Shown: positions 1-64,000 of the stretch, piece by piece
How the letters are laid out: every line of letters begins with the position of its first letter
Position numbering within the stretch: the first letter of the stretch is position 1
Origin: a virus
Taxonomy: Duplodnaviria; Caudoviricetes
Virus record (IMG/VR): IMGVR_UViG_3300030330_001640
Location: 3,123 to 67,122 of that record
Length of the DNA stretch: 64,000 bases
Reading direction: 5' to 3' (one strand)
The notes under the pieces: model-generated
Seen by the model: the letters and a program-made list of their open reading frames with translations, nothing else
What the model was told of the DNA's origin: nothing
The model's database searches: none
Made by a program: the position numbers and the translations under genes

Positions 1-35
1 GCTTGAAAGTCTTCTTGTGTTATTTCTATTGTCAT
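1..35 (-). CDS. 5' fragment of a small early protein (MTIEITQEDFQA...), runs off the left edge
   Basis: ATG at 35-33 after an A/T-rich spacer; frame open to position 1; same strand as neighbours. Confidence 0.35.
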   Translation of the reverse strand, partial: MTIEITQEDFQ

Positions 36-52
36 ATTATTAATTATTATAG

Positions 53-268
53 TTATTTCAACATAGTACCATAGCCACGTCTACGCGTTTTCTTAAGTAT
101 ATAAGCTGCTTCTTCGCTTGACATGATTTGAATCTCGTTACCGGTCTTGTGATTTGTTATTGGTATACAACCATAACGCATTACTGATGAGCAGTTAACG
201 CAAACCTTGTAGCCAAGATCGAGTCGACCTTGTGGTATGGTACTATTACATTTTAAACATTTTTTCAT
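53..268 (-). CDS. TraR/DksA-like C4 zinc-finger protein
   Basis: CLKC-NSTIPQGRL-x6-CVNC resembles the CxxC..IP..R..CxxC pattern of TraR/DksA zinc fingers. Confidence 0.55.
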   Translation of the reverse strand: MKKCLKCNSTIPQGRLDLGYKVCVNCSSVMRYGCIPITNHKTGNEIQIMSSEEAAYILKKTRRRGYGTMLK

Positions 269-275
269 ACAATAT

Positions 276-306
276 TATTATCTAATAGCTGTCGTATTTA
301 TTTTGT
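276..306 (-). promoter_or_regulatory. class I (early) promoter-like motif, copy 1
   Basis: ACAAAATAAATACGA-N7-TAGATAATA; same spacing in 4 copies, all oriented into the early genes. Confidence 0.7.
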
Positions 307-567
307 GTTTACTAATTCACAAGAATCTAACTTAGCACCTAAATCCATTTGTGTTATTAGCAAAGAATCTATTGTCCCTTTTTGTATTTCAATAGTTCTT
401 TCCCAAGCATGAGTGACCGTATGTCTTGTTATATGGTCTAATTTTTTTTCTATTTTATTAAAATGACTATGATTATGCAAGTCATTTACTACTAAAAAAG
501 CACCAATACCAATTAGTGCTAAAGTTTTCTTATTTTTCATATATTTATTTATTTTAATATTCTTCAT
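298..567 (-). CDS. hypothetical protein with N-terminal hydrophobic anchor
   Basis: ORF track; hydrophobic LALIGIGAFLVV segment; start may be the second Met. Confidence 0.65.
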   Translation of the reverse strand: MKNIKINKYMKNKKTLALIGIGAFLVVNDLHNHSHFNKIEKKLDHITRHTVTHAWERTIEIQKGTIDSLLITQMDLGAKLDSCELVNTK

Positions 568-739
568 CTTCTGTTACATATTGCTCTATTACCATTAAAG
601 CTGACTTGTAACCGTCAATTCTACCAGTTCTATAACACTGTATTTCATCTTCTGTCATAGAAGTATTTTCTCTCCAATGAGTATAATCAAAACATTGTTC
701 CATTTCTGCTTCAATTAAATCTTTTATTGCTTGTTTCAT
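554..739 (-). CDS. hypothetical early protein
   Basis: ORF tightly packed with neighbours. Confidence 0.65.
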   Translation of the reverse strand: MKQAIKDLIEAEMEQCFDYTHWRENTSMTEDEIQCYRTGRIDGYKSALMVIEQYVTEDEEY

Positions 740-740
740 A

Positions 741-1370
741 TTAACTTAATTTATAACGGTGACCGTTGATTATTACTTGAATATCATTTTGTGGTGTAGA
801 ATCTGGGTCAACCATATCACCAAATGGTATATTATTATCTATATTATCTTCTAATATTTTATTCACCGCATTATCTACAAATGGTAATTGTTGGTCGCTT
901 TCTTCATCTTTCCAGTAATTATTACTATATCTTTCCATTAGTTCTACTTGGTAATCATTTATTCTGTAAAAACTAGCACCAGTTTGATTTCTGTAATAGT
1001 TTTTAAGTATATAATTACAAAGATATACTAATCTATCATCTTCGTTATATATCATAGCTCGCTTAATTGTGTTAAAAGTACGATATTCTTTATAGTAACT
1101 ATTGAAATACTTTCTTTTACTTTTGTACTTCTTATTAAGTTGATAACAACACCAACTAGCGCCTTTGCTGTTAACTAGCATTTTACGTACATAGCCACTT
1201 CTGTAAATAGAAAATCTATTTATTTCTTTACAACCATTGGCGTACATAGTCTTAAATGGTAACTCAAAAACTCTAGTTTCTTTCTTCTTTTGCCACTCTT
1301 TTGTGACTTCTTTTATGCCAAGAAGATCGAACACTTTCAAAGCTTCTTCGCCTGTTTTTACTTGTTTCAT
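741..1370 (-). CDS. hypothetical early protein
   Basis: 209-aa ORF with 1-bp spacing to neighbours. Confidence 0.75.
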   Translation of the reverse strand: MKQVKTGEEALKVFDLLGIKEVTKEWQKKKETRVFELPFKTMYANGCKEINRFSIYRSGYVRKMLVNSKGASWCCYQLNKKYKSKRKYFNSYYKEYRTFNTIKRAMIYNEDDRLVYLCNYILKNYYRNQTGASFYRINDYQVELMERYSNNYWKDEESDQQLPFVDNAVNKILEDNIDNNIPFGDMVDPDSTPQNDIQVIINGHRYKLS

Positions 1371-1371
1371 A

Positions 1372-1551
1372 TTATTTTATATATATTGTAGCATCTTCGT
1401 GTACCATCCAGTAGCATTCATTTGTATTATGTTCATTACCTTCAAGAAAAACTTCTATACTTTGCAAGTCGATTTTCCATCTGTCGACATTATATTGAGT
1501 GACTTTGCCACTTTCATAGTCTAATACTGTTATTACTTTAAATTTATCCAT
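1372..1551 (-). CDS. hypothetical early protein (start more likely 1551, MDKFKV, than 1653)
   Basis: ORF track 1372..1653; the ATG at 1551 follows an A-rich tract typical of starts here. Confidence 0.55.
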   Translation of the reverse strand: MDKFKVITVLDYESGKVTQYNVDRWKIDLQSIEVFLEGNEHNTNECYWMVHEDATIYIK

Positions 1552-1683
1552 TATTTTTATGTTTTTTCTTACGTGAATAAGTCTTTTTACTTTTATGGAC
1601 GCGCTTAAAACGTGAAAACTGCCAAAAAGGATTACCTTTTGACACATCTTCACGCTTTATTTTTATTATTTCTCGTCTCATAT

Positions 1684-1890
1684 TTAAAATTTTAGTGGTT
1701 CTGGCAAGTATTTATCATACAAAGCATCAGCTTCTTTACCAAAACCCGCGTCTTTTAGCGCATTTATTACTTCATTTATAGTATTCCAAGCGTTTTGACC
1801 ACGCTCATATACACTATAATCATCACTATATTGGTAAAACCAGTCGTGATTTTGTAGTAATTTCTCTAATGTTTTTAATTTTGTATTCAT
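1684..1890 (-). CDS. hypothetical phage protein (HDWFYQYSDD motif)
   Basis: ORF track 1684..1911; start re-assigned to 1890 because 1911 lies inside the promoter motif. Confidence 0.65.
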   Translation of the reverse strand: MNTKLKTLEKLLQNHDWFYQYSDDYSVYERGQNAWNTINEVINALKDAGFGKEADALYDKYLPEPLKF

Positions 1891-1895
1891 ATTAT

Positions 1896-1926
1896 TATTA
1901 TCCTTACTCATTCGTATTATATTTGT
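1896..1926 (-). promoter_or_regulatory. class I promoter-like motif, copy 2
   Basis: ACAAATATAATACGA-N7-AGGATAATA. Confidence 0.65.
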
Positions 1927-1999
1927 GACTGAGGTAGGATTCGAACCTACACTCCATACCTTAGAAGGGTATTGCTTTATCCAGTTAAGCTACTCAGCC
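1926..1999 (-). tRNA. tRNA-Arg(UCU), CCA not encoded
   Basis: Cloverleaf read by hand: acceptor GGCTGAG/CTCAGTC, D arm GCTT/AAGC, anticodon stem ATACC/GGTAT with loop CTTCTAA, T arm GTAGG-TTCGAAT-CCTAC. Confidence 0.93.
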
Positions 2000-2000
2000 A

Positions 2001-2135
2001 TTAGTCCACTTCATCACAGTTTTCACACTCAGATGATACTAAAATACCATCAACATAGTGCATTACTTGCGGTTCTTGTGTTATAGTAGCACAAGAAGTA
2101 GTTAAAATTATTAAAAGTATTAATATTTTCTTCAT
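2001..2135 (-). CDS. small lipoprotein (44 aa), not in ORF track
   Basis: MKKILILLIILTTSC-ATITQEPQ...: basic N-terminus, hydrophobic core, lipobox Cys. Confidence 0.7.
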   Translation of the reverse strand: MKKILILLIILTTSCATITQEPQVMHYVDGILVSSECENCDEVD

Positions 2136-2137
2136 AA

Positions 2138-2248
2138 TTAATATTTTTTATAGTTTTTTATATAGTATGGAATCCAAGCTAGCGCTAATAAAGATATTAT
2201 TTTTGTAAAAGTACTAGTTTGATGCCATTGATTTATAAATTCTTCCAT
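2138..2248 (-). CDS. small membrane peptide (36 aa), not in ORF track
   Basis: MEEFINQWHQTSTFTKIISLLALAWIPYYIKNYKKY; fills the gap with 2-bp spacing on both sides. Confidence 0.55.
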   Translation of the reverse strand: MEEFINQWHQTSTFTKIISLLALAWIPYYIKNYKKY

Positions 2249-2250
2249 AG

Positions 2251-2514
2251 TTAATATTCGGTTAATTTATGTATAAAAATATCATAGTCAGCATGCTCTT
2301 TAGCATATTTTTCTTCTAATAGTTCACCACATTTTTCATATTCTTCAGTATTTTCAAAGTATTCTATTACTTCATCAATATCTTCAGTAGTGTAATCAAG
2401 TGGATTACCATAAAACATTGCTTTGTTATCTTTTTCTAAGATATCTTCAACAGTTTTTTCTTTTAATAAACTCGTCATTACTTTATACGAGTTGTTCATA
2501 CATTTATCTATCAT
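2251..2514 (-). CDS. hypothetical protein with UVR-like helix (YFENTEEYEKCGEL)
   Basis: ORF track; motif by eye. Confidence 0.65.
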   Translation of the reverse strand: MIDKCMNNSYKVMTSLLKEKTVEDILEKDNKAMFYGNPLDYTTEDIDEVIEYFENTEEYEKCGELLEEKYAKEHADYDIFIHKLTEY

Positions 2515-2517
2515 AGT

Positions 2518-2649
2518 TTAACTTGTTTTTTCTAGTAACCTATCTTTTATATAAACTAATTCTAGTGTAGATTTAGTATATAATTCTAGTTTACTATGAT
2601 TCTCACTCATTCTGAGTATCATATTTATTACATATTGTTTATAATTCAT
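2518..2649 (-). CDS. small hypothetical protein (43 aa)
   Basis: MNYKQYVINMILRMSENH...; ATGA overlap with the upstream ORF. Confidence 0.5.
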   Translation of the reverse strand: MNYKQYVINMILRMSENHSKLELYTKSTLELVYIKDRLLEKTS

Positions 2650-2786
2650 TTACTTATTTTTTTAGTGGTGGATTCACTACAACATTTCAAGTCATGCGTC
2701 CACTTCCTGTTACCATTAAGGTCTTCAAGTAGTATCAACGCTTTACTTGTCAAGTCTTTTCCACATAGTTTACATATTATTATCAT
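2646..2786 (-). CDS. small Cys-containing protein (46 aa)
   Basis: MIIICKLCGKDL...WTHDLKCC; CxxC plus CC. Confidence 0.55.
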   Translation of the reverse strand: MIIICKLCGKDLTSKALILLEDLNGNRKWTHDLKCCSESTTKKISK

Positions 2787-2788
2787 AG

Positions 2789-2829
2789 TGGTAATGGTGA
2801 GAATCGAACTCACATGAACCATTATTACC
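2789..2829 (-). ncRNA. tRNA minihelix-like element (acceptor stem plus T arm only)
   Basis: GGTAATA-ATGGTTCAT-GTGAG-TTCGATT-CTCAC-CATTACC-A; canonical T loop, 6/7 acceptor pairs, no D or anticodon arm. Confidence 0.45.
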
Positions 2830-2869
2830 TTGTCATTCGTGTTATTTTTAGTCGCTAAATGTTACTCAA

Positions 2870-2986
2870 CTACGACTGAATTATAGTACTGTACACTAAC
2901 ATGCCAAATCCGTAGGCAATTAGTGAGAAGTAACCTGCCAACAATACATTGATGACTACTTCTTTGTGATAAAACTTACGCTTCAT
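2870..2986 (-). CDS. small single-TM membrane protein (38 aa), not in ORF track
   Basis: MKRKFYHKEVVINVLLAGYFSLIAYGFGMLVYSTIIQS; TAATG overlap with the upstream gene. Confidence 0.65.
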   Translation of the reverse strand: MKRKFYHKEVVINVLLAGYFSLIAYGFGMLVYSTIIQS

Positions 2987-3219
2987 TAGGCAATATCTTC
3001 ATTTCTCACTGCTAATGGTAAGTTATTAGTTGCAGTGTAAGATTTATACTTTGCCCAACACGCCATATTTTCTAATTTATCTTTCATTAGTGAAAATACT
3101 TTGTCATGATTATAAGTGGCAGTTTTACCATTTTTGAATTCAACATTGATAGTTGCATTTTTACCAACAAGTGATTGTCTCACTACAAATCTCTTGCTAT
3201 TTATTATATTATTTGTCAT
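2986..3219 (-). CDS. hypothetical early protein, first gene of the leftward arm
   Basis: ORF track; directly downstream of a class I promoter. Confidence 0.75.
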   Translation of the reverse strand: MTNNIINSKRFVVRQSLVGKNATINVEFKNGKTATYNHDKVFSLMKDKLENMACWAKYKSYTATNNLPLAVRNEDIA

Positions 3220-3260
3220 AATTATTTATATTTAAGTTATTATTATTATTTAGTTATTAT

Positions 3261-3291
3261 TATTATCTAAACTGTTTCGTATTTAGTTTGT
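3261..3291 (-). promoter_or_regulatory. class I promoter-like motif, copy 3
   Basis: ACAAACTAAATACGA-N7-TAGATAATA. Confidence 0.7.
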
Positions 3292-3380
3292 AAAAGTATA
3301 TAATTTGTTTATGTATTTAAAATTAGTTACTGTTACTCCGCCGCTTCTCTTTACTCATAATGAAATATCATAATTAATAC

Positions 3381-3427
3381 TATGACATTTAGCTATTAAG
3401 TTATAAGAATAACAGGCAATTGTCACA
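3381..3427. repeat. conserved inverted-repeat element, copy 1
   Basis: TATGACA-N25-CAGGC-N3-TGTCACA; second copy at 63224-63271. Confidence 0.6.
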
Positions 3428-3470
3428 CTACATTTGTTAGTTAATTACTAATTAGTAGTTGTTACATATA

Positions 3471-3501
3471 TATTATCTACATACACTCGTATTTATTTTG
3501 T
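3471..3501 (-). promoter_or_regulatory. class I promoter-like motif, copy 4
   Basis: ACAAAATAAATACGA-N7-TAGATAATA. Confidence 0.7.
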
Positions 3502-3696
3502 GTAAAGAAAGTATAATATAAAATAAAATAGTAATATGAAATACAAAATAGAAAAGAAGTTTAGTCAATACATAACACAAAGATAATACTTAATAGCATA
3601 GATAATTATTATATAATAAATAGAGTAGAAAATATAGTAGATAGATGAAGTAGTATAGAAAATTGAAATGAAGTAGATAGAATAGATAGAAAAGAA

Positions 3697-3755
3697 GGGG
3701 GCTGGGTAAAATAAGTAGGCTTTGGGGGGAGGGGTGGGGCTAGGGGGGAGGGGGG
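3697..3755 (+). other. G-tract cluster, potential G-quadruplex
   Basis: G6-A-G4-T-G4-CTA-G6-A-G6 at 3724-3755, plus G5 and G3 at 3697-3706, in AT-rich intergenic DNA. Confidence 0.75.
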
Positions 3756-3786
3756 TAGCACTTTACTTCTATATTTACAATACGGG

Positions 3787-3815
3787 TAGTAAATATATAA
3801 AGTACCATGTGATTA
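3787..3815 (+). promoter_or_regulatory. class II promoter-like motif at the head of the structural arm
   Basis: TAGTAAA-N14-TGTGATTA; recurs before other operon starts. Confidence 0.6.
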
Positions 3816-3874
3816 TCTTATTTGAAGAATAACGACAAGTAGTCGTATAACATTAAGCTTAAAAACAAAACACA

Positions 3875-4345
3875 ATGGGAATAATAAAACCAACATTAAC
3901 ATTAACAGCAAACGCTAGTTCAGCTACTACAGACGCAGGGCCATTAAGTATAGCCTTATCATTGTCTACTACAGATTCTTTAACAGTAGATACAGTTGAA
4001 GCTGAAATATTTACAATAGGAACAGGAGCAAACACAGAGATTGTAGATGGGAGCGCATTAGACTCAGCTTTTGTGCCTGGTACAAATGGGTGCTATATAT
4101 ACATGAAAAACACAATGACATCGGGTACTGAAAAAATATGCATCGGTATTGGAGCAGATGGTTTATCGCCAGCTGTAGATGATGGTACAGATGATTTAAC
4201 AAGATCAGATACGGCGTCGGCTAGAACTTTTACGCTAATGCCTGGAGAATTTGCTTTCTTCCCTTTTGATTACTGCGGAGATATAGTAGCTCAAGCTACA
4301 GCAGCTAGTCAAACTTTAGAAGTATTTAGATTTGATAGAGGATAA
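3875..4345 (+). CDS. probable virion structural protein, paralog of the next gene
   Basis: beta-rich; shares KPTLxL start and (P/A)(G/D)EF(A/C)F(F/L)P motif with 4359..4781. Confidence 0.6.
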   Translation: MGIIKPTLTLTANASSATTDAGPLSIALSLSTTDSLTVDTVEAEIFTIGTGANTEIVDGSALDSAFVPGTNGCYIYMKNTMTSGTEKICIGIGADGLSPAVDDGTDDLTRSDTASARTFTLMPGEFAFFPFDYCGDIVAQATAASQTLEVFRFDRG

Positions 4346-4358
4346 TAAATAAAACAAT

Positions 4359-4781
4359 ATGGCATCATTAAAACCTACATTATTACTACAAAGTACAGCA
4401 GGTACTACAGGGATTAGCGAAGACTCTTCATTAATATTATCAGTAACTGATGATTTAAATGTAACAGATCCATCTATTGGTATATCGCGTGTGCAATGTA
4501 CTGATACTGGCGCTAGTACTGAAATATTACCAAGTGTTGATGCAACTAGATACGTATATATTAAAAATACAGGCTTAACTGGAGCTGATGCAGCTGATAC
4601 TGAAGCCATAGCAGACGGTGTTACTGTAAAAGTAGAGACTGGTGATGGCGCTAGAATTATAAATTTAGGAGCAGATGAGTTCTGTTTTCTACCATATCAC
4701 AATGAAGGAGCCGGTATACTGCAACTAGAAGCATCGTCAGGCACGGTAGTTGTTGAATACGGCTACTGGACTAAAGTATAA
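4359..4781 (+). CDS. probable virion structural protein
   Basis: tandem paralog of 3875..4345. Confidence 0.6.
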   Translation: MASLKPTLLLQSTAGTTGISEDSSLILSVTDDLNVTDPSIGISRVQCTDTGASTEILPSVDATRYVYIKNTGLTGADAADTEAIADGVTVKVETGDGARIINLGADEFCFLPYHNEGAGILQLEASSGTVVVEYGYWTKV

Positions 4782-4822
4782 TAAGGAAAATCCTTATACC
4801 TAATTAATTAAAACCAAATAAC

Positions 4823-5116
4823 ATGACATACATATACTATAAAAGTAGTGCATACACTACAGAACCTAAAATTTCAGAGAAACAAATAGACGAATGGAAG
4901 CATTTAGCCACTAAAAAGAACTGGAGAATAACTCAATTACCTAATGGTTATTATCAAACAGAGGTTAATAAACCTGATAATAAAGATTCTTGGGTAGATA
5001 TAACAAGAAGAGAAACAATGGAGGGAGCAGAAGCTGCTATTGAAGGAAGCGTAGAGCACTTCAGTAAAAAATTAGAATTTATAAAAGGACCTAAAGTGGT
5101 CAAAACCTTTAAATAA
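4823..5116 (+). CDS. hypothetical phage protein (WRITQLPNGYYQTE)
   Basis: ORF track. Confidence 0.75.
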   Translation: MTYIYYKSSAYTTEPKISEKQIDEWKHLATKKNWRITQLPNGYYQTEVNKPDNKDSWVDITRRETMEGAEAAIEGSVEHFSKKLEFIKGPKVVKTFK

Positions 5117-5123
5117 AAACAAT

Positions 5124-5756
5124 ATGGCATTTAAAATGAAGTTTAGTGGATTTGGCGCTGGCACTGGATCTAATAAAACTAAAACTATATCGGACATAGA
5201 TCGTGACGCTTCGTCAGAAGTAGCAATGGATAGCGCTATGGGTAAAAAAATGCAAGCTCCATTGAAAGCTGTAAACATGACGAAGGAAGAAATGGAAAAA
5301 ACTATAGCCGATCTTAGAGCTGACGCGGCGCAAAAGGAAACTGATAAGGGAAGTTTTGGTGACGCTTTTAATGCCGCGAGATCTGCTGGTAAAAAAGAAT
5401 TTACTTATAAAGGTAAAAAATACCATACTAGAACTAAAGAAGAAGATGATGCCACTGAAAAAACATCTGGAGGCGTTGGTGAAAAAATTGGTGGAGCTGC
5501 GGCTGAAGCAGCTAATGAGCAAACAGCTGCGGCTGAAGCAGATAATGAGCAAACAGCTTCTCCAGAAATAGATAGACCTGATTATCAAAAAAGAAGACAG
5601 CAAAGAAGAATAGATAAAAGAAAAGGTAAGGCTGGTAAAGATCCAGTATATGATGCTAGAACTGCTAAAAAGGAAGCTAGAATGAAATACGGTAGAGATT
5701 CTAAAGAATTTAAAGAAGCAAATAAAGCATTACAAGATGCTAAAGCCAATAGATAA
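5124..5756 (+). CDS. MAFKMK-leader protein with FxxAFxxAR..GKKY module; candidate internal virion protein
   Basis: leader MAFKMKFSGFG; linkers SAMG and APLK; 30-nt direct repeat at 5496-5555. Confidence 0.7.
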   Translation: MAFKMKFSGFGAGTGSNKTKTISDIDRDASSEVAMDSAMGKKMQAPLKAVNMTKEEMEKTIADLRADAAQKETDKGSFGDAFNAARSAGKKEFTYKGKKYHTRTKEEDDATEKTSGGVGEKIGGAAAEAANEQTAAAEADNEQTASPEIDRPDYQKRRQQRRIDKRKGKAGKDPVYDARTAKKEARMKYGRDSKEFKEANKALQDAKANR

Positions 5757-6163
5757 TGGGATTTAAATTAGGCTCAGAGAGAAGAGATTTTAAAAGCTCT
5801 GATAATGTAAAGTTATCTAAAGGTTCTAATTTAAAAGTAGAAAACGTTGATGTTTTCAAAACACCTTTAGACAAAGGTACTATAGCGGAAGCTAGAAATG
5901 ATGGTACCATAGCTATTAACTCAGAAGCTAAACTAAGTGCTGCTATGCTAAAAAGAACTATTAAGCACGAGATGCAGCATTTAAAAGATATGGCAGATGG
6001 TAGAGCTAATTATGGAGATAACTGGGTTATGTGGGAAGGTAAAATATACTTCCGAAAAAACGGTATGATAGATGGGCCAGCAGGTAGATTACCTGAGGGA
6101 CATAAAGATCATCCGTGGGAGAAAGTGGCTATAGAAGCCGAAACAAAAAATGATAACAATTAA
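5756..6163 (+). CDS. small zincin-type metallopeptidase-like protein
   Basis: HEMQH (HExxH) helix preceded by a G-T-I-A-I-N strand, downstream PWE motif; leader variant MGFKLG. Confidence 0.6.
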   Translation: MGFKLGSERRDFKSSDNVKLSKGSNLKVENVDVFKTPLDKGTIAEARNDGTIAINSEAKLSAAMLKRTIKHEMQHLKDMADGRANYGDNWVMWEGKIYFRKNGMIDGPAGRLPEGHKDHPWEKVAIEAETKNDNN

Positions 6164-6181
6164 TTGATTAAATATATATAA

Positions 6182-7135
6182 ATGGCATTTAAAATGAAAG
6201 GTTGGAGTGCAGGGCAAGGTACAGGCTCGCATTCAGCACTATTAAAAAAACAAGAAGCTGCTATGAAATTACAAAAACAAGCAGCAATGAAAAGAATGGA
6301 TTCAGCAATGGACAAACCATTAGTTGGTAACCAAAAGAATTTACCTAAGCATCTTCAAGAAAAAATTGAAGCGGCACCTATGAAAAGAATGGCTCCAGGT
6401 GACGGCTCAACAAAAACAAAAGATAAAAGTACTATGAAAAGAATGTCACCAGGTGACGGTTCGGCAAGAACAAAAGATAAAAGTACTATGAAGCGTATGA
6501 AAGATAGTTCTATGAAGCGCATGAAAGACAGTTCTATGAAACGTATGAAAGATAGTTCTATGAAACGTATGAAAGATAGCGCTATGAAAAAAGATCCTGA
6601 TCCGTTTTTTGAAGCAATGAAGAAAGATCCTAATTTACGTAAACTCGTAGAAGAAAGAAATAAACATAAAAAAGGAACTGATGAGTATGCTGCAGCACAA
6701 AATAGAATTAACAAAGCATACGAAAACGCTAAAAGACACAATGTTAAAACTGAGACAACGTCTAAAACAAATCCAGTAACTGGTAGAAAAAAAGAAACAA
6801 CTGTTGAGACTACACCAGGTATAGGTACAAAAACAACAATTACTAAAAGTAAACAAGATGGTACAGTAACAAAACAAAAAGTTGATGATGTTCCTGATAG
6901 CTACTACAAAGATGAAGAGGCTACTAGAGAAAAGCAGAAAAGAGGAAAAGACAAAGAGTTTGGTACTGAAGACGATAAGAAAAAGAAAAAGAAAAAATTC
7001 AAAGATACTAAAGTCGGTAAGTTTTTAGGTGTAGGTAGAGGAGACGAAAGAAAGAAAAAAAGAGAAGAAGACAAAAAGAAAAAAGATGATAAAGGCAAAG
7101 GTGGACCTTTTGCTAGAATGAAAAACAATAGATAA
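6182..7135 (+). CDS. highly basic MAFKMKG-leader repeat protein
   Basis: leader MAFKMKGWS; 18-aa repeat x2 and 8-aa MKRMKDSS repeat x4; Lys-rich C-terminus. Confidence 0.75.
   Translation: MAFKMKGWSAGQGTGSHSALLKKQEAAMKLQKQAAMKRMDSAMDKPLVGNQKNLPKHLQEKIEAAPMKRMAPGDGSTKTKDKSTMKRMSPGDGSARTKDKSTMKRMKDSSMKRMKDSSMKRMKDSSMKRMKDSAMKKDPDPFFEAMKKDPNLRKLVEERNKHKKGTDEYAAAQNRINKAYENAKRHNVKTETTSKTNPVTGRKKETTVETTPGIGTKTTITKSKQDGTVTKQKVDDVPDSYYKDEEATREKQKRGKDKEFGTEDDKKKKKKKFKDTKVGKFLGVGRGDERKKKREEDKKKKDDKGKGGPFARMKNNR
6380..6583 (+). repeat. coding tandem repeats: 54 nt x2 (6380-6487) then 24 nt x4 (6488-6583)
   Basis: read directly from the sequence. Confidence 0.9.
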
Positions 7136-7185
7136 GAAGTAGAACTTTAAATCTACATAAGTTAAATTAAATTAAATCAAATATT

Positions 7186-8751
7186 ATGGAATATAATTTA
7201 CCAAGTGAGTTGGTAAAAAACTTAGACTTCGGTGGTGAGGCTAAAGATAGAATTATCACCGGAGTTAATAAGTTAGCCCAAGCCGTTAAATCAACATTAG
7301 GTGCATCAGGAAAATGCGTTATATATGAAGATGGTAGAGGCAAGCCGGTCATTACAAAAGATGGGGTAACCGTTGCAGAGAGCGTAGTCTTATATGACCC
7401 GGTTGAAAATATGGGTGCAACTCTAATTAAAGAAGCTGCCAGAAATACAGTTAAGGATGCTGGTGATGGTACAACAACTGCTACAGTATTAGCTGAAGCA
7501 ATAATCAAACAAGTAGACGCTGCGGTCGCAGAAGGTCTTACAATCAGAGAAATTAAAGATGGAGTAACAGAAACGCTAGATAGTGTCATAAGCTATTTAA
7601 ATAATATAGCTATTGATGTAGAAGGCGACATGCTTAAATCTGTTAGCGCTATATCTTGTAACAACGATCAAGAGCTAGGAGCTATAATAGCCGAAGCTTA
7701 TGATAAGGTTGGTAAAAATGGTGTAGTACTAATGGAAGAAAGCGAATCAGAGGATACATACGTTGATATTGTTGATGGTGTAAAAGTTGATTGTGGATTA
7801 ACGTCACCGCATTTTGTAACTAATACAGAGAAACAAACATGCGAGTTAGACAAGCCATTAGTTTTTATATGCTCATCTGAAATACCTAACGTACGTAAGA
7901 TACAAACGATACTAGAGTATGTTATTAAAAATAACAGAGCTTTATTAATTGTAGCACCAGTAGCACAACAAGTTAAAGCTGCTTTACTTATGAATAAAGT
8001 AAAAGGTACTATTAAAGTTAATATTATTGATTTACCAGGCTTTGGTCCTACTAAAAAAGATGCTACAGAAGATTTAGCTATACTTACAGGCGCAACAGTG
8101 CTTAATGAAGAGTTAGGTGATGATTTAGATCTTATGAAGCCAGAACATTTAGGCGAAGCTGAGTTTTCTGTAACTGATGATAAAAATACTGTACTAACAC
8201 TAGAAGGTATGACTCAAGGCATTGAAGATAGAATAGATGAGTTAAATAAACACTTAGCTGAAGAACAAAACGGTTTTATTAAAAAGAAACTTGAAGACAG
8301 GTTAGCTATGTTATCAGGTAGTGTAGGTATAATAAGAGTAGGTGCTAATTCTAAGGTTGAATTAAAGGAAAAGAAAGACAGGGTTGAAGATGCTATATAT
8401 GCTACTAAAGCTGCGTTACAAGAAGGTATAGTACCAGGTGGTGGTATTGCATTATTAAATGCTAGTCAAAAAATTTCGACCGGACAAGCCGGTAAAGTAC
8501 TACTTAATGCTTTATCTTCTCCATATAAAACTATTGTTGATAATGCTGGTATGGAAGTTAGCACTGGTATGAAAGAAGGTTATGGTTGTAATGTTATAAC
8601 TGGTAAGTATACTAAAATGATTGATGAAGGTATTATTGATCCTGTACTTGTAACTAAGTCTGCACTTAAAAATGCTGTAAGTGTAGCATTAACTATTATG
8701 TCAGCAGATTGTGTAATCTCAAATATCAGAATAGAAAATGCAAGCAGTTAA
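7186..8751 (+). CDS. groEL: phage chaperonin GroEL (Cpn60)
   Basis: ITKDGVTVA, AGDGTTTAT, RVEDA, VPGGG and GIIDP motifs; no GGM tail. Confidence 0.97.
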   Translation: MEYNLPSELVKNLDFGGEAKDRIITGVNKLAQAVKSTLGASGKCVIYEDGRGKPVITKDGVTVAESVVLYDPVENMGATLIKEAARNTVKDAGDGTTTATVLAEAIIKQVDAAVAEGLTIREIKDGVTETLDSVISYLNNIAIDVEGDMLKSVSAISCNNDQELGAIIAEAYDKVGKNGVVLMEESESEDTYVDIVDGVKVDCGLTSPHFVTNTEKQTCELDKPLVFICSSEIPNVRKIQTILEYVIKNNRALLIVAPVAQQVKAALLMNKVKGTIKVNIIDLPGFGPTKKDATEDLAILTGATVLNEELGDDLDLMKPEHLGEAEFSVTDDKNTVLTLEGMTQGIEDRIDELNKHLAEEQNGFIKKKLEDRLAMLSGSVGIIRVGANSKVELKEKKDRVEDAIYATKAALQEGIVPGGGIALLNASQKISTGQAGKVLLNALSSPYKTIVDNAGMEVSTGMKEGYGCNVITGKYTKMIDEGIIDPVLVTKSALKNAVSVALTIMSADCVISNIRIENASS

Positions 8752-8995
8752 CGATTACGTAATAGTAGATATAATAAAAGAAGGACCAAAGAAAGTTGGT
8801 GGCTTCATACTAACAGATGAAACAGATGAAACAAACCGATATAGAAAAGCTAATATTATCTCTGTTGGAAATATGGTGGAAGTGGTTAAAACTGGGGATA
8901 GCATATACTATGATGCTGTTGCTGGTCATGATATTGCTTATAATGATAGTATGTACCGGGTGATACGCGCTAGAGATATAGTTATAGTAGAATAA
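8738..8995 (+). CDS. groES: co-chaperonin GroES (Cpn10)
   Basis: AVNDYVIV start, VGGFIL mobile loop, ISVG, DIV end; overlaps groEL. Confidence 0.88.
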   Translation: MQAVNDYVIVDIIKEGPKKVGGFILTDETDETNRYRKANIISVGNMVEVVKTGDSIYYDAVAGHDIAYNDSMYRVIRARDIVIVE

Positions 8996-9014
8996 TTACT
9001 ATTTAGTAAAAACG

Positions 9015-9022
9015 TGTAATTA
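9015..9022 (+). promoter_or_regulatory. class II promoter-like core TGTAATTA
   Basis: core motif in the intergenic gap before the 9110 operon; upstream element not matched at 14-nt spacing. Confidence 0.45.
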
Positions 9023-9109
9023 CTATTAAAGTAGATTATACGTAAACTATAAACCAAAACCCTTAAACATAGAATCATAAATTAATTATAAACTTAAAAA
9101 ATTATTAAC

Positions 9110-9433
9110 ATGGCAACAATGGTAAAATTTGTTAAAGCAGCTGATGCGGCTTTAACTATAAATCCAGCAAACTTCAATGGAGCAGTTATTTCAGCTGCTG
9201 GTAGAATGGAGTTGGATTTTACAAAAACAAATGGTGCTGCAACTGGAACTTCATTAGTAGATTTAAATATTACAGATGGTGCTGCGGGTGTAGAACAAAA
9301 ACGAGTATTTCAAGCTATAGCAAACGCTTTAGGAGGTCATCCTAGACATGGTGCTGTTGTTGAAGTAGCAGATGTATTAACTGGTAAATTTATTCACAAA
9401 GACATAACAGGCATTCAAGCTGTTACTGTATAA
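9110..9433 (+). CDS. probable structural protein, paralog family member 1
   Basis: aligns by eye with 9446 and 9804 proteins. Confidence 0.6.
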   Translation: MATMVKFVKAADAALTINPANFNGAVISAAGRMELDFTKTNGAATGTSLVDLNITDGAAGVEQKRVFQAIANALGGHPRHGAVVEVADVLTGKFIHKDITGIQAVTV

Positions 9434-9445
9434 AACTAAAAAATT

Positions 9446-9802
9446 ATGGCAGAAAATTATTTATACTTCGCTAAAGACGGAGATAACGACGCGGACAAGG
9501 ACGCGATTATGTTCCCAAGATCTAGATTTATAGGAGCCGTTTCAACAGCAGTAACAACTTTAGAGTTCTTTTTTAAAGATAGAGCTAATGCTGCTGAAAA
9601 TGATGACGTATCATGCACAATAACAAGTGGTACACATAAAACGGTTTGTGATAAATTTGCGGAACTAGCAAATGGAAATAGAAACAATACTAACAACTTT
9701 ACAGTTATTAAAGATTTAAACGGTGACTTACCTTCTAACGAAGGAGCAATAAGTGCAACTGGTATATCTGAAATATCTGCAATAGCAATAACAACTTCAT
9801 AA
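9446..9802 (+). CDS. probable structural protein, paralog family member 2
   Basis: YLYF...MFPxSxFxG...TLxFxF...DxVxxTI pattern. Confidence 0.6.
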   Translation: MAENYLYFAKDGDNDADKDAIMFPRSRFIGAVSTAVTTLEFFFKDRANAAENDDVSCTITSGTHKTVCDKFAELANGNRNNTNNFTVIKDLNGDLPSNEGAISATGISEISAIAITTS

Positions 9803-9803
9803 T

Positions 9804-10472
9804 ATGGAAACTTACTTATATTTTAGAAAGTTTAGACCTGCAACTTTCACTTCCACTCAAGGAAGCGCAACGCAGGCATTAAGTGCTCCTTCAGTAGCTT
9901 CCATTGGTGGAGCTGTAGACGCTGCAGGTGTTAAAATAGCTTCAGCTACAGAAATAGCTAGCATGACTGTTACGCCAGCCGATGGCGCTAATAGTAATAT
10001 CGGATCTAACTATAGTCATCCTGGAGCGGGTGTAGCATTAACATTAGCTACTTCGGCAATAAATAGTGTTGCTGATAGTGTTATCACTTTTGACAATGTT
10101 ACTCAAGATACAGCTAATGGCTATAATTTTGAAACAGGTGATATTATTACTGTTACTTTACAACAAGGGCTTGAGACATCAGTCATGTATGCAGCAAGTG
10201 CTTTAAAAGGTATTGAGGCATCAGCTACTGGTTCTACTATACTTAGATTTAATTCTTTAAAAAATGATGGAACTGATGACGTTATAACAATAGCTCATGA
10301 TAATGGAAAGTACGAAGATATCGTTAATGGTATAAACGCTATAATAAATGGCAATAATAAAGGTAAAGCTATTACAGTTATAGATGGTTCTGGTGGGGGA
10401 CTAGTATTATCACCTGAACTTGGAGGTTTAGGAATTGACGGTCTTTCAATAGTTCTTGAGTCAGGCTATTAA
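9804..10472 (+). CDS. probable structural protein, paralog family member 3 with a ~105-aa insertion
   Basis: YLYF start, inserted segment, then MYAASALKG...ILRF...DDVITI. Confidence 0.6.
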   Translation: METYLYFRKFRPATFTSTQGSATQALSAPSVASIGGAVDAAGVKIASATEIASMTVTPADGANSNIGSNYSHPGAGVALTLATSAINSVADSVITFDNVTQDTANGYNFETGDIITVTLQQGLETSVMYAASALKGIEASATGSTILRFNSLKNDGTDDVITIAHDNGKYEDIVNGINAIINGNNKGKAITVIDGSGGGLVLSPELGGLGIDGLSIVLESGY

Positions 10473-10912
10473 TGCGATTAACTAGTCACGATTTACGTGA
10501 TTTACAAATCCTTAAGTATTACAGGCTCGTTCGTAAATGGGCCTGTAAGACTTACGGATTAACAGACGCTGATTTAGAGCTTCTTATTTACTTAGACTGT
10601 AAAGGAAGATTTACGCGTCAAGAATTTATCGACGGTACTTACACAATGAGTTGGGATAAGAACCGTTGGGAGAAATTAAGGAGGAATGGTTGGATAGAGA
10701 CGTGGAGACATAGAAACAGAACAACCATCAAATACTCAGTATTCAAAACCTCCTTTAAGTGCTCACACTTAATTAGTAGAATATATCGTATACTTTTAGG
10801 AGAAGAAGATATACCTACTTCGGAAAAGAGTGTGTTTTTTACTAACCAGTCATACACCGATAAGGTCATGAATAAGTCTATCGATGATATGATAAAAGAT
10901 AATGAAAGATAA
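10472..10912 (+). CDS. winged-helix-like DNA-binding protein
   Basis: LTDADLELLIYL...FTRQEF...LRRNGWIE resembles MarR-type wHTH. Confidence 0.5.
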   Translation: MRLTSHDLRDLQILKYYRLVRKWACKTYGLTDADLELLIYLDCKGRFTRQEFIDGTYTMSWDKNRWEKLRRNGWIETWRHRNRTTIKYSVFKTSFKCSHLISRIYRILLGEEDIPTSEKSVFFTNQSYTDKVMNKSIDDMIKDNER

Positions 10913-11337
10913 TGAAAAATTTAGTAGGTGGCTTATTCGGCAAAATAGTAGATAATGCAGAAGGAATACTTGACAAAGTTATTACAACAGACAAAGAACG
11001 TGATGAGGCAAAACTCGCGCTTAAAAGGGTATTACTCGAAGCCGAGAAAGAAGCTTTCGCAAAGGAAGTTGAAGACAGAAAGAGCGCTAGGGATATGTAT
11101 AAAGACGATGCGTTTATTCAAAAGATACTTGCCACACTCTTCACGGCAGCATACTTTGGATTAAGTTTTATGATGTTTAAATACTTTGTGATGGGTGATA
11201 TTGAAATGGGTGAATTTGAAATAAGCTTTATATCAACAATATTCGGTGCTATGAGTGCCAAGGTAAATACGGTTGTCGATTTCTTTTTCGGCGGATCGTC
11301 TAAGAAAAACGAACAACAACAAATAAATAATAAATAA
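10912..11337 (+). CDS. holin (GTA-type 3TM holin-like)
   Basis: amphipathic N-terminus, DKxITTDKER, SARDM, two hydrophobic segments, FFFG. Confidence 0.7.
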   Translation: MKNLVGGLFGKIVDNAEGILDKVITTDKERDEAKLALKRVLLEAEKEAFAKEVEDRKSARDMYKDDAFIQKILATLFTAAYFGLSFMMFKYFVMGDIEMGEFEISFISTIFGAMSAKVNTVVDFFFGGSSKKNEQQQINNK

Positions 11338-11339
11338 TT

Positions 11340-11771
11340 ATGGGATTAAATTCAACAGCTACGGCTTATAATTTTGGACAATTTGGTTCAACATACCTAA
11401 GTGGTAACGGATCAATACTTGATTTACGTGGAGCTACTGCTAAATACTATGTTTGCGCAATAACGGTAGTTACAATAACTCAACTAGAAGAACTACACAT
11501 ATTAGATGGTGGGGTAGATTTAGGTATGGGTAATACACATTTTATATCGACAGAAGACACTCAAACATTAGATACTGATTGGGGTGCGGTTACAAACCTT
11601 GGCGACAACGACGGTTTAGTGTTAGGCACTGGAGATGGTGGAGACGCTGTAGAGCTTCCAGCTGGTATAACTCTATATGGAATGTGGGACTATGTAGAGC
11701 TACACAGTGGAGATATTATATGTTATGTAGCACCAAGACCAGATTATATATCTAGAAGCGCTTCTATATAA
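11340..11771 (+). CDS. probable structural protein
   Basis: beta-rich, in the structural operon. Confidence 0.55.
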   Translation: MGLNSTATAYNFGQFGSTYLSGNGSILDLRGATAKYYVCAITVVTITQLEELHILDGGVDLGMGNTHFISTEDTQTLDTDWGAVTNLGDNDGLVLGTGDGGDAVELPAGITLYGMWDYVELHSGDIICYVAPRPDYISRSASI

Positions 11772-12121
11772 TGGCATTAGGTAACTCAAATTCATCTGCT
11801 CAGTCTAGGGGTAAAAATAAAGCTATAGTAGTAATAAGAAGAAAAGAGCAAGTATCAGCCGCGGGTTTTACAGCTTTCCAAGGTTCAGCTTTACAAAGCA
11901 GTGACGCCTGTAGCCTTGATAATTCTAATGTTAATATAACATACTACCATGATGGTAGTGGTGTTCTTCCTCAAGTAGGCGATAAAGTTTATACTAGAAA
12001 GCGACTAAATACTAGATTTTTAGTAGATAATGACAAACATTTTAAAGTTGGGCCAGATAGAGGAAGGTACTTTAACGTAAACTATAGAAGTGGTGTTGTA
12101 TCTAATGTATCAGCTTGCTAA
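11771..12121 (+). CDS. probable structural protein
   Basis: small beta-rich domain, YYHDG..P.VGD motif. Confidence 0.55.
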   Translation: MALGNSNSSAQSRGKNKAIVVIRRKEQVSAAGFTAFQGSALQSSDACSLDNSNVNITYYHDGSGVLPQVGDKVYTRKRLNTRFLVDNDKHFKVGPDRGRYFNVNYRSGVVSNVSAC

Positions 12122-12146
12122 TAAAAATTAAATTAAATTAAATATA

Positions 12147-12419
12147 ATGGGAAAAAAAGAAAAGTTGGTTGACTTAAAACCAAAGGTAGATAAAATATCT
12201 GACGAGCATTTAAAAGAAATGCAAGAAATAATAAACGTTATAAATAACGTTCAGTTTAATATAGGTAAATTAGAAGGTCAAAAACATAATTTATTACACG
12301 AACTAGGATTAACTCAAAAGAAAATAATAGACTTACAAGATGTGTTTACTAAAGAGTATGGTTCTTTTGATATTGACATAACTAACGGAACTATTAATTG
12401 GCCTGAAGATGAAAAATAA
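12147..12419 (+). CDS. hypothetical coiled-coil protein
   Basis: heptad pattern, C-terminal YG..DIDI..G.I. Confidence 0.7.
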   Translation: MGKKEKLVDLKPKVDKISDEHLKEMQEIINVINNVQFNIGKLEGQKHNLLHELGLTQKKIIDLQDVFTKEYGSFDIDITNGTINWPEDEK

Positions 12420-12633
12420 TATTATAAGAAAAATAACTATAGGTAAAGACTACAAGAATGATTCTATGCACTACGCTGTGGATCAGGAGGTTTACGGAGG
12501 TCATAAGATATGTGACATAATAGAAGAAGAAGATAAGTATTGTATTTACATTAAAAAAGGTGATGTAGTTATACCATGGAAAGACTTTAATAAAAATATG
12601 GCTATATCTGTTGAGTATAACTTAGAGTACTAA
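12409..12633 (+). CDS. hypothetical phage protein (IRKITIGKDYKNDSMHY)
   Basis: ORF track. Confidence 0.75.
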   Translation: MKNNIIRKITIGKDYKNDSMHYAVDQEVYGGHKICDIIEEEDKYCIYIKKGDVVIPWKDFNKNMAISVEYNLEY

Positions 12634-13220
12634 TGAAAGCTTACAAAGATTTTATAGTATCACCTATAGGTGAGAGATATAATAATTCTAAAAAAGTTGG
12701 CGACAAAGAGTTAATACTTAATACTGAAATATTTAATCATCAGTTTATAAATAGATTAGCTTTAGTGCTAGAAACACCTATATTATTTGATACACCAATA
12801 AGCAAGCGTGACCAAGTAATATTACATCACAATGTATTTAGAAGATGGCACGATGTTAAGGGTAGAGAGAAAAATAGCAGATCTTATTGGAAAGAAGACA
12901 AGTATATAATATCTGCAGATCAAATATTTCTTTACAAGAAAAAAGACTGGATGGCTATGCCAGGCTATAGCTTTGTTCAACCTATAATATCAAGTAATAA
13001 TTTAACTATTGAAGAAGAAGAACCTTTAATGGGTATAATTAAATATAGCGATGGTACTTACAACAAAGAAGAATTAGTTGGGTTTACACCTAGTAGTGAA
13101 TATGAGTTTATCATAGAAGGTAAAAGACTATATCGAGTATTAAATAAATTTATTACAATTAAATATGAGTATCAAGGAAACGAAAAAGAATATAATCCAA
13201 GCTGGGCACAAAGCAGTTGA
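12633..13220 (+). CDS. GroES-like-fold protein (two repeats suspected)
   Basis: DFIVSP / FVQP starts of two halves and LILNTE loop resemble a tandem Cpn10-like fold. Confidence 0.45.
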   Translation: MKAYKDFIVSPIGERYNNSKKVGDKELILNTEIFNHQFINRLALVLETPILFDTPISKRDQVILHHNVFRRWHDVKGREKNSRSYWKEDKYIISADQIFLYKKKDWMAMPGYSFVQPIISSNNLTIEEEEPLMGIIKYSDGTYNKEELVGFTPSSEYEFIIEGKRLYRVLNKFITIKYEYQGNEKEYNPSWAQSS

Positions 13221-13440
13221 AGAATTAATCAAAGTAGCTAAGGAAGCTATTGTTGATTCCGACGATGATATATCAGCTGACAGATTAAAAAACGCGGCAG
13301 CAACTAAAAAGTTAGCTATATTTGATGCGTTTGAAATATTAAATAGAATCCACGAAGAAGAGAATATGCTAGAGGGAAAACCTGTTGAAGAAAAAAAAGA
13401 AAACAAGTTTAAAGGATTCGCAGAAGGTAGATCTAAGTAA
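13165..13440 (+). CDS. probable terminase small subunit
   Basis: helical 91-aa protein directly upstream of TerL. Confidence 0.6.
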   Translation: MSIKETKKNIIQAGHKAVEELIKVAKEAIVDSDDDISADRLKNAAATKKLAIFDAFEILNRIHEEENMLEGKPVEEKKENKFKGFAEGRSK

Positions 13441-15674
13441 TGTACGAACAAACATTAGTTAAGGTTGTAGAACCTATAAAAATAAATACCATTAAAAGGC
13501 TTAATAAGTCTAAGAAATGGAAATATGGTTATAACAAAGAAGCGGATATAGTTTGTATATCTAAAACTGGCATGATAGGTGAGGTGATAGAAATACAAGG
13601 ACTTCAAATAGCTTTACCTAAGCAACCTAAAGAAATATACTCTTGCAGTAAAGTTAAATCAGAACAAAAGTGGAAACAGTTTCCAGCTAACCCTGATTTT
13701 AAAAGAATTAAAACTGTGTTTGATTGGCAAGAATATCCAGATGATTTTAAAGAAAAACATTACGGTTATATAGACGAAGAGTTTAGAAGAAGAGAAGAAG
13801 GATTTTGGTTTATGAATAATGGTAAGCCAACATATATTACAGGCACGCATTATATGTATTTACAATGGAGTAAAATAGATGTAGGTGCTCCAGATTATAG
13901 AGAGGCTAATAGATTATTTTATATATTTTGGGAAGCTTGTAAAGCAGATAGCAGAAGTTATGGAATGTGTTATTTAAAAAATAGACGTTCTGGTTTTTCT
14001 TTTATGAGTTCTGCAGAAACTGTTAACTTAGCAACACTAGCCAGTGATAGTAGATTTGGTATACTATCAAAAACAGGTGCTGATGCTAAAAAGATGTTTA
14101 CAGATAAAGTTGTACCAATAAGTCTCAACTATCCATTTTTCTTTAAACCGATACAAGATGGTATGGACCGACCAAAGTCCGAACTTGCATATAGAGTTCC
14201 AGCTAAAAAGTTTACTCGTAAGAAAATACGTGAGCGTGAAGAAATGGATGACGTTGAAGGACTAGACACAACTATAGACTGGAAGAATACAGGTGATAAT
14301 AGTTATGATGGTGAAAAGCTTTCGTTGTTAGTGCACGATGAAAGTGGCAAATGGGAAAGACCTGATAATATAAAAAATAACTGGAGAGTTACAAAAACTT
14401 GTTTGCGATTAGGTAGTAGAGTAGTTGGTAAGTGTATGATGGGTAGTACTAGTAATGCACTAGATAAAGGAGGTGATAATTTTAAAAACTTATATAATAA
14501 TTCAGATGTTACAAAACGAAATCGCAATGGACAGACTAAGTCAGGATTATATTCTTTGTTTATTCCTATGGAATGGAATTACGAAGGTTTCATCGACGAG
14601 TACGGACAACCTGTATTCAACACTCGTAGAGAACGAACACTTGATCCACATGGATTAGAAATTGAGCACGGAGTTATAGATCATTGGAATAATGAAGCTG
14701 AAGGTTTAAAAGATGATCAAGACGCTTTAAATGAATTTTACCGCCAATTTCCAAGAACTGAAGAGCATGCATTTAGAGATGAAACTAAAAATAGTTTATT
14801 TAATCTTATAAAAATATATGAGCAAATAGATTATAATGAAGGAAACAGAAACTCATCAGTAATAACAATTGGTAATTTTCAGTGGTTGAATGGTAAAAAA
14901 GATACATTAGTTGCATTTAACCCAGATCCTGGTGGTAGGTTTAAAGTAAGTTGGGTACCAAGTGTTAAATTACAAAATAACGTTATTATTAAAAATGGCG
15001 TGAGGTATCCAGGTAACGAACACATGGGCGCATTTGGTTGTGACTCATACGATATATCTGGAACAGTAGATAAACGAGGTTCAAAAGGCGCTTTGCACGG
15101 ATTAACAAAGTTTTCAATGGAAGACGCTCCAGCAAACACTTTTTTCCTTGAGTACATAGCAAGACCACAAACGGCTGAAATATTTTTTGAAGACGTTTTA
15201 ATGTCGTTAGTATTTTACGGCATGCCAATACTTGCAGAAAATAATAAACCAAGATTATTGTACTATTTAAGAAGAAGAGGTTATAGAGGATTTAGTATGA
15301 ATAGACCAGATAAAATTTGGAACAAACTATCAGTAGCAGAAAAAGAGGTTGGTGGAATACCTAACTCTAGTGAAGATATAAAACAAGCTCATGCAGCTGC
15401 TATTGAAATGTATATTAACGATCACGTTGGTTTATTACAAGATGGTACTTACGGTACTATGTATTTTAATGAAACATTAAATGACTGGTCGAAGTTTGAT
15501 ATAAATAGAAGAACTAGGCATGATGCGTCAATAAGCTCTGGGTTAGCAATAATGGCTTGTAATAGACATTTATATAAACCAAATCCAGATCATAAAAAGA
15601 AACCTTTAAACCTGCATATATCAAAATATAATAACAAAGGATTTTCATCACAGATAATTAAAAGTAAAATATGA
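13440..15674 (+). CDS. terL: terminase large subunit
   Basis: Walker A-like KNRRSGFS, Walker B LLVHDESG, coupling motif GST, nuclease GCDSY and HDAS. Confidence 0.93.
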   Translation: MYEQTLVKVVEPIKINTIKRLNKSKKWKYGYNKEADIVCISKTGMIGEVIEIQGLQIALPKQPKEIYSCSKVKSEQKWKQFPANPDFKRIKTVFDWQEYPDDFKEKHYGYIDEEFRRREEGFWFMNNGKPTYITGTHYMYLQWSKIDVGAPDYREANRLFYIFWEACKADSRSYGMCYLKNRRSGFSFMSSAETVNLATLASDSRFGILSKTGADAKKMFTDKVVPISLNYPFFFKPIQDGMDRPKSELAYRVPAKKFTRKKIREREEMDDVEGLDTTIDWKNTGDNSYDGEKLSLLVHDESGKWERPDNIKNNWRVTKTCLRLGSRVVGKCMMGSTSNALDKGGDNFKNLYNNSDVTKRNRNGQTKSGLYSLFIPMEWNYEGFIDEYGQPVFNTRRERTLDPHGLEIEHGVIDHWNNEAEGLKDDQDALNEFYRQFPRTEEHAFRDETKNSLFNLIKIYEQIDYNEGNRNSSVITIGNFQWLNGKKDTLVAFNPDPGGRFKVSWVPSVKLQNNVIIKNGVRYPGNEHMGAFGCDSYDISGTVDKRGSKGALHGLTKFSMEDAPANTFFLEYIARPQTAEIFFEDVLMSLVFYGMPILAENNKPRLLYYLRRRGYRGFSMNRPDKIWNKLSVAEKEVGGIPNSSEDIKQAHAAAIEMYINDHVGLLQDGTYGTMYFNETLNDWSKFDINRRTRHDASISSGLAIMACNRHLYKPNPDHKKKPLNLHISKYNNKGFSSQIIKSKI

Positions 15675-18064
15675 GACTAGAACACTCTATAAATTTCCCA
15701 TCACAAGCTGTTAGCGACTTAGAAAAGTTAAGCGAGGAATATGGTTTAAAAGTAGCAAGAGCAATAAGACATGAATGGTTTTCAGGCACGACATCAAAGT
15801 ATTATAGTCACAAAAATAATTTTCATACACTAAGGCTATATGCTAGAGGAGAGCAACCTATACAAAAATATAAAAATGAATTATCCATAAATGGTGATTT
15901 ATCTTATTTAAACTTAGACTGGAAACCTGTTCCTATAATACCTAAGTTTGTAGATATCGTTGTAAATGGTATGGCACAAAGAAACTATGAGATAAATTGT
16001 TTTTCTCAAGATAAATACGGAGTTACTAAACGTACGGAGTATATGGAGTCATTATTAACAGACATGCGAGCTAAGAATTTTGACAAAATAGCTAGGGAAC
16101 AATTTGAAGTAGAACTAACTGAGAACGATCCTGATGTTATACCAGATACTGAAGAAGAATTAGCGCTACACATGCAACTTAATTACAAACAAGCTGTTGA
16201 GCTAGCTGAAGAACAAGCTATAAACACTTTAATGGAAAATAGCGATTATGAGTTAATAAGAAGAAGATGTTTATATGATTTAACTGTATTAGGTATAGCT
16301 GCAACAAAGACTACGTTTGATTTTAGTAGTGGAGCACAAGCTGAATATGTTGATCCAGCTAACTTGGTTTACTCTTATACTGAATCACCTTATTTTGAAG
16401 ATATATATTATATAGGTGAAGTAAAAGATCTACCAATAAATGAATTAGTAAAAGAATTTCCTGAGTTAACAGAGAAAGAAATAAAAGAATTACTTGACAA
16501 ACGATATAATGCATATAATTACAATAAGCACGATGATAAAAACAAAGTGCAAGTAATTTACTTTAACTATAAAACTCATATGAATAATGTTTATAAGTTA
16601 AAAACTACTGGTAGCGGAGGTGATAAAGTTATAGAAAAAGATGACACATTTAATCCACCAGCTAATAAAGAAGGTGAGTTTCAAAAATTAGAAAGGGTAG
16701 TAGAATCTTTATATGAAGGCGTTTATTTAGTAGGTGCTGATAAAATATTAAGATGGAAAATGTGTGATAACATGATGAGAACTGATTCTGATTTTAGTAG
16801 AGTTAAAATGAATTATCAAGTTGTAGCGCCTAGAATGTATGAAGGTAGAATTGAATCATTAGTAGGTAGAGTAACTAGTTTTGCTGATATGATTCAGTTA
16901 ACTCATTTAAAGTTACAACAAGTAATGGCACGTATGGTACCAGATGGTGTATATCTTGATGTTGACGGTTTAGCTGAAGTTGATTTAGGTAATGGCACTA
17001 ACTATAATCCACAAGAGGCTTTAAATATGTTTTTTCAAACAGGTAGTATAGTTGGTAGAAGTTTCACAGGCGATGGAGATGGTAATCCTGGTAAAGTACC
17101 TATACAGCAAATAAACAACGGAGTTAATAGTGGTAAGATACAAAGTTTAATAACTACTTACAACTATTATCTTCAAATGATTAGAGATACAACCGGGCTA
17201 AATGAAGCTAGAGATGCTAGTACTCCAGATAGAAACGCTTTAGTTGGTGTACAAAAAATTGCAGCCGCTAACTCTAATACAGCTACTAGACACATACTTC
17301 AATCAATGTTATATATAACAGCTGAAGTCGCGGAATGTCTATCGCTACGTATAGCAGACATAATAGAATATTCCCCAACTAAAGATGCCTTCATAAGAGC
17401 ATTAGGTGCTCATAATGTTGCTACGTTGAAAGAAATGTCCGAGTTACATCTATATGATTTTGGTATATTTATAGAGTTATTACCTGATGAAGAAGAAAAA
17501 GCTTTACTAGAAAACAATATACAGATGTCACTACAACAAGGTAGTATTGATTTAGATGACGCTATAGATTTACGTAACATAAGAAACGTAAAATTAGCTA
17601 ATCAAATGCTGAAAGTTAAAAGAAAGAAAAAGCAAAAGAGAGATCAACAAATGCAACAACAAAATATACAAGCGCAGTCTCAAGCAAATCAACAAGCTCA
17701 ACAAGCTGCTGCTCAAGCTGAAATGCAAAAGAATCAACAAAAAATGCAAATAGATGCCCAAATGGAGCAGTCAAGAAATCAAATGAAAATAGCTTACTTA
17801 AAACAAGAAGTGGCTGCTAAAAAAGAATTAATGCAATTTGAGTTTAATTTAAATTCTCAATTAGAAGGTATGAAAACTCAAAACAATAGATCTATGGAAA
17901 TGATGAGAGAAGATAGAAGAGATCAAAGAATAGATCAGCAAGCTGATAGACAAATGCAAATGATAGACAAAAGAAAACAGGGTGATTCCACTAAAAGTTT
18001 TGAATCATCAGGTAATGATATACTTACGGGAAGCGCCAATATGGAAAAGTTTACCCGTGAATAA
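15671..18064 (+). CDS. portal protein
   Basis: 797 aa after TerL; LDWKPVPIIPKF, Gln-rich coiled-coil C-terminus typical of podoviral portals. Confidence 0.88.
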   Translation: MRLEHSINFPSQAVSDLEKLSEEYGLKVARAIRHEWFSGTTSKYYSHKNNFHTLRLYARGEQPIQKYKNELSINGDLSYLNLDWKPVPIIPKFVDIVVNGMAQRNYEINCFSQDKYGVTKRTEYMESLLTDMRAKNFDKIAREQFEVELTENDPDVIPDTEEELALHMQLNYKQAVELAEEQAINTLMENSDYELIRRRCLYDLTVLGIAATKTTFDFSSGAQAEYVDPANLVYSYTESPYFEDIYYIGEVKDLPINELVKEFPELTEKEIKELLDKRYNAYNYNKHDDKNKVQVIYFNYKTHMNNVYKLKTTGSGGDKVIEKDDTFNPPANKEGEFQKLERVVESLYEGVYLVGADKILRWKMCDNMMRTDSDFSRVKMNYQVVAPRMYEGRIESLVGRVTSFADMIQLTHLKLQQVMARMVPDGVYLDVDGLAEVDLGNGTNYNPQEALNMFFQTGSIVGRSFTGDGDGNPGKVPIQQINNGVNSGKIQSLITTYNYYLQMIRDTTGLNEARDASTPDRNALVGVQKIAAANSNTATRHILQSMLYITAEVAECLSLRIADIIEYSPTKDAFIRALGAHNVATLKEMSELHLYDFGIFIELLPDEEEKALLENNIQMSLQQGSIDLDDAIDLRNIRNVKLANQMLKVKRKKKQKRDQQMQQQNIQAQSQANQQAQQAAAQAEMQKNQQKMQIDAQMEQSRNQMKIAYLKQEVAAKKELMQFEFNLNSQLEGMKTQNNRSMEMMREDRRDQRIDQQADRQMQMIDKRKQGDSTKSFESSGNDILTGSANMEKFTRE

Positions 18065-18090
18065 CATTTAATATTTTATAAAATTTTATT

Positions 18091-19272
18091 ATGATAGAAC
18101 TAAACGAAGAAGTTACTGAAGAAGTAACTGACTCTGTTGAAGAAACAACAGACGAAAATCAAGAGCAACCAATTGAAGAGGTTGTAGAAGAAACAATAGA
18201 TGAATCTAAATTCGATAGCGCTGATAATCCAGATGTTATTAAAATAGATTTAGATAAAGCTCCTCAAGTAAAACAAGAGGATAATATAACAAAAGTAAAC
18301 ATAGACGAAAAATCTACTGAAGAAACAGTTGAAACTGAGCAACCAGTAATGGAAGAAGTTACAGAACAGGAAACTCAAGAAGTACAAGAAGTTGTCGAAG
18401 AGGCGATAGCTGAATCAGAAACAACTGGAAAACCTTTACCAGAAGGGGTACAAAAGCTAGTGGAGTTTATGAACGAAACTGGTGGTGATTTAAACGACTA
18501 TGTAAAATTAAACAGGGACGTTAAAGAAATGGACGACTCTGATGTATTAGATGAGTACTATAGAAGTACTAAATCTCACTTAACGCCAGAAGAAAGAAGT
18601 TTTCTTTTAGAAGATAACTTTGGTTATGATGATAGCGTTGATGATGAAAAACAAATACGTAAAAAGAAAATAGCCCTTAAAGAGCAAGTTGCTGAGGCTA
18701 GAGCCTACTTAGACGGGCAGAAGTCTAAATACTATGAAGAAATTAAAGCTGGTTCAAAGTTGACCGATGAACAACAAGAAGCTATTAATTTTTATCATAA
18801 ATACAATAAAGATTCTGAAAATCAGAAGAAACTTACTGAAAAAAGTAATAGAACATTTTTAAATAAAACTGACAGTTTCTTTGGACAAAATTTCAAAGGT
18901 TTTGAATATAATGTTGGAGATAAAAAATATAGGTTTAATGTTAAAGATGTAGATAAAGTAAAGAAAACTCAAAGCGATCTTAATAATTTTGTCAACAAGT
19001 TTGTTGGCGATGATAGTACAACCATTGAAGATGCTGAGGGTTATCACAAGTCTTTATATACCGCTATGAACGCTGATAGCATTGCTAAACATTTTTACGA
19101 GCAAGGTAAAGCTGATGCAATTAAGGAAAGGATAGCTAAAGATAAAAATATAAATCTTAATCCTAGACAAACGCATGGCGAGGTTAACGTAGGTGGTATT
19201 AAAGTAAGAGCTTTAGGTGAATCTTCTTCTGATATGAAAAACAGATCTTTTAAAATTAGAAAGAAAAATTAA
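18091..19272 (+). CDS. capsid scaffolding protein
   Basis: very acidic N-terminal half, helical C-terminus; between portal and capsid genes. Confidence 0.75.
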   Translation: MIELNEEVTEEVTDSVEETTDENQEQPIEEVVEETIDESKFDSADNPDVIKIDLDKAPQVKQEDNITKVNIDEKSTEETVETEQPVMEEVTEQETQEVQEVVEEAIAESETTGKPLPEGVQKLVEFMNETGGDLNDYVKLNRDVKEMDDSDVLDEYYRSTKSHLTPEERSFLLEDNFGYDDSVDDEKQIRKKKIALKEQVAEARAYLDGQKSKYYEEIKAGSKLTDEQQEAINFYHKYNKDSENQKKLTEKSNRTFLNKTDSFFGQNFKGFEYNVGDKKYRFNVKDVDKVKKTQSDLNNFVNKFVGDDSTTIEDAEGYHKSLYTAMNADSIAKHFYEQGKADAIKERIAKDKNINLNPRQTHGEVNVGGIKVRALGESSSDMKNRSFKIRKKN

Positions 19273-19290
19273 CTTAAAAAATTATAAATT

Positions 19291-20799
19291 ATGGCAATTA
19301 CAGGTGGACCTAGTTTGAATAGTGTTCCTGCTCCTCAGCAAGTAGCATTATCAACAAACTACATCGATTTTACAAGTGGCACAAATGATTGGTCACAACA
19401 ATACCTGCCTGACTTAATGGAAAAAGAAGCTGAAGTTTTCGGACCGAGAACTATTTCTGGTTTCTTATCTAAAGTTGGAGCGGAAGAGGCTATGCAATCT
19501 GATCAGGTTGTTTGGTCTGAACAAGGAAGATTACACTTATCATATACTGGTAAAGTTGCTACGGCAGGTGGTGTTAACGTTAACTCTATTGGCGCTGCTT
19601 CTCAAATAACTTTACAGAAAAATATTGATGGTGTAACTATTACATCTGGTGGCTCAACAGCTAATCACGGTGTTAGAGTTAATGATACTATTATAGTAGC
19701 TGACTCTGTTAACGGCGTTGTTAAATGTTTAGTTATAAAAGTAAATGATAACGTTATTGACGTTTCTCCATATACTGTTGATAACTTATCGGATCAAACA
19801 ACTGATAATGCGACAACTATTTTAGTTTATGGTTCTGAATACGCAAAAGGTACTTCTTACTTTTCTAACGCTACGGCGTCTACAAGTGGAAACTCTGCTG
19901 ACTCAAGAACAGCTAACGAACCTGATTTTAAATCATTTTCAAACAAACCAATTATTATGAAAGATTATTACGAAGTATCTGGATCAGACGCTTCTAGAAT
20001 TGGTTGGGTTGAAGTTGCAGCAGAAGCTGGGCAATCAGGTTATTTATGGTACTTAAAAGCTGAAGCTGATACAAGAGCAAGATTTACTGATTACTTAGAA
20101 ATGGCAATGTTAGAAGCTGTTAAAGACGGTACTTCTCATGCTGATGAGGTTTTTATTGCTGGTTCTACTCCAATTGGTAGTCAAGGTTTATTTGACGCTA
20201 TTGAAGATAGAGGTAATATTACTTCTGGTGTTACTGGTGTTAACGCTGCTACTGATTTAGCTGAGTTTGACGCTATCTTAGCTGAGTTTGATAAGCAAGG
20301 TGCTATTGAAGAATACATGATGTTTGTTAACAGAGCTACTAGTTTAGCTATTGACGACATGCTAGCTTCAATGAATTCTTATGGAGCTGGTGGTACTTCT
20401 TACGGAGTATTTGACAACTCAGAAGATATGGCATTAAATTTAGGTTTCTCAGGATTTAGAAGAGGTTCTTATGATTTTTATAAATCTGACTTTAGATACT
20501 TAAATGATCTAGCTACAAGAGGTGGTATTAACGCTGCTGCTGGTGCTAACGCAATTAGAGGTGTTATGATACCTGCAGGTGTTACTACTGTTTATGACCA
20601 ACAAATGGGTAAAAACTTAAAAAGACCTTTCTTGCACGTTAGATATAGAGCTTCTCAAACAGACAATAGAAAAATGAAAACTTGGACTACAGGTTCTGTT
20701 GGGGCTGCTACATCAGCATTAGATGCAATGCAGATTCACTTTTTATCAGAAAGATGTTTAATCACTCAAGGTGCAAACAACTTTATGTTAATGAAGTAA
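19291..20799 (+). CDS. major capsid protein
   Basis: 502 aa after scaffold and followed by a strong terminator; size and position fit HK97-fold MCP. Confidence 0.88.
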   Translation: MAITGGPSLNSVPAPQQVALSTNYIDFTSGTNDWSQQYLPDLMEKEAEVFGPRTISGFLSKVGAEEAMQSDQVVWSEQGRLHLSYTGKVATAGGVNVNSIGAASQITLQKNIDGVTITSGGSTANHGVRVNDTIIVADSVNGVVKCLVIKVNDNVIDVSPYTVDNLSDQTTDNATTILVYGSEYAKGTSYFSNATASTSGNSADSRTANEPDFKSFSNKPIIMKDYYEVSGSDASRIGWVEVAAEAGQSGYLWYLKAEADTRARFTDYLEMAMLEAVKDGTSHADEVFIAGSTPIGSQGLFDAIEDRGNITSGVTGVNAATDLAEFDAILAEFDKQGAIEEYMMFVNRATSLAIDDMLASMNSYGAGGTSYGVFDNSEDMALNLGFSGFRRGSYDFYKSDFRYLNDLATRGGINAAAGANAIRGVMIPAGVTTVYDQQMGKNLKRPFLHVRYRASQTDNRKMKTWTTGSVGAATSALDAMQIHFLSERCLITQGANNFMLMK

Positions 20800-20810
20800 A
20801 ACTATTTATT

Positions 20811-20844
20811 TATAAGGGCGGTCTAGTATCGCCCTTATATTTTT
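20811..20844 (+). terminator. intrinsic terminator
   Basis: TATAAGGGCG/CGCCCTTATA 10-bp stem followed by T run. Confidence 0.85.
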
Positions 20845-20868
20845 ATTAATTATATTATATATTATATT

Positions 20869-21699
20869 ATGGCAAAGAAAAAAGTAACAACTAAGGTTGA
20901 AGAGCCTGTAGTTGAAGAAACAGTGGTTGTTGAACAACCTAAGGTTGAAGCTCCTAAAACAAAAGCTGAACCAAAAGATAATTGGGAGATAAAAGATAGA
21001 GTTTATTATTTAAAAGGAAGAAAAAAACCTTTATCACACTCTATAAGATCCGCTAATTTATTTTGGTTTGATGAAGAAAAAGGATACGAAAGAGAAATAA
21101 AATACTGTCAAAACCAAAGCACTTGTTTTGTTGACGAAATGAAAGGTCAACAAAGATTAGAGCATATAGTTTTTAGAACTGGTAGTTTGTTTGTTCCTAA
21201 AGAAAAGGTTACGTTGCAAAAATTTTTATCTTTGTATCACCCTCATAATGGCCAATTGTTCTATGAATTTAAACCAGTTGAGTTAGCTAAAAGTCAATTA
21301 GATTGGTTAGAGTTTGAAGTTGAGGCACTTAAAATAGCTAAAGATTTAGATATAGATATGGCTGAAGCTATAATGAGAGCTGAGATTGGATCTGAGGTAA
21401 ATAACTTAAGTTCTAAAGAATTAAGAAGAGATTTAATTCTTTTTGCTAGAAAAAATCCTAAGTTATTTATAGAATTAACAACAGATGAAAATGTTCAACT
21501 TAGAAACTTTGGTATTAAAGCTGTTGAGGCTGGTATATTAAGATTATCTAGCGATCAAAGATATTTTATGTGGGGATCAAATGATAGAAAGTTAATGACA
21601 GTACCTTTTGATGAACACCCATATTCAGCTTTAGCTTCATGGTTTAAAACTGATGAAGGTATGGAAATTTATTCTAATATAGAAAAAAGAATGAATTAA
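20869..21699 (+). CDS. conserved hypothetical protein after MCP
   Basis: ORF track; low-complexity N-terminus, helical C-terminus. Confidence 0.75.
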   Translation: MAKKKVTTKVEEPVVEETVVVEQPKVEAPKTKAEPKDNWEIKDRVYYLKGRKKPLSHSIRSANLFWFDEEKGYEREIKYCQNQSTCFVDEMKGQQRLEHIVFRTGSLFVPKEKVTLQKFLSLYHPHNGQLFYEFKPVELAKSQLDWLEFEVEALKIAKDLDIDMAEAIMRAEIGSEVNNLSSKELRRDLILFARKNPKLFIELTTDENVQLRNFGIKAVEAGILRLSSDQRYFMWGSNDRKLMTVPFDEHPYSALASWFKTDEGMEIYSNIEKRMN

Positions 21700-21716
21700 C
21701 AATTTTAAACAATATT

Positions 21717-21746
21717 AATAGCCACTCATTTTGGGTGGCTATTTTT
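21717..21746 (+). terminator. intrinsic terminator
   Basis: AATAGCCACTC/GGGTGGCTATT stem followed by T run. Confidence 0.85.
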
Positions 21747-21753
21747 ATTTAGG

Positions 21754-21782
21754 GGCTAACCTTCCGCTTTATTATGTAACTA
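21754..21782 (+). promoter_or_regulatory. class II promoter-like motif
   Basis: GGCTAAC-N14-TGTAACTA right after the terminator. Confidence 0.55.
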
Positions 21783-21808
21783 TAATATAGTAAAATATAT
21801 TGTAAAAA

Positions 21809-22567
21809 ATGGTAAATATAAATAGTGTATATCAAAAAGTATTAGCTTTAGCAAACAAAGAGCAAAGAGGTTATATAACCCCACAAGAATTTAATCTATA
21901 TTCTGATAAAGCTCAGCTTGAAATATTTAATGATTACTTTCATAAGATTAAAATGACAGAGCGTAAACCTAAAAGTCAAATGGATTATGCTGATGAATTA
22001 GAAATGATAGAAGAAAAGTTACATCCTTTTCATGTAGATGAAACTGTAAATTATGATACTACTAATAATTATTTAACGTTACCTGCTAGTACTCATAAAA
22101 TAATTAGTATAACTAGAAACAGTAATCAAGTAACTCAAGTAAACAAAACTCAAATAGCTTATACTCAAAACCAACCTTTATTAAAAGCTAATAAATCTAG
22201 ATCTGTTTTTGTAAGAGAAGATTCTGGTGTAGTACATATATATCCAGAACCTACACAATCTGATTATAATTTTAACACGGTGGCTAGTTTAAATTTAACA
22301 CCATCAACGTTAAATGATACAGAGCAATTTGAAGTAAGCTATTATAAAAAACCAGCGGCTCCTAACTGGACATACATAGTATTAAATAACAAAGCTATGT
22401 TTAATGCTAACGCTAGTGATTTACAAAACTTTGAGTTACACGGATCAGAAGAAGAACACTTAGTGTATAAAATATTAATGTTAGCAGGATTTACAATGAA
22501 ACAACCTGACATACAACAGTCAGCTGCGGCAGGATTACAAATGACTAAACAAGAACAAAATAGTTAA
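21809..22567 (+). CDS. head-tail adaptor / tail ring protein
   Basis: ANKEQRGYITPQEFN start, YYKKP..P.W motif; position after MCP. Confidence 0.7.
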   Translation: MVNINSVYQKVLALANKEQRGYITPQEFNLYSDKAQLEIFNDYFHKIKMTERKPKSQMDYADELEMIEEKLHPFHVDETVNYDTTNNYLTLPASTHKIISITRNSNQVTQVNKTQIAYTQNQPLLKANKSRSVFVREDSGVVHIYPEPTQSDYNFNTVASLNLTPSTLNDTEQFEVSYYKKPAAPNWTYIVLNNKAMFNANASDLQNFELHGSEEEHLVYKILMLAGFTMKQPDIQQSAAAGLQMTKQEQNS

Positions 22568-22569
22568 TT

Positions 22570-23475
22570 ATGGGATTACTAGACGGAACAACACAAGCTC
22601 AATATTACGCATCAAGTAATAGTGGTAATTATGGTAATTATCAATTTGTTACTTTAGAAAACATAATAAATGCTTTTATGTATGTATATGTTGGAGAGGG
22701 TAAAATAATATCTAAAGCAAATAGAACTGATGTACAGTTTCATGCCATGCGTGCTATACAAGAGTTATCATACGATGTGCTTAAATCTTTTAAATCTCAA
22801 GAGATAGAAGTACCCAACACTTTGTCAATGATATTACCTCAAGATTACGTTAATTACATAAAGCTAGTTAGAATAGGTGAAGATGGTTTAGAAAGACCTT
22901 TGTATCCAGCTAATAGAACTTCAGATCCATTTGCTATATCTCAAGACAGTGATGGTAACTATCAGTTTACAGATACAGATAGTGATGAAGTAACTGATAC
23001 TTTAACAGAGCAAATACCAAGTAATACGTCTACAAATTTTCAAAGTCAATCACCAATAAATTATCAAATGTATGATATAAATTATGCCTCTGATATAGAG
23101 ATATCTGTAGAGGGTAGAAGATATGGTTTAGATCCAAGCCACGCTCAAATGAATGGTAGTTTTTTTATAGATAACTTAAGAGGGTTGATAAAATTTGGAT
23201 CAGCATTAGCTGGCGTAACTGTAACACTTCATTATGTTAGTGATGGTTTAGGTACAGACTCAGAAATGATTGTACATAAGTTTTGTGAAGAAGCTTGTTA
23301 CAAACATATAGCATACGGTATATTATCTACAAAATCTAATATACCAGAATATTTAGTACAAAGATACAAAAAAGAAAGATTTGCTGAAACTAGAAAAGCA
23401 AAAATAAGATTATCAAATATTAAGATAGAAGAATTTACTCAAGTACTTAGAGGTATGGGTAAACAAATTAAGTAA
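22570..23475 (+). CDS. second tail ring / structural protein
   Basis: LPQDYVNYIKL, LHYVSDG motifs; position. Confidence 0.65.
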   Translation: MGLLDGTTQAQYYASSNSGNYGNYQFVTLENIINAFMYVYVGEGKIISKANRTDVQFHAMRAIQELSYDVLKSFKSQEIEVPNTLSMILPQDYVNYIKLVRIGEDGLERPLYPANRTSDPFAISQDSDGNYQFTDTDSDEVTDTLTEQIPSNTSTNFQSQSPINYQMYDINYASDIEISVEGRRYGLDPSHAQMNGSFFIDNLRGLIKFGSALAGVTVTLHYVSDGLGTDSEMIVHKFCEEACYKHIAYGILSTKSNIPEYLVQRYKKERFAETRKAKIRLSNIKIEEFTQVLRGMGKQIK

Positions 23476-23477
23476 TT

Positions 23478-26400
23478 ATGCCGGAAATTAAAAGAACATT
23501 TACAGCCGGTAAAATGAACAAAGATCTCGATGAGAGATTAGTTCGTAACGGTGAATATAGAGACGCTTTAAATATACAAGTTAGAACTACTGATGGCGAA
23601 GGCACTGGCATTGGTGATGCTGGTACTGTTCAAAATATAAAAGGTAATAATAACTTTACACCTGAAATATATAAAACTATAGGTTATAACCAAAGTGTTG
23701 ACGCGGAAGGTGAAAACAACACTAATATAACTAGATTTTTAGGTAGCGTAGCTGATGAAAAAAACGATAAGGCGTATTTTCTTGCGGCCGCTCCTTGGCC
23801 AATAATTACAAACAACGGGCTTGATATACCTATTGTAGACTTTGAATACTTACCACACGATGTTATTACTAACAATCAAATAGCTGACAGCGAATTAGTT
23901 TCTAATGATGAAGACTTTGACCCGCATAATAATGTAGATGATGCTATAACTCAAGGATCGTCTCCAAAAATATGGGTTGATAGTATAATAGAATTAGACG
24001 CGGTTAATGAATCAACTAATCCTATATTTATTGATAAGTATGCTGTAACAGGTAGATGGCACGATTGTATATCCGTTGCTGATGATGCTGTTCAACCACC
24101 TTCACCAGGTTTTACTCAAATAAACGTTATTGATGGCTCTTTATATAGAGTTGGTATGATTATGTATATTCAAAACAATGATGGTGAGCATTTATTATTT
24201 CGTAATGGTGAAAACAACAACGATGGTAATGGTGCAGAAATAGTAGATATACAAGGTAATACTTTAACACTATCTAAACCACAAGTATCTGACTTATATG
24301 ATTTATATCTTAATAGTAGTTTAGATTGGAGTAGTGCGGTTAAGTTTGTAGCAGAAAGAGTTTTAGAGTTTGATTACTGGAAAATTGTAAGTAAAGGTAG
24401 TGTTAAACTAAACTTAATACCTAACGTAAATCTTATAAATGATTTATTATTTTGGACAGACGGAATAAATGAACCTAAAAAAATAAACATTACAAGATCT
24501 AAAAGAGGTACTAGTCTTAGTGGTTATAGCTCAAATCCTATGCACACTAAACTTTTTGTTAGTGATCCTAGTGATCAAACAGCTACTTATCCTGATGATT
24601 TAGTAGACGTAAGAGATTTAGAACCTTCACTTGTAGTAGAAGGTGGTGATGTATTAAAAGAAAATGTAACTGTTATTAGAGAAGCTCCTAAGTCTCCTCC
24701 TAGTTTATATATGAGGAATACTGATAGAACTTCTGAAATAAATTTCGTTGTTTCATATAACTTTACAGATGAAGAGCTAGTACCACCTTTACCAAATGTT
24801 GGTACTTTAAGGACTATAACAGATGACGTATTTTTAGGTATAGATATTAGGATAAATGACGTACTTACTTTTACTAACACTTTTTATGATCAAAACCCAA
24901 TAATTATAAAAGCTGTTGTTACAGAAGTAAATGATAATACTATAACTGTACGAATAATGTTTTTAGATAATGATTACGATCAAGTAACTTTAGAACAGAA
25001 TTTGTGGAATGTATTAATAGAGCAGAAGAAACCTTTGTTTGAAACTAAATTTGGTAGAGTTGCTTACAGATATAAATATGAAGACGGTGAGTATTCTACA
25101 TATTCACCTTGGTCTGAATTAGCTTTTTTACCTGGACCGTTTTCGTATACACCTAGCCAAGGATTTAACAATGGTATGTCTAATAATTTAAGGTATTTAG
25201 TTGTTAAAGATTTTATACCTGATACTTCAATTAGACCACTTGATGTACAAGCTATTGATATACTTTGGAAAACAACTGATGATCAAAATGTTTATATAGT
25301 TAAAACTATAACTAGAGAAATAGATTCAGAGTGGGAGGATTATGTGGATCCAGATTTAATAGAAGGTGAGTTAGAAAATACGGGCGCTTTAGTTATTACT
25401 TCTGAAATGATACATAGAGTATTACCAACTAATCAATTATTTAGAGGTTATGACAATGTACCTAAAACTGCTGTAACACAAGAGATAACAGCTAACAGAC
25501 TTGTTTATGGTAATTATACTCAAGGTTATGATATAAAGAAAGTAGTAGGTTTAAAACAGCTAGTAGTTAGTGATGAAATAAATTTCCCTAGAGCAGAAAA
25601 ATCTGTAAAGTCATTAAGAAGCTACAAGTTCGGTATGGTGTTTGGCGATAGATATGGTAGAGAAACACCTGTTATTGCTAATGGTTATAAAGTAGTAGAA
25701 GGTGAACTAGTATCTGGTGATATTAGTGTTGAAAAAAGTTTAGCTCATTTTAGTAATAAGTTTAACGTTAAACAACAATGGGGATCTAATGGTAATTCTA
25801 GTCCATTAAACTGGATAGACTATGTTAAATATTACGTAAAAGAAACTAGCAATGAATATTATAATTTAGTACTAGACAGATGGTATGATGCGGGTGATGG
25901 TAATATATGGTTAGCTTTCCCTTCAGTTGATAGAAATAAAGTTGACGAACAAACTTATTTAATATTAAAAAATGAACATGGTAATCAAAACCCTGTGGCA
26001 GAAAGAGCTAGATATAAAATATTAGCTATAGCAAATGAAGCTCCTGATTTTGTGAAAACAGATCATAGAACAATGGGTAGGGTTCAAATAGATAGACAAG
26101 GTATATATGACGTAGAACAAGGAACACAAATAACTGATGGTGTTCCTGATGGATTAATTAGCACAAGAAAAATAAGAACTTCTGATGATAATTTTGGAGG
26201 CGTAGATTTATCAGAATCTAATGGACCTGGTATAACAACAACTGATTTTAAAGGCACTATAAAAGTAAGAATAGTTGGTACATACGTCCCAGATGGTGGA
26301 GACGCAAATAATCCTATAGAGGCGTTTAGTCCTTGGAGAACAGCGTCTAGAATTAAAGCAACTGGTTCTAGAAGAGGTTGTGATATTAGAGAGGTTTATT

Positions 26401-29400
26401 CAGCAGATGATGTAAATATGTTTACTAAAATACAAGCTGTACTTAGTAATCCAGCTGAGTTAGATGTTGATGACGTAGATCAAGGTGATGGTGATAACGC
26501 AGCTGATCAAATAAAATACTTCATGGAATTTAAAGATGAAGTTGTAGAAAACAAACCTCAGTTTGATGGTAGATTTTTTGTTAAGATATTAAAAGACGAA
26601 GTACTTAGTCAAGCTGTTTTAAATATATCAGCCGGCACAGGTAACTATCAAGTGCAAGATACTTACTCAATAGGTTATATAGCTAACTGGGATTCTAACC
26701 CAGCACAAGATTCACCTTTTTATGGAGCTGGACCTCAAGCTACTTTTGCTTGGCCAACTGACGCTAATGGTGAAGATGTTGCTGGTTTTACAGAAGCAAA
26801 TATAGACTCATGGCCAAATGGCGTACCAAACTTTGGTATTGGTAATACTGATTCAACTGAATTATTTTGGGAGTGGTGGTCAGAGCAAGTTGAAGAAGGT
26901 AACGCGCCGAGTATATTTGTGGATCAAGTACCTTGCTACTCTGATTATGTTTATTTTCAAGAACTTGATTATGTTAATTTACCAGAAGATGTGCCACCAG
27001 GTGGATCGCTTGAAGGATCGATACTACAATTTTACGGTTCGGGACTTGGGCCACTTAATTATGCCGGTGCTGGTGGTAACTGGCAGCCAGCTGGTTTATC
27101 TATTGGTAGATGTACAGAACCAGATAATTTTGGTCAATTAACTTTATCTACTTGTACTAAAGACGGATCTGGTTTTAGAGCTGGAAAAGATAGTATATTT
27201 AAATCAATAATGCAAGAACCTGGTACTTTGTTTAGATTCCAAGGTGATCCAGATCAAACAGTGTATAGAGTTATACCAATGACTCAATTGTTTACAGGTA
27301 ATACCCCTGAAAGTGATGTGTGGGATAGCTATACATATACTGATTTATTTTTGGAAAGTGGTATAAGTGGTGCAGAGCAAGCCCAAGCTTTTATGGACGA
27401 TTATTTAGTACAAAATCCATCTTGTAATTCTATAGAGATAAATGATACAAATTATCCTGCGTCTTGGGTTCAATTTTTAGCAGAATACACTGTTACGGCA
27501 CAAATGGGTCCTGTAGAAGGGCCTATATCAATAAGCGGGGCTGTTAACTTCCCGCTTAGTGGCGAACAAGTAGATGGAGATTATGATGCTTTGTATCCAC
27601 AAAAAAGACATTCTATAATAACAAGATTTGGTAGAGTAGGTACAGATGGTGTTACAGATACTTCTCGTGGTGTAGATATTTCAAGATGGGATCCAAGAGG
27701 TGAAGTAAAACACACTGGACTCGAGGGATTCGTAATAGAGGTACTAGACGAAGTAAATGAAGGTGAATTATTAGAAGATACAGTAGCAACTAGTTCAGCT
27801 TGTTGGGAGACAGAACCAAAAGAAAACATTGATGTTGATATATACTACGAAGCTAGTAGAGGTATACCAATGTATTTAACAAAGAACAATATTAACGAAT
27901 ATGTAGATCCATCTTATAATATAGACAATGCTTGTTTATTTCATGTTGATAGAAGAACTTTAGCTAATGGTAGTGTACACCCTGTTAATTTTATTAACGC
28001 ATATGTACAAAGAACACTTGGTGACGATTGTGTTCACATAGTTAAAAATACGCCAGATGGCGCAAAAGCTTTGACTACGCAAATAATAACTTTTACCGAT
28101 GCTAGAGGCGTTTCAATAGGTGATGTTGTTGCTTTTCATCATATAGGATATCATAGTAATACTAATAAAAGATATGCTTTGATGACTAGATCAAAAGTAT
28201 TAGATCATATGAAGCCTAGAGTTTATGGTAACGCGTTTGATAATATAGTTGACGTACCTGTACAGTCTGATAGATACGGACCTATAACAGGTGATAGTGT
28301 TAATCTTTTAACCGAAGAATTAAATCCTTATCGTATAACTTTTGATATTTCTGATTGGACTAATGGTGGTGGTGGTACAGTTTCGGACATGAATATAACA
28401 GAAGGTATGGAAGTTATAAGTGGCAACACTGATGTTGGCACTTTTGTTACAGATATACTTGTTACAGCTAATCAACAACAAGTTATAGTAATAGTTAATA
28501 AACCTGTTTTAGTAAAAGGTACTGGTAGATTTACTTTTATAGACGTTACCGGTTGGTTTAGAATAGAAAGAGATACTTGGAAATTTGATGTAGACTTAGG
28601 TTGGTTTAATTGCTACTCGTTTGGTAATGGCGTTGAGTCAGATAGAATTAGAGATGACTTTAATGCACCACAAATAGATAATGGTGTTAGAGTATCTTCT
28701 ACGTTTTTAGAGTACAGAGAAGAGCATCTAAGCAGCAATCTGATACATTCATCTGAGATATTTAACTCTACATCTGGAATCAATGGTTTAAATCAGTTTA
28801 ATATGGCTGAAAAAATAACTAAAAGTTTAAACCCAATATATGGTTCTATACAAAGATTAAAAACAAGGGATACTAATTTAGTTACATTTTGTGAAGATAA
28901 AGTTTTAAAAGTATTAGCAAGCAAAGATGCTTTATTCAATGCTGATGGAAACACAAATCTTACTGCTACGGATAGAGTATTAGGTACAGCAATACCATTT
29001 GTAGGTGATTATGGAATATCTAAAAATCCAGAGTCATTAGCAACTGATACATACAGATTATATTTTACAGATAAACAAAGAGGCGCTGTATTAAGATTAT
29101 CTGGTGACGGATTAACACCTATATCTAACGTAGGTATGAAAACTTATTTTAGAGAGTTTTTACCTAAGTGTGATAATATAATAGGTACATATGATGTCGT
29201 TAATGGTGAATACAATGTAACACTCAGTATAAATGAAGTTGAGCAAGGTGAAACAGTATGTGCTTGTACTACCTGTTGTGGATGCGGTTGTAGCCAAGCT
29301 GTTAAACCTCAAACTATAACATTTAATGAAGGCGGCAAAGCGTGGGTTAGTTTTAAATCTTTTGTTTTTGCATGTGGCTCTTCTGTAAGTGGTAAATATT

Positions 29401-29993
29401 TTACAGCTCCACTTCCTTTTCATAGAGGTGATCAAGCTGGTGGTTCTGGCGCTACCGTTGAGGCGCAAAATCAAAATGGATCTCCACTTACTAAAATATG
29501 GATGCATCATGATGAAACCGTAAATAGAAATAACTTCTATGGAGCTGGGTTTCAATCTGAAATAGAAGTTACATTTAATGACATGCCTGATACAGTTAAA
29601 TCGTTTAAGGCTATAAATTATGAAGGATCAAGAGCTAATATTGAACCGTTTACACAAACAGTTGGTTATGACGTTGAAAATCCACTAGGCACTGTTTATA
29701 CAGATGGAAATTATTATAATCTATCAAATCAAAATGGATGGAAAGTAAATTCTTTTGATACTGATTTACAAAATGGTTTTGTACCTGAATTTATACAAAA
29801 AGAAAATAAGTGGTTTAATTTTATTCACGGTGAGGTAACTACTGTTAATAATTTAGATACAACAGCAATAACTGGTAACGTTGCTGCGTTTAATGTACAA
29901 GGTATAGGATTTATATTAGAAGATCCTACTGATACTCAAACTGAAGCAAACGTAGAAGTACAAGGAAACAATCCACAAAATGAAGAAGATTAA
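23478..29993 (+). CDS. tail nozzle / stabilisation protein (P22 gp10-like position) with large insertions
   Basis: F..GKMNKDLDERLV..GEYRDALN start; YGISKNPES, FTDKQRGAVLRL, WVSFKS and KSFKAINYEG C-terminal motifs. Confidence 0.75.
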   Translation: MPEIKRTFTAGKMNKDLDERLVRNGEYRDALNIQVRTTDGEGTGIGDAGTVQNIKGNNNFTPEIYKTIGYNQSVDAEGENNTNITRFLGSVADEKNDKAYFLAAAPWPIITNNGLDIPIVDFEYLPHDVITNNQIADSELVSNDEDFDPHNNVDDAITQGSSPKIWVDSIIELDAVNESTNPIFIDKYAVTGRWHDCISVADDAVQPPSPGFTQINVIDGSLYRVGMIMYIQNNDGEHLLFRNGENNNDGNGAEIVDIQGNTLTLSKPQVSDLYDLYLNSSLDWSSAVKFVAERVLEFDYWKIVSKGSVKLNLIPNVNLINDLLFWTDGINEPKKINITRSKRGTSLSGYSSNPMHTKLFVSDPSDQTATYPDDLVDVRDLEPSLVVEGGDVLKENVTVIREAPKSPPSLYMRNTDRTSEINFVVSYNFTDEELVPPLPNVGTLRTITDDVFLGIDIRINDVLTFTNTFYDQNPIIIKAVVTEVNDNTITVRIMFLDNDYDQVTLEQNLWNVLIEQKKPLFETKFGRVAYRYKYEDGEYSTYSPWSELAFLPGPFSYTPSQGFNNGMSNNLRYLVVKDFIPDTSIRPLDVQAIDILWKTTDDQNVYIVKTITREIDSEWEDYVDPDLIEGELENTGALVITSEMIHRVLPTNQLFRGYDNVPKTAVTQEITANRLVYGNYTQGYDIKKVVGLKQLVVSDEINFPRAEKSVKSLRSYKFGMVFGDRYGRETPVIANGYKVVEGELVSGDISVEKSLAHFSNKFNVKQQWGSNGNSSPLNWIDYVKYYVKETSNEYYNLVLDRWYDAGDGNIWLAFPSVDRNKVDEQTYLILKNEHGNQNPVAERARYKILAIANEAPDFVKTDHRTMGRVQIDRQGIYDVEQGTQITDGVPDGLISTRKIRTSDDNFGGVDLSESNGPGITTTDFKGTIKVRIVGTYVPDGGDANNPIEAFSPWRTASRIKATGSRRGCDIREVYSADDVNMFTKIQAVLSNPAELDVDDVDQGDGDNAADQIKYFMEFKDEVVENKPQFDGRFFVKILKDEVLSQAVLNISAGTGNYQVQDTYSIGYIANWDSNPAQDSPFYGAGPQATFAWPTDANGEDVAGFTEANIDSWPNGVPNFGIGNTDSTELFWEWWSEQVEEGNAPSIFVDQVPCYSDYVYFQELDYVNLPEDVPPGGSLEGSILQFYGSGLGPLNYAGAGGNWQPAGLSIGRCTEPDNFGQLTLSTCTKDGSGFRAGKDSIFKSIMQEPGTLFRFQGDPDQTVYRVIPMTQLFTGNTPESDVWDSYTYTDLFLESGISGAEQAQAFMDDYLVQNPSCNSIEINDTNYPASWVQFLAEYTVTAQMGPVEGPISISGAVNFPLSGEQVDGDYDALYPQKRHSIITRFGRVGTDGVTDTSRGVDISRWDPRGEVKHTGLEGFVIEVLDEVNEGELLEDTVATSSACWETEPKENIDVDIYYEASRGIPMYLTKNNINEYVDPSYNIDNACLFHVDRRTLANGSVHPVNFINAYVQRTLGDDCVHIVKNTPDGAKALTTQIITFTDARGVSIGDVVAFHHIGYHSNTNKRYALMTRSKVLDHMKPRVYGNAFDNIVDVPVQSDRYGPITGDSVNLLTEELNPYRITFDISDWTNGGGGTVSDMNITEGMEVISGNTDVGTFVTDILVTANQQQVIVIVNKPVLVKGTGRFTFIDVTGWFRIERDTWKFDVDLGWFNCYSFGNGVESDRIRDDFNAPQIDNGVRVSSTFLEYREEHLSSNLIHSSEIFNSTSGINGLNQFNMAEKITKSLNPIYGSIQRLKTRDTNLVTFCEDKVLKVLASKDALFNADGNTNLTATDRVLGTAIPFVGDYGISKNPESLATDTYRLYFTDKQRGAVLRLSGDGLTPISNVGMKTYFREFLPKCDNIIGTYDVVNGEYNVTLSINEVEQGETVCACTTCCGCGCSQAVKPQTITFNEGGKAWVSFKSFVFACGSSVSGKYFTAPLPFHRGDQAGGSGATVEAQNQNGSPLTKIWMHHDETVNRNNFYGAGFQSEIEVTFNDMPDTVKSFKAINYEGSRANIEPFTQTVGYDVENPLGTVYTDGNYYNLSNQNGWKVNSFDTDLQNGFVPEFIQKENKWFNFIHGEVTTVNNLDTTAITGNVAAFNVQGIGFILEDPTDTQTEANVEVQGNNPQNEED

Positions 29994-29998
29994 AAAAT

Positions 29999-31873
29999 AT
30001 GGCTAATTATACAACAACTAGATTTAAGGCTACAGAAACTATAGGTGATTCTATTTTTAATAAAAATATGATTACTGAAGCTAGTATAAATATTTTACCC
30101 GATAAAGGTTATGTTGTTACTGCTAGTGATTTTTCTATGTCATCTTTACCAAATGGTATATCAGCTGTTACTTTCACTGATACTAAGACAGCTGGTCAAC
30201 CTGGTAATGAAGTTAAAGTGGTAGCTACTTTTGCAGATACTTTTGTTGTAGCTAAAAGAAATAAAATAGTTTTAGATTTTATTGGCGAAGCTAAAAAATG
30301 GAACGAGGAAACTAGTACAACCGTTAATACTAATATTGTTTTAATTGACGATAAAAATATAAATAAAAATGGTAGCGTAACAGTTACAGCTCAAACTAAT
30401 TATACCGTTGATACGGTAAATAATGTTGGTACTGATGGTAACTTTGATGTTATTAATAATACTGTAACAGGTAATGTTGTAAGAGGTACATCAACCAAAA
30501 TAGCTACGGTAGTGATAACGGCTGACACTGGTTATTACTTTACAAAAAAACCTGTAATGAAATTTTATAATGGATTTAATTATAACAATATAAAATCATT
30601 ATCTAATTTAAGATTAAAATTATCTAGTTCTAGTAGAAATGCTAATAAAAGAGTTACTAGTTATACTTTTAATTTATTTTATAGAAATAGTTATAATGTA
30701 GACGCTATTAATCCTTTAAGTTTTTCTTTAGAATACAACGCTATATTAGAACCAGTTTCAGTAAAAGAAGTAATAAGCATAGAGTGTTCAGGAGATAGTA
30801 TATCAGAAAGAGGTGATACTAAAAACATTTTAGTATATGGTAATGATGGCGCAGAGTTTGATCTTACTATAACTAAGAAGACAGATCCTACGGTATCTAT
30901 ATTAAATAATCCTAGTTCTTTATTAAATCCTAATGCGCCTGACACGGGTTTAGGCACTGTTGATGTTAATACACCTTTTGGTGTAGTTAAAGGTATTAAT
31001 AAAAAAATAACTTCAAGAGGTAGAAAAAAATCAAATATATCTTATTGTGCTATAATTCAAGAGTTTCCAGCATATAATGAAGTAATAAGAACGACAGCCT
31101 TAGACATGGGTAGCGGATTAAGTGGTACCACTGCTATATTTGATAGTATAGCCGACGTTAAAGTAGGTGATAGATTATTTATGGACGCGATACCTACTAA
31201 TACCATAGTTAAAGTCGCTCAAGTGCTAACATCAACAAGGTGCGAATTAGATACAACTGTTCAAGCTGCTGATGACGCAGTTGCTGTGTTTAGAAGACAA
31301 GAAAGTTATGATATAAACATATATCCAAAAGCTGGAACTACTTTAGGTTCTAGAATACCAATACAAATACCACATAAAACAATTAATCAATATAAAGATC
31401 CTGTTTTAAAATTAACAGCAACTACAGCTAATGCTAAAATAACAGCCCCAGCAGATGTTAGTATAACTGGTAGAGCTAATACTTCAGCTAGTAAACTTAG
31501 AGAAAGTTTAACAGCTACAGCAGCTAGTGGAACATCTGTAATATCTTATTATAAAGCTGGTAAAGATCGCGGAAGAAGAGACTTTTTTAGATTAACTTAT
31601 ACAGTAGCTTCTTCACACGCTGTTACTATTGATAATCAACCTGTTTTTTCTAATTTACTTTTACTTAACGCAGATGGTACTACAGCTAGTAATTGGACAA
31701 ATTGTGTTACAGCTGATAACGGAGGTACTCAAATATTAATAGGTAATATAGTTAGCGGTGTTGTTTCCTCACCATCACACGTGTATACTTTGGCATTCGA
31801 TGTTTTAATTAAGAAATTCGGCTCTGAAGATACCACCATGGTTTTAAATTTAGATAACTTAATAAGCACTTAA
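29999..31873 (+). CDS. tail-associated structural protein (Ig/beta-rich)
   Basis: Thr/Val-rich beta-strand composition; follows the nozzle gene. Confidence 0.6.
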   Translation: MANYTTTRFKATETIGDSIFNKNMITEASINILPDKGYVVTASDFSMSSLPNGISAVTFTDTKTAGQPGNEVKVVATFADTFVVAKRNKIVLDFIGEAKKWNEETSTTVNTNIVLIDDKNINKNGSVTVTAQTNYTVDTVNNVGTDGNFDVINNTVTGNVVRGTSTKIATVVITADTGYYFTKKPVMKFYNGFNYNNIKSLSNLRLKLSSSSRNANKRVTSYTFNLFYRNSYNVDAINPLSFSLEYNAILEPVSVKEVISIECSGDSISERGDTKNILVYGNDGAEFDLTITKKTDPTVSILNNPSSLLNPNAPDTGLGTVDVNTPFGVVKGINKKITSRGRKKSNISYCAIIQEFPAYNEVIRTTALDMGSGLSGTTAIFDSIADVKVGDRLFMDAIPTNTIVKVAQVLTSTRCELDTTVQAADDAVAVFRRQESYDINIYPKAGTTLGSRIPIQIPHKTINQYKDPVLKLTATTANAKITAPADVSITGRANTSASKLRESLTATAASGTSVISYYKAGKDRGRRDFFRLTYTVASSHAVTIDNQPVFSNLLLLNADGTTASNWTNCVTADNGGTQILIGNIVSGVVSSPSHVYTLAFDVLIKKFGSEDTTMVLNLDNLIST

Positions 31874-31876
31874 AAT

Positions 31877-32326
31877 ATGCCAGACGTAATATATCAATTT
31901 CCAAGAAATCAATATCCATCTTTACAAATAGGTGATATAGGATACTACGCCGCTATGGGTAATGCAACGGGTGGTTTTGAAGTAAACAATCCTAACGCTG
32001 AAGCACCATTAGTGCTTATGGGTCCTATAAAAGCTATAGATCATACAACATCATTGTCTAATGGTACGCTAACAACTACTATAACATTTGAAATGGATGA
32101 TGAAACAGAGCAACCAACAGCTAATAATCAATATATATTTTTTGTAAAAAGTGATAGAGTTAGAACAGCATTTAACACGTTATCAGGTTCAACAAATGAT
32201 GGCGCTGTTGGTATAAACGGTGTATCACCTGTAGGTTACTACGCTTCTGTTAAATATGTAAACAGTGACACATCTAAAGCGGAGATGTATGCGACTAGTT
32301 GTGAGGTAGCAGAAAGTAGTAAATAA
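31877..32326 (+). CDS. small tail structural protein
   Basis: SLQIGD start and GYYASVK..N..K.E motif; last gene before a promoter. Confidence 0.6.
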   Translation: MPDVIYQFPRNQYPSLQIGDIGYYAAMGNATGGFEVNNPNAEAPLVLMGPIKAIDHTTSLSNGTLTTTITFEMDDETEQPTANNQYIFFVKSDRVRTAFNTLSGSTNDGAVGINGVSPVGYYASVKYVNSDTSKAEMYATSCEVAESSK

Positions 32327-32345
32327 CTACTAAAAAATGTAACTA
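32317..32345 (+). promoter_or_regulatory. class II promoter-like motif before the ejection-protein operon
   Basis: TAGTAAA-N14-TGTAACTA. Confidence 0.6.
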
Positions 32346-32372
32346 TTATAATGATAAATATAAAATAAAATT

Positions 32373-33236
32373 ATGTCAAAAAAAGATAATTCTCCATTTA
32401 ATGTATTAGCAGACGGCTCTAATTATGGTGGTGCGCCACAGTATGGGCCTTTACCACAAGGAACGAATCCTGTTGGAGGCGGGCTTATGAATTTTTTAGA
32501 TCAAGCCGCAACACCTTTAGGTATAGCCACATCTATAGGTTCAAGTATATTTGGTGCTATAAAAGCTAGAAAAGAAGAAAGAAGAGCTAAAAGAAAAATG
32601 AAGAAAGAGCAAAAGAAGATGAAGGAATTAGAAAATATTTATGCAAACATAGATACTAGTAATCCTTATCTTAATATGGAGAATACAATGGAAGACTTAA
32701 CTGTTAATCAACAACAAGCAGATTTTCAAAGACAATCATTTCAACAGACTCAAGCCAATGTAATGGCTAATCTTAGAGGCGCTGCGGGTGGTAGTGGTAT
32801 AGCTGGTTTAGCGCAAGCATTAGCTCAACAGGGGCAAATAGCAGCACAACAACAATCAGCTGATATAGGTAGGCAAGAAGCTCAGAACCAAATGGCTGAA
32901 AGACAAATGGCTGGGCAAATACAAAGCATGGAAAGACAAGGTGAGCTTATTTCAAGAAAGCAACAAACAGAACAAACTGGTACTTTATTAGGTATGGCAC
33001 AACAAAGAACAGCAGCAGCTGCAGGTCAAGTAGCAGCGGCTAAACAAGCTAAGTTCGACGCTATATCAGGTGGTATAATGGGTGCAGCTAAAATGGTACC
33101 TGGATTTGGTGAAGGTTTACAAGGTGGTGGTATATTTGGAGAATCAGGAGCTGGTACGGGTGACGGAACAGATAGTGGTGGATTATTTACTGGTTACAAA
33201 GACGGTAAGTATTATATAGATGGTGTAGCACAATAA
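32373..33236 (+). CDS. internal virion / ejection protein 1
   Basis: Gly/Ala/Gln-rich helical protein with hydrophobic G-rich segments, typical of pilot/ejection proteins. Confidence 0.65.
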   Translation: MSKKDNSPFNVLADGSNYGGAPQYGPLPQGTNPVGGGLMNFLDQAATPLGIATSIGSSIFGAIKARKEERRAKRKMKKEQKKMKELENIYANIDTSNPYLNMENTMEDLTVNQQQADFQRQSFQQTQANVMANLRGAAGGSGIAGLAQALAQQGQIAAQQQSADIGRQEAQNQMAERQMAGQIQSMERQGELISRKQQTEQTGTLLGMAQQRTAAAAGQVAAAKQAKFDAISGGIMGAAKMVPGFGEGLQGGGIFGESGAGTGDGTDSGGLFTGYKDGKYYIDGVAQ

Positions 33237-33252
33237 TAATAAATAATATAAT

Positions 33253-34626
33253 ATGGCAGATAAAACATTAATATCAGGTGCGGCTCAGGTAGCAGCAACA
33301 AAAGGATCTGGAAACTTAGCGGCAGCGCAAGCGGGTACGCAAGTTGGCGCCTTCTTAGCTGACAATTTAGGTAAGATGATTCAAAAAAGAAACAATGAGT
33401 TTAATAAACTTATGGAAGCTGAGTTGGAAGCTGCTGGAGAGTTATCTCATGAAGATGCACAAAAGTTAATTAAAAGACTAAAAGGTAAAAGAGCTGGTTA
33501 TGTAATGCTAAATAAACGTGGCATGGTTGCAGCAGAAAAAGAATTACTTGAGGATGCTAAAAAAATAAAAGACAAAAAAATTACTAAAACTAAGATAATA
33601 GAAAAAATAATAGATGACTGTGAAGACAAAACGCCTTGTGATTGTTTAGAGCAAGAAATTGAAGAAACAGAAGATGGATGGGAAATAGATCCAAGGACTA
33701 AATGGGCCATAGAAAATGCTCCAGATGAAGTAATGCATACACCAGAAGGTAAGCCATATATACTTTCGTATGATCAAGCTTGGAATAATGTTGATAAAGA
33801 AGGTAATGAATTAGAAAATCCTAGATTTACTGAATCTGCAGATGGTAAAACTAAAACATCTATACATGGACATGTCTATCCAAATACTCCAGAAGGACAA
33901 GCTATATACAGAGCGCATGCAGAATCCAATTGGCAATCAGAAGGAGGTCAAGCTCTTGATTTTACTAATGAAGAAACGCTAAAAGAAACTTGGTATAAAT
34001 CTGCTACATATCAAGATCTTAAAGATAAAGATATAAAAGTTGTTGAGTCTTGGGCACAAGGTAACGAAAAGGTTAATATGACTAATATGGAATACGAAGG
34101 TCTAGTTAATTATTTATCGGTAGACAAAGAGAGTCAAACAAAAATAAGTACAGTAGTTCAAGCTGTCACAGAAGACGCTAACGCTTTTGTTGGAGGCGAT
34201 ACAACTAAGACATTTAATTATGATGCTACAAGAAATAATATTATGACTAACGTTATAAACGCTGATGGCGCAAACTTAAGATCACTAGCTAAAGATTCCA
34301 TATGGGGTGGTACATCATGGGAGACTGACATGCAAGAAGCTTTAACAAATGGTACGTATCAAGACTTAGGTATAACACAAGAGCAGGCTGAAAATCTAGA
34401 TCCAAATGGTGGTAATATAACAGCTGAAGATGCTAAAGTTATAACACAAGCTATCATGAAAGATGATGCTTTACTAAAAGAAACTTTAGGAGATTACTAT
34501 ACTAAGATCGCTGAAAATAATTACAATTTACAATCTAAAAAACCAAATGCTGATTTAAATCAAGGTGGTGGTGATACAGGTGATACTAGTGGAAGTGGTG
34601 ATGTAAATCTAGAAGAATTTGAATAA
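33253..34626 (+). CDS. internal virion / ejection protein 2
   Basis: MADKTLISGA start; helical; position. Confidence 0.6.
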   Translation: MADKTLISGAAQVAATKGSGNLAAAQAGTQVGAFLADNLGKMIQKRNNEFNKLMEAELEAAGELSHEDAQKLIKRLKGKRAGYVMLNKRGMVAAEKELLEDAKKIKDKKITKTKIIEKIIDDCEDKTPCDCLEQEIEETEDGWEIDPRTKWAIENAPDEVMHTPEGKPYILSYDQAWNNVDKEGNELENPRFTESADGKTKTSIHGHVYPNTPEGQAIYRAHAESNWQSEGGQALDFTNEETLKETWYKSATYQDLKDKDIKVVESWAQGNEKVNMTNMEYEGLVNYLSVDKESQTKISTVVQAVTEDANAFVGGDTTKTFNYDATRNNIMTNVINADGANLRSLAKDSIWGGTSWETDMQEALTNGTYQDLGITQEQAENLDPNGGNITAEDAKVITQAIMKDDALLKETLGDYYTKIAENNYNLQSKKPNADLNQGGGDTGDTSGSGDVNLEEFE

Positions 34627-34635
34627 TATATTAAT

Positions 34636-35415
34636 ATGAGCACAGACAAAACTAAAACTCACTATACATTTAAAATTACTAAAGACGGTAAACAATATCA
34701 ACTTAAAGTTAATCCTGAAAAGTTGAATCAGTTTTTTTTAAAATATCCAAACGCTATTCTTGTAAGTAGCCCACAAAACATGGTAGATGAGTTTAACAAA
34801 ACTTCTAGTCCTATTGAAGAAAGAGGTAACAATCCAAACGTGTTTGATCCAGATAATCCTGACGCATCATTGAGTGTATATAGTGATATTAGTGAGTTTA
34901 GCGTAGAAGGAAATGAACCTACCACTATACAAAACGAACCAGAGCCAGCTCCATCCGATATAAGAAAAACTCAATTCCATGATAGTTCGCCTTGTTTTGT
35001 TTCTGGTACTTTGATAGATATGTTTGATGGTTCAACTAAAGAAATACAAGATATAAAAGAAGGTGATTTAGTAAAATCATTTAAAGATGGTGAGTACGTT
35101 TCTGGAAAAGTAACTAAAAAACTAATATACGAAATAAACGATATAATGCCTGTAGCGCTATTAGAAGGTATAACGGGTTCTATTTATCATCCAGTTTTAA
35201 TTAATAATAAATGGATTGAACTTGGTGAGGCACCAATAGAAAAAGAACTAGACAATATGTTCATAGATACATATTACAATTTAGAAATAGATGGTGATAA
35301 TAATAATAGCAATCACAATTATATTATAAACGGACATATAATGTCTGGGCTTGGCGATTGCGAACATTTAAATAATAAATTCAAAAGACAAAATATATAC
35401 AAAGAAATTGTATAA
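34636..35415 (+). CDS. protein with C-terminal Hint (Hedgehog/intein) autoprocessing domain
   Basis: P|CFVSGTLI (Cys1 at 34993), IQDIKEGDLV, GSIYHPV, YYNLEIDG..HNYIING blocks; no terminal HN. Confidence 0.8.
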   Translation: MSTDKTKTHYTFKITKDGKQYQLKVNPEKLNQFFLKYPNAILVSSPQNMVDEFNKTSSPIEERGNNPNVFDPDNPDASLSVYSDISEFSVEGNEPTTIQNEPEPAPSDIRKTQFHDSSPCFVSGTLIDMFDGSTKEIQDIKEGDLVKSFKDGEYVSGKVTKKLIYEINDIMPVALLEGITGSIYHPVLINNKWIELGEAPIEKELDNMFIDTYYNLEIDGDNNNSNHNYIINGHIMSGLGDCEHLNNKFKRQNIYKEIV

Positions 35416-35442
35416 TTAATAACGGGTAACTAACGAAACAGT

Positions 35443-38400
35443 ATGGGTAAAATATATAGACTATCTAATGGTGGCCTTGTCACTGTAATGGTAGATGATG
35501 AAACTAATTTTTTTAATATATTAAAGGAAAGAAATTTAACAGCTGAGCTGGTAAATGATCCTAATACAGAATATGATAATGTACCTTCATATAAAGTATC
35601 GCTTTCTTCAAATGATACACAAGAAGATCCTACTGTAGAAGTAGAACAAAAAACAACTTTAAATCAAGAAATATCTACAATCAACAAAGTCGTTGAAATA
35701 ATTCCAAAAGAACAAGTAAAAGATTATGTAATAGGCGAGGGTTTAGATTTTGCTAAATCAACACCTAATGAAATACTAACATATCAAAATGCTAAAGATT
35801 ATTTTAATCAAAGATCTGAAGTAATGTCATACTTTAATTCAGATGATTATAAAGAACTTGACACAATGGACAAAGTTGTAAATAACTCAATGACAAAAAA
35901 TAGTGGTTATTTATCATTAGATATATATGGTCCTGTAAGCACTTGGGATGAAAATGCTACCATGCGTAATAAGGAAGTTAGAGATAAAATATTCGCTGGA
36001 ACACACGGTTATAATCCATATGAAGATAAACTATACAAATTACAAGATCCAGTTGAGGTAGATCTTGGCGCTAAAACGTATGCCTTAAAGCAACAAACAA
36101 GTTATCAAACTTTTAATAGTTTCATGGAAAGTCTTGAGAACCCAAAAAAATATCCAGAATATGTAGATGAAACCGGTAAGGTAATAAGTATGGAGCCATC
36201 AACTAAAACAAGTGATATGTTTCCTGATAGTGGTATATCCGAAGACGCTGGTATGGTTGCTTATAATACACCACCTATTTTAGATGTAAATGCTTTAAGT
36301 AAATACGAAAAAGATTTTGTTGATACTTTTGGTCCAATTTATTATTCTTATGGATTTAATATGGAACAGGCTAAAGGCTTTCATTTAATTAAAAGTTGGG
36401 ATCAACAAGCTGTTAAGGTAACCGCAATGAACGGTAAGTCAATAACTATAGATGTTGATGTTAAGGGTGATACCGCTAAAGAGCAATTAAAAATATTTAT
36501 GGATTTTGTTAACGCAAATACTCATAGTAAAGGTGGTGAGGATATGCTAGGTGAAATGTTTTATGAAGAAACTAAACCTACAGAAGAACAAATACATAAT
36601 ATAGAGACAAATTTTACCGTTGCTAATGAGATAATAGACAAAATGAGAATAGCGTTTAATATGCCTGACGCTACAGATGCTGAAATAATAAATATATACA
36701 ATGATTTTTCTAGATATAGAGAAAATGAAATTGGTGATATTACTAAACATAGCGATGCATATCATAGTGATCTTGATATTAGGTTTGAAGGATCAAACAT
36801 TAACTGGTCTTTAGAGAAAGTTAAATATTTTCAAGATGCCTTGGCTAACGAATTAGGTGAAAACTATACTGATTTTATTAGTGAATATATTGGTGCTTTA
36901 AATCATATAGTAAGTTACGAAAAAGATTTTTATGAAGGTGAAAACGGGGTTATATTAGAAGCGTTTTTACAAGACAGCAAAGCTGTTAGTGAATTTGTTA
37001 AAGGTGAAGGGGTTTACATGAGCGATTTTTACAAAGATAAACCTAAAGAATTTTTTACTAAACACGCTATGGGGCAAACGCTTTGGAAGGAATTACTTGA
37101 ATCAGAGTATTACAAAACTTGGCGTAAAAATTGGATAAAGCAAAATAAAAATAACTACGATCAAACTGTAGATATTAATTCTAAAAAGCTTTATAGATTT
37201 AATGAAACTATAGATATAATACAAAAGAACGCATCTGAGCACGTAGAATTTTTTTCTTCTAATGCTTTCGATAGATCTGAATTACAAGAAGTTGTATACA
37301 AGGACATGGTCTTAGATATAAAAAATGTTGAGAAAGAAATAGCCGAATCACTTGTTGAGATTGATTTTCTAACAGAAACTATGGACGATCTGTATTCAAC
37401 ACAGATAGCTATGGAAGAAGAATTAATATCTATGGGTATTAATCAATATGACGTTTTAGAAGATATAGCTGAAAAATATAACATAACAAGTCAAGAAGAT
37501 TTTTTGTCTAATGAAAATGCAATGGCTGAGTTTAGAGAGTATGAAAAAAAATACTCTGATTTATATAATGAATATGAAATTTTAATAACTCAGACTATAC
37601 CAGCTAATAATAAATTACTTTACGAAAAATACGATGTTATAGACACCAGCGCATGGAAAGCTGAAGAAATGAAATTGATGATGGATGTGTTAGGTAGAAA
37701 CAGCGAGTGGGGAACTTACTATAGTACAATAGGTGGTATAGCTATTATGGAAACTGTAATAGGTGGTACCGCAGCGCTTGTTAGTTCTGTCACAGACGCA
37801 TATCTTGAACTAGGTGAATACCACCCTGCTATGCAAATGGTTCTTGAAGATTTAAATAGTTGGGGTGATAGCTTAGGAACTGAGGTAAAGAAACGAGCAG
37901 AGTATGGTCGTAGTACGCTTGCTTTACCTACTCAATGGGGTGATATAACTGGCGTTTCATCAGCTATGGATTATTTAGTTACAAACACGCTTCAAACGGC
38001 GCCAATACTAATTTTAGCAAGCGCGTCAGGTGGTTATGCTTTACCAGTTATGGGTGTATACTCTGGTAGTCAGAAGTACGATAACATGAGAAGATCTAGA
38101 AATCTTTTTGAAGATACAGCCGGTATGTTTGGGCAAGATTTTACATTAGGTGAAATGTTATTAAACTCTGTTGTTACTGGTACAGCGGAAGGTTTAACTG
38201 AAAAAATAACCTTTGGTCAGTGGAGAAAGTTAGGTTATTTTGCTAATAATCCAGCGGCTAAGTTAGGTTTTGAAAAGGCTCTTCGTAAAAGTATCTATAC
38301 TCCAAAAAAAATGGCTCAATTTGTAGCTTATAATGGTAAACAATTTACTGAAGAAGGTGTCTCTGAGATGATAGCAGATTTTTCTAGTAATACTATGGAT

Positions 38401-41400
38401 GTGTGGACTGGTGTTGAAGGCGCTAATTACTGGGAAGGTATAGATGAGTCTTTCGTAAATGGTTTCTTTTTATCTACATTAATGCACATGCCTGCTATAG
38501 CTAATCAAGCTGTTATACAACCTTTTACTAAATCTGATACAAATCAAAGATTAGGAGAAATAGCTGAAAAATTAGCTGAGCTTAAATCGTACAAAGGTAA
38601 ATCATACGAAGAGTTAACTGATAAAGAAAAAGAAGAAGTTGATAAGCAGGTTGCTGAATTAGGCTTGCAAGCAGAAGAGTTATTAACTAGAGAATTATTT
38701 AAGGTAGATTTACTTACCAATGAACAAAAACAAAGATTACTAGAAATAAATAGATTAGATTTAGAAGCTCGTAAATCATACGAGATAATAATGGCTGATA
38801 GAAGTATAAAATCTGAAGATAAAATAAAAAGATTAACTGAGATAGAACAAGGTATAGAATCAAGAAGAGGTGAAAAGGATAAAATACTAGCTACAGTTAA
38901 TCCAGAAGCTGCTGAGAAAAAGTATAAAGAAAGCATGCAAAACATTAAAGATCAAGCTGATCTTGCTAACGAAATGGGTGGAGTTGAAGTAGAATTATAC
39001 GAACAAACTGATGAGCAATTTCAAGAAGATCAATCTAAAGATGAACAAAATAAATCTGCTGATGAAGTAGCAGATATAACCGCAGAATCAGAGGCTACAA
39101 TCGTTACGTTAACTGAGTCGATTGAAGAATCTGACAAAAATATAAAAGAATCTAAAGATAAAATTACTGAGACAAGAAAAGAAATAAAAGATATAAAGAA
39201 CGATAAGAAAAAAAATGACAATCAGAAGCTGAAAGAAATTGATAAAAAGAAAAAAGAGATTGACAAGGAAAAGAAAAAAATAATAAACGAAAGTAAGAAT
39301 AAAAAAGATGCTGAAAATTTAATAAGAGATAAAGGCGTACTACAAACAAACGTAAAAGTTGGGGCAAGTATTTTAAAAGATAATCCTTATGGTAGAATGA
39401 GACCTATATACGATAAAAACGGTAATCTTACTAAACTTAAACTATATGTCAATAAAGATAAGTCTATTGCTGATGGCATGTGGACTACAGGTGCTCATGA
39501 AATGATCCACGCTGTTTTTGCTAATACTATAAAATCAGATCCAGCCATGAGATTAAAACTTGGTGGAGCAATGGCCAAGATACTTAAAGGTAAAAATATA
39601 GAATTTAAAACAATGTCTGCTGCTGATATGTTTAATAAAAGGGTGGCTCAGTATAGTATCGATAAACAAGGTGAAGAAGCTTTAGCTATAGCTTCTGAAA
39701 TGTTAATAAAAGGAGATATAATACTAAAAGAAAGTACGTTAGGTAAGTTAGGTAGTATATTTAGAAGATGGTCTATGGATAGATATGGTACGACTTTTAA
39801 TTTTAATAACTCAAATGATATATTAAATTTTATAAAAGACTATCATTATTCTATTAAAAATAATAAACCAAGTAAAGCTATAGCAAAAATGTTAGCTAAA
39901 GGAGCTAATGGTAAAATGTTTGAAGGCGCTAAAACACCGCAAGATAGATCTAATTTAGACATGCATAGCGCTGTAGTTGGTAAATCTATAGAATCAGATC
40001 CTGATTTAAGACCGTTTTTTGATGATGTGGTTAAAGATAAAGGTGGGAAAGTTAAACATAGAAATCATGAAGATTTTAAAGCTTCCCCAGAATATATAGA
40101 AGGTTATGAAAAAATAGTTGATACTAATAAATTAAATGGTATAATACAAGCAGGCATGACAGAAAGAGGTTTACCTCCAGATGCGTTAAAAGATTTTACT
40201 AGAAAAGTTAAAGAAGAATTAGGTATAAGATACTTAAAAAATTATAATGTAGACAAAAACGACAGTTTATTCGGTTGGTTAACAGGTGTAGCAGGTGGAC
40301 AAGGCCAATCAATAATATATAGAGCGAAAGGCGATGTGATGAATGAGTACAAAAAACAAGTACCTAAGACATCTATAGATAAACCTATAAGTGAGTCTGG
40401 CACAGTAGCTGACGTAATACAAGCGGAAAAAGATGTGTTAATAGATAAAATTGAAAACGCAGACATGTCACCTGAATTATTACAAGAGTCTGTTCAAGAT
40501 GTTAATGACTTAATAATGGTAATGGATATGCTTGGTTTTTCAAATAATGTTAAGCAAGCTGTAAAAGATATTGTTAAAAGATCTAATATTAATTTGGATA
40601 ACTTAACTTATAAAGGTGTAAGAGATTTATTACTATCTGTTCAAAGTAAAGCTACTACTGAAAAAAATGTTGTACCTACAGGACCTTTGTTTGAAATATT
40701 AAATGCTATATCAGCTGAGTTTGGAGTTGATCCCCTTAGAATATTAGCTAAACAAGATTTAAATGCTGAACAAAGAAAAGCAGCACAAGAATATATATAT
40801 AATAAATCTACCAACGATGATGGTTCTTTTAATACAAGTTTGCTAGATATATTACCTGAAGGCCAAGACAGAGATGGTAGAGCCACTGGTGTTGCTAATA
40901 CTAAATTAGGGGAGTTCTATACTAAAGGCGATAGACTTAAGGTAAGGGAAGGCGCTAAAAAAGGTTTAGGCCAAAAGTTCGCTCAAAATAAAAGAACTAA
41001 CGTAACTAGAGAGCAGTTATTAGGTTTGTTTGGTATAAATACTGATGGTACTTTTCAACCTGGTACTAAAGCAGATGGAGCTATTAGAGAGCTAATAGTT
41101 CAAGTATCTCAATTAGCAGCTAATCAAGAAATAAGATTAGATGCTGTAGAAAATAGAGTAGAAGCAGCTAGTAATATAGCTAGATTAAAAGATGGCACTT
41201 CTTTAACTATGTACTCAAACCCTCCTAAAATTAATACTAAACAAAAAGTCGAGTTGGCAAAACAACTTTTCGATAAAAATTCAAATGTTTATGCTGAAAA
41301 TATACCAACAATACGTATTCAAACATTAACGCACATTTTAAAGTATGGTGATGATATAAAAAAGCTACAAGAGAAAAGACAGAGAATTATATATTACGAC

Positions 41401-44400
41401 GCTCCATCACCACTTAACCCGGATATAACAATGGGTGAACAGTTGAAACTTGATGTAGATGACTTCTTAAAACAGTATCCACAATATTACGATCAATTAA
41501 GAAATACAATGACTGGTGGAATAGGGATAAGTACTTTCTTTTCTGTAGAAAACTTTGAAAAAATGTTTCCTAGAGAAAAGTATGAACTTGGCGGATTATT
41601 TGCACAACAATCGCTTCCAAGAAATAGTTATACTTTTAAAAGCGATACAAAAACTGGTAAAAAAAGAAGATTTAATCCAAAGACTTTAAATAAAAAAGAT
41701 GACTCTAAACAAAGGTTAGATATACTTTACAACTTTGCTAAAGCAATGGAGGGTTACGTAAAAACAAATAAAAATCCTAAACCAGGGAATATTTACTTAT
41801 TCTCATTAATGGCATCTGATACTGTTAATAATCAGAATGGTGCTATAACTAGAATATTATCTCCATTTAGTTTTTATACTATAATGAAAAATGGTCAGCC
41901 AGATACAACTAATATAATGACAGAAGAGCACGCTGGTCCACAAAAGAGTATAATGGATATGTTAGTTAACGCAGCTAGAGTAGGTAAAGTTGATACAGTT
42001 TGGCCTATAGTTGAAGCTGTATTTGCACAAGGAACTTTATTAGATGTAATTGATAAAAGATTAAAAGACGTTAAAAATAGAGATGGTAAAAATCTTCAAG
42101 AAAATTTACCAGATATATTTTGGGATAGCATAGCAGAAAGAGTACTTGATGGTAAACTAGATGATCTACCACAAGGCTCTATAGCTATGGTTAGATATTT
42201 TGTGGCTGGTAAAGAGTTAAATATAGACATAATAAATACCATAAAATGGAAAAACGGTAAAACACTAGCCGAAATATTTGGGGTTAAAGTAGATGGTGAG
42301 ATATCACCAACTATATTTCAAGCTCAATATGACTTAGTATTAGATTATTTATCAGGTAATATAACTAAAGAAAAATTAGCTGAAGCTGTTAATAAGTTAA
42401 ACATAGAAGGTATAAACTATGTTGATGCTGTTAAAGAAGCACGCGATGTTAAAACAGGAGTACTTACATTGAATAACAATATGTACGATAGCTATAGTAA
42501 ACCTGTTAAAGTTAGAGGTATGTCTACATTTGATTTTGATGACACGTTAGCTAGAACTAAATCAGGTGTTAGGTACACAATGCCAAATAATACTGGTGAG
42601 CCAGCGCCTGGCAGAAAAGTTATATTCTTAGCTGGTAGTGCTGGTAGCGGTAAATCAAATGTTGTTAAGCAGTTAGGTTTACAAGAAAAAGGTTTTAAAA
42701 TAGTAAACCAAGATATAGCTTTAGAGTGGTTAACTAAAAATAGTGGACTACCTACAGATATGAGAGACTTTACACCTGAGCAAGCTAGTAAATGGGGAGA
42801 ATTACAATGGGAGGCTAGAGATATAGCACAACGTAAAGCTATTAAATTTAGAGGTAGAGGAGATGGTGTTGTGGTAGATGGCACAGGGGCAAGTACTGTT
42901 TCTTTATTTACACAAGCTCAAAAATATAAAGACGCGGGATATGATGTTAAAATGTTGTTTGTAGAAAGTTCTTTAGATACAGCTTTAGCTAGAAATAAAG
43001 CTAGAAAAGAAAGATCGTTAAAAGATTTTATAGTTGAACGTAACTGGAAAGCTGTACAAAAAAATAAAAAAGCTTTTAAAGAAGAGTTTGGTAATAATTT
43101 TACAGAAGTAAATACTGATAACTTAAAACAAGGTGATGCTATGCCTAACAACGTTGTCGTAGCTATAGATAACTTTACTAGTGGTTACATAAAAGGTAGA
43201 TTAACAGCAGAAGAATTTGCTAGCAAGGGTGGAGATTTATTAGATCAAGGCGCTTCATTTGATTTTTCTGAATTTAATAAAGTTGTAGATGGCACGCCAG
43301 GTCCTTTACTTGATAAAGCTAGAAACAGAGCTAAGAAGTTTGGTACAAAAGATATGTTTGTTTTAACGGCTAGACCTCAACAATCTGCTTTTGCTATACA
43401 ACAGTTTTTAAAAGGACAAGGTTTAGATATACCAATAGAAAACATAACTGGTTTAGCTAATAGTTCTGGTAATGCTAAAGCACAGTGGATGTTAGATAAG
43501 TTTGCTGAAGGATATAACGACATGTACTTTGTAGACGATGCTCTACAAAATGTTGAAGCTGTAAAAGCCGTACTAGATCAATTAGATATTAAATCTAAAG
43601 TAGTTCAAGCTAAATTAAAAGATCAAGGTAAGTTAGTAGAACCAGGTAATAATACTATGTATAGCAAAGTAGTTAATCCTGATAACATTAATATAGATAA
43701 AGAGTTTAATAATATTCTTGAGGTTAAAAAAGGTGTTGATGCTAATAAAAGGTTTTCATCTGCAGAAGCTAGAAAAAGAGGGGCTAAATTTAGATTAAGA
43801 CTTTACATACCACCATCAGCAGAAGACTTTAAAGGTTTATTATATTATTTCTTACCTAAAGGTAAAGAAGGTGAAAAGGCTTTAAAGTTTTTCGAAAAAA
43901 CATTATTAAAACCTTTTGCAAGAGGTATTAGAGCTTGGAACTCGTACAAACAAAATATGGTTAACGAGTATAACGATTTAAGAAAAAAATTTCCAGATGT
44001 AACTAAAGTTTTAAATGATAGAGTACCTGGAACTAGTTTTACAAATGATACCGCTATAAGAGTTTATTTGTGGACAAAAGCAGGATTTGATATTCCAGGT
44101 ATATCAAAAGCATTACAAAAAAGATTAGTAACTCACGTTAATGGAAACCCTAATTTAAAAGCGTTTGCTGATGGCTTATCAAAAGTTACTCGTAGAAAAG
44201 ATGGTTATCTTCCGCCAAATAAAAATTGGATGATGGAAGCTATACCCACTGATTTAAGAAATCTTGTAGACAAAGTAGGTAGAAAAGAGTTTTTACAAGA
44301 GTGGATTAATAATAAAGAAGAAATATTTTCTCAAGAAAATATTAATAAAATAGAAGCCTTGTATGGCTCAGACTTTAAATCAGCTTTATTAGATATACTA

Positions 44401-46011
44401 TTCCGTATGGAAAATGGTGGTAATAGAAAGCAAGGAAAAAGTAAATTAGTTAATAATCTTACTGATTGGATAAACGGGTCTATAGGTGCTATTATGTTCT
44501 TTAATATGAGATCTGCTTTATTACAAACACTATCAACTGTTAACTTTATAAACTGGAGTGATAACAATATGTTCAAAGCAGCAGCAGCATTTGCTAATCA
44601 AAAACAGTTTTGGCAAGACTTTGTAATGTTATTTAATTCACCAATGTTAAAACAAAGAAGAAAAGGTTTGCAAACAGATGTATCAGCAGCAGAATTAACA
44701 AAGTCATTTAAAGAAAGAGGGTATAGTCCAACTACAGTTATTAGTTATTTATTACAAAAAGGTTTTTTACCTACGCAAATAGCAGATAGTTTTGCTATTG
44801 CTTTTGGTGGCGCTAGTTTTTATAGAAATAGATATAACAAATATATTAAACAAGGTATGTCTGCTAAAGAAGCTCATGATAAAACTATGTTAGAGTTTCA
44901 AGAGATAGCTGAAGAAACTCAACAGTCATCAAGAGAAGATTTAGTATCACCACAACAAGCTGGACCATTAGGTAGGTTAATATTGGCTTTTCAAAATGTT
45001 ACAATGCAGTATGGTAGGTTGACTAAGAAAGCCTTGTCTGATACTGTTAATGGTAGAGGTGATATGAAAACTAATGTGTCAAAGTTAATATACTATGGTA
45101 TGGTGCAGAATGTAATATTCGCTGCACTACAGTCTGCTTTAGCATTTATAATGTGGGGCGACGATGAGGAAGAGATAAAAGATCAAACAACTAGAACAGC
45201 TAATAGTGTATTAGATTCTTTCTTACGTGGTACTGGAATATATGGAGCTATAGTTTCTACAATTAAAAATACTATAATACAATGGGATTTACAAAGCAAT
45301 AAAGATTATGGTAAAGCTAGACCCGAAAAAATACTATTAGAAATAGTTAATATATCCCCGCCAATAGGTAGTAAGCTTAGAAAAGTAATGAACGCTTATT
45401 ATGCTGAAGAATTTAATAGAGGTTTATCAGATGAGTTGGGATTAAGATTAGAAAATCCAACAATAAAAAAGTGGGCTAGTCTTGTAGAAGCTGCTACTAA
45501 TATACCTTTAGCTAGATTACTTAATAAAGCTAATAACTTAGAAGAAGCGATAACTGGTAATCATGAACTGTGGAAAAGAATAGCTATGTTTGCTGGTTGG
45601 AGTATGTGGAATATAGGCGTTGAAGATGAAGAAGTAGTAGCTGCTAAAGAAAGTCTAGCTGAGAAAAAAGAAATTGAAAAAGAAAAAGAAAAGGAAGAAA
45701 AGAAAATAGAGAAAGAAAAAGAAAAAGAAGAAAAGAAAAAAGCAGAAGAAGAAGAGAAGAAAAGAAAAGGTATTAAAACTGTAAGATGTTCTGGTATAAG
45801 ATCTAATGGTGAAAGATGTAAGTTAACAACTGAAACAGCTGAAAAGAAATATCTGTGCCCACATCACATGGAATTTACAGATGGTATGGACAGAGATGGC
45901 GATGGTATTAAAGAATATAGATGTACTTTTATTAAGAAAAACGGAGAACAGTGTAAGATGAAAGGTGAGTACGGAAAAGAAAAAAGATGTTATCATCATG
46001 TAGACAAGTAA
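35443..46011 (+). CDS. giant (3522 aa) multidomain ejection protein with metallopeptidase, HAD phosphatase, P-loop kinase and C-terminal zinc fingers
   Basis: HEMIH at 39496; DFDDT at 42532; GSAGSGKS at 42634; LTAR and FVDD HAD motifs; two C-x9-C..C-x2-H repeats. Confidence 0.75.
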   Translation: MGKIYRLSNGGLVTVMVDDETNFFNILKERNLTAELVNDPNTEYDNVPSYKVSLSSNDTQEDPTVEVEQKTTLNQEISTINKVVEIIPKEQVKDYVIGEGLDFAKSTPNEILTYQNAKDYFNQRSEVMSYFNSDDYKELDTMDKVVNNSMTKNSGYLSLDIYGPVSTWDENATMRNKEVRDKIFAGTHGYNPYEDKLYKLQDPVEVDLGAKTYALKQQTSYQTFNSFMESLENPKKYPEYVDETGKVISMEPSTKTSDMFPDSGISEDAGMVAYNTPPILDVNALSKYEKDFVDTFGPIYYSYGFNMEQAKGFHLIKSWDQQAVKVTAMNGKSITIDVDVKGDTAKEQLKIFMDFVNANTHSKGGEDMLGEMFYEETKPTEEQIHNIETNFTVANEIIDKMRIAFNMPDATDAEIINIYNDFSRYRENEIGDITKHSDAYHSDLDIRFEGSNINWSLEKVKYFQDALANELGENYTDFISEYIGALNHIVSYEKDFYEGENGVILEAFLQDSKAVSEFVKGEGVYMSDFYKDKPKEFFTKHAMGQTLWKELLESEYYKTWRKNWIKQNKNNYDQTVDINSKKLYRFNETIDIIQKNASEHVEFFSSNAFDRSELQEVVYKDMVLDIKNVEKEIAESLVEIDFLTETMDDLYSTQIAMEEELISMGINQYDVLEDIAEKYNITSQEDFLSNENAMAEFREYEKKYSDLYNEYEILITQTIPANNKLLYEKYDVIDTSAWKAEEMKLMMDVLGRNSEWGTYYSTIGGIAIMETVIGGTAALVSSVTDAYLELGEYHPAMQMVLEDLNSWGDSLGTEVKKRAEYGRSTLALPTQWGDITGVSSAMDYLVTNTLQTAPILILASASGGYALPVMGVYSGSQKYDNMRRSRNLFEDTAGMFGQDFTLGEMLLNSVVTGTAEGLTEKITFGQWRKLGYFANNPAAKLGFEKALRKSIYTPKKMAQFVAYNGKQFTEEGVSEMIADFSSNTMDVWTGVEGANYWEGIDESFVNGFFLSTLMHMPAIANQAVIQPFTKSDTNQRLGEIAEKLAELKSYKGKSYEELTDKEKEEVDKQVAELGLQAEELLTRELFKVDLLTNEQKQRLLEINRLDLEARKSYEIIMADRSIKSEDKIKRLTEIEQGIESRRGEKDKILATVNPEAAEKKYKESMQNIKDQADLANEMGGVEVELYEQTDEQFQEDQSKDEQNKSADEVADITAESEATIVTLTESIEESDKNIKESKDKITETRKEIKDIKNDKKKNDNQKLKEIDKKKKEIDKEKKKIINESKNKKDAENLIRDKGVLQTNVKVGASILKDNPYGRMRPIYDKNGNLTKLKLYVNKDKSIADGMWTTGAHEMIHAVFANTIKSDPAMRLKLGGAMAKILKGKNIEFKTMSAADMFNKRVAQYSIDKQGEEALAIASEMLIKGDIILKESTLGKLGSIFRRWSMDRYGTTFNFNNSNDILNFIKDYHYSIKNNKPSKAIAKMLAKGANGKMFEGAKTPQDRSNLDMHSAVVGKSIESDPDLRPFFDDVVKDKGGKVKHRNHEDFKASPEYIEGYEKIVDTNKLNGIIQAGMTERGLPPDALKDFTRKVKEELGIRYLKNYNVDKNDSLFGWLTGVAGGQGQSIIYRAKGDVMNEYKKQVPKTSIDKPISESGTVADVIQAEKDVLIDKIENADMSPELLQESVQDVNDLIMVMDMLGFSNNVKQAVKDIVKRSNINLDNLTYKGVRDLLLSVQSKATTEKNVVPTGPLFEILNAISAEFGVDPLRILAKQDLNAEQRKAAQEYIYNKSTNDDGSFNTSLLDILPEGQDRDGRATGVANTKLGEFYTKGDRLKVREGAKKGLGQKFAQNKRTNVTREQLLGLFGINTDGTFQPGTKADGAIRELIVQVSQLAANQEIRLDAVENRVEAASNIARLKDGTSLTMYSNPPKINTKQKVELAKQLFDKNSNVYAENIPTIRIQTLTHILKYGDDIKKLQEKRQRIIYYDAPSPLNPDITMGEQLKLDVDDFLKQYPQYYDQLRNTMTGGIGISTFFSVENFEKMFPREKYELGGLFAQQSLPRNSYTFKSDTKTGKKRRFNPKTLNKKDDSKQRLDILYNFAKAMEGYVKTNKNPKPGNIYLFSLMASDTVNNQNGAITRILSPFSFYTIMKNGQPDTTNIMTEEHAGPQKSIMDMLVNAARVGKVDTVWPIVEAVFAQGTLLDVIDKRLKDVKNRDGKNLQENLPDIFWDSIAERVLDGKLDDLPQGSIAMVRYFVAGKELNIDIINTIKWKNGKTLAEIFGVKVDGEISPTIFQAQYDLVLDYLSGNITKEKLAEAVNKLNIEGINYVDAVKEARDVKTGVLTLNNNMYDSYSKPVKVRGMSTFDFDDTLARTKSGVRYTMPNNTGEPAPGRKVIFLAGSAGSGKSNVVKQLGLQEKGFKIVNQDIALEWLTKNSGLPTDMRDFTPEQASKWGELQWEARDIAQRKAIKFRGRGDGVVVDGTGASTVSLFTQAQKYKDAGYDVKMLFVESSLDTALARNKARKERSLKDFIVERNWKAVQKNKKAFKEEFGNNFTEVNTDNLKQGDAMPNNVVVAIDNFTSGYIKGRLTAEEFASKGGDLLDQGASFDFSEFNKVVDGTPGPLLDKARNRAKKFGTKDMFVLTARPQQSAFAIQQFLKGQGLDIPIENITGLANSSGNAKAQWMLDKFAEGYNDMYFVDDALQNVEAVKAVLDQLDIKSKVVQAKLKDQGKLVEPGNNTMYSKVVNPDNINIDKEFNNILEVKKGVDANKRFSSAEARKRGAKFRLRLYIPPSAEDFKGLLYYFLPKGKEGEKALKFFEKTLLKPFARGIRAWNSYKQNMVNEYNDLRKKFPDVTKVLNDRVPGTSFTNDTAIRVYLWTKAGFDIPGISKALQKRLVTHVNGNPNLKAFADGLSKVTRRKDGYLPPNKNWMMEAIPTDLRNLVDKVGRKEFLQEWINNKEEIFSQENINKIEALYGSDFKSALLDILFRMENGGNRKQGKSKLVNNLTDWINGSIGAIMFFNMRSALLQTLSTVNFINWSDNNMFKAAAAFANQKQFWQDFVMLFNSPMLKQRRKGLQTDVSAAELTKSFKERGYSPTTVISYLLQKGFLPTQIADSFAIAFGGASFYRNRYNKYIKQGMSAKEAHDKTMLEFQEIAEETQQSSREDLVSPQQAGPLGRLILAFQNVTMQYGRLTKKALSDTVNGRGDMKTNVSKLIYYGMVQNVIFAALQSALAFIMWGDDEEEIKDQTTRTANSVLDSFLRGTGIYGAIVSTIKNTIIQWDLQSNKDYGKARPEKILLEIVNISPPIGSKLRKVMNAYYAEEFNRGLSDELGLRLENPTIKKWASLVEAATNIPLARLLNKANNLEEAITGNHELWKRIAMFAGWSMWNIGVEDEEVVAAKESLAEKKEIEKEKEKEEKKIEKEKEKEEKKKAEEEEKKRKGIKTVRCSGIRSNGERCKLTTETAEKKYLCPHHMEFTDGMDRDGDGIKEYRCTFIKKNGEQCKMKGEYGKEKRCYHHVDK

Positions 46012-46026
46012 TTATACATGTAATTA
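45998..46026 (+). promoter_or_regulatory. class II promoter-like motif
   Basis: ATGTAGA-N14-TGTAATTA at the end of the giant gene. Confidence 0.5.
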
Positions 46027-46052
46027 TATTAGAGAATCAATAAATTAAAAAT

Positions 46053-46238
46053 ATGATAAATTGGATAAATTCTTGGAAATCAAGTAACAAAAAAAATAAA
46101 ATAGACTTTACTTTTAGATTTGGATGGTTAACAATATGGGAGATAAAATGGTGTGCCGCTTGTAAAAGCGAAGACACTTGTTGTAAAAATAAGTTTAGAT
46201 TAATGTTACTAAACTTTGGATTTGAAATAGGACTATAA
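46053..46238 (+). CDS. small hypothetical protein
   Basis: ORF track; first gene after a class II motif. Confidence 0.6.
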   Translation: MINWINSWKSSNKKNKIDFTFRFGWLTIWEIKWCAACKSEDTCCKNKFRLMLLNFGFEIGL

Positions 46239-46315
46239 TGTGTCCTTGTCCAATATGTACAACAGCTGCTATTGTTGGTTTAATAATATTTAAAGTAGCA
46301 GTAAAAAGAAAATAA
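46238..46315 (+). CDS. 25-aa CxCxxC membrane peptide, not in ORF track
   Basis: MCPCPICTTAAIVGLIIFKVAVKRK; TAATG coupling upstream, 1-bp gap downstream. Confidence 0.45.
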   Translation: MCPCPICTTAAIVGLIIFKVAVKRK

Positions 46316-46316
46316 A

Positions 46317-47402
46317 ATGAAATGGATAGGTCAACACATATGGGATTTTATATCTAGATTTCGTTCTACAGTTTATATTGAAAACTTAGAAACGTCATCA
46401 GAAGAAAATGTACTTGTAGTTGACTCAGATGGTAAGGTAACAAAGAATACTACATTAGGTGGTAGTGATTTAACTATAACTAATGCTAGTGATAACAGAG
46501 TCGTCACATCTACTGGCGGCTCTGGATTAAATGCTGAATCTGGAGTTACATATGATGGTACAACTTTTGCAGTTGGAGGTCTTTCTTATATTGATGCTTC
46601 AGAATTACTAGCGGTATCTGGTAATGACGCTAGTAGTACACCTGCTTTACTTTTGCAAAACAATCATACAGGAGCCGTTGGCCCAGCGTTAAACTTTGCT
46701 AAAACCGCTAGTGGTGAAGATGATGATCAATTAGGTAAGATTAATTTTTCTGGAAAAGATGACGGTAATGCATCTCAGACATACGCTGAAATAGAGTGTT
46801 ATATAGCTGACGCTTCCGCTGGCGCTGAAGAAGGTAAATTAATATTAAGTGTAGCTAGTCACGATGGGGAGATACAACCAGGATTAACTATAGCATCTGG
46901 TGATGCTGAAGATGAAGTAGATGTAACTATAGGTAATGGAGCAAACTCAGTTATAGATACAGCTGGTATTTTTAGAGGAAGTAATATAGGTACTATACAA
47001 GATACCTTTATACCAGTGTTGCCAATTGATTTTAACAATAGTAGTAGTTATAGGTTTTTAGCAAACGTAGGTGGAGACGGTCAATACATAACAGCTAGTG
47101 GTGCTAGTGTTTATTATTACGCTCAAAAAATAATACCAAAAGGATATACCGCAACTTCGTGTACAATATTTGGTATAGATAGTGATGCTAATAGCCAATT
47201 ACGATGTTACCAAACTGATATACTTGGTACAGCCGCATCTCCTGTTGTAGGTGCTGTTACTATATCATCTGGAGCTTGGACTATGAATTTTACATCTAAT
47301 ATAGTTGGAGACGGTCAAAAGGCTTGTACTATTTATTTTGATCCTGGCGATACTGCTGATAGAATTTATGGAGGAAAAATAGAAATAACTAAAACAACAT
47401 AA
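46317..47402 (+). CDS. tail fibre / spike-like structural protein
   Basis: MKWIGQHIWDFISRFR start, DNRVVTSTG..LNAE repeat-like segment, beta-rich C-terminus. Confidence 0.6.
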   Translation: MKWIGQHIWDFISRFRSTVYIENLETSSEENVLVVDSDGKVTKNTTLGGSDLTITNASDNRVVTSTGGSGLNAESGVTYDGTTFAVGGLSYIDASELLAVSGNDASSTPALLLQNNHTGAVGPALNFAKTASGEDDDQLGKINFSGKDDGNASQTYAEIECYIADASAGAEEGKLILSVASHDGEIQPGLTIASGDAEDEVDVTIGNGANSVIDTAGIFRGSNIGTIQDTFIPVLPIDFNNSSSYRFLANVGGDGQYITASGASVYYYAQKIIPKGYTATSCTIFGIDSDANSQLRCYQTDILGTAASPVVGAVTISSGAWTMNFTSNIVGDGQKACTIYFDPGDTADRIYGGKIEITKTT

Positions 47403-47695
47403 TGGCAATATTTTATAAAAACATATCATCAATAGCAACTACTACTTTAATAACTAAAGGTAGTAGCAATAGTGGTGGTATACGTAAAATAACTATAGCT
47501 AATCATGATAACTCAGATCTTGTTATAGTAAAATTATATTTAGATGATGGTAGTACTACTTATACAATAACAGAAACTACAATACCACCTTTAGTAACAC
47601 TTGTGTTAGAAGATAATTTAGGGTTTGACTCAAGTATATATAATTTAAAATTAGATACGAGTACTACAGCCGAAATAACCGTAATAGTAAAATAA
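47402..47695 (+). CDS. small structural protein
   Basis: beta-rich, ITIAN and IP..TLVLED motifs. Confidence 0.55.
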   Translation: MAIFYKNISSIATTTLITKGSSNSGGIRKITIANHDNSDLVIVKLYLDDGSTTYTITETTIPPLVTLVLEDNLGFDSSIYNLKLDTSTTAEITVIVK

Positions 47696-48186
47696 TGAGA
47701 TTAGAAGTAATTAGATTTTCAAGTGGCGCTGATAGTACTAATGGTATACTATTGGAGGCTATAGAACAAGGTAATGATATAGATGGAATTTTTTTCCAAA
47801 AAAAGTTTTTAGCATATACATTAGAAGATGAACAAAGAGATACAAAAGTTTATGGCGAAACAAGAATACCAGACGGTACTTACAAACTGGGTCTCAGAAA
47901 AGTGGGTGGGTATCACGCAAGGTACACGAAAAGATTTCCGCACATACATGTGGGTATGCTTCATGTTCTTGATGTTCCTGGCTTTGAGTATATACTTATC
48001 CATTGTGGAAACACCGATGAGCATACCGCCGGTTGTTTGTTGGTAGGTGATTCACAAGAAAATAATCAAATAGTAAAAAATGGATTTATAGGTAAATCTA
48101 CTCAAGCTTATAAAAGAATATATCCACGTATAGCAGAAGCTATAGAATGTGGAGAAAATGTAACAATAACATATAAAACTATATAA
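47695..48186 (+). CDS. DUF5675-like protein, candidate cell-wall peptidase (endolysin)
   Basis: TLED..GETRIP.GTY, ILIHCGN...TAGCLLVG with His/Cys arrangement like L,D-transpeptidase folds. Confidence 0.65.
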   Translation: MRLEVIRFSSGADSTNGILLEAIEQGNDIDGIFFQKKFLAYTLEDEQRDTKVYGETRIPDGTYKLGLRKVGGYHARYTKRFPHIHVGMLHVLDVPGFEYILIHCGNTDEHTAGCLLVGDSQENNQIVKNGFIGKSTQAYKRIYPRIAEAIECGENVTITYKTI

Positions 48187-49241
48187 TGAAAAAATTATTA
48201 TTAATATTAGTTATATTACTAATATCGTGTGCTACACCAAAGAAATGTTGTGCACAAGAGTTTTTTAAATACTCTACTTTTTATACATCAATAACAACTA
48301 ATACACCATTTACAGAAAGAGAAGATTATATAGCGGTTGATAAAGGTTATGAGGATGTAACGTGGGTCTCTCCTTACGACTACAATTTAACGTTAGGCCT
48401 GCGCAAAATAGCAAGATTCGATTATGAAACAAAACGTCAAACATGGTATACAGGTACTGAAAGAAATACTGCAGACAACGTTACTATTGGTAACGCTCCT
48501 GGTTGGGAGTACCTTTTTAATTATTCTTTTATACGGAATCGCGGTGACAAGTTTACTGAGCAAAATTTCTGGCTTAGATACCTTGGAAATAAATTCGTTG
48601 CGAAAGCGCAATACACAGATAATCAAAGAGTAAATTTAAAATACTCTTCTTTAGATTTTAGATTAAGATTAAATAAAGGTAATTGGGATTTAACTATTGG
48701 TTCTGTATTTAGAATACATCCAGTATATGGTATAAATCCGATAGAAGACTTCTGGACACCAGGTGAAAATACGTTTCAAGAATTAGCAGAAGACTTTGGT
48801 TATGCATCAGAGCAATGGGTACAGGGTTTTTATGTAGATCAAAACTGGTATGATGTTAGTAGCGGTGATTCTATATTAATAGCTACATCAAATGATGAGT
48901 TTTATAACTGGTGGTTTGGCGATGCTGTAGCAAGATTTAATGAACAAGAATTAGAGAAGTTAGGTTTACAAAAAGAGCTTAGTGCTGTAGTAGGTTTAGC
49001 TTATTATAAATATACACCAACAACGTGGATACACGGTTGGTTTAATTGTCTTCCATATCACTATGGATTAGATGACTACTCATATGATTATGAAGATAGC
49101 ACTATAGAGTGGGATGCTGGTTTAATATTTGGAACTAAAGTAACAAGAAGCCTTGGTCTTTTCGTGGAAGGAACCCACATGAGATACTGGGGTAAAGAAA
49201 TTTTTGAGGTAAAGTTTGGGTTTAACTATTTAATATTTTAA
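48186..49241 (+). CDS. secreted outer-membrane beta-barrel-like protein
   Basis: signal peptide; alternating aromatic/hydrophobic strands; ends EVKFGFNYLIF. Confidence 0.65.
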   Translation: MKKLLLILVILLISCATPKKCCAQEFFKYSTFYTSITTNTPFTEREDYIAVDKGYEDVTWVSPYDYNLTLGLRKIARFDYETKRQTWYTGTERNTADNVTIGNAPGWEYLFNYSFIRNRGDKFTEQNFWLRYLGNKFVAKAQYTDNQRVNLKYSSLDFRLRLNKGNWDLTIGSVFRIHPVYGINPIEDFWTPGENTFQELAEDFGYASEQWVQGFYVDQNWYDVSSGDSILIATSNDEFYNWWFGDAVARFNEQELEKLGLQKELSAVVGLAYYKYTPTTWIHGWFNCLPYHYGLDDYSYDYEDSTIEWDAGLIFGTKVTRSLGLFVEGTHMRYWGKEIFEVKFGFNYLIF

Positions 49242-49243
49242 TT

Positions 49244-50002
49244 ATGAAGAAATACATTATAATTTTATTTGCGTTTATTAGCTCGTTTGCTAATGCGCAG
49301 CTTGACTTTCAAACACTGTGCTTAGAGTGTGCTGCACAAAACGGTTTTTATTGTGGAGATGATCCAGCTAACTGGACACAATACTCACCTAATGGTTGCG
49401 TGCCTAACGGGCAAGGTGGTTTGTTTTATCTTAACGATGGTTGGGAAGATTGCGTTGATGGTAGTGACGAAAACAATGCTGTTGCAACCACATTACTAGA
49501 CTGTGCTCCTCCACCACCTCCACCGTGTGATACGGTTTACGTAGACGTACCAGTTTATATCTATGAAACTTTATTCCAAACAGATACTATATACCAAACA
49601 GAATATATCACTCAAATACTTTTTGATACTATAGTAGAAATTGAATATGAAACTATATTTGAAGAGATATTTGTTACAGATACTTTATATATGGAAGGAG
49701 CTTTAGATACTTTATTCGTAGATGTTATTGAGTATGTAGACGTATTTGTGTTTGATACAATAGTACAAATAGAAACTGAATACATAGAATTTTTTACTAC
49801 GGATACTATAATAGAATATGTAGAAATAATAAATACAGAATATTTAGACTGTGAAACTGGATTACCTTGCACTTCAAATATTCCTGATTTACTAATAAAA
49901 TCTATTAATAGTAATGTAATATATAATATTAATGGACAAGCTATAAAAGAACCCGAAGGATTATATATTCAAGATGGTAAAGTTAAATTTTTAATACGAT
50001 AA
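49244..50002 (+). CDS. secreted protein: LDL-receptor-A-like domain, poly-Pro linker, DT-repeat stalk, T9SS-like C-terminal domain
   Basis: MKKYIIILFAFISSFANA|Q; DGWEDCVDGSDE; PPPPPP; repeated DT(V/I/L)x; IYNINGQ...GLYIQDGKVK. Confidence 0.65.
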   Translation: MKKYIIILFAFISSFANAQLDFQTLCLECAAQNGFYCGDDPANWTQYSPNGCVPNGQGGLFYLNDGWEDCVDGSDENNAVATTLLDCAPPPPPPCDTVYVDVPVYIYETLFQTDTIYQTEYITQILFDTIVEIEYETIFEEIFVTDTLYMEGALDTLFVDVIEYVDVFVFDTIVQIETEYIEFFTTDTIIEYVEIINTEYLDCETGLPCTSNIPDLLIKSINSNVIYNINGQAIKEPEGLYIQDGKVKFLIR

Positions 50003-50005
50003 ACA

Positions 50006-50287
50006 ATGGCGTTTAAAAGAAAACCTTTCTCTGGTTTTGGTAATAAAATAAAAACCGCAAGAGCGAAAAGATTAACAAGGAAATTTGTTGGATCAACTAC
50101 TGTTGATGGTCCTGATACCTATAATATTTCTGAAAAAAAATATCTTAAAGCAGAAAAAAAAATGATGAAAGCTGATAAGCTTTTAAAAAAAGCTGGGTAT
50201 GGGCTTGAGTATAGAGAAGGAGCTTTAGGCGCTGAGGGTTATCAAACAGCTATGGATTGGGCTAGTAAAAATAAAAAAAGAAAATAA
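50006..50287 (+). CDS. basic MAFK-leader protein
   Basis: MAFKRKPFSGFG start. Confidence 0.7.
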   Translation: MAFKRKPFSGFGNKIKTARAKRLTRKFVGSTTVDGPDTYNISEKKYLKAEKKMMKADKLLKKAGYGLEYREGALGAEGYQTAMDWASKNKKRK

Positions 50288-50631
50288 TGGCTAAAGAATT
50301 ATCAGAAGAAAGTAAATTTCAAATTAGCGTTAAGACATTAATAACTATTGTTGTTGGTGTTGCTACTATTATATCAGCTTACTTTGGTTTAATGGCTAGT
50401 ATAAATTCTAAGTTTGCAGAACTAGAAGATAAAGTAGAAAAAGCCTTAGAGCTACCCAAACCAGGGACAGGTACTTATACTATAGATATGGGTGATCCAG
50501 CTGCTAGTAATACATGGCCGCCAACACGTATGGAGTTTAACATGAAAGATCAAATGGCCCGTAACCAAATTGATGCATTAGTAAAGGAGATAGATGAGAT
50601 GAAAGAAGAGATAAAACTATTAAGAAAATGA
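50287..50631 (+). CDS. single-TM coiled-coil membrane protein (spanin-like topology)
   Basis: TM LITIVVGVATIISAYFGL followed by coiled coil. Confidence 0.55.
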   Translation: MAKELSEESKFQISVKTLITIVVGVATIISAYFGLMASINSKFAELEDKVEKALELPKPGTGTYTIDMGDPAASNTWPPTRMEFNMKDQMARNQIDALVKEIDEMKEEIKLLRK

Positions 50632-51029
50632 TTAGAAGAATAGATATATCTAACTATTTGTATTTACTAATAATGTTGTTCATGTTTTTATGTGGTACAG
50701 CATTTGGTCAAGACTTTGTTACAGCTGATAATTTTAAAAACAAAATAGCTAAAGACGTTGTTGTCGTTGAATTTTGGGCTGACTGGAATAAGATGAATCA
50801 GTTTAATGAATTAAATAAATTAAAAGGATGTAATGTATATCGAATCGATATCATGTCATATATGGACATCCAGATGAATTATAATGTCACGGCTATACCT
50901 ACTGTTATTATATTTGATAATGGTATAGAAAAAGAAAGGTTTAATGCTAATGTAATGTTCAAGCTTGACGCCGACAGAAAAACAGTGCAGCACTCAGTTG
51001 ATACTATAACACTTAACAAATTTCAATAA
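50628..51029 (+). CDS. secreted thioredoxin-fold protein lacking CxxC
   Basis: signal peptide ending AFG|Q; VVVEFWADWN, YNVTAIPTVIIFDNG (cis-Pro motif). Confidence 0.75.
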   Translation: MIRRIDISNYLYLLIMLFMFLCGTAFGQDFVTADNFKNKIAKDVVVVEFWADWNKMNQFNELNKLKGCNVYRIDIMSYMDIQMNYNVTAIPTVIIFDNGIEKERFNANVMFKLDADRKTVQHSVDTITLNKFQ

Positions 51030-51031
51030 TT

Positions 51032-51367
51032 ATGGCTTACGTACAAAAAAATAATCCTATACCTATTACCGGCTGTGGTAGACGTAGATCAGAACAAATG
51101 AATAATCCATTTAAAAAGGTAGACATAAAGGCTTTAAAAAAGGTTTCTAAAGAATTAAAGAAAGCTAGTAAAACACACGCTGGTCAAGCAGAAAAAATAG
51201 CTTCTGCATTAACAATGAAAAGCCCTATGAACAAAGGTATAAGTGGGCCTTGCAAAGCTGCTGCTAAAAAGAAATTTAAAGTATGGCCTAGTGCTTATGC
51301 TTCAGGTTGGGGCGTAAGATGTACTAAAGCTGGTGGACCTGGTAGTATGGGTAAAAGTAAAAAGTAA
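51032..51367 (+). CDS. basic modular protein with WPSAYASG module
   Basis: MAYVQKNNP leader; NPFK and SPMN linkers; KFKVWPSAYASGWGVRC. Confidence 0.7.
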   Translation: MAYVQKNNPIPITGCGRRRSEQMNNPFKKVDIKALKKVSKELKKASKTHAGQAEKIASALTMKSPMNKGISGPCKAAAKKKFKVWPSAYASGWGVRCTKAGGPGSMGKSKK

Positions 51368-51909
51368 TGGCTAAAAAAACTTCTAAGTCTATTACATGGC
51401 ACGACTCAGACGCTCCTGACGCTAAAGGTAAATTTAGAGATTTATCAGCATCAGCGTTAGCTTCATGGTTAATTAAAACTAGAGATGGTAATCTTAAAAA
51501 AATTATAGGTAGTTTAAATCAACAATACGTTTTCAACAGGGGTAAAAAACCTGCTTATGCTCGTAAGATGAAAACGGTTATGAATATAGTTAGAAAAAGA
51601 TTAGGTAAAAAAGAGGACTCACCATTAAAAAGGAAAGACCCTTTAGTTGGTACTGGTAAAAAACCTAAAGGTAGTGGTAGAAGATTATATACTGATGAAA
51701 ACCCTAAAGATACAGTAGGTATTAAGTTTGCAACAGTAGCTGATGCTAGAAAAACAATTGCTAAGGTTATGAATATAAATAAACCTTATGCTAGAAAAGT
51801 ACAGATATTAACTGTACTAGAGCAGAGAGCTAAGGTAATGGGTAAAATGGAACAAGCTAGATTAGCTAAATCAGCTAAAGCTACATTAAAAAAACAAAAT
51901 AATGCTTAA
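51367..51909 (+). CDS. basic two-module protein (GTGKKPKGSGRRLYTDENP)
   Basis: two modules separated by EDSPLKRK. Confidence 0.7.
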   Translation: MAKKTSKSITWHDSDAPDAKGKFRDLSASALASWLIKTRDGNLKKIIGSLNQQYVFNRGKKPAYARKMKTVMNIVRKRLGKKEDSPLKRKDPLVGTGKKPKGSGRRLYTDENPKDTVGIKFATVADARKTIAKVMNINKPYARKVQILTVLEQRAKVMGKMEQARLAKSAKATLKKQNNA

Positions 51910-52423
51910 AGATTTTAATATAGATAAATTTAAAAAAAATAAACCTCCATCTGATAATTCATTTGACACGATGCAAGAGATTAAGCAGTTGCAAAAAATT
52001 AATATGGATAAAAGTTTTGTTAAAAAATTTGATGATGGCAAAAAAGTTTTTACTAATGTAGTTGGTAAAGATCCATTAATAAGTAAATTAATAGATCAGT
52101 CGACTCCTCATATAATGAGTTTAAAAAAATATTTTAATAGACCTAGACCAGCTGTATTAGCTCGTAAATTAAAATTAAAACTACATGATATAAAACTAAA
52201 GTCTATGGATACACCGGCTTACCCTTCTGGTCATGCTACTCAGGCTACATTATTACAATTAGCTTTATCTGATAAGTATCCTAATAAAAAAAAAGAACTT
52301 AAAGCCCTTGCAGAAAACATAATTAAAAGTAGACATTTGGCTCATACTCATTATAAGTCAGATAGTGATATGGGTAGAAAATTAGGCGAAGCAATGTATC
52401 AACATATAAAAAATAAATTATAA
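51902..52423 (+). CDS. PAP2-superfamily phosphatase / haloperoxidase-like, soluble
   Basis: all three motifs: K-x6-RP (KKYFNRPRP), PSGH, SR-x5-H-x3-D (SRHLAHTHYKSD). Confidence 0.85.
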   Translation: MLKDFNIDKFKKNKPPSDNSFDTMQEIKQLQKINMDKSFVKKFDDGKKVFTNVVGKDPLISKLIDQSTPHIMSLKKYFNRPRPAVLARKLKLKLHDIKLKSMDTPAYPSGHATQATLLQLALSDKYPNKKKELKALAENIIKSRHLAHTHYKSDSDMGRKLGEAMYQHIKNKL

Positions 52424-52797
52424 TGGCGTTTAAAATGAAAGGATTTTCTGGATTTGTAGATGACTCACCAATGAATTGTTGGAAGGGTTATGAGCGCGTA
52501 CCTGGTACAGCTAAAGGCTCAAAAGGTAGTTGTCGTAAACCATCGCCAATTAAAAAACAAAAAGGTGGTGGTACAACTAAAACCTGTTTACCAGCTGCTA
52601 AAATACGTAGCTTAAGTAAAGAAAAAAGACAACAATTAGTTAGCTCTAAACGATCAGCTGGAGCTCAAGGTAAATATAAAAGATCATCTAAAACAAATGT
52701 TAAAGGCGCTCGTAAAAAAGGAGCAACATTGAGAGACTGGTTTGAAAAAGAAGACTGGAGAAGAGTAGATGATCCATCTAAAAAATGTGGAGAATAG
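52423..52797 (+). CDS. basic MAFKMKG-leader modular protein (CWKGY module plus DUF5872-like module)
   Basis: MAFKMKGFSGF; SPMN then CWKGYERV; SPIK then KTCLP..LRDWFEKEDW. Confidence 0.7.
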   Translation: MAFKMKGFSGFVDDSPMNCWKGYERVPGTAKGSKGSCRKPSPIKKQKGGGTTKTCLPAAKIRSLSKEKRQQLVSSKRSAGAQGKYKRSSKTNVKGARKKGATLRDWFEKEDWRRVDDPSKKCGE

Positions 52798-52798
52798 T

Positions 52799-53113
52799 AT
52801 GGCGTTTAAAATGAAGGGCTGGAGCCCATATACAAAAGCAGATCCAAGGCGTACCATAGGCCCTGGTAAAAATTTTAATAAAGCAAACCCAACGGGCACG
52901 GGTGCTGCTGCTGGTGGAGGTATGACTCAAAAAGGTGTTGATGAATATAAACGTAATAATCCAGGAAGTAAATTGCAGACCGCTGTCACCACACCGCCTT
53001 CACAATTAAAAGCAGGTAGTAGAAAGGCTAAACGTAGAAAAGCGTTTTGTGCTAGGTCAAGAAGCTGGAAAAGTGAAAGAGGTAAAGCAGCTAGAAGAAG
53101 ATGGAACTGTTAA
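52799..53113 (+). CDS. basic MAFKMKG-leader protein with DUF6321-like module
   Basis: start re-assigned to 52799 (MAFKMKGWSPY); GGMTQKGV..NPGSKL..RRKAFCAR..RWNC. Confidence 0.75.
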   Translation: MAFKMKGWSPYTKADPRRTIGPGKNFNKANPTGTGAAAGGGMTQKGVDEYKRNNPGSKLQTAVTTPPSQLKAGSRKAKRRKAFCARSRSWKSERGKAARRRWNC

Positions 53114-53141
53114 AAAAAAAGGGAGCAATTAAGCTCCCTTT
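53111..53141. terminator. bidirectional intrinsic terminator between the convergent arms
   Basis: AAAGGGAGC/GCTCCCTTT stem with A run before and T-rich tract after. Confidence 0.85.
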
Positions 53142-53146
53142 ATTAT

Positions 53147-53329
53147 TTAAGAATTGTTTTTCATTTCTTGAACTTCAACCCTAATATTCTGGGCTAAGCT
53201 CTTTACATTTTGCATGTGTTTCCTAACTCTAGTACCAGCTGCTTTATTACCAGCACTAAACTTATCTGCTTCATGCATTGCTATACTTACTTCATCTTTC
53301 ATTGTTTCCATTAAGTTTCCTAAATTCAT
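53147..53329 (-). CDS. histone H1-like protein (Hc1 family)
   Basis: KF..GNKAAGTRVRK.MQ..K..AQ..R.EV pattern of Bacteroidota Hc1-like proteins. Confidence 0.8.
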   Translation of the reverse strand: MNLGNLMETMKDEVSIAMHEADKFSAGNKAAGTRVRKHMQNVKSLAQNIRVEVQEMKNNS

Positions 53330-53345
53330 ATTATATTATTTTAAA

Positions 53346-55211
53346 TTAAACAATTTCACAATTACCACCAGCGCAAGCTAACTCGCCTGATAGATCTGTA
53401 TTATCATCTGTTTCAACAACTTTAGTTAAATCAATATTAGATAATACTTTGGACATTTTATTATAATCAGACTCGCTAATGTCCTCAAACGGAGCCTGAG
53501 TGTACGTACCACCATCATATGGTAGTACTGATAATCCATTATAATAATCTCTATTACTCCACATCCACTCACCTGCCTTTTCCCATTCATCTTTTTTCAA
53601 AGATATTGTAGCAGATACATTATGTGTATTACTACCTCGTCTATGACCAGGTTTAATCCACTCTTGTGCTACACGTTTTACTCTTTCAAGAGTGTCAAAT
53701 GGTGATTCAGTTCTGAGTATTGATTCAGCCGGAGCTTTCTGTGGTACAGAAATAACAGCTGTATCGTGTGGCCTGAAGTACTCATCTTCAATTAATTCAG
53801 GATGTGACTTAGATAAATATTTATATATGGCCTCGTTTTTCCCTACGCGCATCCTACGAACATAATAATCATTATGCCATGCATGAATACCCGAAGACGT
53901 TCCGAGGACCAGAGATGTTGTCCCTGCAGGTTTTACGGTTGTACATCTAGCCGAAGATTTAATTCCTAAAATCTTTGCTACTCTCGTGTTTTCTTTTGTT
54001 ACGATATTTGCAGCGGCCTTCATATCCATTTGGAGCACAGCGGCACTCCCTATTCCTGTCATTGACACACCTATAAGAGCGTCTTTCTCTGTTGTCTCTT
54101 TCCATATTTCTCTAAGATAATGGAAGTCGGTATACGCAGCTTGTAACGTTCCAATAAACGCTGCTGCTTTAACTCTATTATTAAAGTCTTCTTGATCTTT
54201 AACATCAGATACATTAACTTCACATAGATTACAAAACTGAAACGGCCTAAGCGCTATCTCACAACAAGGATTAGTTCCCCAGTCTTTGTCGTTATTAAGA
54301 TATATACCAGGTTCTCCAGCTCCTGATAATTCAACTCTTTTCCATAAGTCCATAAAAAACTCTTTTGTTACTTTATGTCTCATTAAAACAGCAGAATTAT
54401 TTGCTCTACCTCTTTGTGGGTTAGTTTCCCACCAAGATCCAGATTTACACGCTATCATTTCATTATCAGTGGCTGTAAACAAACTGATTAACGCAGCTCG
54501 TCTAATACCACCAGCTAATACAGCATCTGCTATATGGCATATAATATCGTGTACTTCTAATGAAGTTAAAGCTGTACCGTCTTCTTTAGATTGAAGTATA
54601 CCTTCAACCTTAGTTAAACATTCTTTTAATGGCTGTGGACCAGGCGCTTTACCACCTGATGTCACTAGCCTAGCACCTTTCGGTCTTATGCATGTATAGT
54701 CAAAGTTTACTTTGGAAAGCTTCTTGTTGCTAAGATATGTTTTCATAAGTACTTTAACTGCATCAGACCAACCTTCAATTGAATCACCTATAACAAACCT
54801 CCTAGATCTTTTCACAAAAGGTTTAGTTACGTTAGGTAAATCTTTTATATGATGCTGTTGAACGGAATAACCGACTCCACATCCTGAAAGTAATAGAAAC
54901 ATTATTTCATTAAAAGCTTCTACATCATCTACAGGTAAATATGAACAGTTGTATAATCTGTTTGGACTTACTTGTATTGGTTTACCAGCAAATTGTAAAC
55001 TACGCATTGATGGTAGTATTTTCTTGGTAAATACATATGAATAAGCTTTTCTTATTTCAATCTCCAACTTTGGATAATTCTTAATATGCATCTGCATATT
55101 TCTATCAACTAGCTCGTCCCAAGTTTCTCTACGATTTAACTCAGGCATATACCTAGCATATTTCATATGAACAGTGATATCAGAAAGTATGTTTCTATTT
55201 ATATCTTTCAT
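53346..55211 (-). CDS. nrdJ: class II (adenosylcobalamin) ribonucleotide reductase, monomeric type
   Basis: PSMRSLQFAG, NCSY, GGIRRAA, TNPCCEIAL, CNL, TVKPAGT, C-terminal CAGGNCE. Confidence 0.93.
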   Translation of the reverse strand: MKDINRNILSDITVHMKYARYMPELNRRETWDELVDRNMQMHIKNYPKLEIEIRKAYSYVFTKKILPSMRSLQFAGKPIQVSPNRLYNCSYLPVDDVEAFNEIMFLLLSGCGVGYSVQQHHIKDLPNVTKPFVKRSRRFVIGDSIEGWSDAVKVLMKTYLSNKKLSKVNFDYTCIRPKGARLVTSGGKAPGPQPLKECLTKVEGILQSKEDGTALTSLEVHDIICHIADAVLAGGIRRAALISLFTATDNEMIACKSGSWWETNPQRGRANNSAVLMRHKVTKEFFMDLWKRVELSGAGEPGIYLNNDKDWGTNPCCEIALRPFQFCNLCEVNVSDVKDQEDFNNRVKAAAFIGTLQAAYTDFHYLREIWKETTEKDALIGVSMTGIGSAAVLQMDMKAAANIVTKENTRVAKILGIKSSARCTTVKPAGTTSLVLGTSSGIHAWHNDYYVRRMRVGKNEAIYKYLSKSHPELIEDEYFRPHDTAVISVPQKAPAESILRTESPFDTLERVKRVAQEWIKPGHRRGSNTHNVSATISLKKDEWEKAGEWMWSNRDYYNGLSVLPYDGGTYTQAPFEDISESDYNKMSKVLSNIDLTKVVETDDNTDLSGELACAGGNCEIV

Positions 55212-55332
55212 TTATTACTTATTATTTATTGTTAAACAAAAATCTACTAGTGGTAGATATACTACATAATTTACTTTTTTTCTTTCAATATAGGTTCTAA
55301 AACCAAAAAGAAAGCCGGGATAAAACCCTATA

Positions 55333-55797
55333 CTAAATTCCCAATCCATATAATTTATTTTTTATAGTTAATAATTCTATTACTTGATCACATTCCTTTT
55401 GGTTTTGAGGCTTATATAAAGTTACACGCGGATAACATTTGTTTATAAATTTTTTAAACAATTTCCATCTCATTGGGAAACTTTCATTAGCTCTACCTTT
55501 TGTTTCAATTATAAAATCTTCTCCAACAAAATCTGGAGTATATTTTATAGGTTGAATTTTTTTATTTCCTCTGTCTACAAACTGCCCTTTACCGTTAGAC
55601 TGTCTTTCATAACTTGAGGATTCAAAATCAAAACCTTCTACTAAAGTATATGTCTTACCTTCGTATTTAGCTTTTATCTTAGCTTTTTTTAACGCTTGAT
55701 ACATATACTTTTCTAGACCGGACGCGAAGGTTACACCGTCATATGTAACCTTCTTAGATCTTACTGGTCCTTTTTTACGTTTAATTTTCCTTTTCAT
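55333..55797 (-). CDS. PD-(D/E)xK endonuclease, T7 endonuclease I-like
   Basis: FASGLE, YTPDF, IIETKG. Confidence 0.75.
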   Translation of the reverse strand: MKRKIKRKKGPVRSKKVTYDGVTFASGLEKYMYQALKKAKIKAKYEGKTYTLVEGFDFESSSYERQSNGKGQFVDRGNKKIQPIKYTPDFVGEDFIIETKGRANESFPMRWKLFKKFINKCYPRVTLYKPQNQKECDQVIELLTIKNKLYGLGI

Positions 55798-56071
55798 CTA
55801 AATGTTCTTTAAGTTCTTCTTGTGCGGTTTGTATATACAATATCGCATCCATAAGTTCTTCTTGAATATCAATTAAATATTTCATTAAACCTTTCATTTT
55901 TGTTGTTCGCTCTTCATCAAGAGTCGTGCCGTATTTTAAGAAGCCTTCATCAGACCTTAACCTAAATTTATCTACAACACGTTTTACAACAGGATCTCTA
56001 AACTCTCCGTTATAATCATCTCTGATTTCAACGATACGACCCTTAGCGTTCATTATTTCTCTACTACTCAT
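55781..56071 (-). CDS. small all-alpha NTP-pyrophosphatase-like protein
   Basis: KYGTTL...QEELMDAILY (EExxD motif). Confidence 0.5.
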   Translation of the reverse strand: MSSREIMNAKGRIVEIRDDYNGEFRDPVVKRVVDKFRLRSDEGFLKYGTTLDEERTTKMKGLMKYLIDIQEELMDAILYIQTAQEELKEHLDEKEN

Positions 56072-56072
56072 A

Positions 56073-56861
56073 TTAATTATTTTTTACAAACGTTCCATTA
56101 ATCATCTTACCTTTTCTATTAACTATTTCAGCGTAAGCTCTTTCAGTACATTCTTCTATTGTTGTACCACAGAGTTCAGCTAAGTTAGTTAATACAACTA
56201 CCATATCACCTATACCGTCCATAATATCATTATCATTATCTTTTAGTATAGCTCTACCAACTTCGCCGGCCTCTTCCATTAGTTTAACATACTGAGTTTT
56301 AGCATCGCCAGATTCGTATATCCCTCTTTGTTCTGCCCATTCTCTAATCATATCAAACATAGGCACATACTCATGTTCAACAATTTCATTTGTTCTGTTA
56401 TTTAAATATTTAGCCATAGCTTTATTATATACATAACATCTATCATTATTATACATAGAGGTTACTGCGTTTTTAATTATCCACTTTGTAAGATCGTTAT
56501 CTAATGTAACGCTTCCATGTTCTGTTTCCCAGCTCATTTCTTGGTTATCCATTAGTTGACCTTTTAATTTGTTAAGTGGACATGGAAATGTTGTTGTTTG
56601 TTCTGTCACATTTATTTTCATATTACTATTAAATTTATTATTATTAAACAATTGACTATATGGTTTCATATCAACTCTGTAACCATATTCTTTTTGAAGT
56701 TCTAGCTCACGTTTAGATATATAATCTATATCTGTAGATGAATCTAAAATTTCATACTCACCTACCTCATATCCTTGTTGACGTTCAACTCTATTGTACA
56801 AGTCGTTTGTAACACCGATTTTTTTACCTGGTATGTGGTATATTGTATATTCTTTACTCAT
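56073..56861 (-). CDS. GIY-YIG-like N-terminal domain fused to a MazG-like nucleotide pyrophosphohydrolase
   Basis: IYHI..KKIGVT..L..R..E N-terminus; KLMEEAGEV...DGIGDMVVVL C-terminus. Confidence 0.7.
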   Translation of the reverse strand: MSKEYTIYHIPGKKIGVTNDLYNRVERQQGYEVGEYEILDSSTDIDYISKRELELQKEYGYRVDMKPYSQLFNNNKFNSNMKINVTEQTTTFPCPLNKLKGQLMDNQEMSWETEHGSVTLDNDLTKWIIKNAVTSMYNNDRCYVYNKAMAKYLNNRTNEIVEHEYVPMFDMIREWAEQRGIYESGDAKTQYVKLMEEAGEVGRAILKDNDNDIMDGIGDMVVVLTNLAELCGTTIEECTERAYAEIVNRKGKMINGTFVKNN

Positions 56862-57531
56862 TTATTTTATCTATTATATTGTTATACAAATGTAAGTTAT
56901 GTGCAAAGTGAAAGTATTCACCAACTAGTAATCCAAGTTCATCAGCAACCATTAATTGTAGTTTTGAAAAACAATATTGGTCATTGCAAAAACCGTACCA
57001 TAGATCGTTAGAACGCATTGTAACACACATATTAAGATGCTGGGCTACAATTGTAAACTGTATAGCATAAGTACATGGTGTATCAAATTCATAATCACTA
57101 ATTTCTTTAGCGTCATATATGCTTATAGCAGCCTGTCTAGTTCTAGGGTTTTTCTTTAACATATCAATAACTATATCTAATTGACTGGTTCTTTCCCATT
57201 GCCAACCGTAATTAGAATTAACATTACCATCTTTGTCAGCCATACGTTTCCATATCTCAGGTACTTTACCATATATATCACCTAGTGTTTTAATGTTTCT
57301 ATCACCAGTTAAATACCAATGCCATTCAGAATCAGCGTAACTCCATTTCCACTTACGTTGTTCACATTTAATAAAGTTATCCATAGGTTTTGTTATTGTA
57401 AAACCTACATTAAATAAAGCTTTAGTATCATCAAAATCAATACCATAATCTAGTATTTGCCTTTTATAATAACTAAATGCTTTATCTGCGTTTTTAAATC
57501 TATTCATATTACTTTCTTTTTCTTGGGTCAT
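56854..57531 (-). CDS. thymidylate-synthase-fold enzyme of the T4 gp42 (dCMP hydroxymethylase) type
   Basis: P.IW..A..G..NSNYGW, catalytic PCT, MRSNDLWYGFCND with Asp at the ThyA Asn177 position, NLHLY. Confidence 0.8.
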   Translation of the reverse strand: MTQEKESNMNRFKNADKAFSYYKRQILDYGIDFDDTKALFNVGFTITKPMDNFIKCEQRKWKWSYADSEWHWYLTGDRNIKTLGDIYGKVPEIWKRMADKDGNVNSNYGWQWERTSQLDIVIDMLKKNPRTRQAAISIYDAKEISDYEFDTPCTYAIQFTIVAQHLNMCVTMRSNDLWYGFCNDQYCFSKLQLMVADELGLLVGEYFHFAHNLHLYNNIIDKINE

Positions 57532-57841
57532 ACATATCTCCCCAAACTGGTTTACGTTTTTTTCTTATTGCTTCTATTTGTTTGTTACTATATTTATCGT
57601 AATAGTATTCGCAATATTTGTAAACTTTTTCCATGACATCTTTTTTGTCATAAGTTTTAGGATCGAGATTTTTTTTACCCTTTATTGTTATACCTATTCG
57701 CCATTGAGAATCACCGTTTACATAATGATACTCTGGGTTTACAACTATATCATTTTCCTCACACCAGAAATAAGGTATTAATCCTTCATATTCTCTTGAG
57801 TGATCTGGAAACTCTGAATTATCATTATCTAACTTTCCCAT
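57509..57841 (-). CDS. hypothetical protein
   Basis: ORF track; overlaps both neighbours. Confidence 0.6.
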   Translation of the reverse strand: MGKLDNDNSEFPDHSREYEGLIPYFWCEENDIVVNPEYHYVNGDSQWRIGITIKGKKNLDPKTYDKKDVMEKVYKYCEYYYDKYSNKQIEAIRKKRKPVWGDMYDPRKRK

Positions 57842-59547
57842 GGCAAATCTCCTACATTAGTCTCAGCTACTATTGGTATATAACTACCAGACTTTGGTTC
57901 CCAGTTAAAATGAGCTTCAGCTTGGTTTTCACCTAAGTTTTGAAATTTAACTTTCAATACTTTAGCTTTAACAGTTTGAGCTTCATAATCTCTATGAACT
58001 AATAACCCGTGGTAGCTAGCGTCGTACCATTCACCACCGCCTTTAATGCTATACATCGTTGGCTCTTCAATCTTACCTTCTTTGTCTCTATACATTTTAG
58101 TAGGATGTGCTACAACAATAACTAGTACATCATACTTTTTAGCAAACGTTTCTATTTTAGTAAGATATTCCATAGTATAACGATTAACATCTTCAGACTT
58201 GCAATCAACATCTCTAATCTTATTAAAAGGATCGATAACTAAACATTTAATACCTTTACGTTTAACAAGCTCAGCGCCTTTACGTAGTACATCTTCAAGT
58301 GTATATCTATCCATATCAATAAAGAAATAATTATCATTAACATGATCAGTTACTTGTTTCCATTTAGCAGTACCAATATCATCTTTAGTTGGCATACCTT
58401 CCCATGTCTTACGTATTAGCTTGTGAGCATGTAAAAAATTAGGTTTGTTTTCTGGTGATGCAAATGCTGTTTTCCAACCGTAGTTTCTATTATAACCTAT
58501 ACACATTTGGTCTACAAAATCTGATTTACCTGATGATGGTATACCTGTTACAGTTATAAACTGTGAAGTATATGTAGAAAATATTTTATCAAAATTTTCT
58601 AAACCAACTTGATAACCAGGTTTAAAACCATTGTGTACAAAGTCTAATAAGTCAGCTTCAAGATCTCGTAATGTTGATACACCTTCAAGTGGTACTTGAG
58701 TAGCAGACGTTATAACTTTTCTAAGTTTTTCTGCCCCGTGTTCTATTAAAAAATCATTAGCATCTTTGTTACCATTGAAGTCTACTAAATAACAAACTTC
58801 TGCACCAAGACGTCTAATAAATTCATACCTTAAAGCTTGACCAGCTTCATCAGCATCAACTGCTAGTATTATTTTTTCTTTATCTTCAAAATAATCTATA
58901 CAGTTATCTAAATAATCTAGATTATTACTATTTAACGTGGCTCCGTTAGGAACTGATATTACGTTTTTAATTCCAGCTTCATGTAACGCCAACGCGTCCA
59001 TTTCGCCTTCAACTATAACACACCAGTCGTAACCTACAATACTATTAATATTATAGAAAATTTTCTCAGCACCTTTATACAGTTTAAAGTTTTTTCTACC
59101 ATCTCTATACTTTATATTGATAAGCTCATCACCCATCATATAATTAAATTGTATAGTATTTTCTTTCTTCCCAGTTTGAGGCATATACTCTTCACCTGTG
59201 GTAACTTTTAAATCACGAAGGGAAGCTGGTGATATACCTCTACTCTCAAACCATTGAACTGCCTTGTCTTTAACTGGTTCAAATACTTCAACCGGTATTG
59301 GTTTTACGTATTCTCTAGTTGCACTACCTTTACGTTGATACGTGTGTAATTGAAAACTATTGTTACAGTTATGACAAGTACCGAGACCACGTTCCCAATC
59401 ATAAGAAGCACATTTTTTCTTCCTATTTTCAGGTTTCCTACATTCGGCAGACCAAGGGCATACACCCTGGGTCTTACCTACTTCTAGGCCATGTTGATTG
59501 AACTTATCAATCACAAATCCATTGATCTCTGTATTCTCTACTTTCAT
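57829..59547 (-). CDS. T7 gp4/Twinkle-type primase-helicase
   Basis: Zn-binding CPW..C and CHNC; TOPRIM VEGEMD and DADEAG; helicase GIPSSGKS and VIDP. Confidence 0.92.
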   Translation of the reverse strand: MKVENTEINGFVIDKFNQHGLEVGKTQGVCPWSAECRKPENRKKKCASYDWERGLGTCHNCNNSFQLHTYQRKGSATREYVKPIPVEVFEPVKDKAVQWFESRGISPASLRDLKVTTGEEYMPQTGKKENTIQFNYMMGDELINIKYRDGRKNFKLYKGAEKIFYNINSIVGYDWCVIVEGEMDALALHEAGIKNVISVPNGATLNSNNLDYLDNCIDYFEDKEKIILAVDADEAGQALRYEFIRRLGAEVCYLVDFNGNKDANDFLIEHGAEKLRKVITSATQVPLEGVSTLRDLEADLLDFVHNGFKPGYQVGLENFDKIFSTYTSQFITVTGIPSSGKSDFVDQMCIGYNRNYGWKTAFASPENKPNFLHAHKLIRKTWEGMPTKDDIGTAKWKQVTDHVNDNYFFIDMDRYTLEDVLRKGAELVKRKGIKCLVIDPFNKIRDVDCKSEDVNRYTMEYLTKIETFAKKYDVLVIVVAHPTKMYRDKEGKIEEPTMYSIKGGGEWYDASYHGLLVHRDYEAQTVKAKVLKVKFQNLGENQAEAHFNWEPKSGSYIPIVAETNVGDLPWES

Positions 59548-59548
59548 A

Positions 59549-59863
59549 TTAAAATGGTAAATCCTCTTTAGCTTCAGCAGTTACAGCTGGTCCTGATGCT
59601 GCTGGTTGATTATCTCTAGGCGCAGTACCAACGTTAGTTCCGTTAGTCCATACAACTTTAACATTACCTAAGTAAGTCTTAGAAGCTTTAGCCTCTCTTT
59701 CTTCCTTCGTTTGCTCAACAATTACTGGACCTTGATTACCAAACTGGTCTACATCATCATTAAGCGTTATTGTTATTGGTAAGTACTTACCTTTTTTACC
59801 TACAAATATTTTATCTTTCGGTATTTCAGAAAGATTTATTGAAGTTTTTATTATACTAGCCAT
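59549..59863 (-). CDS. probable single-stranded DNA-binding protein
   Basis: small beta protein with flexible linker and acidic C-terminal EDLPF. Confidence 0.7.
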   Translation of the reverse strand: MASIIKTSINLSEIPKDKIFVGKKGKYLPITITLNDDVDQFGNQGPVIVEQTKEEREAKASKTYLGNVKVVWTNGTNVGTAPRDNQPAASGPAVTAEAKEDLPF

Positions 59864-59865
59864 AT

Positions 59866-60054
59866 TTATCCATTTATTAAGTTAATTAATTCTTTTACTC
59901 TATCTACAGATACTCCTGTTACACGTCTAAAATTATCCATGCTTTTAGAATAAGGATGTAATCCGTCTTTTGAATTTTTATTTACATAAAAATTTTTGCT
60001 ATTTGCTCTATATTTTTTACCTGATATAGCGCAAGTTTTCATTTTATATCCCAT
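59866..60054 (-). CDS. small protein with degenerate zinc-ribbon motif
   Basis: CAISG...F...KDGLHPYSK resembles CxxC..F..DG...CK with Cys replaced by Ser. Confidence 0.55.
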   Translation of the reverse strand: MGYKMKTCAISGKKYRANSKNFYVNKNSKDGLHPYSKSMDNFRRVTGVSVDRVKELINLING

Positions 60055-60058
60055 AGGT

Positions 60059-60802
60059 TTATAAGGTTTTAGTTATTAAATATTGCTTACTGTCAAAATC
60101 TTCTGTTTTAAAGAACAGATCGTACGCGTCAGTAGCTTTACGTACTTTTTCTTCACCAGATTTATAAAAGTCTGGTGAACAGTCGAACAAACCTATTTGA
60201 TGTGTTTCTTTGTCTATAACCATAAACAACATCTCATAACCAAATAGGTTGCTATAGATATAAGCTTGACTATCATAGTTAAACTTAGAAGCTGACCATC
60301 TAAATCTATCTATATCACTAGTAGTTTTAAGATCGATTACCAATTGTTCGTCATGATTAACAATATCTGCTTTACCTTTCCATTTATTACCGAATATTTC
60401 AGTAATACCTGGCATTTCGTACTCTACAGTACCGAGACCTTCTATAAGTCCTCTACATATATTATTATCCATCATAGCTTCTGTCATTAATTCTATTTTA
60501 TCAACCTCATGTTGTAGTAAACATATCTCACCATCAGACATCTCTTTATATTTCTTAGTATTCCTAGTACTAGAATCTATAATCTTAAATCTTTTAAGTT
60601 TATCTGGTTCTAGTATTGCTGTATGAAAGTAACCGCCTACAACCATAGCTGTAGTACGTTCTTTTTGTTGGTGCAATAGTTTAGGATTTTTAAGTAATAT
60701 ATTTATATCTGAATTACTTAAGAACTGTTTACCATAATCTCCATAGTAATGTTCGTCCTGTTTTAATTTTTCTATTATTTTTTCTTTATCCATTAACTCC
60801 AT
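60059..60802 (-). CDS. RecE/exonuclease VIII-like PD-(D/E)xK nuclease
   Basis: LSNSDI, GGYFHTAILEP, KGKADI, IDLKTT, YDSQAYIY. Confidence 0.85.
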   Translation of the reverse strand: MELMDKEKIIEKLKQDEHYYGDYGKQFLSNSDINILLKNPKLLHQQKERTTAMVVGGYFHTAILEPDKLKRFKIIDSSTRNTKKYKEMSDGEICLLQHEVDKIELMTEAMMDNNICRGLIEGLGTVEYEMPGITEIFGNKWKGKADIVNHDEQLVIDLKTTSDIDRFRWSASKFNYDSQAYIYSNLFGYEMLFMVIDKETHQIGLFDCSPDFYKSGEEKVRKATDAYDLFFKTEDFDSKQYLITKTL

Positions 60803-61343
60803 TTTTTAATGCTTTCATTTGTTCTGGTGTAACGGTATATTTAGACTCGATAGCAGTAATTGCCCCTCCTCCTTTTACAAACTCAACAGCTTTTCTTAAT
60901 TGGTCTTCATTCATTTTAGCTTTAGCTTTATTCACAATTCTACTTGCTTTCCCATGACTATTAGTTGAGTCAGCATCTGCTGTATCATCAATTAGAAATA
61001 AGTTGCCTAATGCATACTTCTTTCCATAAGATGAAGCCGCTCCAAATTGTTGTGCCGTTTGCATACCTTTTTGTGTAAGGTCTACGCCGACTATCGCTGT
61101 TGCTGTGATTGAATTTGCACCATCAGACAAGATGGCCGTTGATTTAATTACAGGTACGTGAGTTGTATCAATTAATTCTTCTTCTACTCTAACTGATACT
61201 TTCTCTCGTAATAAGAAAGGCTTTACTGCCTCGAGTATGTCTTCTGCTTTACGGAAATAGTATTTTCCGAAAGAATTATAAGAAGACTTTTTTGCTTTTA
61301 ATTCAGTCTGTATGACTGCTAGTTTTTGGTTTAAATCTTTCAT
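60786..61343 (-). CDS. ERF-family single-strand annealing protein
   Basis: KSSYNSFGKYYFRKAEDILEAVKP; FGAASSYGKKYALGNLFLIDD. Confidence 0.88.
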   Translation of the reverse strand: MKDLNQKLAVIQTELKAKKSSYNSFGKYYFRKAEDILEAVKPFLLREKVSVRVEEELIDTTHVPVIKSTAILSDGANSITATAIVGVDLTQKGMQTAQQFGAASSYGKKYALGNLFLIDDTADADSTNSHGKASRIVNKAKAKMNEDQLRKAVEFVKGGGAITAIESKYTVTPEQMKALKNGVNG

Positions 61344-61369
61344 TGTTTATTGGTTTTGGTCTATATATA

Positions 61370-61398
61370 TAATTACATATTTCTAATGTTATTTACAA
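61370..61398 (-). promoter_or_regulatory. class II promoter-like motif before the ERF/replication operon
   Basis: TTGTAAA-N14-TGTAATTA on the minus strand, immediately downstream of the sigma gene. Confidence 0.6.
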
Positions 61399-61416
61399 TA
61401 GTAAATCGAGTGTAAC

Positions 61417-62172
61417 TTACAGGTAATCAACCACTTGCGAGTACTCAACTTTCTCGATTAACTTATCAATTGCAAGCTTTTTTAGTTGTGAAATACGTAC
61501 ATAAGAGCTACTACCTTTTATACCTAATATTTCAGCGATTTCTTTAGCAGAATGCTTTTCACAATCAAGTCCATATGATAATCTTAATACTTGAAATTCT
61601 TTAGGGTTTAAGTATTGTAACATCAAAGCTTTTATATATATTGATAGTAATTGTTTATTGTAATTACTTTTATCTGGTATATTATACGCAGCACTTTGTT
61701 GCTCTGGCGTACCATCATCAAGACTTGTAAATACTGAGTTAAAAAATAACTCAACAGCTTTTTTATCTTCACCAAAATCTTTTCTAATTTCATTTAGTTT
61801 ATGTTCAGGTATTCTCATGCTACCTCTATTGCTGTCAATTCCTCTACGTATAGCTCCTTTAATTCTTTTAGATAAAAAAGATTTTAAAGTTTTTTCTTGA
61901 TCTTTAGCTTCTAATATTGTATCCCAGTCTATTCTGTCTGCGCCTGCTGTTAAACCATAATTACCTTCTTGTATAAGATCGTTTATAGTCATAACGCCAC
62001 TAGCCGCTTGAGCTGTTGAGAATTTTCTAGCTAAGTTTTCCACAAGTGGTAGAAATTTTTGTATTAGTTGATCTCTACTTAATTCATGATATTCTAAATC
62101 TGGAAGCTTGCTGAGAGTTCTACTCAAATCATGTTTCCATCTAACGTAATTTTGTATATTATACTTTTTCAT
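61417..62172 (-). CDS. phage sigma-70-family factor
   Basis: region 2 LPLVENLARKF..DLIQEGNYGL..IRR; region 4 L.PKE.QVLRLSYGL..KEIAEILG..RISQL. Confidence 0.9.
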   Translation of the reverse strand: MKKYNIQNYVRWKHDLSRTLSKLPDLEYHELSRDQLIQKFLPLVENLARKFSTAQAASGVMTINDLIQEGNYGLTAGADRIDWDTILEAKDQEKTLKSFLSKRIKGAIRRGIDSNRGSMRIPEHKLNEIRKDFGEDKKAVELFFNSVFTSLDDGTPEQQSAAYNIPDKSNYNKQLLSIYIKALMLQYLNPKEFQVLRLSYGLDCEKHSAKEIAEILGIKGSSSYVRISQLKKLAIDKLIEKVEYSQVVDYL

Positions 62173-62605
62173 AGTCTTTTTCTAAAGTTTTAATGTATTC
62201 TAAACACGCTTCCCAGTTTCTATTACTCCAGTCTTTATTAAACCAAAACCAATTACCTTGGAAATCTGGTTGACCCCTGAATCTAGTGTCGTCGATTAGA
62301 ACATCACCGATTAATAAATCTTTTCTGTGCGTAAGTATTAACTTACGTTTTAAGTATGGAAAATGCTCTTCAATCCATTCTCTTTTATGACCCCATACTT
62401 CAGGTCTTGTCCAGGGAGGAGTTGATGCTATAAAAATCTCGTGGTCTGCATTTAGCTTGGCTACAGCTTTTATAGCACCTTCCATTACTGGTAGTGTTCT
62501 GTAGTTTACTACAAGATCTGGTCTTTTACTAAGTTTGTAACCTTGATGTTCCTGACCTTTTTTAAAATCAGTAATAACTCCGTCCATGTCTATATATATT
62601 CTCAT
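62159..62605 (-). CDS. 5'(3')-deoxyribonucleotidase (HAD)
   Basis: IYIDMDGV, IAST, KREWIEEHF, KDLLIGDVLIDD. Confidence 0.9.
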   Translation of the reverse strand: MRIYIDMDGVITDFKKGQEHQGYKLSKRPDLVVNYRTLPVMEGAIKAVAKLNADHEIFIASTPPWTRPEVWGHKREWIEEHFPYLKRKLILTHRKDLLIGDVLIDDTRFRGQPDFQGNWFWFNKDWSNRNWEACLEYIKTLEKDYEKV

Positions 62606-63231
62606 ATTTCTTCGTTTAATCTTTCTTTCTCTTGTTTTAATTCGTCATTCATGTGACGATATATTGTCCTTGGTGTTACATTTAACATTTTTGCAAGCTT
62701 TGATATTATTATCTTATAACCTTCGTAATTAATTTGTATCATAGCTTCATATATATCTGACTTATCTATACCATTCATTTTACCTATTAATTGGCCTACA
62801 ATGCTTAACTTCTCTGATTTAGTTAACCCGCAGTTCCACTTAAATATAATCTTTCTAAGTTTATTTGTTGGTGGTTGTTCTAAATCTACAACACTTAAAT
62901 CATTTATAAGTCTAGCTACATTCCATTTATTAATATTAAAAGTAACAAAACCATTTTGCCTGTCAGTTATATACATCGCAATATCCATAGCATCGTGCTC
63001 GTCCCAATCAGGATTTAAATACCACAATACTAACATGTGCCATTTTAAACTTCTGTAAGTTGTTATTTTAGCTTTACTTCTAAAAAGATTATAACACTGG
63101 TATGTACCATTTTTATAGAACATGTACTTGTCTGTTTCTATATCAGGTATATCTGTAACTGGTTCTCTTCTCCATATTACACGTTTATGTATTAAATAAT
63201 CAAATCGTCTTTCCATGTTACTATATGACAT
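62602..63231 (-). CDS. DNA-binding protein with C-terminal HTH; possible replication-related protein
   Basis: ISKLAKMLNVTPRTIYRHM HTH; start codon overlapped by the inverted-repeat element. Confidence 0.6.
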   Translation of the reverse strand: MSYSNMERRFDYLIHKRVIWRREPVTDIPDIETDKYMFYKNGTYQCYNLFRSKAKITTYRSLKWHMLVLWYLNPDWDEHDAMDIAMYITDRQNGFVTFNINKWNVARLINDLSVVDLEQPPTNKLRKIIFKWNCGLTKSEKLSIVGQLIGKMNGIDKSDIYEAMIQINYEGYKIIISKLAKMLNVTPRTIYRHMNDELKQEKERLNEEI

Positions 63232-63271
63232 AAGCCTGTTACTATTTAGATCTTTTCAGGCTGTTGTCACA
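63224..63271. repeat. conserved inverted-repeat element, copy 2
   Basis: TGACATAAGCCTG ... CAGGCTGTTGTCA (11/13 inverted match); TATGACA-N26-CAGGC-N3-TGTCACA. Confidence 0.65.
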
Positions 63272-63370
63272 GTTTGGTTTTAAGGTTCCTATAATAATTC
63301 TTTTAGAATTATTTTTTTTATAGGGTATTTTGTTAAACTTATCTATTGTTAGTTTTAATCTTTTATTCAT
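63242..63370 (-). CDS. small basic hypothetical protein (42 aa)
   Basis: MNKRLKLTIDKF...; overlaps the upstream ORF. Confidence 0.4.
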   Translation of the reverse strand: MNKRLKLTIDKFNKIPYKKNNSKRIIIGTLKPNCDNSLKRSK

Positions 63371-63473
63371 AATACTTTGCATTTTCTTCCCAGCAATCAC
63401 TACAACAACTAGGGTGATCACCTACGGTTAATTCCGCACCGCAGTGGTCACAATCTGGTTTATCTTTATTCAT
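63363..63473 (-). CDS. small zinc-ribbon protein (36 aa)
   Basis: MNKDKPDCDHCG...CCSDCWE; CxxC..CxxC. Confidence 0.55.
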   Translation of the reverse strand: MNKDKPDCDHCGAELTVGDHPSCCSDCWEENAKYYE

Positions 63474-64000
63474 AATTTCTTATACATTTAAATAGCGGGT
63501 GTCGGTAACTACCTGCTTTAGTTCTTTCAAAAAAAGTGAAGGTGGCACGTTGGCCCATATATTCATGGATATTTTCTAAAATTCTTGCAAGATCTTTATA
63601 ATTATGACCTTTACCTGGTGGACAACCGAACTGGTTACCATCATCATCTTGCATTAGAAACTTACCTAACGTACCGGCTCTCTTGCCTTTACCTTCCTCA
63701 TAACCAACTATATTAGCTTCAGCATCTTCAAAATCTTTGAACTTTCTAAGACTATGTGAACGCTTACATTGATAAGGTGTATCTAATCTTACAATAGAAC
63801 CTTCGTAACCAGCTTTTAAATTAACCGCGTGAGTTAATCTAGCACCATCTTCAGATGTCATTTGTACAGTTGGTACTGTTATAACACAGTAGCTTTCTTG
63901 CAAATTATCTTTAATCCACTTGTCACGTGTACTAAACTTCATCTTTTTATTTACAATGTCATAACAATGAAATTGTACGTTATCGCGTGATTTAGCACGT
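63466..64000 (-). CDS. ATP-dependent DNA ligase, C-terminal part (5' end beyond the window)
   Basis: GYEGSIVR, KRS..L.K.K, OB-fold GKGK..GTLG, YRHP; frame stays open from 63942 to 64000 (..FHCYD..). Confidence 0.9.
   Translation of the reverse strand, partial: RAKSRDNVQFHCYDIVNKKMKFSTRDKWIKDNLQESYCVITVPTVQMTSEDGARLTHAVNLKAGYEGSIVRLDTPYQCKRSHSLRKFKDFEDAEANIVGYEEGKGKRAGTLGKFLMQDDDGNQFGCPPGKGHNYKDLARILENIHEYMGQRATFTFFERTKAGSYRHPLFKCIRNYE

What the first reader, a model, noticed from the sequence alone, without database searches (positions are those of the whole stretch)
49244..50002. Apparent T9SS cargo encoded by a phage, displaying an LDL-receptor-A-like domain on a DT-repeat stalk
Seen: signal peptide followed by Gln; Cys-rich domain with the DxxxDCxDGSDE calcium-cage signature; six Pro; about seven DT(V/I/L)x repeats; C-terminal IYNINGQ..GLYIQDGKVK resembling T9SS sorting domains. 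Inference: the phage uses the host T9SS to display a eukaryote-like ligand-binding module, for example to attach infected cells to algal or particle surfaces.
Basis: partly seen in the sequence, partly recalled or inferred. Interest (0 to 1): 0.7.

Follow-up and report, generated by a model that had tools for sequence, protein, structure and literature searches.

The report
Phage surface protein with miniature secretion tail
A very common uncultured marine phage of Flavobacteria-type bacteria encodes a small exported protein assembled from its host family's own surface-protein parts (a calcium-cage head, an acidic stalk full of sugar-attachment sites, and a 41-43-residue tail matching the recently described 'short' type IX secretion signal), so the phage probably plants it on the infected cell's surface, for a purpose still unknown.

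Summary

- **Head:** it is a genuine LDL-receptor-A-like calcium module by fold and profile, though below Pfam's cut-off. It is a bacterial variant, 70% identical to one in the candidate host family, not a eukaryote-like import.
- **Stalk:** the DT(V/I/L) repeats match the Bacteroidota O-glycosylation sequon. The stalk varies from 38 to 170 aa and has no Lys or Arg in 188 homologues.
- **Tail:** it fails every standard T9SS model (TIGR04183, PF18962, CHU_C, DUF6383). It does fit, feature by feature, the 'short' type A CTDs shown to be cleaved and glycosylated in Prevotella intermedia (PMC11969387). It aligns with host long CTDs once strands 1, 2, 4 and 5 are removed (hhalign 82%, E 1e-5; controls 0.2% or less).
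- **Relatives:** related phages carry the same stalk and Cys loop in front of a bona fide type B CTD.
- **Context:** the gene follows a phage-specific outer-membrane barrel gene in 79 of 80 related contigs.

Verdict: probable T9SS cargo with a short signal, confidence about 0.55. The surface role and the algal-attachment idea are untested. This scan met the same family twice before on other DNA and reached the same reading.

The parts
49244..50002 (+). Whole gene: 252-aa exported protein (P0001)
   Evidence: ORF and translation. 1430 homologues. Found in 80 of 80 fetched related viral loci.
49244..49297 (+). Sec signal peptide (residues 1-18), predicted cleavage ANA|Q
   Evidence: Read from the sequence. 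Q19 is kept in 188 of 190 homologues. No signal-peptide predictor was available.
49319..49507 (+). LA (LDL-receptor class A)-like calcium-cage head, residues 26-88. It has a ~14-residue insert between Cys2 and Cys3, and the Cys4/Cys6 pair is replaced by an outer pair (C26, C87).
   Evidence: AF2 with MSA gives pLDDT about 90. The only small-domain fold matches are LA modules: 3a7q_B, 9rbq_A, 7fff_H and 5oyl_D. A profile against the PDB hits only LA repeats, E 0.0025-0.007. Pfam LDLa is sub-threshold. Cage residues are invariant.
49508..49525 (+). Hexa-proline linker (residues 89-94)
   Evidence: Read from the sequence. Pro predominates at residues 90-93 in 146-174 of 190 homologues.
49526..49843 (+). 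Acidic DT-repeat stalk (residues 95-200): seven D-T-(V/I/L) sequons, net charge -25, no Lys or Arg
   Evidence: Composition. Stalk length is 38-170 aa and explains protein length (r 0.98), with zero K/R in 188 homologues. pLDDT about 25. The sequon definition is from PMC8550257.
49847..49870 (+). Cys loop D-C-x-T-G-L-P-C (residues 202-209) at the stalk/tail junction
   Evidence: Invariant in 189 of 190 homologues. The same loop precedes a bona fide type B CTD in related phage proteins.
49871..49999 (+). Short C-terminal tail (residues 210-252): helix plus three-stranded sheet, with motifs B (IYNxxGQxI), D (GxYI) and E (GKxK..)
   Evidence: pLDDT 74-82, H213-221 and E226-228, 240-243, 246-249. 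Conservation. Always at the extreme C-terminus of diverse proteins. Spliced hhalign gives 82%.
48186..49241 (+). Upstream partner gene: 351-aa exported protein with outer-membrane beta-barrel features (signal peptide then Q; C-terminal ..FGFNYLIF)
   Evidence: Precedes the target in 79 of 80 loci, with a gap of 1-3 nt in most. The ESM Atlas points to OMP barrels, a lead only. No Pfam or PDB hit.
50287..50631 (+). Conserved downstream gene: 114-aa single-pass membrane protein with a coiled coil
   Evidence: Present in 67 of 80 loci in the same order. phrog_20984, unknown function.
50628..51029 (+). Conserved downstream gene: exported thioredoxin-fold protein with NxxN in place of CxxC
   Evidence: Pfam Thioredoxin 1.7e-08. 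Present in 74 of 80 loci. The FWAxWNxxN motif is read in 48 of 73 orthologues.
47695..48186 (+). DUF5675 protein, candidate C82-like cell-wall lysin, which stays near the cassette
   Evidence: Pfam DUF5675 2.2e-25. It lies upstream or downstream of the cassette in related loci. The lysin reading comes from bioRxiv 10.64898/2026.04.11.717860.

Best explanation
The gene encodes a phage-made mimic of the host's own surface proteins, reduced to three parts: an N-terminal cap, a stalk and a sorting tail.

Proposed pathway:
1. Sec exports the protein (inferred from the signal peptide).
2. In the periplasm the LA-like head folds around one Ca2+ ion and forms disulfides. The seven D-T-(V/I/L) sequons of the stalk are O-glycosylated by the phylum-wide Bacteroidota system (inferred).
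3. The last 41-43 residues act as a 'short' type A T9SS signal. This is a three-stranded sheet whose motifs B, D and E correspond to strands 3, 6 and 7 of a standard CTD, and it would bind the host shuttle PorV.
4. The protein crosses the outer membrane through the host T9SS.
5. The PorU sortase probably cuts just after the Cys loop, around P-C-T-S|N-I, and links the new C-terminus to a surface glycan. The calcium-cage head would then stand on a glycosylated acidic stalk on the infected cell.

Shown here: the anatomy, its conservation, the shared modules with one Flavobacteriales family, and the presence of T9SS parts in that family.

Inferred: export, glycosylation, T9SS dependence, cleavage and surface location.

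Unresolved: the biological purpose. Candidates are superinfection exclusion, surface remodelling or adhesion. The role of the invariably co-encoded phage outer-membrane barrel is also open.
For: 1. The tail behaves as a portable C-terminal signal. In the 50%-identity representatives it lies within about 2 residues of the C-terminus of proteins of 248-502 aa. Their passengers include LRR, trypsin, laminin-G, DUF285, SprB-repeat and thyroglobulin domains, and most have Bacteroidota-type signal peptides.

2. The tail meets each sequence feature that Ye et al. give for experimentally cleaved and glycosylated short CTDs (PMC11969387):
- 40-55 aa long;
- motif B Tyr and Gly (Y227 in 186 of 190, G231 in 188 of 190);
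- 1-6 aa between motifs B and D (here 4);
- motif D GxY followed by Ile (Y241 in 190 of 190, I242 in 189 of 190);
- a basic motif E;
- a predicted helix plus one three-stranded sheet.

3. Profile-profile test. Tails against 17 canonical CTDs, most from candidate-host genomes, cut down to strands 3, 6 and 7, give probability 82%, E 1e-5, score 29.1. The removed parts give 0.1%, reversed tails 0.2%, and 30 column permutations a maximum score of 14.7.

4. The same stalk and D-C-x-T-G-L-P-C loop are followed by a bona fide type B CTD in P0248 and in contigs L171, L172 and L174 (CHU_C 36-64 bits against a cut-off of 27). L171 shares TerL (47%), portal (35%) and DUF5675 (61%) with this phage.

5. 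Strong tail matches occur only in 4 of 16 species genomes of one Flavobacteriales family, and in none of about 385 other genomes sampled from the order.
- Two of these genomes hold 25 and 41 matches to the type A CTD model.
- All four hold 9-15 matches to the type B CTD model, and 3-5 PorP/SprF genes each.
- PorV scores above its cut-off in three of the four.

6. The head is 70% identical to one placed directly after the signal peptide of a protein in a genome (G043) of that family.

7. Phage-encoded T9SS cargo has precedent (PMC7468147, PMC6949934).
Against: - No curated model recognises the tail. TIGR04183, PF18962, PF13585 and PF19910 give nothing at E <= 10.
- Unspliced hhalign against canonical type A CTDs gives only 5.6-9.6%, and 1.2% against type B CTDs. 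The type A versus type B positive control gives 70%.
- An HMM built from canonical CTDs scores the tails at most 9.6 bits, hardly above shuffles.
- The spliced alignment covers only 19 columns, and its design followed the hypothesis under test.
- Short CTDs have been shown to work only in Prevotella intermedia.
- In Flavobacterium johnsoniae all five type B motifs are needed for secretion (PMC12618676), and two of them are absent here.
- Each candidate host genome carries only one such tail against dozens of standard CTDs.
- The constant phage barrel partner suggests the tail or head may need something the host T9SS does not supply.
- The gene sits in a cassette with a candidate lysin, which leaves a periplasmic lysis role open.
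Confidence: 0.55

Rival explanations
1. Barrel-dependent display. The phage's own 351-aa outer-membrane barrel is the cognate carrier or anchor of this protein, analogous to the PorP/SprF shuttles encoded next to type B cargo or to a split autotransporter. The host T9SS would be either not used or used only together with the phage barrel.
For: - The barrel gene directly precedes the target in 79 of 80 related loci, mostly with a 1-3 nt gap.
- The barrel has a signal peptide followed by Gln, and a C-terminal ..FGFNYLIF beta-signal.
- ESM Atlas leads point to OMP barrels.
- Its size (336-365 aa) is like that of PorP/SprF proteins (310-355 aa).
- In the candidate host family PorP/SprF genes lie immediately beside type B cargo genes.
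- Related phage contigs whose stalk protein carries a full type B CTD show no barrel homologue.
Against: - There is no detectable similarity of the barrel to host PorP/SprF (2%), PorV (0.1%) or PorV-like paralogues (0.3%). The PorV versus paralogue control gives 97.8%.
- There is no Pfam or PDB hit.
- Bacterial proteins with the same tail have no adjacent barrel, and no barrel homologue was found in the 16 family genomes.
Confidence: 0.2
2. Periplasmic lysis or envelope-disruption factor. The protein stays in the periplasm or at the inner face of the outer membrane. It would work with the barrel, the membrane-anchored coiled-coil protein and the DUF5675 lysin as a Bacteroidota-phage equivalent of a spanin or outer-membrane disruptor, for instance by binding divalent cations through its very acidic stalk and Ca cage.
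For: - The cassette always travels with DUF5675, a candidate C82-like lysin.
- The 114-aa neighbour has i-spanin-like topology.
- No terminator-like site turns up between about 46.0 and 53.1 kb apart from two weak stem-loops inside the barrel gene, so the gene probably lies in the long late rightward operon.
- The protein has extreme net charge (-36 in all) and no basic residues in the stalk.
Against: - The identical stalk and tail sit on large LRR, protease and adhesin-type bacterial proteins, which are typical extracellular cargo.
- The same stalk precedes a certified T9SS type B signal in related phages.
- It is not a lipoprotein, as o-spanins are.
- No known spanin or disruptin family was matched.
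Confidence: 0.15
3. The tail is simply a small folding, oligomerisation or binding domain (for example for a surface glycan). Its likeness to CTD motifs would be convergent, and the protein would be released or retained by other means.
For: - All curated CTD models fail.
- There is only one tail-bearing gene per bacterial genome.
- The unspliced profile comparison is insignificant.
Against: - It fits all the short-CTD features point by point, and the spliced alignment stands far above its controls.
- The tail occupies exactly the position that type A or type B CTDs occupy on the same passengers and on the same stalk.
Confidence: 0.1

Closest known systems
'Short' T9SS type A C-terminal domains of Prevotella intermedia (Ye et al. 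2025, Open Biol, PMC11969387)
   Same: - Extreme C-terminal position behind a Sec signal peptide, and 40-55 aa long.
- Motif B (Tyr..Gly), a 1-6 aa gap, motif D (GxY-Ile) and a basic motif E.
- A predicted single three-stranded sheet, sometimes with a helix before it.
- Passengers of the same kinds (LRR, DUF285, proteases).
- A candidate cleavage site with a small residue then Ile/Met, in a linker after a Pro.
   Different: - It is found in marine Flavobacteriales and their phages, not Bacteroidales.
- It is preceded by an invariant disulfide-type loop and an acidic DT stalk.
- The distance from the putative cleavage motif to motif B is about 13 aa, against 6-11.
- Secretion, cleavage and glycan attachment are untested here.
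- The authors' HMMs could not be run.
Phage-encoded T9SS type A cargo genes ('Cryophage', Bellas et al. 2020, PMC7468147; crAss-BACON ORFs, de Jonge et al. 2019, PMC6949934)
   Same: A phage of a Bacteroidota host encodes a protein with host-type export signals, presumed to hijack the host T9SS.
   Different: - Those carry standard type A CTDs recognised by HMMs, with enzyme or BACON passengers.
- This one has a miniature tail that the HMMs miss and a non-enzymatic Ca-cage head.
- It also has a fixed partnership with a phage barrel gene.
Type B CTD cargo with adjacent PorP/SprF shuttle genes (Gorasia et al. 2022, PMC9143113; Paillat et al. 2025, PMC12618676)
   Same: - A cargo gene sits next to a gene for an outer-membrane barrel of about 330-350 aa.
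- Related phages put a true type B CTD on the same stalk.
   Different: - The tail lacks type B motifs A and C and fails CHU_C.
- The barrel shows no similarity to PorP/SprF.
- The gene order is barrel then cargo, the reverse of the host arrangement.
LDL-receptor class A (LA) modules (Pfam PF00057; e.g. ApoER2 LA, VLDLR, LDLRAD3 structures)
   Same: - Ca-cage residues in register (backbone of Y62 and W67, with D65, D69, D75 and E76).
- Cys1-Cys3 and Cys2-Cys5 positions are kept.
- Fold matches cover 35-40 of 35-42 residues at rmsd 2.5-2.8 A and 31-37% identity.
   Different: - There is a 14-residue insert between Cys2 and Cys3.
- Cys4 is Asn and Cys6 is displaced, apparently replaced by an outer C26/C87 pair.
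- It scores below the Pfam cut-off.
- It belongs to a bacterial subfamily used as an N-terminal cap or internal module of marine surface proteins.
Bacteroidota general O-glycosylation sequon D(S/T)(A/I/L/V/M/T) (e.g. PMC8550257, PMC12871550)
   Same: All seven DT dipeptides of the stalk are followed by V, I or L. Homologues carry 2-11 such sites, rising with stalk length.
   Different: A dense array of sequons in a lysine-free acidic/hydrophobic repeat has not, to my knowledge, been described as a stalk. Glycosylation is not shown here.

Membership tests
T9SS type A CTD, standard long form (TIGR04183 / PF18962) | HMM score at or above the curated cut-off (23 / 27 bits) | tested here: not met
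   No hit at E <= 10 in the protein or in the six-frame phage record. An HMM built from 17 canonical CTDs, most from candidate-host genomes, gives at most 9.6 bits.
T9SS type A CTD, standard long form (TIGR04183 / PF18962) | Seven-stranded beta-sandwich of about 70-80 aa | tested here: not met
   AF2 with MSA predicts one helix and three short strands in 43 aa after the Cys loop.
'Short' T9SS type A CTD (Ye et al. 2025) | Extreme C-terminal position on proteins with an N-terminal signal peptide | tested here: met
   Of 53 loop motifs in representatives, 41 lie exactly 50-51 aa from the end. The outliers are fragments or the type B variant. Signal peptides were seen.
'Short' T9SS type A CTD (Ye et al. 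2025) | Length 40-55 aa; motif B Y..G; 1-6 aa to motif D; motif D GxY followed by Ile; basic motif E | tested here: met
   Residues 210-252. Y227 186/190, G231 188/190, a 4-aa gap, G239 177/190, Y241 190/190, I242 189/190, K246/K248 and a terminal K/R. The definitions are from the paper.
'Short' T9SS type A CTD (Ye et al. 2025) | Single three-stranded sheet equivalent to strands 3, 6 and 7 of long CTDs | tested here: met
   AF2 strands at 226-228, 240-243 and 246-249, pLDDT 74-82. hhalign against long CTDs cut down to strands 3, 6 and 7 gives 82%, E 1e-5, against controls of 0.2% or less. Only 19 columns align.
'Short' T9SS type A CTD (Ye et al. 2025) | T9SS-dependent secretion, PorU cleavage and C-terminal glycan attachment | not testable with these tools
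   Needs secretion assays and mass spectrometry. The authors' short-CTD HMM was not available.
T9SS type B CTD (CHU_C PF13585 / TIGR04131) | HMM hit and the five motifs A-E, all required in F. johnsoniae (PMC12618676) | tested here: not met
   No CHU_C hit at E <= 10. hhalign against 23 host type B CTDs plus the P0248 CTD gives 1.2%. The FTPNGDGxND-type and WDG-type motifs are absent from the sequence. Related phage proteins do meet it.
DUF6383 (PF19910, Bacteroidales T9SS-like tail) | HMM hit | tested here: not met
   No hit at E <= 10. The only link is a weak ESM Atlas lead at 0.81.
LDL-receptor class A domain (PF00057) | Pfam gathering score | tested here: not met
   14.4 bits against 24.1, E 0.044, covering only the C-terminal half of the model.
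LDL-receptor class A domain (PF00057) | Calcium-cage residues in register | tested here: met
   Alignment to VLDLR LA repeats. D65, D69, D75 and E76 are invariant in 189-190 of 190 homologues.
LDL-receptor class A domain (PF00057) | Six Cys in the C1-C3, C2-C5, C4-C6 pattern | tested here: not met
   Cys4 is Asn64 (188/190) and Cys6 is displaced. An extra C26 and C87 co-occur in this subfamily. The disulfide pairing is inferred.
LDL-receptor class A domain (PF00057) | LA fold | tested here: inconclusive
   pLDDT is about 90. All small-domain matches are LA modules covering 35-40 of 35-42 residues, but Z is only 2.1-2.2 and Foldseek E > 1. A profile against the PDB hits only LA repeats, E 0.0025-0.007.
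Bacteroidota O-glycosylation targets | Exported protein bearing D(S/T)(A/I/L/V/M/T) sequons | tested here: met
   Seven DT(V/I/L) triplets in the stalk, with 2-11 in homologues. The motif is from PMC8550257. Occupancy cannot be tested here.
PorP/SprF or PorV shuttle (for the neighbouring barrel) | Sequence or profile similarity to PF11751 / NF033710 proteins | tested here: not met
   No PF11751 hit at E <= 10. hhalign gives 2% against host PorP/SprF and 0.1-0.3% against PorV and its paralogues. The fold was not modelled.

The most novel reading that the evidence does not exclude
The four conserved genes form a previously undescribed phage system. They are the orphan outer-membrane barrel, this head-stalk-tail protein, the membrane-anchored coiled-coil protein and the redox-dead thioredoxin-fold protein. 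The system would install a phage-specific structure in the host envelope, with the barrel serving as a phage-encoded carrier or anchor that captures a minimal T9SS-type tail. That would make it the first phage-encoded accessory of the type IX secretion pathway, used for instance to exclude superinfecting phages or to re-tool the cell surface.
Probability: 0.2. Interest if true: 0.8.

Novelty: new variant of a known kind. Interest (0 to 1): 0.55.

Why it matters
- **Reach of the short signal.** If the tail works as proposed, the 'short' T9SS signal, so far reported in a single oral Prevotella species, is also used by an abundant family of small-genome marine Flavobacteriales and by their phages. 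Standard CTD models would then undercount T9SS cargo in ocean metagenomes.
- **How the phage builds such genes.** A very common ocean phage group appears to build surface proteins by splicing host modules (cap, glycosylated stalk, sorting tail). This gives a sequence-based host link for uncultured phages: strong tail matches in 4 of 16 species genomes of one family, and in none of about 385 other genomes sampled from the order.
- **A target for experiment.** The conserved envelope cassette can be studied for what phages do to the Bacteroidota outer membrane during infection.

Tried and rejected
- **Standard T9SS type A, type B and DUF6383 tails.** No HMM hits.
- **Unspliced profile-profile comparison.** Insignificant.
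- **Transitive link through weaker short tails of other Flavobacteriales.** Only one of seven gets a sub-threshold TIGR04183 hit, E 0.01.
- **Barrel as PorP/SprF, PorV or any known family.** No Pfam or PDB hits and hhalign 2% or less. No homologue in the 16 candidate-host genomes.
- **Cultured phage relatives.** No homologue of the target or the barrel in 50,697 phage records.
- **Structure prediction.** Single-sequence AF2 was useless, pLDDT 32. The stalk stays unmodelled even with an MSA, pLDDT about 25.
- **DNA tandem repeats in the stalk.** Only weak, short arrays.
- **Promoter and terminator scan.** No signal above shuffles inside the cassette.
- **Virion component.** Rejected because of the signal peptide with conserved Gln, shared with the two exported neighbours.
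- **Prophage or moron inside a bacterium.** Rejected because the record is a 67-kb virus with terminase, portal and capsid genes.
Full report
**Observation**

The ORF at window 49244-50002 (+) is real and gives 252 aa. It lies in a 67-kb IMG/VR virus record that has terminase, portal, capsid-type, primase-helicase and ribonucleotide reductase genes. All 86 named cultured-phage records with a related terminase infect Flavobacteriaceae: Flavobacterium, Cellulophaga, Tenacibaculum and Maribacter.

The protein has 1430 homologues at E <= 0.01 in marine metagenomes. A copy is present in each of 80 fetched related viral contigs.
- Gln directly after the predicted signal-peptide cleavage site (188/190).
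- Nine invariant Cys.
- The cage string N-D-G-W-x-D-C-x-D-x-x-D-E.
- A proline linker.
- The C-D-T-V start of the repeat region.
- The loop D-C-x-T-G-L-P-C.
- The terminal IYNxxGQxI....GxYIxxGKxK.

**The head**

Pfam LDLa is sub-threshold: 14.4 bits against 24.1, covering only the second half of the model. Other evidence supports an LA-type module:
- phmmer and a family profile against the PDB hit nothing but LA repeats, E 0.04 and 0.0025-0.007.
- With a 150-row alignment, AlphaFold models residues 21-90 at pLDDT about 90.
- The only small-domain structural matches among 48,161 chains are LA modules. These are ApoER2 3a7q_B and 9rbq_A and LDLRAD3 7fff_H, with 35-40 of 35-42 residues aligned, rmsd 2.5-2.8 A and 31-37% identity. 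Z is only 2.1-2.2 because the domain is tiny.
- Foldseek's best rows also include LA modules.

The module is a variant. It has a 14-residue insert between Cys2 and Cys3. Cys4 is Asn64. An extra N-terminal Cys (C26) and a displaced C-terminal Cys (C87) co-occur in this subfamily, whereas relatives that keep Cys4 have the canonical six Cys.

It is not a eukaryote-like import. The same module sits inside many large marine bacterial proteins. Six of those examined end like type A CTDs by eye, and a seventh (P0215) hits PF18962 at 46.4 bits. In genome G043 it follows the signal peptide directly, at 70% identity to the phage head.

**The stalk**

Residues 95-200 hold 17 Thr, 16 Ile, 15 Glu, 13 Val, 11 Tyr, 10 Asp and 9 Phe. 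Net charge is -25 and there is no Lys or Arg.

In 188 homologues the stalk ranges from 38 to 170 aa and accounts for nearly all length variation (r 0.98). It carries 2-11 DT(V/I/L) triplets and never a single Lys or Arg. AlphaFold cannot model it (pLDDT about 25).

The literature gives that motif as (D)(S/T)(A/I/L/V/M/T) (PMC8550257). Here all seven DT dipeptides are followed by V, I or L, against 1.6 DT expected by composition. I therefore read the stalk as a variable-length, probably O-glycosylated spacer. Occupancy of the sites is inferred, not shown.

**The tail**

Standard tests fail:
- TIGR04183, PF18962, CHU_C and DUF6383 give nothing at E <= 10 in the protein or in the six-frame phage record.
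- hhalign of 198 tails against 17 canonical type A CTDs, most from candidate-host genomes, gives 5.6-9.6%.
- hhalign against 23 host type B CTDs plus the P0248 CTD gives 1.2%, while type A against type B gives 70% as a positive control.
- A CTD HMM scores tails at most 9.6 bits, barely above shuffles.

Even so, the tail behaves as a sorting module. It sits at the extreme C-terminus of proteins of 248-502 aa that have Bacteroidota-type signal peptides. Their passengers include LRR, trypsin, laminin-G, DUF285, SprB-repeat and thyroglobulin domains.

Two earlier follow-ups of this scan, on other DNA, named Ye et al. 2025 (PMC11969387). I read that paper. It describes 'short' CTDs in Prevotella intermedia:
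- 48 of 80 predicted cargo proteins have short CTDs of 40-55 aa.
- Cleavage sites were determined experimentally for five short CTDs, and C-terminal glycosylation was found on six cargo proteins in all.
- They are predicted to form one three-stranded sheet, sometimes with a helix, equivalent to strands 3, 6 and 7 of long CTDs.
- They have motif B (Tyr, invariant Gly), 1-6 aa to motif D (GxY then Ile), and a basic motif E.

The phage tail meets each of these features:
- 43 aa follow the loop.
- Motif B: Y227 and G231.
- Gap to motif D: four residues.
- Motif D: G239-x-Y241-I242.
- Motif E: K246/K248 and a terminal K/R.
- Predicted structure: helix 213-221 plus strands 226-228, 240-243 and 246-249 at pLDDT 74-82.

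I then cut the canonical long-CTD alignment down to strands 3, 6 and 7, as the paper's equivalence prescribes. The tails aligned at 82% probability, E 1e-5 and score 29.1. The removed parts gave 0.1%, reversed tails gave 0.2%, and 30 column permutations gave a maximum score of 14.7. The alignment is short (19 columns) and the design follows the hypothesis, so this is support and not proof.

**Circumstantial evidence for the T9SS route**

- P0248 and the ORFs on contigs L171, L172 and L174 have the same signal-peptide-Gln start, DT stalk and D-C-x-T-G-L-P-C loop. They then carry a bona fide type B CTD (CHU_C 36-64 bits, cut-off 27).
- L171 is a relative of this phage, with TerL 47%, portal 35% and DUF5675 61% identical. 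So this stalk is used by related phages in front of a certified T9SS signal.
- Strong tail matches in bacteria occur only in 4 of 16 species genomes of one family of small-genome Flavobacteriales, one copy each. None occurs in about 385 other genomes sampled from the order.
- Two of these genomes hold 25 and 41 matches to the type A CTD model.
- All four hold 9-15 matches to the type B CTD model and 3-5 PorP/SprF genes each, most lying beside type B cargo genes.
- PorV scores above its cut-off in three of the four.
- In these genomes the same kind of passenger (ACNYD-type repeats) ends in a standard CTD in most proteins and in the stalk plus tail in one.
- Phage-encoded T9SS cargo with standard CTDs has been reported before (PMC7468147, PMC6949934).

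**Context**

In related viral contigs the order is barrel gene, target, (variable genes), membrane-anchored coiled-coil protein, then thioredoxin-fold protein. These neighbours are kept in 79, 67 and 74 of 80 loci respectively, and the barrel-target gap is mostly 1-3 nt.

The barrel protein has a signal peptide followed by Gln and ends in ..FGFNYLIF. ESM Atlas leads point to OMP barrels. Otherwise it is an orphan:
- No Pfam or PDB hit.
- No PorP/SprF hit, and no similarity to PorP/SprF or PorV in profile comparison.
- No homologue in the 16 family genomes.

DUF5675 stays close to the cassette. A 2026 preprint proposes it as a C82-like lysin. The thioredoxin-fold protein has NxxN in place of CxxC in every orthologue where the motif could be read.

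The pattern scan finds no terminator-like site between about 46 and 53.1 kb except two weak stem-loops inside the barrel gene.

**Reading**

The best-supported mechanism has four steps: Sec export, Ca-dependent folding of the head with O-glycosylation of the stalk in the periplasm, transport by the host T9SS through a short type A-like tail, and probable sortase-type cleavage after the loop with attachment to a surface glycan. The result would be a calcium-cage head held on a glycosylated stalk on the infected cell.

I give this 0.55. The rivals are:
- Barrel-dependent display (0.2).
- A periplasmic lysis or envelope role (0.15).
- A tail that only looks like a CTD (0.1).

The purpose of the displayed head is unknown, and nothing tested here supports attachment to algae or particles.

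The finding is a new variant of a known kind, namely phage-encoded T9SS cargo. It adds two points: the short signal class reaches marine Flavobacteriales and their phages, and the gene has a conserved partnership with an orphan phage barrel. The same family was met twice before by this scan on other DNA, with the same conclusion.

Noticed in passing
window 50628-51029: An exported thioredoxin-fold protein has its CxxC replaced by NxxN. The FWAxWNxxN motif is read in 48 of 73 phage orthologues and the motif pattern was not matched in the other 25. So it is a redox-dead thioredoxin fold, conserved in the same cassette as a protein with nine invariant Cys.
   Followed up: partly
L171:3719-5023; L172:4943-6367; L174:2171-3265; protein P0248: Three contigs encode a second class of DT-stalk proteins. 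L171 is clearly a related phage; L172 and L174 may be. After the same D-C-x-T-G-L-P-C loop these proteins carry a full type B T9SS CTD (CHU_C 36-64 bits). In L171 the gene sits directly upstream of the terminase and no barrel homologue is nearby.
   Followed up: partly
L007:283-1794; L113:1495-3177 (- strand); L006; L114: In the candidate host family the stalk plus tail occurs once per genome on very different passengers. One is an LRR protein with a long 14-residue DTLYVDNFIYETLW-type repeat, another an ACNYD-repeat protein. The neighbouring genes are ordinary housekeeping genes. A constant anchor with variable passengers suggests a diversifying surface protein.
   Followed up: partly
L116, L118, L119, L120, L122, L123 (other small Flavobacteriales genomes): Other C-terminal tails of about 45-50 aa have a helix, then (I/L)(Y/F)(D/N)xxG(K/R), then a 4-9 aa gap, then GxYIxNGKK. 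They lack the DT stalk. Standard models miss six of seven, so short CTD-like tails may be widespread in streamlined marine Flavobacteriales.
   Followed up: partly
window 47695-48186: The DUF5675 protein has an HCGN...TAGC motif. A 2026 preprint proposes this family as a C82 (L,D-transpeptidase-like) phage lysin. In related phages it sits either just upstream or 1-3 kb downstream of the envelope cassette.
   Followed up: partly
window 49319-49528 (residues 26-95): There is an odd number of invariant cysteines. Seven lie in the head and linker and two in the tail loop. C95 opens the stalk directly after the hexa-proline run and has no obvious partner, so it may form an intermolecular disulfide or a C87-C95 proline loop.
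   Followed up: no
window 53118-53141: A perfect 9-bp stem with T-runs on both strands is a bidirectional terminator-like site. It lies between the end of the rightward late operon and the leftward replication and nucleotide-metabolism genes.
   Followed up: no
window 7186-8751: A phage-encoded GroEL-type chaperonin (phrog_5725, E 1.7e-134) lies upstream of the packaging genes.
   Followed up: no

Follow-up and report, generated by a model that had tools for sequence, protein, structure and literature searches.

A short S-P-hydrophobic tag precedes the shuffled mini-modules of small basic proteins in an uncultured marine phage and its relatives

The window analysed here, a 64,000-nucleotide stretch of DNA from an uncultured marine phage, encodes four small basic proteins built from short modules that are joined by a three-to-four-residue tag, [S/T/N]-P-hydrophobic(-K/N), whose strict form is SP-hydrophobic-[KN] (Table 1; proteins are named by the first nucleotide of their genes). 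Lys+Arg make up 20-30% of these module proteins, a phage Hc1 histone-like gene adjoins their cluster and no signal peptide was found in them. The motifs that an earlier sequence-only reading of the DNA had listed could be located again in ORFs 51032, 51367, 52423, 52799 and 32373, and NPI in 51032 is an addition to that list. The same reading had named two domains of unknown function. DUF6321 (PF19846) does match 52799 above its gathering threshold (41.3 bits versus a cut-off of 28.5), but the label 'DUF5872-like' fails: PF19197 misses its threshold (16.2 bits versus 27.5, E 0.017) on residues 66-101 of 51032, that is, on the WPSAYASG module, and 52423 has no match.

Table 1 Tagged proteins, tags and associated features of the window
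Feature	Position	Strand	Evidence
210-aa leader protein (MAFKMKF), S-A-M variant, no S-P-hydrophobic tag	5124..5756	+	
135-aa HExxH protein, leader MGFKLGSE; candidate processing metallopeptidase	5756..6163	+	
TPLD motif of 5756, at the edge of the predicted fold	5861-5872	+	
HEMQH of 5756	5966-5980	+	
317-aa leader protein (MAFKMKGW), tandem DSSMKRMK array	6182..7135	+	
287-aa protein of the tail/ejection gene block, SPFN near N-terminus	32373..33236	+	
SPFN tag, residues 7-10 of 32373	32391-32402	+	
93-aa basic leader protein (MAFKRKPFSGFG), untagged	50006..50287	+	
111-aa basic protein, three tags; leader MAYVQK, NPI, small CGRRR element, NPFK, helix module, SPMN, WPSAYASG module	51032..51367	+	ORF, motif scan, modules standalone in L038 and L009
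NPI tag, residues 8-10 of 51032	51053-51061	+	
NPFK tag, residues 25-28 of 51032	51104-51115	+	
SPMN tag, residues 64-67 of 51032	51221-51232	+	
180-aa basic protein, two modules joined by SPLK	51367..51909	+	ORF, motif scan, standalone homologues
SPLK tag, residues 85-88 of 51367	51619-51630	+	
Soluble PAP2-family phosphatase, 173 aa	51902..52423	+	Pfam PF01569, 33.3 bits versus cut-off 27.2
124-aa basic protein; MAFKMKG leader, SPMN, CWKGY mini-module, SPIK, C-module starting KQKGGG	52423..52797	+	
SPMN tag, residues 15-18 of 52423	52465-52476	+	
SPIK tag, residues 41-44 of 52423	52543-52554	+	
104-aa protein; MAFKMKG leader, SPYT, DUF6321 module	52799..53113	+	
SPYT tag, residues 9-12 of 52799	52823-52834	+	

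The tag is far more frequent in these proteins than their composition would give. Its strict form occurs 4 times in the four proteins compared to 0.09 times in shuffled sequences (0 of 5,000 shuffles reach 4), the looser pattern of the sequence-only reading occurs 6 times compared to 0.18, and no more than 9 strict copies occur across the roughly 20,600 aa of the entire window proteome. When the small basic proteins of 80 related loci are pooled with those of the window, SP-hydrophobic is found 255 times versus 31 ± 6 in shuffles, a comparison that ignores kinship. Across 204 distinct contexts, the third position is L in 93, F in 48, M in 21, V in 20, I in 13 and Y in 9; the fourth residue proposed earlier, K or N, is present in 102 and absent from the other half.

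We tested module boundaries independently of the motif, through standalone genes in other phages. The first module of 51367 is a gene of its own in L029, and the second has 77% DNA identity to gp40, a standalone gene of pelagiphage HTVC033P; the helix and WPSAYASG modules of 51032 are separate genes of 39 and 47 aa in L038; and the highly conserved C-module of 52423 is found alone or behind three other N-modules. Units between junctions are encoded as standalone genes in HTVC033P, L038, L029 and L132, and the modules are autonomous and move as cassettes, as the proposed mix-and-match arrangement holds. The CWKGY and KQKGGG modules of 52423 are kept together in most relatives, an observation that we count against processing. 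Single-module genes of HTVC033P and L038 carry no tag, and in cyanophages S-N03 and P-TIM68 the DUF6321 domain ends proteins of 430-500 aa without an S-P-hydrophobic linker, in agreement with the earlier statement that other marine phages have such modules behind different linkers.

At these boundaries the tag recurs. Within 160 related viral loci, it lies no more than 10 residues upstream of eight unrelated mini-modules at about 150 of 190 distinct junctions, and the untagged junctions mostly have degenerate copies or a module that starts the protein. The placement of the motif between leader and module and between modules, first noticed in the window, therefore holds across hundreds of homologues, and the enrichment at domain boundaries that had been suggested as a check is found; in this phage and hundreds of relatives, nearly every shuffled small basic module has a tag ahead of it. 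The junction of 51367 takes variant forms among relatives, and the L003 orthologue of 52799 has NPFK where the window has SPYT. Codons are diverse, the first residue being encoded by TCN, AGY or ACN and proline by every CCN codon, which points to selection on the peptide and not on a DNA site and rules out a DNA-level recombination site as the nature of the tag. The tag is real, is conserved at the protein level and sits at junctions.

The PAP2 gene, in whose translation the signature motifs KX6RP, PSGH and SRX5HX3D can be read, illustrates this. In L004, L006, L007 and L017 it is joined in frame, via the tag, to the protein that follows; in the window it is split off and a leader is inserted ahead of the tag, so that the point of fission or fusion is exactly the tag. 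Such leaders are short, of the type MAFKMKG or MAYxQ on separately translated proteins, and seven window proteins with unrelated bodies start M-[AG]-[FY]-K/V-..., a pattern that repeats in relatives. Related motifs had also been reported beyond the module cluster, and of these SPFN in 32373 stands, whereas 5124 and 6182 have only the Pro-less forms S-A-M and S-S-M. Among 71 distinct N-termini of 32373 homologues, 14 carry an M..SP-hydrophobic-K extension and the others begin directly at the hydrophobic segment.

One leader protein, 5756, is a candidate for an enzyme that acts on the tag. H71, E72, H75 and E122 are invariant in 30 sequences of its family, and E122, a candidate for the third metal ligand (a Glu on a downstream helix in gluzincins), lies on the C-terminal helix of a predicted model (pLDDT 73) that is zincin-like. 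The top Foldseek matches of this model are selecase, abylysin and jannalysin (prob 0.98, non-significant E of 0.2-0.3, 52 columns, rmsd 1.6), selecase is also the top match in a profile search, with a weak score, and zincins dominate the VIA list, weakly, with PprI at Z 6.1 (rmsd 3.9, 87 aligned), SPRTN at 5.5 and selecase at 5.1. The model resembles these minigluzincins in size (about 110-135 aa), in a long helix that bears the HExxH and follows a small beta-sheet, and in a conserved Glu-bearing helix downstream; it differs from them in an additional beta-rich segment that separates the two helices, and the protein belongs to a viral family outside Pfam. A Pfam scan gave no match to any family, including curated peptidase families, the PHROG families that it matches are of unknown function, and its L029 homologue has a weak match to the metallo-protease family phrog_87 (E 0.012). 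The protein may be a protease that cuts at the tag; HExxH proteins of this kind also have other roles, for example in anti-defence or regulation. A complex prediction of 5756 with 52423 scored 0.00 and, run without controls, speaks neither for nor against binding.

The gene co-occurs with the tag. Of 50 viral records that bear tags, 33 have a 5756-type gene, including all 18 that are at least 90% complete, and in L132 and L159 this gene is the direct downstream neighbour of the tagged module genes. A check of ten phages did not find it; four of them have the modules untagged, and six are isolates or reference phages whose portal is related. In three of these six, a scan over 42-50 kb showed leader proteins to be absent and basic proteins to be almost free of tags. 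This co-occurrence may reflect nothing but shared ancestry within one phage clade. Pfam and PHROG scans of the late genes revealed no classical or serine prohead protease (gp21/U9 or HK97-type) and no family match for the ORF between portal and capsid protein. Searches by tblastn with 52423, 51032 and the HExxH protein against cultured and deposited phages returned nothing, although the low-complexity filter may hide basic proteins.

Taken together, the sequence-only reading is supported in its mix-and-match cassettes and in its junction motif; that a sequence-specific protease cuts the cassettes at the motif is a proposal, which the co-occurrence and occasional adjacency of the HExxH gene keep alive. 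Our own tentative preference is for the tag as an address and processing label, by analogy with the capsid-targeting propeptides of T4; that the tag is recognized, that cleavage takes place, which protease is responsible and that the proteins are packaged into the virion is what we infer. The tag would be a module-independent recognition element, placed in flexible sequence ahead of each mini-module in a set of late proteins that are small and basic. Both leader and tag would direct these proteins to the particle under assembly or to the enzyme that processes them, and the phage-encoded minimal zincin, which has a leader of the same class, would cut at or beside the tag. Such a cut would remove the leader and release concatenated modules one by one, in the form in which other phages encode them, as genes of their own. 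The most specific version, that in an abundant clade of uncultured marine flavobacterial phages a packaged zincin of about 130 aa cuts both mini-polyproteins and leader-bearing cargo at S-P-hydrophobic tags, we regard as rather unlikely.

An uncleaved tag is nearly as likely as an address and processing label. Here each module would carry a docking motif for a common partner (capsid interior, scaffold, portal or chaperone) and the proteins would be beads on a string, a possibility that we rate as real if somewhat doubtful. Standalone proteins retain the tag with merely 1-3 residues ahead of it (M-x-SP-hydrophobic), where a pure separator would not be needed; tags also follow each other in tandem, a few residues apart, which together with Met/Lys-rich repeat arrays suggests avidity over cutting; and at an orthologous site proline is replaced by alanine (S-A-M-D-K in 6182, S-P-M-D-K in L003). 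These three features suit a non-cleaved tag equally well, and the tagged homologues of 32373 show that it can also stand near the start of an ejection-block protein that is not basic. Against docking stand the presence of one tag per module and a separate N-terminal leader when a single address per polypeptide would be enough, the use of these modules as free single proteins in pelagiphages, and the co-occurrence of a conserved zincin that shares the leader.

Two further explanations that dispense with an enzyme seem improbable to us. In the tails of histone H1 and of sperm H2B, SPKK/SPXX sequences bind the DNA minor groove, and SPKK-type beta-turns are reportedly precedented in Suzuki 1989; given the Lys-rich composition, the neighbouring Hc1 gene and the S/T-P start of the motif, the tag might likewise bind DNA in phage DNA-condensing proteins. 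The likeness ends there, because those motifs have two mostly basic residues after S/T-P and are repeated in arrays in terminal tails, whereas position 3 of the tag is nearly always L, F, M, V, I or Y and a single copy stands at the N-terminal edge of each module; the tag also precedes a PAP2-fusion enzyme, an HExxH domain and the hydrophobic segment of the 32373 family, which are no DNA-binding tails. We give similarly little credence to a passive linker, an evolutionary scar that spread with the cassettes and has no recognition function. Modules do travel as cassettes, and in the AF2 model of 52423 confidence is low around the tags, where the chain is probably flexible, as linkers should be (pLDDT below 50 for residues 1-16 and near 54 at the second linker, up to 85 in the C-module). 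Yet a neutral linker would drift, the same three residues precede eight unrelated modules despite varied codons and variable flanks, and cyanophage and pelagiphage versions of the modules manage without it.

Cleavage by another enzyme, either a host protease or part of a giant phage protein, appears least probable of all. Prolyl-specific enzymes suit sites that contain proline, Bacteroidota have many prolyl peptidases and a second HExxH motif, HEMIH, lies at nt 39496 inside a giant protein of 3522 aa; however, that region matches no peptidase family, known host prolyl peptidases are mostly periplasmic whereas the tagged proteins have no signal peptide, and the phyletic pattern of the small zincin is the better fit. 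We also rejected a helix N-cap (what follows the tag is Gly-rich or opens with Cys-Trp, is not predicted helical and belongs to eight unrelated modules), the Bacteroidota O-glycosylation motif D-S/T-[AILMTV] (which disallows proline at its third position, and signal peptides are absent), a leader of the type IV prepilin kind, basic and ending in Gly-Phe (no hydrophobic helix follows), and a link to phage GroEL/GroES (isolates without leaders or tags encode both too).

Tagged-module proteins are very common in ocean metagenomes, so their organising rule concerns a large unannotated share of the marine virome. The 52423 family alone comprises more than 1,500 clusters at 73-93% identity; its model had no relative among solved structures in a fold search (best Z 2.4), and a BFVD search matched only uncharacterised viral proteins and DUF6321 proteins. 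Were the tag to encode an address or a processing site, sequence could be used to predict which proteins are cargo and what their mature products are, phage biology would gain a maturation system based on a metalloprotease, and capsids could be loaded with proteins by means of a short, portable tag. If it serves for docking only, it would still be a new class of short linear motif in phages; if the packaged-zincin version is true, heads or cargo would mature by means of a metalloprotease that reads a peptide code, a system with no relation to any known phage prohead protease system.

The nearest known system is that of the T4 internal proteins, from which the prohead protease removes a common capsid-targeting propeptide of 10 residues (PMC9026906). 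In T4 (IPI-III and Alt, with gp21) as in the window, late proteins that are small, basic, polymorphic and otherwise unrelated have a short N-terminal peptide in common, the end of the leader is marked by a short recognition motif (in the window a putative one) and a related targeting element is proposed for the protease (PMC9026906). The window differs in its motif (S-P-hydrophobic versus L/I-x-E), in the repetition of the tag inside proteins, between modules, and in its candidate enzyme, a zincin of about 130 aa in place of a serine (U9/S80-type) prohead protease, and it is known from sequence alone. The phage is moreover of the podovirus type with a P22-like portal, and P22-type phages are not known to need a head protease.

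Giant phages process head and ejection proteins with a prohead protease (SPN3US gp245, phiKZ gp175); a motif of three residues marks the cutting site in many head proteins, and propeptides are sometimes cut at several sites (PMC10052503). Motif, enzyme class and genome size differ from those of the window, whose units are autonomous mini-domains and not disposable propeptides. For phage polyproteins of concatenated mini-domains we found no example in the literature searched, and nothing relevant on DUF5872, DUF6321 or minigluzincins in phages. Eukaryotic viruses offer such a comparison: adenovirus pVII and pre-mu, ASFV pp220 and pp62 and poxvirus precursors (AG|X) are cut at minimal motifs. 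There, as in the window, basic DNA-associated precursors or concatenated units have a short conserved junction motif, and in those viruses a virus-coded protease, unlike the window's candidate a cysteine protease, separates them. Of what characterizes these viral polyproteins, the window family has the autonomous units and the conserved junction motif, together with a protease that co-occurrence and adjacency make a candidate.

The cluster in which the tag ([S/T/N]-P-hydrophobic, in its longer form followed by K or N) was noted forms the end of a long plus-strand late operon, 3′ of envelope and lysis-type genes, and its five ORFs are listed below.

Genes of the tagged cluster, with window position, product, length and remarks
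51032-51367	small protein	111 aa	
51367-51909	small protein	180 aa	
51902-52423	PAP2 phosphatase	173 aa	absent from the list of the sequence-only reading
52423-52797	small protein	124 aa	
52799-53113	DUF6321 protein	104 aa	

All motifs listed by the sequence-only reading were found at their places in the window ORFs; of the related motifs claimed for proteins 5124 and 6182, variants without proline are present and the S-P-hydrophobic form itself is not. The strict form, SP-hydrophobic-[KN], occurs four times in the four small proteins, against 0.09 in composition-preserving shuffles (0 of 5000 reach four), and nine times in the whole window proteome. The PAP2 phosphatase is soluble: it lacks membrane helices and carries all of the three motifs that mark its family, and the N terminus of its relatives, M-F-K-G-F, is leader-like. 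The basic-protein cluster is immediately followed by a minus-strand gene (53147-53329) for a 60-aa Hc1 histone H1-like phage protein (PF07432, E 2e-19). At 50628-51029 lies a thioredoxin-fold protein with a signal peptide (Pfam E 1.7e-8), in whose translation, read by eye, no CxxC motif was seen.

The window covers 64 kb of a 67,122-bp IMG/VR record rated complete, and the phage is placed as podovirus-like and of marine Flavobacteriia by its terminase, its P22-like portal and its ‘virion structural proteins’ of Cellulophaga type. The portal is 39-52% identical to those of the closest deposited relatives (Maribacter phage Panino, Manatee Spring podovirus, Flavobacterium elemo phages and Cellulophaga phi38:1). 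GroEL (PHROG E 2e-134) and an adjoining GroES-like ORF occupy 7186-8995, with a further GroES-like protein upstream of the terminase (12633-13220); related isolates without the leader and tag system also encode GroEL. The ejection-protein block holds a Vint-type Hint autoprocessing domain (PF14623, E 7.5e-9; 34636-35415), and phi38:1 too has a hedgehog/intein-domain protein. A 3522-aa protein (35443-46011) contains a second HExxH motif (HEMIH, nt 39496) that matches no family and, at residues 2392-2539, an AAA_33 or zeta-toxin-like kinase domain.

Marine metagenomes contain more than 1500 clusters homologous to the 52423 protein, at 73-93% identity. We compared 80 viral loci with this protein, 80 with the HExxH protein 5756-6163 and 80 with the 32373 protein. 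In 52423-family loci, the sequence 5′ of the conserved C-module varies between a leader alone, a CWKGY mini-module, a helix module, a Cys/His-rich module and an in-frame PAP2 domain, and in every such variant [S/T/N]-P-hydrophobic immediately precedes the next module. Counting junctions from eight module sequences, with the motif itself left out of the anchors, we found the tag at most 10 residues upstream in about 150 of 190 distinct junctions, so that the proposed placement at module boundaries extends across homologues; the remainder mostly carry degenerate A-P-L, G-P-M or S-A-L, or the protein begins at the module. In the logo, where S-P is fixed by the search pattern itself, position 3 is L, F, M, V, I or Y, position 4 is K or N in half of cases and the flanks are weakly basic. 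The codons of the tag are diverse, so its conservation is that of a peptide.

Modelled with AF2, the 52423 protein shows low confidence in its leader and its two tag regions, and higher confidence in its C-module. More than 1500 clusters, formed at 90% identity and from viral contigs of 28-96 kb, share 73-93% identity in this basic module of about 80 aa (52543-52797), a degree of conservation that is unusually high among small phage proteins. Two cysteines are invariant in the module and two more in the preceding CWKGY module; no solved structural relative was found.

Judged from their distribution, leader and tag are two elements, not one. Leaders (MAFKMKG, MAYxQ and MGFKLGSE types) occur once per separately translated protein and tags once per module. 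Four viral loci (L004, L006, L007 and L017) have in-frame fusions of PAP2 to basic modules, and at the joint of PAP2-CWKGY fusions the tag stands alone, with no leader between; in the window, the PAP2 and CWKGY genes are split, with a leader inserted ahead of the tag. Certain families have a nearly N-terminal tag (M-x-S-P-hydrophobic), and in the non-basic 32373 family of the tail and ejection block it heads 14 of 71 distinct N termini.

The modules themselves are autonomous units. Pelagiphage HTVC033P encodes several as separate genes of 42-96 aa without tags, as some collected loci likewise do, and in cyanomyoviruses DUF6321 ends 430-500-aa proteins whose linkers differ from the tag. In S-N03 and P-TIM68 (L083:169-1671 and L084:439-1722), DUF6321 forms the C terminus of a multi-domain protein (428-500 aa) whose gene immediately precedes that of the large terminase.

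A candidate enzyme is the HExxH protein, whose ORF is flanked by two leader proteins. H71, E72, H75 and E122 are invariant across 30 homologues, and in its AF2 model (pLDDT 73) the leader is disordered and followed by a small sheet, the helix with HExxH and a helix at the C terminus. The top Foldseek matches are selecase, abylysin and jannalysin (probability 0.98 but E 0.2); VIA-align retrieves mostly zincins (PprI/IrrE, Z 6.1; SPRTN, Z 5.5; selecase, Z 5.1; CapP; VgrG2b); a PDB-sequence profile search has selecase on top (E 0.23); a language-model atlas gives SprT-like and M78 clusters; and Pfam has no match. Weak as they are, these matches suggest that the protein is probably a minimal zincin. 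Of 50 viral records that bear the tag, 33 have its gene, among them each of the 18 with a completeness of 90% or more; in two loci (L132 and L159) the gene lies directly 3′ of tagged module genes, with 43 kb between the two sets in the window. The protein was not found in four phages holding modules without tags, nor in six isolates or reference phages whose portals are related, in three of which (42-50 kb scanned) we saw no leader proteins and almost no basic-protein tags. This phyletic pattern fits that of the tag, as a correlation within related phages and not as proof. Pfam and PHROG scans of the late genes detected no prohead protease of a classical kind. Beside the HExxH gene, 6182-7135 encodes DSSMKRMK units arrayed in tandem and preceded by related MKRM repeats; similar Ser-Ala-Met and Lys-rich arrays adjoin the HExxH gene in L132 and L096.

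By these comparisons the peptide tag is real and shared across the clade; in the literature searched, it is undescribed, as are the modules and the small zincin. Polyprotein processing at the tag is plausible but unproven. We tentatively favour a putative address and processing label: leader and tag would be recognised late in infection, and cutting by the small zincin, at the tag or next to it, would remove leaders and free concatenated modules. Nearly as likely is that the tag serves as an uncleaved docking motif, which better explains its retention where almost nothing precedes it, a Pro to Ala change at an orthologous site, and the tandem arrays of tags and Met/Lys-rich units. An SPKK-like DNA-binding turn is improbable, as the third residue is hydrophobic and the tag also occurs in non-DNA-binding contexts. 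A passive linker is equally improbable, as it leaves unexplained the conservation ahead of eight unrelated modules. The favoured processing label would be analogous to T4 capsid-targeting propeptides (PMC9026906) and to head processing in giant phages (PMC10052503).

Follow-up and report, generated by a model that had tools for sequence, protein, structure and literature searches.

A predicted deoxycytidylate 5-hydroxymethylase beside a MazG fusion protein in an uncultured marine phage

Results

The locus and its genome setting

The window analysed here, 64,000 nt (positions 3,123 to 67,122) of IMG/VR record IMGVR_UViG_3300030330_001640, comes from an uncultured marine phage with a 67 kb, AT-rich genome (about 32% GC) in which many ORFs are without annotation. 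The region 55333-57531 consists of four tightly packed ORFs, all on the minus strand (Table 1), and the operon bounded by the terminator-like hairpin holds replication and nucleotide genes. The class II ribonucleotide reductase matched TIGR02505 (RTPR) at 8e-85 with 285 bits, which is under the cut-off of 340.

For comparison we used 80 relatives from IMG/VR with 62-78% identity. The 110-aa protein was detected in 24 of them and the NT5C-family nucleotidase in just five. Over 500 IMG/VR contigs belong to the phage group, which is also represented by thousands of metagenome proteins and probably infects Bacteroidota. The closest phage-database matches were Bacteroides phages at 47% identity; modification data were looked for on these phages and not found. 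A search for cultured relatives among genome contigs returned MAG contigs only, and the literature on flavobacterial phages does not mention the enzyme.

Some palindromes are mildly depleted in the phage (CATG 0.72, GATC 0.83, GAATTC 2 observed where 12.6 were expected). Restriction-site avoidance, used as indirect evidence on modification, was uninformative; C-containing and AT-only hexamer palindromes were alike.

Table 1. Features of the locus and its surroundings (positions within the window)
Feature	Position	Strand	Remarks
Bidirectional intrinsic-terminator-like hairpin	53118..53141	none	Separates minus-strand operon from plus-strand late genes
Adenosylcobalamin-dependent class II ribonucleotide reductase, nearest NTP-reducing RTPR type	53346..55211	-	Pfam RNR domains and TIGR02505
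DUF1064 PD-(D/E)XK-type endonuclease	55333..55797	-	PF06356, 38 bits against cut-off 24.7
96-aa conserved helical protein, no assigned function	55781..56071	-	Genomic partner of MazG protein
Three-domain protein, 262 aa	56073..56861	-	C-terminal MazG, PF03819
TS-fold enzyme, predicted dCMP 5-hydroxymethylase (T4 gp42 type)	56854..57531	-	PF00303 at 8.5e-30
110-aa protein between primase-helicase and TS-fold genes, no assigned function	57509..57841	-	
Primase-helicase, Toprim plus DnaB_C	57829..59547	-	First gene of same overlapping-gene operon
NT5C-family 5'(3')-deoxyribonucleotidase, further nucleotide-pool enzyme	62159..62605	-	PF06941 at 4e-12

A truncated member of the thymidylate synthase fold

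The longest ORF of the TS-fold gene encodes 225 aa. The true start is likely the ATG at 57507, giving 217 aa; this codon lies one base past the stop of the upstream gene, the arrangement seen in most homologues. T4 gp42 matched the ORF with 35% identity over 139 aa (E 2e-20; 7e-17 in a second search), and over the core the protein is 35% identical to T4 gp42, compared with 27% for E. coli ThyA. The top PDB sequence match was a true thymidylate synthase, 6auj, at 77 bits against 65 bits for T4 gp42, and the CMP hydroxymethylase MilA was a clear PDB match (1.4e-13). The best score against the NCBIfam ThyA equivalogs was 86 bits for a cut-off of 327, and T4 gp42 itself scores much alike; the scores lie at least 4-fold under the cut-offs of the PRK01827 type, and two TIGR cut-offs were also missed. 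Further, the ThyA C-terminal lid is absent, with 45-55 residues missing. Only 9 residues follow the HLY motif, compared with 28 in T4 gp42, 55 in E. coli ThyA and 61 in PaMx74.

Pfam, PHROG and JGI all give the label 'thymidylate synthase', and the JGI names say exactly what the original prediction had foreseen as a mis-annotation. These labels, the ThyA at the top of the PDB matches and a phage that has a ribonucleotide reductase and no other thymidylate synthase speak for the annotation being right, the enzyme then being a divergent but ordinary thymidylate synthase. Against this, Asn177, His147, Gln165 and the C-terminal 45-55 residues are invariantly lost or replaced, and the scores stay well under the NCBIfam ThyA and TIGR cut-offs. 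We therefore find the annotated function hardly credible; residues and scores agree with the proposal of a cytosine-type homologue.

Active-site residues

Alignment of RSNDLWYGFCND with T4 gp42 RSNDVVFGFRND and ThyA RS(C/A)DVFLG(L/V)PFN put an Asp on E. coli Asn177. The Asp at this position had been proposed earlier, along with a stretch P-IW--A--G--NSNYGW common to T4 gp42 and the TS-fold protein, and the alignment bears out both. The motif RSND[LI]W[YF]GFCND, which includes the Asp, is invariant in all 80 relatives, and DTPCT is so in 79-80 of the 80, the lower figure referring to its Asp in relatives whose Cys loop the motif search found. As the residues flanking the motifs vary, the signature seems to be beyond chance.

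The catalytic Cys (T4 C148, E. coli C146) and the general-base Glu (T4 E60, E. coli E58) are aligned in the TS-fold protein. In E. coli numbering, E58, W80, Y94, R126, C146, R166, S167, D169, G173, H207 and Y209 are kept as in both ThyA and T4, and N177D, H147T, Q165M, C168N, L174F and F176N are T4 gp42-like and unlike ThyA. PMC13326640 lists 12 shell residues within 6 A of C5; the TS-fold protein shares 10-11 of them with T4 and 6 with E. coli. The phosphate-binding R21 of ThyA has no counterpart, and R127 is replaced by Gln. The Asp of DTPC, three residues before the Cys (Cys-3), fell in the T4 Asp145 column by phmmer, BLASTP and both MAFFT alignments; its placement relative to E. coli L143 depends on gaps, being at L143 in MAFFT alignment A1 and in an insertion column in A4.

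Published markers relate N177D to dCMP, L143D/E to hydroxymethyl and D169N to 5hoC (PMC13326640), and cytosine-modified metavirome contigs were best told apart by positions 147 and 177 (PMC8670742). At the marker positions of PMC13326640 the TS-fold protein has D, D and D. Five metavirome Asp177 homologues yielded 5-methyl-dC (10.1101/2024.12.05.627091), hence the product cannot be told from Asp177 alone. The original prediction offered either a 5-hydroxymethyl or a 5-methyl product; the residues favour the former.

A different C5 adduct, either RB69-like 5-hydroxy-dCMP or an undescribed product, seems very unlikely to us. Unexpected chemistry (5hoC) has recently been demonstrated for TS homologues (PMC13326640), the TS fold here is unusually truncated, and L065-type phages carry a PLP-dependent enzyme and two uncharacterised 300-aa proteins directly upstream. 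The D169N change diagnostic for 5hoC is missing, however; Asp169 is kept in the TS-fold protein and all 80 relatives, which indicates that the enzyme is not of the RB69 5-hydroxy-dCMP type, and the remaining shell residues are all as in T4 gp42.

The MazG fusion protein

The 262-aa protein gave an AF2 model with pLDDT 84.8 and seems to be composed of a GIY-YIG-clan-like domain (residues 1-63, T5orf172/MUG113-like), an uncharacterised alpha/beta domain (80-158) and a MazG-type domain with a C-terminal beta-hairpin (167-262). The C-terminal 100 aa scored 25 bits with PF03819, whose cut-off is 22. Over residues 166-262 the fold matches were 1vmg (Z 9.3) and S-2L MazZ, 7ody (Z 9.2); the fold is nearest the short phage type, to which S-2L MazZ belongs, and no match between the two was found at the sequence level. 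The motifs EExGE and DxxGD are invariant, with E196, E197, E200, D215 and D219. DCTPP1 resembles the domain at fold level only, and T4 gp56 was considered as a homologue and set aside, as no sequence similarity was detected.

This protein had been described beforehand as a GIY-YIG/MazG fusion. While the MazG part stands, the GIY-YIG label is only partly confirmed, because the phage's own N-terminal domain has no T5orf172 or MUG113 match. The domain in eight of nine homologues gave weak matches to these two families, both of the GIY-YIG clan (E 1e-4 to 0.1, one above the cut-off), and in the AF2 model residues 1-63 have a beta-beta-alpha-beta-alpha topology. The fold-search match lists for the whole protein were filled by the MazG domain.

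A MazG-type pyrophosphatase lies directly after the TS-fold gene in 76 of the 80 loci, unrelated phage backbones included. In other phages a stand-alone MazG of 100-104 aa occupies the same position, and in relatives L022-L024 a dCMP-family deaminase lies between the two genes. We propose that the MazG domain most likely acts on dCTP, giving dCMP.

It might be that the enzyme and MazG merely reshape the nucleotide pool and that the product stays out of the DNA, for example as a dCTP/dCMP sink serving an AT-rich genome or host starvation, or as a non-DNA hydroxymethylated (d)CMP like that made by MilA in mildiomycin synthesis. The MilA match would fit this, as would the encoded NT5C nucleotidase and the absence of dNMP kinase, polymerase and glycosyltransferase alike. 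Further, a cyanophage MazG prefers dGTP and dCTP, for which recycling of nucleotides from a GC-rich host for an AT-rich phage has been proposed (PMC6850273). As a sink, however, MazG alone would suffice; the strict conservation of a complete TS-fold catalytic site beside it in 76 of 80 loci suggests that the product matters. In addition, all studied phages with an Asp177 TS homologue incorporate the product into DNA (PMC13326640, PMC8670742, 10.1101/2024.12.05.627091). We regard a role restricted to the pool as quite unlikely.

The 96-aa protein and the DUF1064 nuclease

The 96-aa protein is predicted to be all-helical, with low confidence (AF2 pLDDT 68). It contains QEELMD and has the invariant motifs KYG and QEE-MDA-LY; its family counts 2772 representatives. 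The protein is present in 59-60 of the 80 loci, and in relative L086 its place is taken by a DUF3310 protein. No match was found in Pfam or the PDB. It had been taken for a second EExxD all-alpha, MazG-like protein, which found no support; hhalign against the MazG domain aligned 15 columns with a probability of 3.9%. A kinase of the T7 gp1.7/DUF3310 type was likewise dismissed, there being no gp1.7 similarity and no DUF3310 in the genome.

Natural fusions join the 96-aa family to the GIY-like and middle domains (P0227) and to a MazG domain (P0202). Through these fusions one may tie the 96-aa protein to the two N-terminal domains of the MazG protein, GIY-YIG-like and alpha/beta, as the partners in a self-sufficient, minimal cytosine-replacement system. 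Such conserved, unannotated proteins would take over work done in T4 by gp1 and the C-DNA nucleases, perhaps phosphorylation of 5hm-dCMP or discrimination of unmodified DNA. We hold this to be rather unlikely. If true, it would mean new protein families for base replacement, operating with neither a phage polymerase nor a known kinase.

The remaining ORF was suggested earlier to encode a nuclease for unmodified DNA. The DUF1064 protein instead matched phrog_190 'Holliday junction resolvase' (2e-12) and weakly T7 endonuclease I, and we found nothing to connect it with discrimination of unmodified DNA. The gene lies in an Erf, exonuclease and primase-helicase recombination module, and the product is probably a structure-specific resolvase.

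Pathway genes absent from the genome

In the 67 kb genome we found no canonical ThyA or ThyX, no match to DHFR (PF00186) or dCMP deaminase (PF00383), and no recognisable DNA polymerase of family A or B. Nor did anything match a dNMP kinase of the T4 gp1, Thymidylate_kin or DUF3310/T7 gp1.7 type; the sole P-loop kinase domain (AAA_33) sits inside a 3522-aa virion-module protein. No recognisable glycosyltransferase emerged when the minus-strand early genes and all plus-strand ORFs of at least 133 aa were scanned with PHROG and Pfam, although the many ORFs without annotation may include an unrecognised transferase. The absence of recognisable glycosyltransferase and dNMP kinase noted originally for the window extends to the entire genome.

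These absences bear on the possibility that the enzyme is a dCMP methyltransferase of the Xp12 type producing 5-methyl-dCMP, with 5mC placed in the DNA or 5-methyl-dC nucleotides deaminated for thymidylate. N177D on its own makes ThyA methylate dCMP (Liu and Santi 1992, cited by PMC13326640 and PMC8670742), and the Xp12 enzyme, like the five metavirome homologues, gave 5mdC in vivo, from modules in which a PRA-PH/MazG-like gene is present too (10.1101/2024.12.05.627091). An AT-rich phage with no other thymidylate synthase, and the deaminase inserted in L022-L024, would also suit a methylase. On the other hand, the Xp12-type PaMx74 enzyme retains the full ThyA C-terminus, and it has P147, L165, S168 and GLPYD where the TS-fold protein has the T4-like T147, M165, N168 and GFCND. 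Methyl transfer turns the folate into DHF, and PaMx74 thyA adjoins DHFR and deaminase genes, neither of which the phage has. With DHFR, ThyX and dCMP deaminase all absent, the genome has no Xp12/PaMx74-type kit of 5mC synthesis, deaminase and DHFR. Hence we consider a methylase unlikely.

Discussion

The homology, the residue signature, the gene linkage and the absence of other pathway genes were observed directly. The reading that we favour, and hold with fair confidence, is that the TS-fold protein is a deoxycytidylate 5-hydroxymethyltransferase of the T4 gp42 type, with MazG feeding it dCMP and 5hmC going into the DNA. Since the active site matches that of the T4 enzyme and a MazG gene follows it, the phage DNA probably contains modified cytosine. 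Counted against this reading are the absent kinase, the R21 and R127 changes, the extra-short C-terminus and 6auj as the best PDB match.

The mechanism that we propose predicts substrate, product, MazG specificity and virion DNA modification from sequence. The phage's own class II reductase would provide dNTPs, and MazG would convert dCTP among them to dCMP and PPi, a step that would both supply the hydroxymethylase and deplete the competing canonical dCTP. The catalytic Cys would attack C6 of dCMP, a substrate selected by the Asp that replaces Asn177, with methylene-THF as carbon donor. The exocyclic methylene would then take water and not hydride, as suggested by the missing ThyA lid and the polar Asp at Cys-3, and 5hm-dCMP and THF would be released. 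As there is no recognisable phage kinase or polymerase, we propose phosphorylation of 5hm-dCMP by host enzymes, or possibly by an unrecognised phage protein, and incorporation by the host replicase together with the phage primase-helicase. The outcome would be partial or full replacement of C by unglycosylated 5hmC. With gp42 and gp1 expressed, the E. coli replicase accepts 5hm-dCTP and builds it into DNA, and it should be noted that strong incorporation in published in vivo assays required a phage dNMP kinase (10.1101/2024.12.05.627091).

Modified cytosine as an anti-restriction strategy is textbook knowledge from T4, and metavirome sequences with the Asp177 signature have been published before. 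What we probably see here is the cytosine-modification strategy in stripped-down form in a very common group of ocean phages. If the favoured reading is true, an abundant uncultured marine phage group swaps cytosine for 5hmC with just two recognisable genes, and the database labels 'thymidylate synthase' for these genes are wrong. Host restriction and CRISPR outcomes would then need a different interpretation, and biases in virome sequencing libraries and enzymatic treatments would be possible. The layout lacking both kinase and polymerase further raises the question of host enzymes that tolerate 5hm-dC nucleotides.

Comparison with known systems

With the 5-hydroxy-dCMP synthases RB69 gp48 and DLP3 gp80 the enzyme shares the TS fold, N177D and, at L143, an acidic side chain; it differs in having no D169N, and the phage has no arabinosylation genes. 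Like the homologues reported by MetaGPA (eLife 2021), it combines a non-His residue at 147 with Asp177 and comes from environmental phage DNA labelled thymidylate synthase, whereas a carbamoyltransferase or other tailoring enzyme is absent from the phage. The short marine clade and its MazG fusion partner are not described in those studies.

In the Xp12 and PaMx74 5mC module an Asp177 TS homologue likewise adjoins a gene of the pyrophosphohydrolase type, and L022-type relatives add a dCMP-family deaminase to the likeness. The PaMx74 enzyme, however, is full length (298 aa), with ThyA-like GLPYD and C-terminus, and its deaminase and DHFR have no equivalents in the phage genome.

[quoted passage not shown] The Z-cluster of S-2L also has the MazG gene beside a nucleotide-modifying enzyme, MazZ providing the dNMP substrate of PurZ. 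MazZ is a MazG-like (d)GTP diphosphohydrolase of a G/A pathway with PurZ as partner, unlike the cytosine-type partner in our phage.

The T4 hmC pathway comprises gp42 (EC 2.1.2.8; PDB 1b49, 1b5e, 6a9a), the dCTPase/dUTPase gp56, gp1 and the alpha- and beta-glucosyltransferases. The original prediction saw a parallel to this logic, which is true in part; MazG beside the enzyme fits gp56, as it does S-2L MazZ, whereas kinase, polymerase and glycosyltransferase are missing. Unlike T4, the phage has no gp1-like kinase, DNA polymerase, glucosyltransferase or td/frd. Its enzyme differs from gp42 in core identity and in length (217-225 aa against 246 aa), and its short MazG, unlike gp56, adjoins the predicted hydroxymethylase and is fused to two extra domains. 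The shared traits are the TS fold with the Cys, Glu58, Asp169, Asp177, Thr147, Met165, Asn168, Asn176 and the Asp at Cys-3, a shortened C-terminus, and an NTP pyrophosphatase of the all-alpha superfamily. Even the putative GIY-YIG-like element by the predicted dCTPase may have its likeness in T4, where segF, a GIY-YIG gene, lies beside gene 56.

Active site and predicted product

We aligned the ThyA-fold protein with E. coli ThyA, T4 gp42, PaMx74 ThyA and Bacteroides phage homologues, all taken from database records (numbering as in E. coli ThyA). The catalytic and phosphate residues E58, W80, Y94, R126, C146, R166, S167, D169, G173, H207 and Y209 are kept, and N177D, H147T, Q165M, C168N, L174F and F176N are substitutions held in common with T4 gp42. 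The Asp predicted at the Asn177 position was borne out by the alignments with E. coli ThyA and T4 gp42, and the T4 motifs given in the original prediction agree with the database sequence. The Asp at Cys-3 shares a column with T4 gp42 Asp145 in all alignments made; whether it occupies the E. coli L143 position varies with the placement of the loop gap. Only 9 residues follow the HLY motif, against 28 in T4 gp42, 55 in E. coli ThyA and 61 in PaMx74, and the score for NCBIfam ThyA equivalogs is at most 86 bits with a cut-off of 327, T4 gp42 itself scoring alike. The residue replacements, the truncated C-terminus and these scores led us to reject an ordinary thymidylate synthase.

Lee et al. 2026 (PMC13326640) listed 12 residues around C5, among markers of which N177D points to dCMP, L143D/E to hydroxymethyl and D169N to 5-hydroxycytosine. 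Our protein has Asp at all three positions, the reading at 143 being dependent on gap placement, and within the 12-residue shell it is identical to T4 at 10-11 residues and to E. coli at 6. At positions 147 and 177, the top discriminators of cytosine-modified contigs in MetaGPA (PMC8670742), it has Thr and Asp. A 5-methyl route of the Xp12 type is a real alternative: 5mdC is the product of the Xp12 enzyme and of five Asp177 enzymes from metaviromes, all encoded in modules that include a PRA-PH/MazG-like gene as well as a deaminase (10.1101/2024.12.05.627091). PaMx74 ThyA, which is of the Xp12 type, differs from our truncated protein: it is full length, has P147, L165, S168 and GLPYD, and adjoins a deaminase and a DHFR. 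Neither of these, nor ThyX or a second ThyA, was found in our genome. Because of the residue markers, the short C-terminus, the lack of DHFR and deaminase and the low ThyA scores, hydroxymethylation of dCMP is the favoured prediction over methylation. The proposal of 5-hydroxymethyl- or 5-methylcytosine thus holds as far as a cytosine-type homologue, judged by its residues, with 5-hydroxymethyl the favoured form.

Genome context

The window comprises bases 3123-67122 of a 67,122-bp IMG/VR record rated complete (GC ~32%). The record ends overlap by 1153 bp at 93.6% identity, hence the genome is circularly permuted with a true length of ~66 kb, and the record was closed over a strain variant; one end carries a complete ligase gene and the other only part of it. 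Late genes (terminase, portal, capsid, GroEL/GroES and two giant proteins) occupy the plus strand, and replication and nucleotide genes the minus strand, with an overlapping run of primase-helicase, p110 (a 110-aa protein), the ThyA-fold gene, the MazG protein, p96 (a 96-aa protein), DUF1064, orf44 and class II RNR.

Positions of features in the window and in relatives (loci prefixed L)
Feature	Position	Strand	Remarks
GroEL-type chaperonin	7186-8751		phrog_5725, 1.7e-134; late region
GroES-like co-chaperonin	12633-13220		late region
Virion-module protein	35443-46011		3522 aa
AAA_33 / zeta-toxin-type P-loop kinase domain	42616-43059		residues 2392-2539 of virion-module protein
Bidirectional terminator-like hairpin	53118-53141		closes minus-strand replication/nucleotide run
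DUF1064 nuclease	55333-55797	-	
crAss-like stretch in DUF1064 gene	55456-55566		110 nt
p96	55781-56071	-	96 aa
MazG protein	56073-56861	-	262 aa
ThyA-fold gene	56854-57531	-	225 aa; PF00303, 8.5e-30; likely true start ATG at 57507 (217 aa)
p110	57509-57841	-	110 aa
Terminal overlap	62783-63935 (genome 65905-67057)		matches genome 1-1153
dCMP-family deaminase	L022:6660-7076		PF00383, 5e-24
PLP-dependent enzyme, two ~300-aa proteins	L065:3279-5989		PALP, 7e-12
2OG-Fe(II) oxygenase	L047:2892-3590; L085:1880-2638		PF13640
BF503P2 ThyA-fold genes	L001:6133-6939; L001:9013-9693		

Neighbouring genes and proposed supply of dCMP

An AlphaFold2 model of the MazG protein (19-sequence alignment, pLDDT 84.8) has three domains. 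Residues 167-262 form a MazG domain with invariant E196, E197, E200, D215 and D219, which matches 1vmg (Z 9.3), S-2L MazZ (Z 9.2 over the whole domain) and, at fold level, DCTPP1; the C-terminal beta-hairpin noted for MazZ appears in the phage model too. Residues 80-158 are a middle domain, and residues 1-63 have GIY-YIG-like topology. Of the GIY-YIG/MazG fusion first proposed, the MazG part is substantiated by fold and acidic residues, while the GIY-YIG part consists of this topology and weak but recurrent T5orf172/MUG113 matches in homologues. [quoted passage not shown] The phage RNR most resembles the NTP-reducing RTPR type, which would deliver dCTP directly, consistent with this role.

The conserved helical p96 (family of 2772 representatives) gave no family or structure match, and MazG homology, as supposed for a second EExxD protein, was not demonstrable. 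Natural fusions in metagenome proteins, with GIY-like and middle domains (P0227) or with a MazG domain (P0202), link these parts functionally and suggest that p96 and the MazG protein share a function. For the DUF1064 protein the matches are to resolvase-type nuclease families, and its gene adjoins those for Erf and an exonuclease; nothing supports the predicted action on unmodified DNA. In crAss-like gut phages (cr10_1, cr55_1, cr1_1), the endonuclease/resolvase genes share 75-80% DNA identity with part of this gene.

As predicted, no glycosyltransferase or dNMP kinase (gp1-like, thymidylate-kinase or DUF3310 type) was recognisable in the genome. The sole recognisable kinase, the AAA_33 domain, is more polynucleotide-kinase-like than dNMP-kinase-like. 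Primase-helicase, ligase, Erf, exonuclease, RNR and a sigma factor are present, but no family A or B DNA polymerase was found in the whole genome, and replication presumably uses the host polymerase. The pathway would therefore rely on the host, whose kinases would phosphorylate 5hm-dCMP and whose replicase would incorporate it. The E. coli replicase accepts 5hm-dCTP (10.1101/2024.12.05.627091), but a phage kinase was required for strong incorporation in published assays, and reliance on host kinases is the main weakness of the hydroxymethylcytosine reading.

Distribution and comparison with known systems

The environmental family, labelled 'thymidylate synthase' by JGI, is very large (7999 of 8000 scored candidates at E <= 1e-10), many members being 75-95% identical to our protein, and IMG/VR holds 509 relatives. 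Matches in cellular genomes were MAG contigs only, several binned as Bacteroidota. All 80 fetched relatives (62-78% identity) carry RSND[LI]W[YF]GFCND and 79 of them DTPCT, the motif search having missed the Cys loop in the remaining one; adjacent residues vary freely. MazG follows the ThyA-fold gene in 76 of the 80 loci, and the primase-helicase to RNR order is retained in ~60. Some close relatives have a 2OG-Fe(II) oxygenase gene inserted between the ThyA-fold and MazG fusion genes. The cultured Bacteroides gut phage BF503P2 has two ThyA-fold genes, each encoding Asp where ThyA has Asn177; one is 47% identical to ours and the other far more divergent (W80K, E58L, G173L).

The pairing with MazG also occurs in different phage backbones. 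In the L065 type (also L059-L061, L072, L076, L084) a PLP-dependent enzyme and two unannotated proteins lie directly upstream of the ThyA-fold gene (63% identity) and a stand-alone MazG of 100-104 aa downstream, a candidate cytosine hypermodification cluster. In the L022 type (also L023, L024) a dCMP-family deaminase lies between the ThyA-fold gene and a stand-alone MazG, resembling published TS-Asp177/deaminase/pyrophosphohydrolase neighbourhoods. The cassette studied here is minimal and somewhat unusual in architecture. The original observation is borne out and its interpretation supported in part; the predicted pairing of a T4-type dCMP hydroxymethylase with a pyrophosphatase is of a kind already known.
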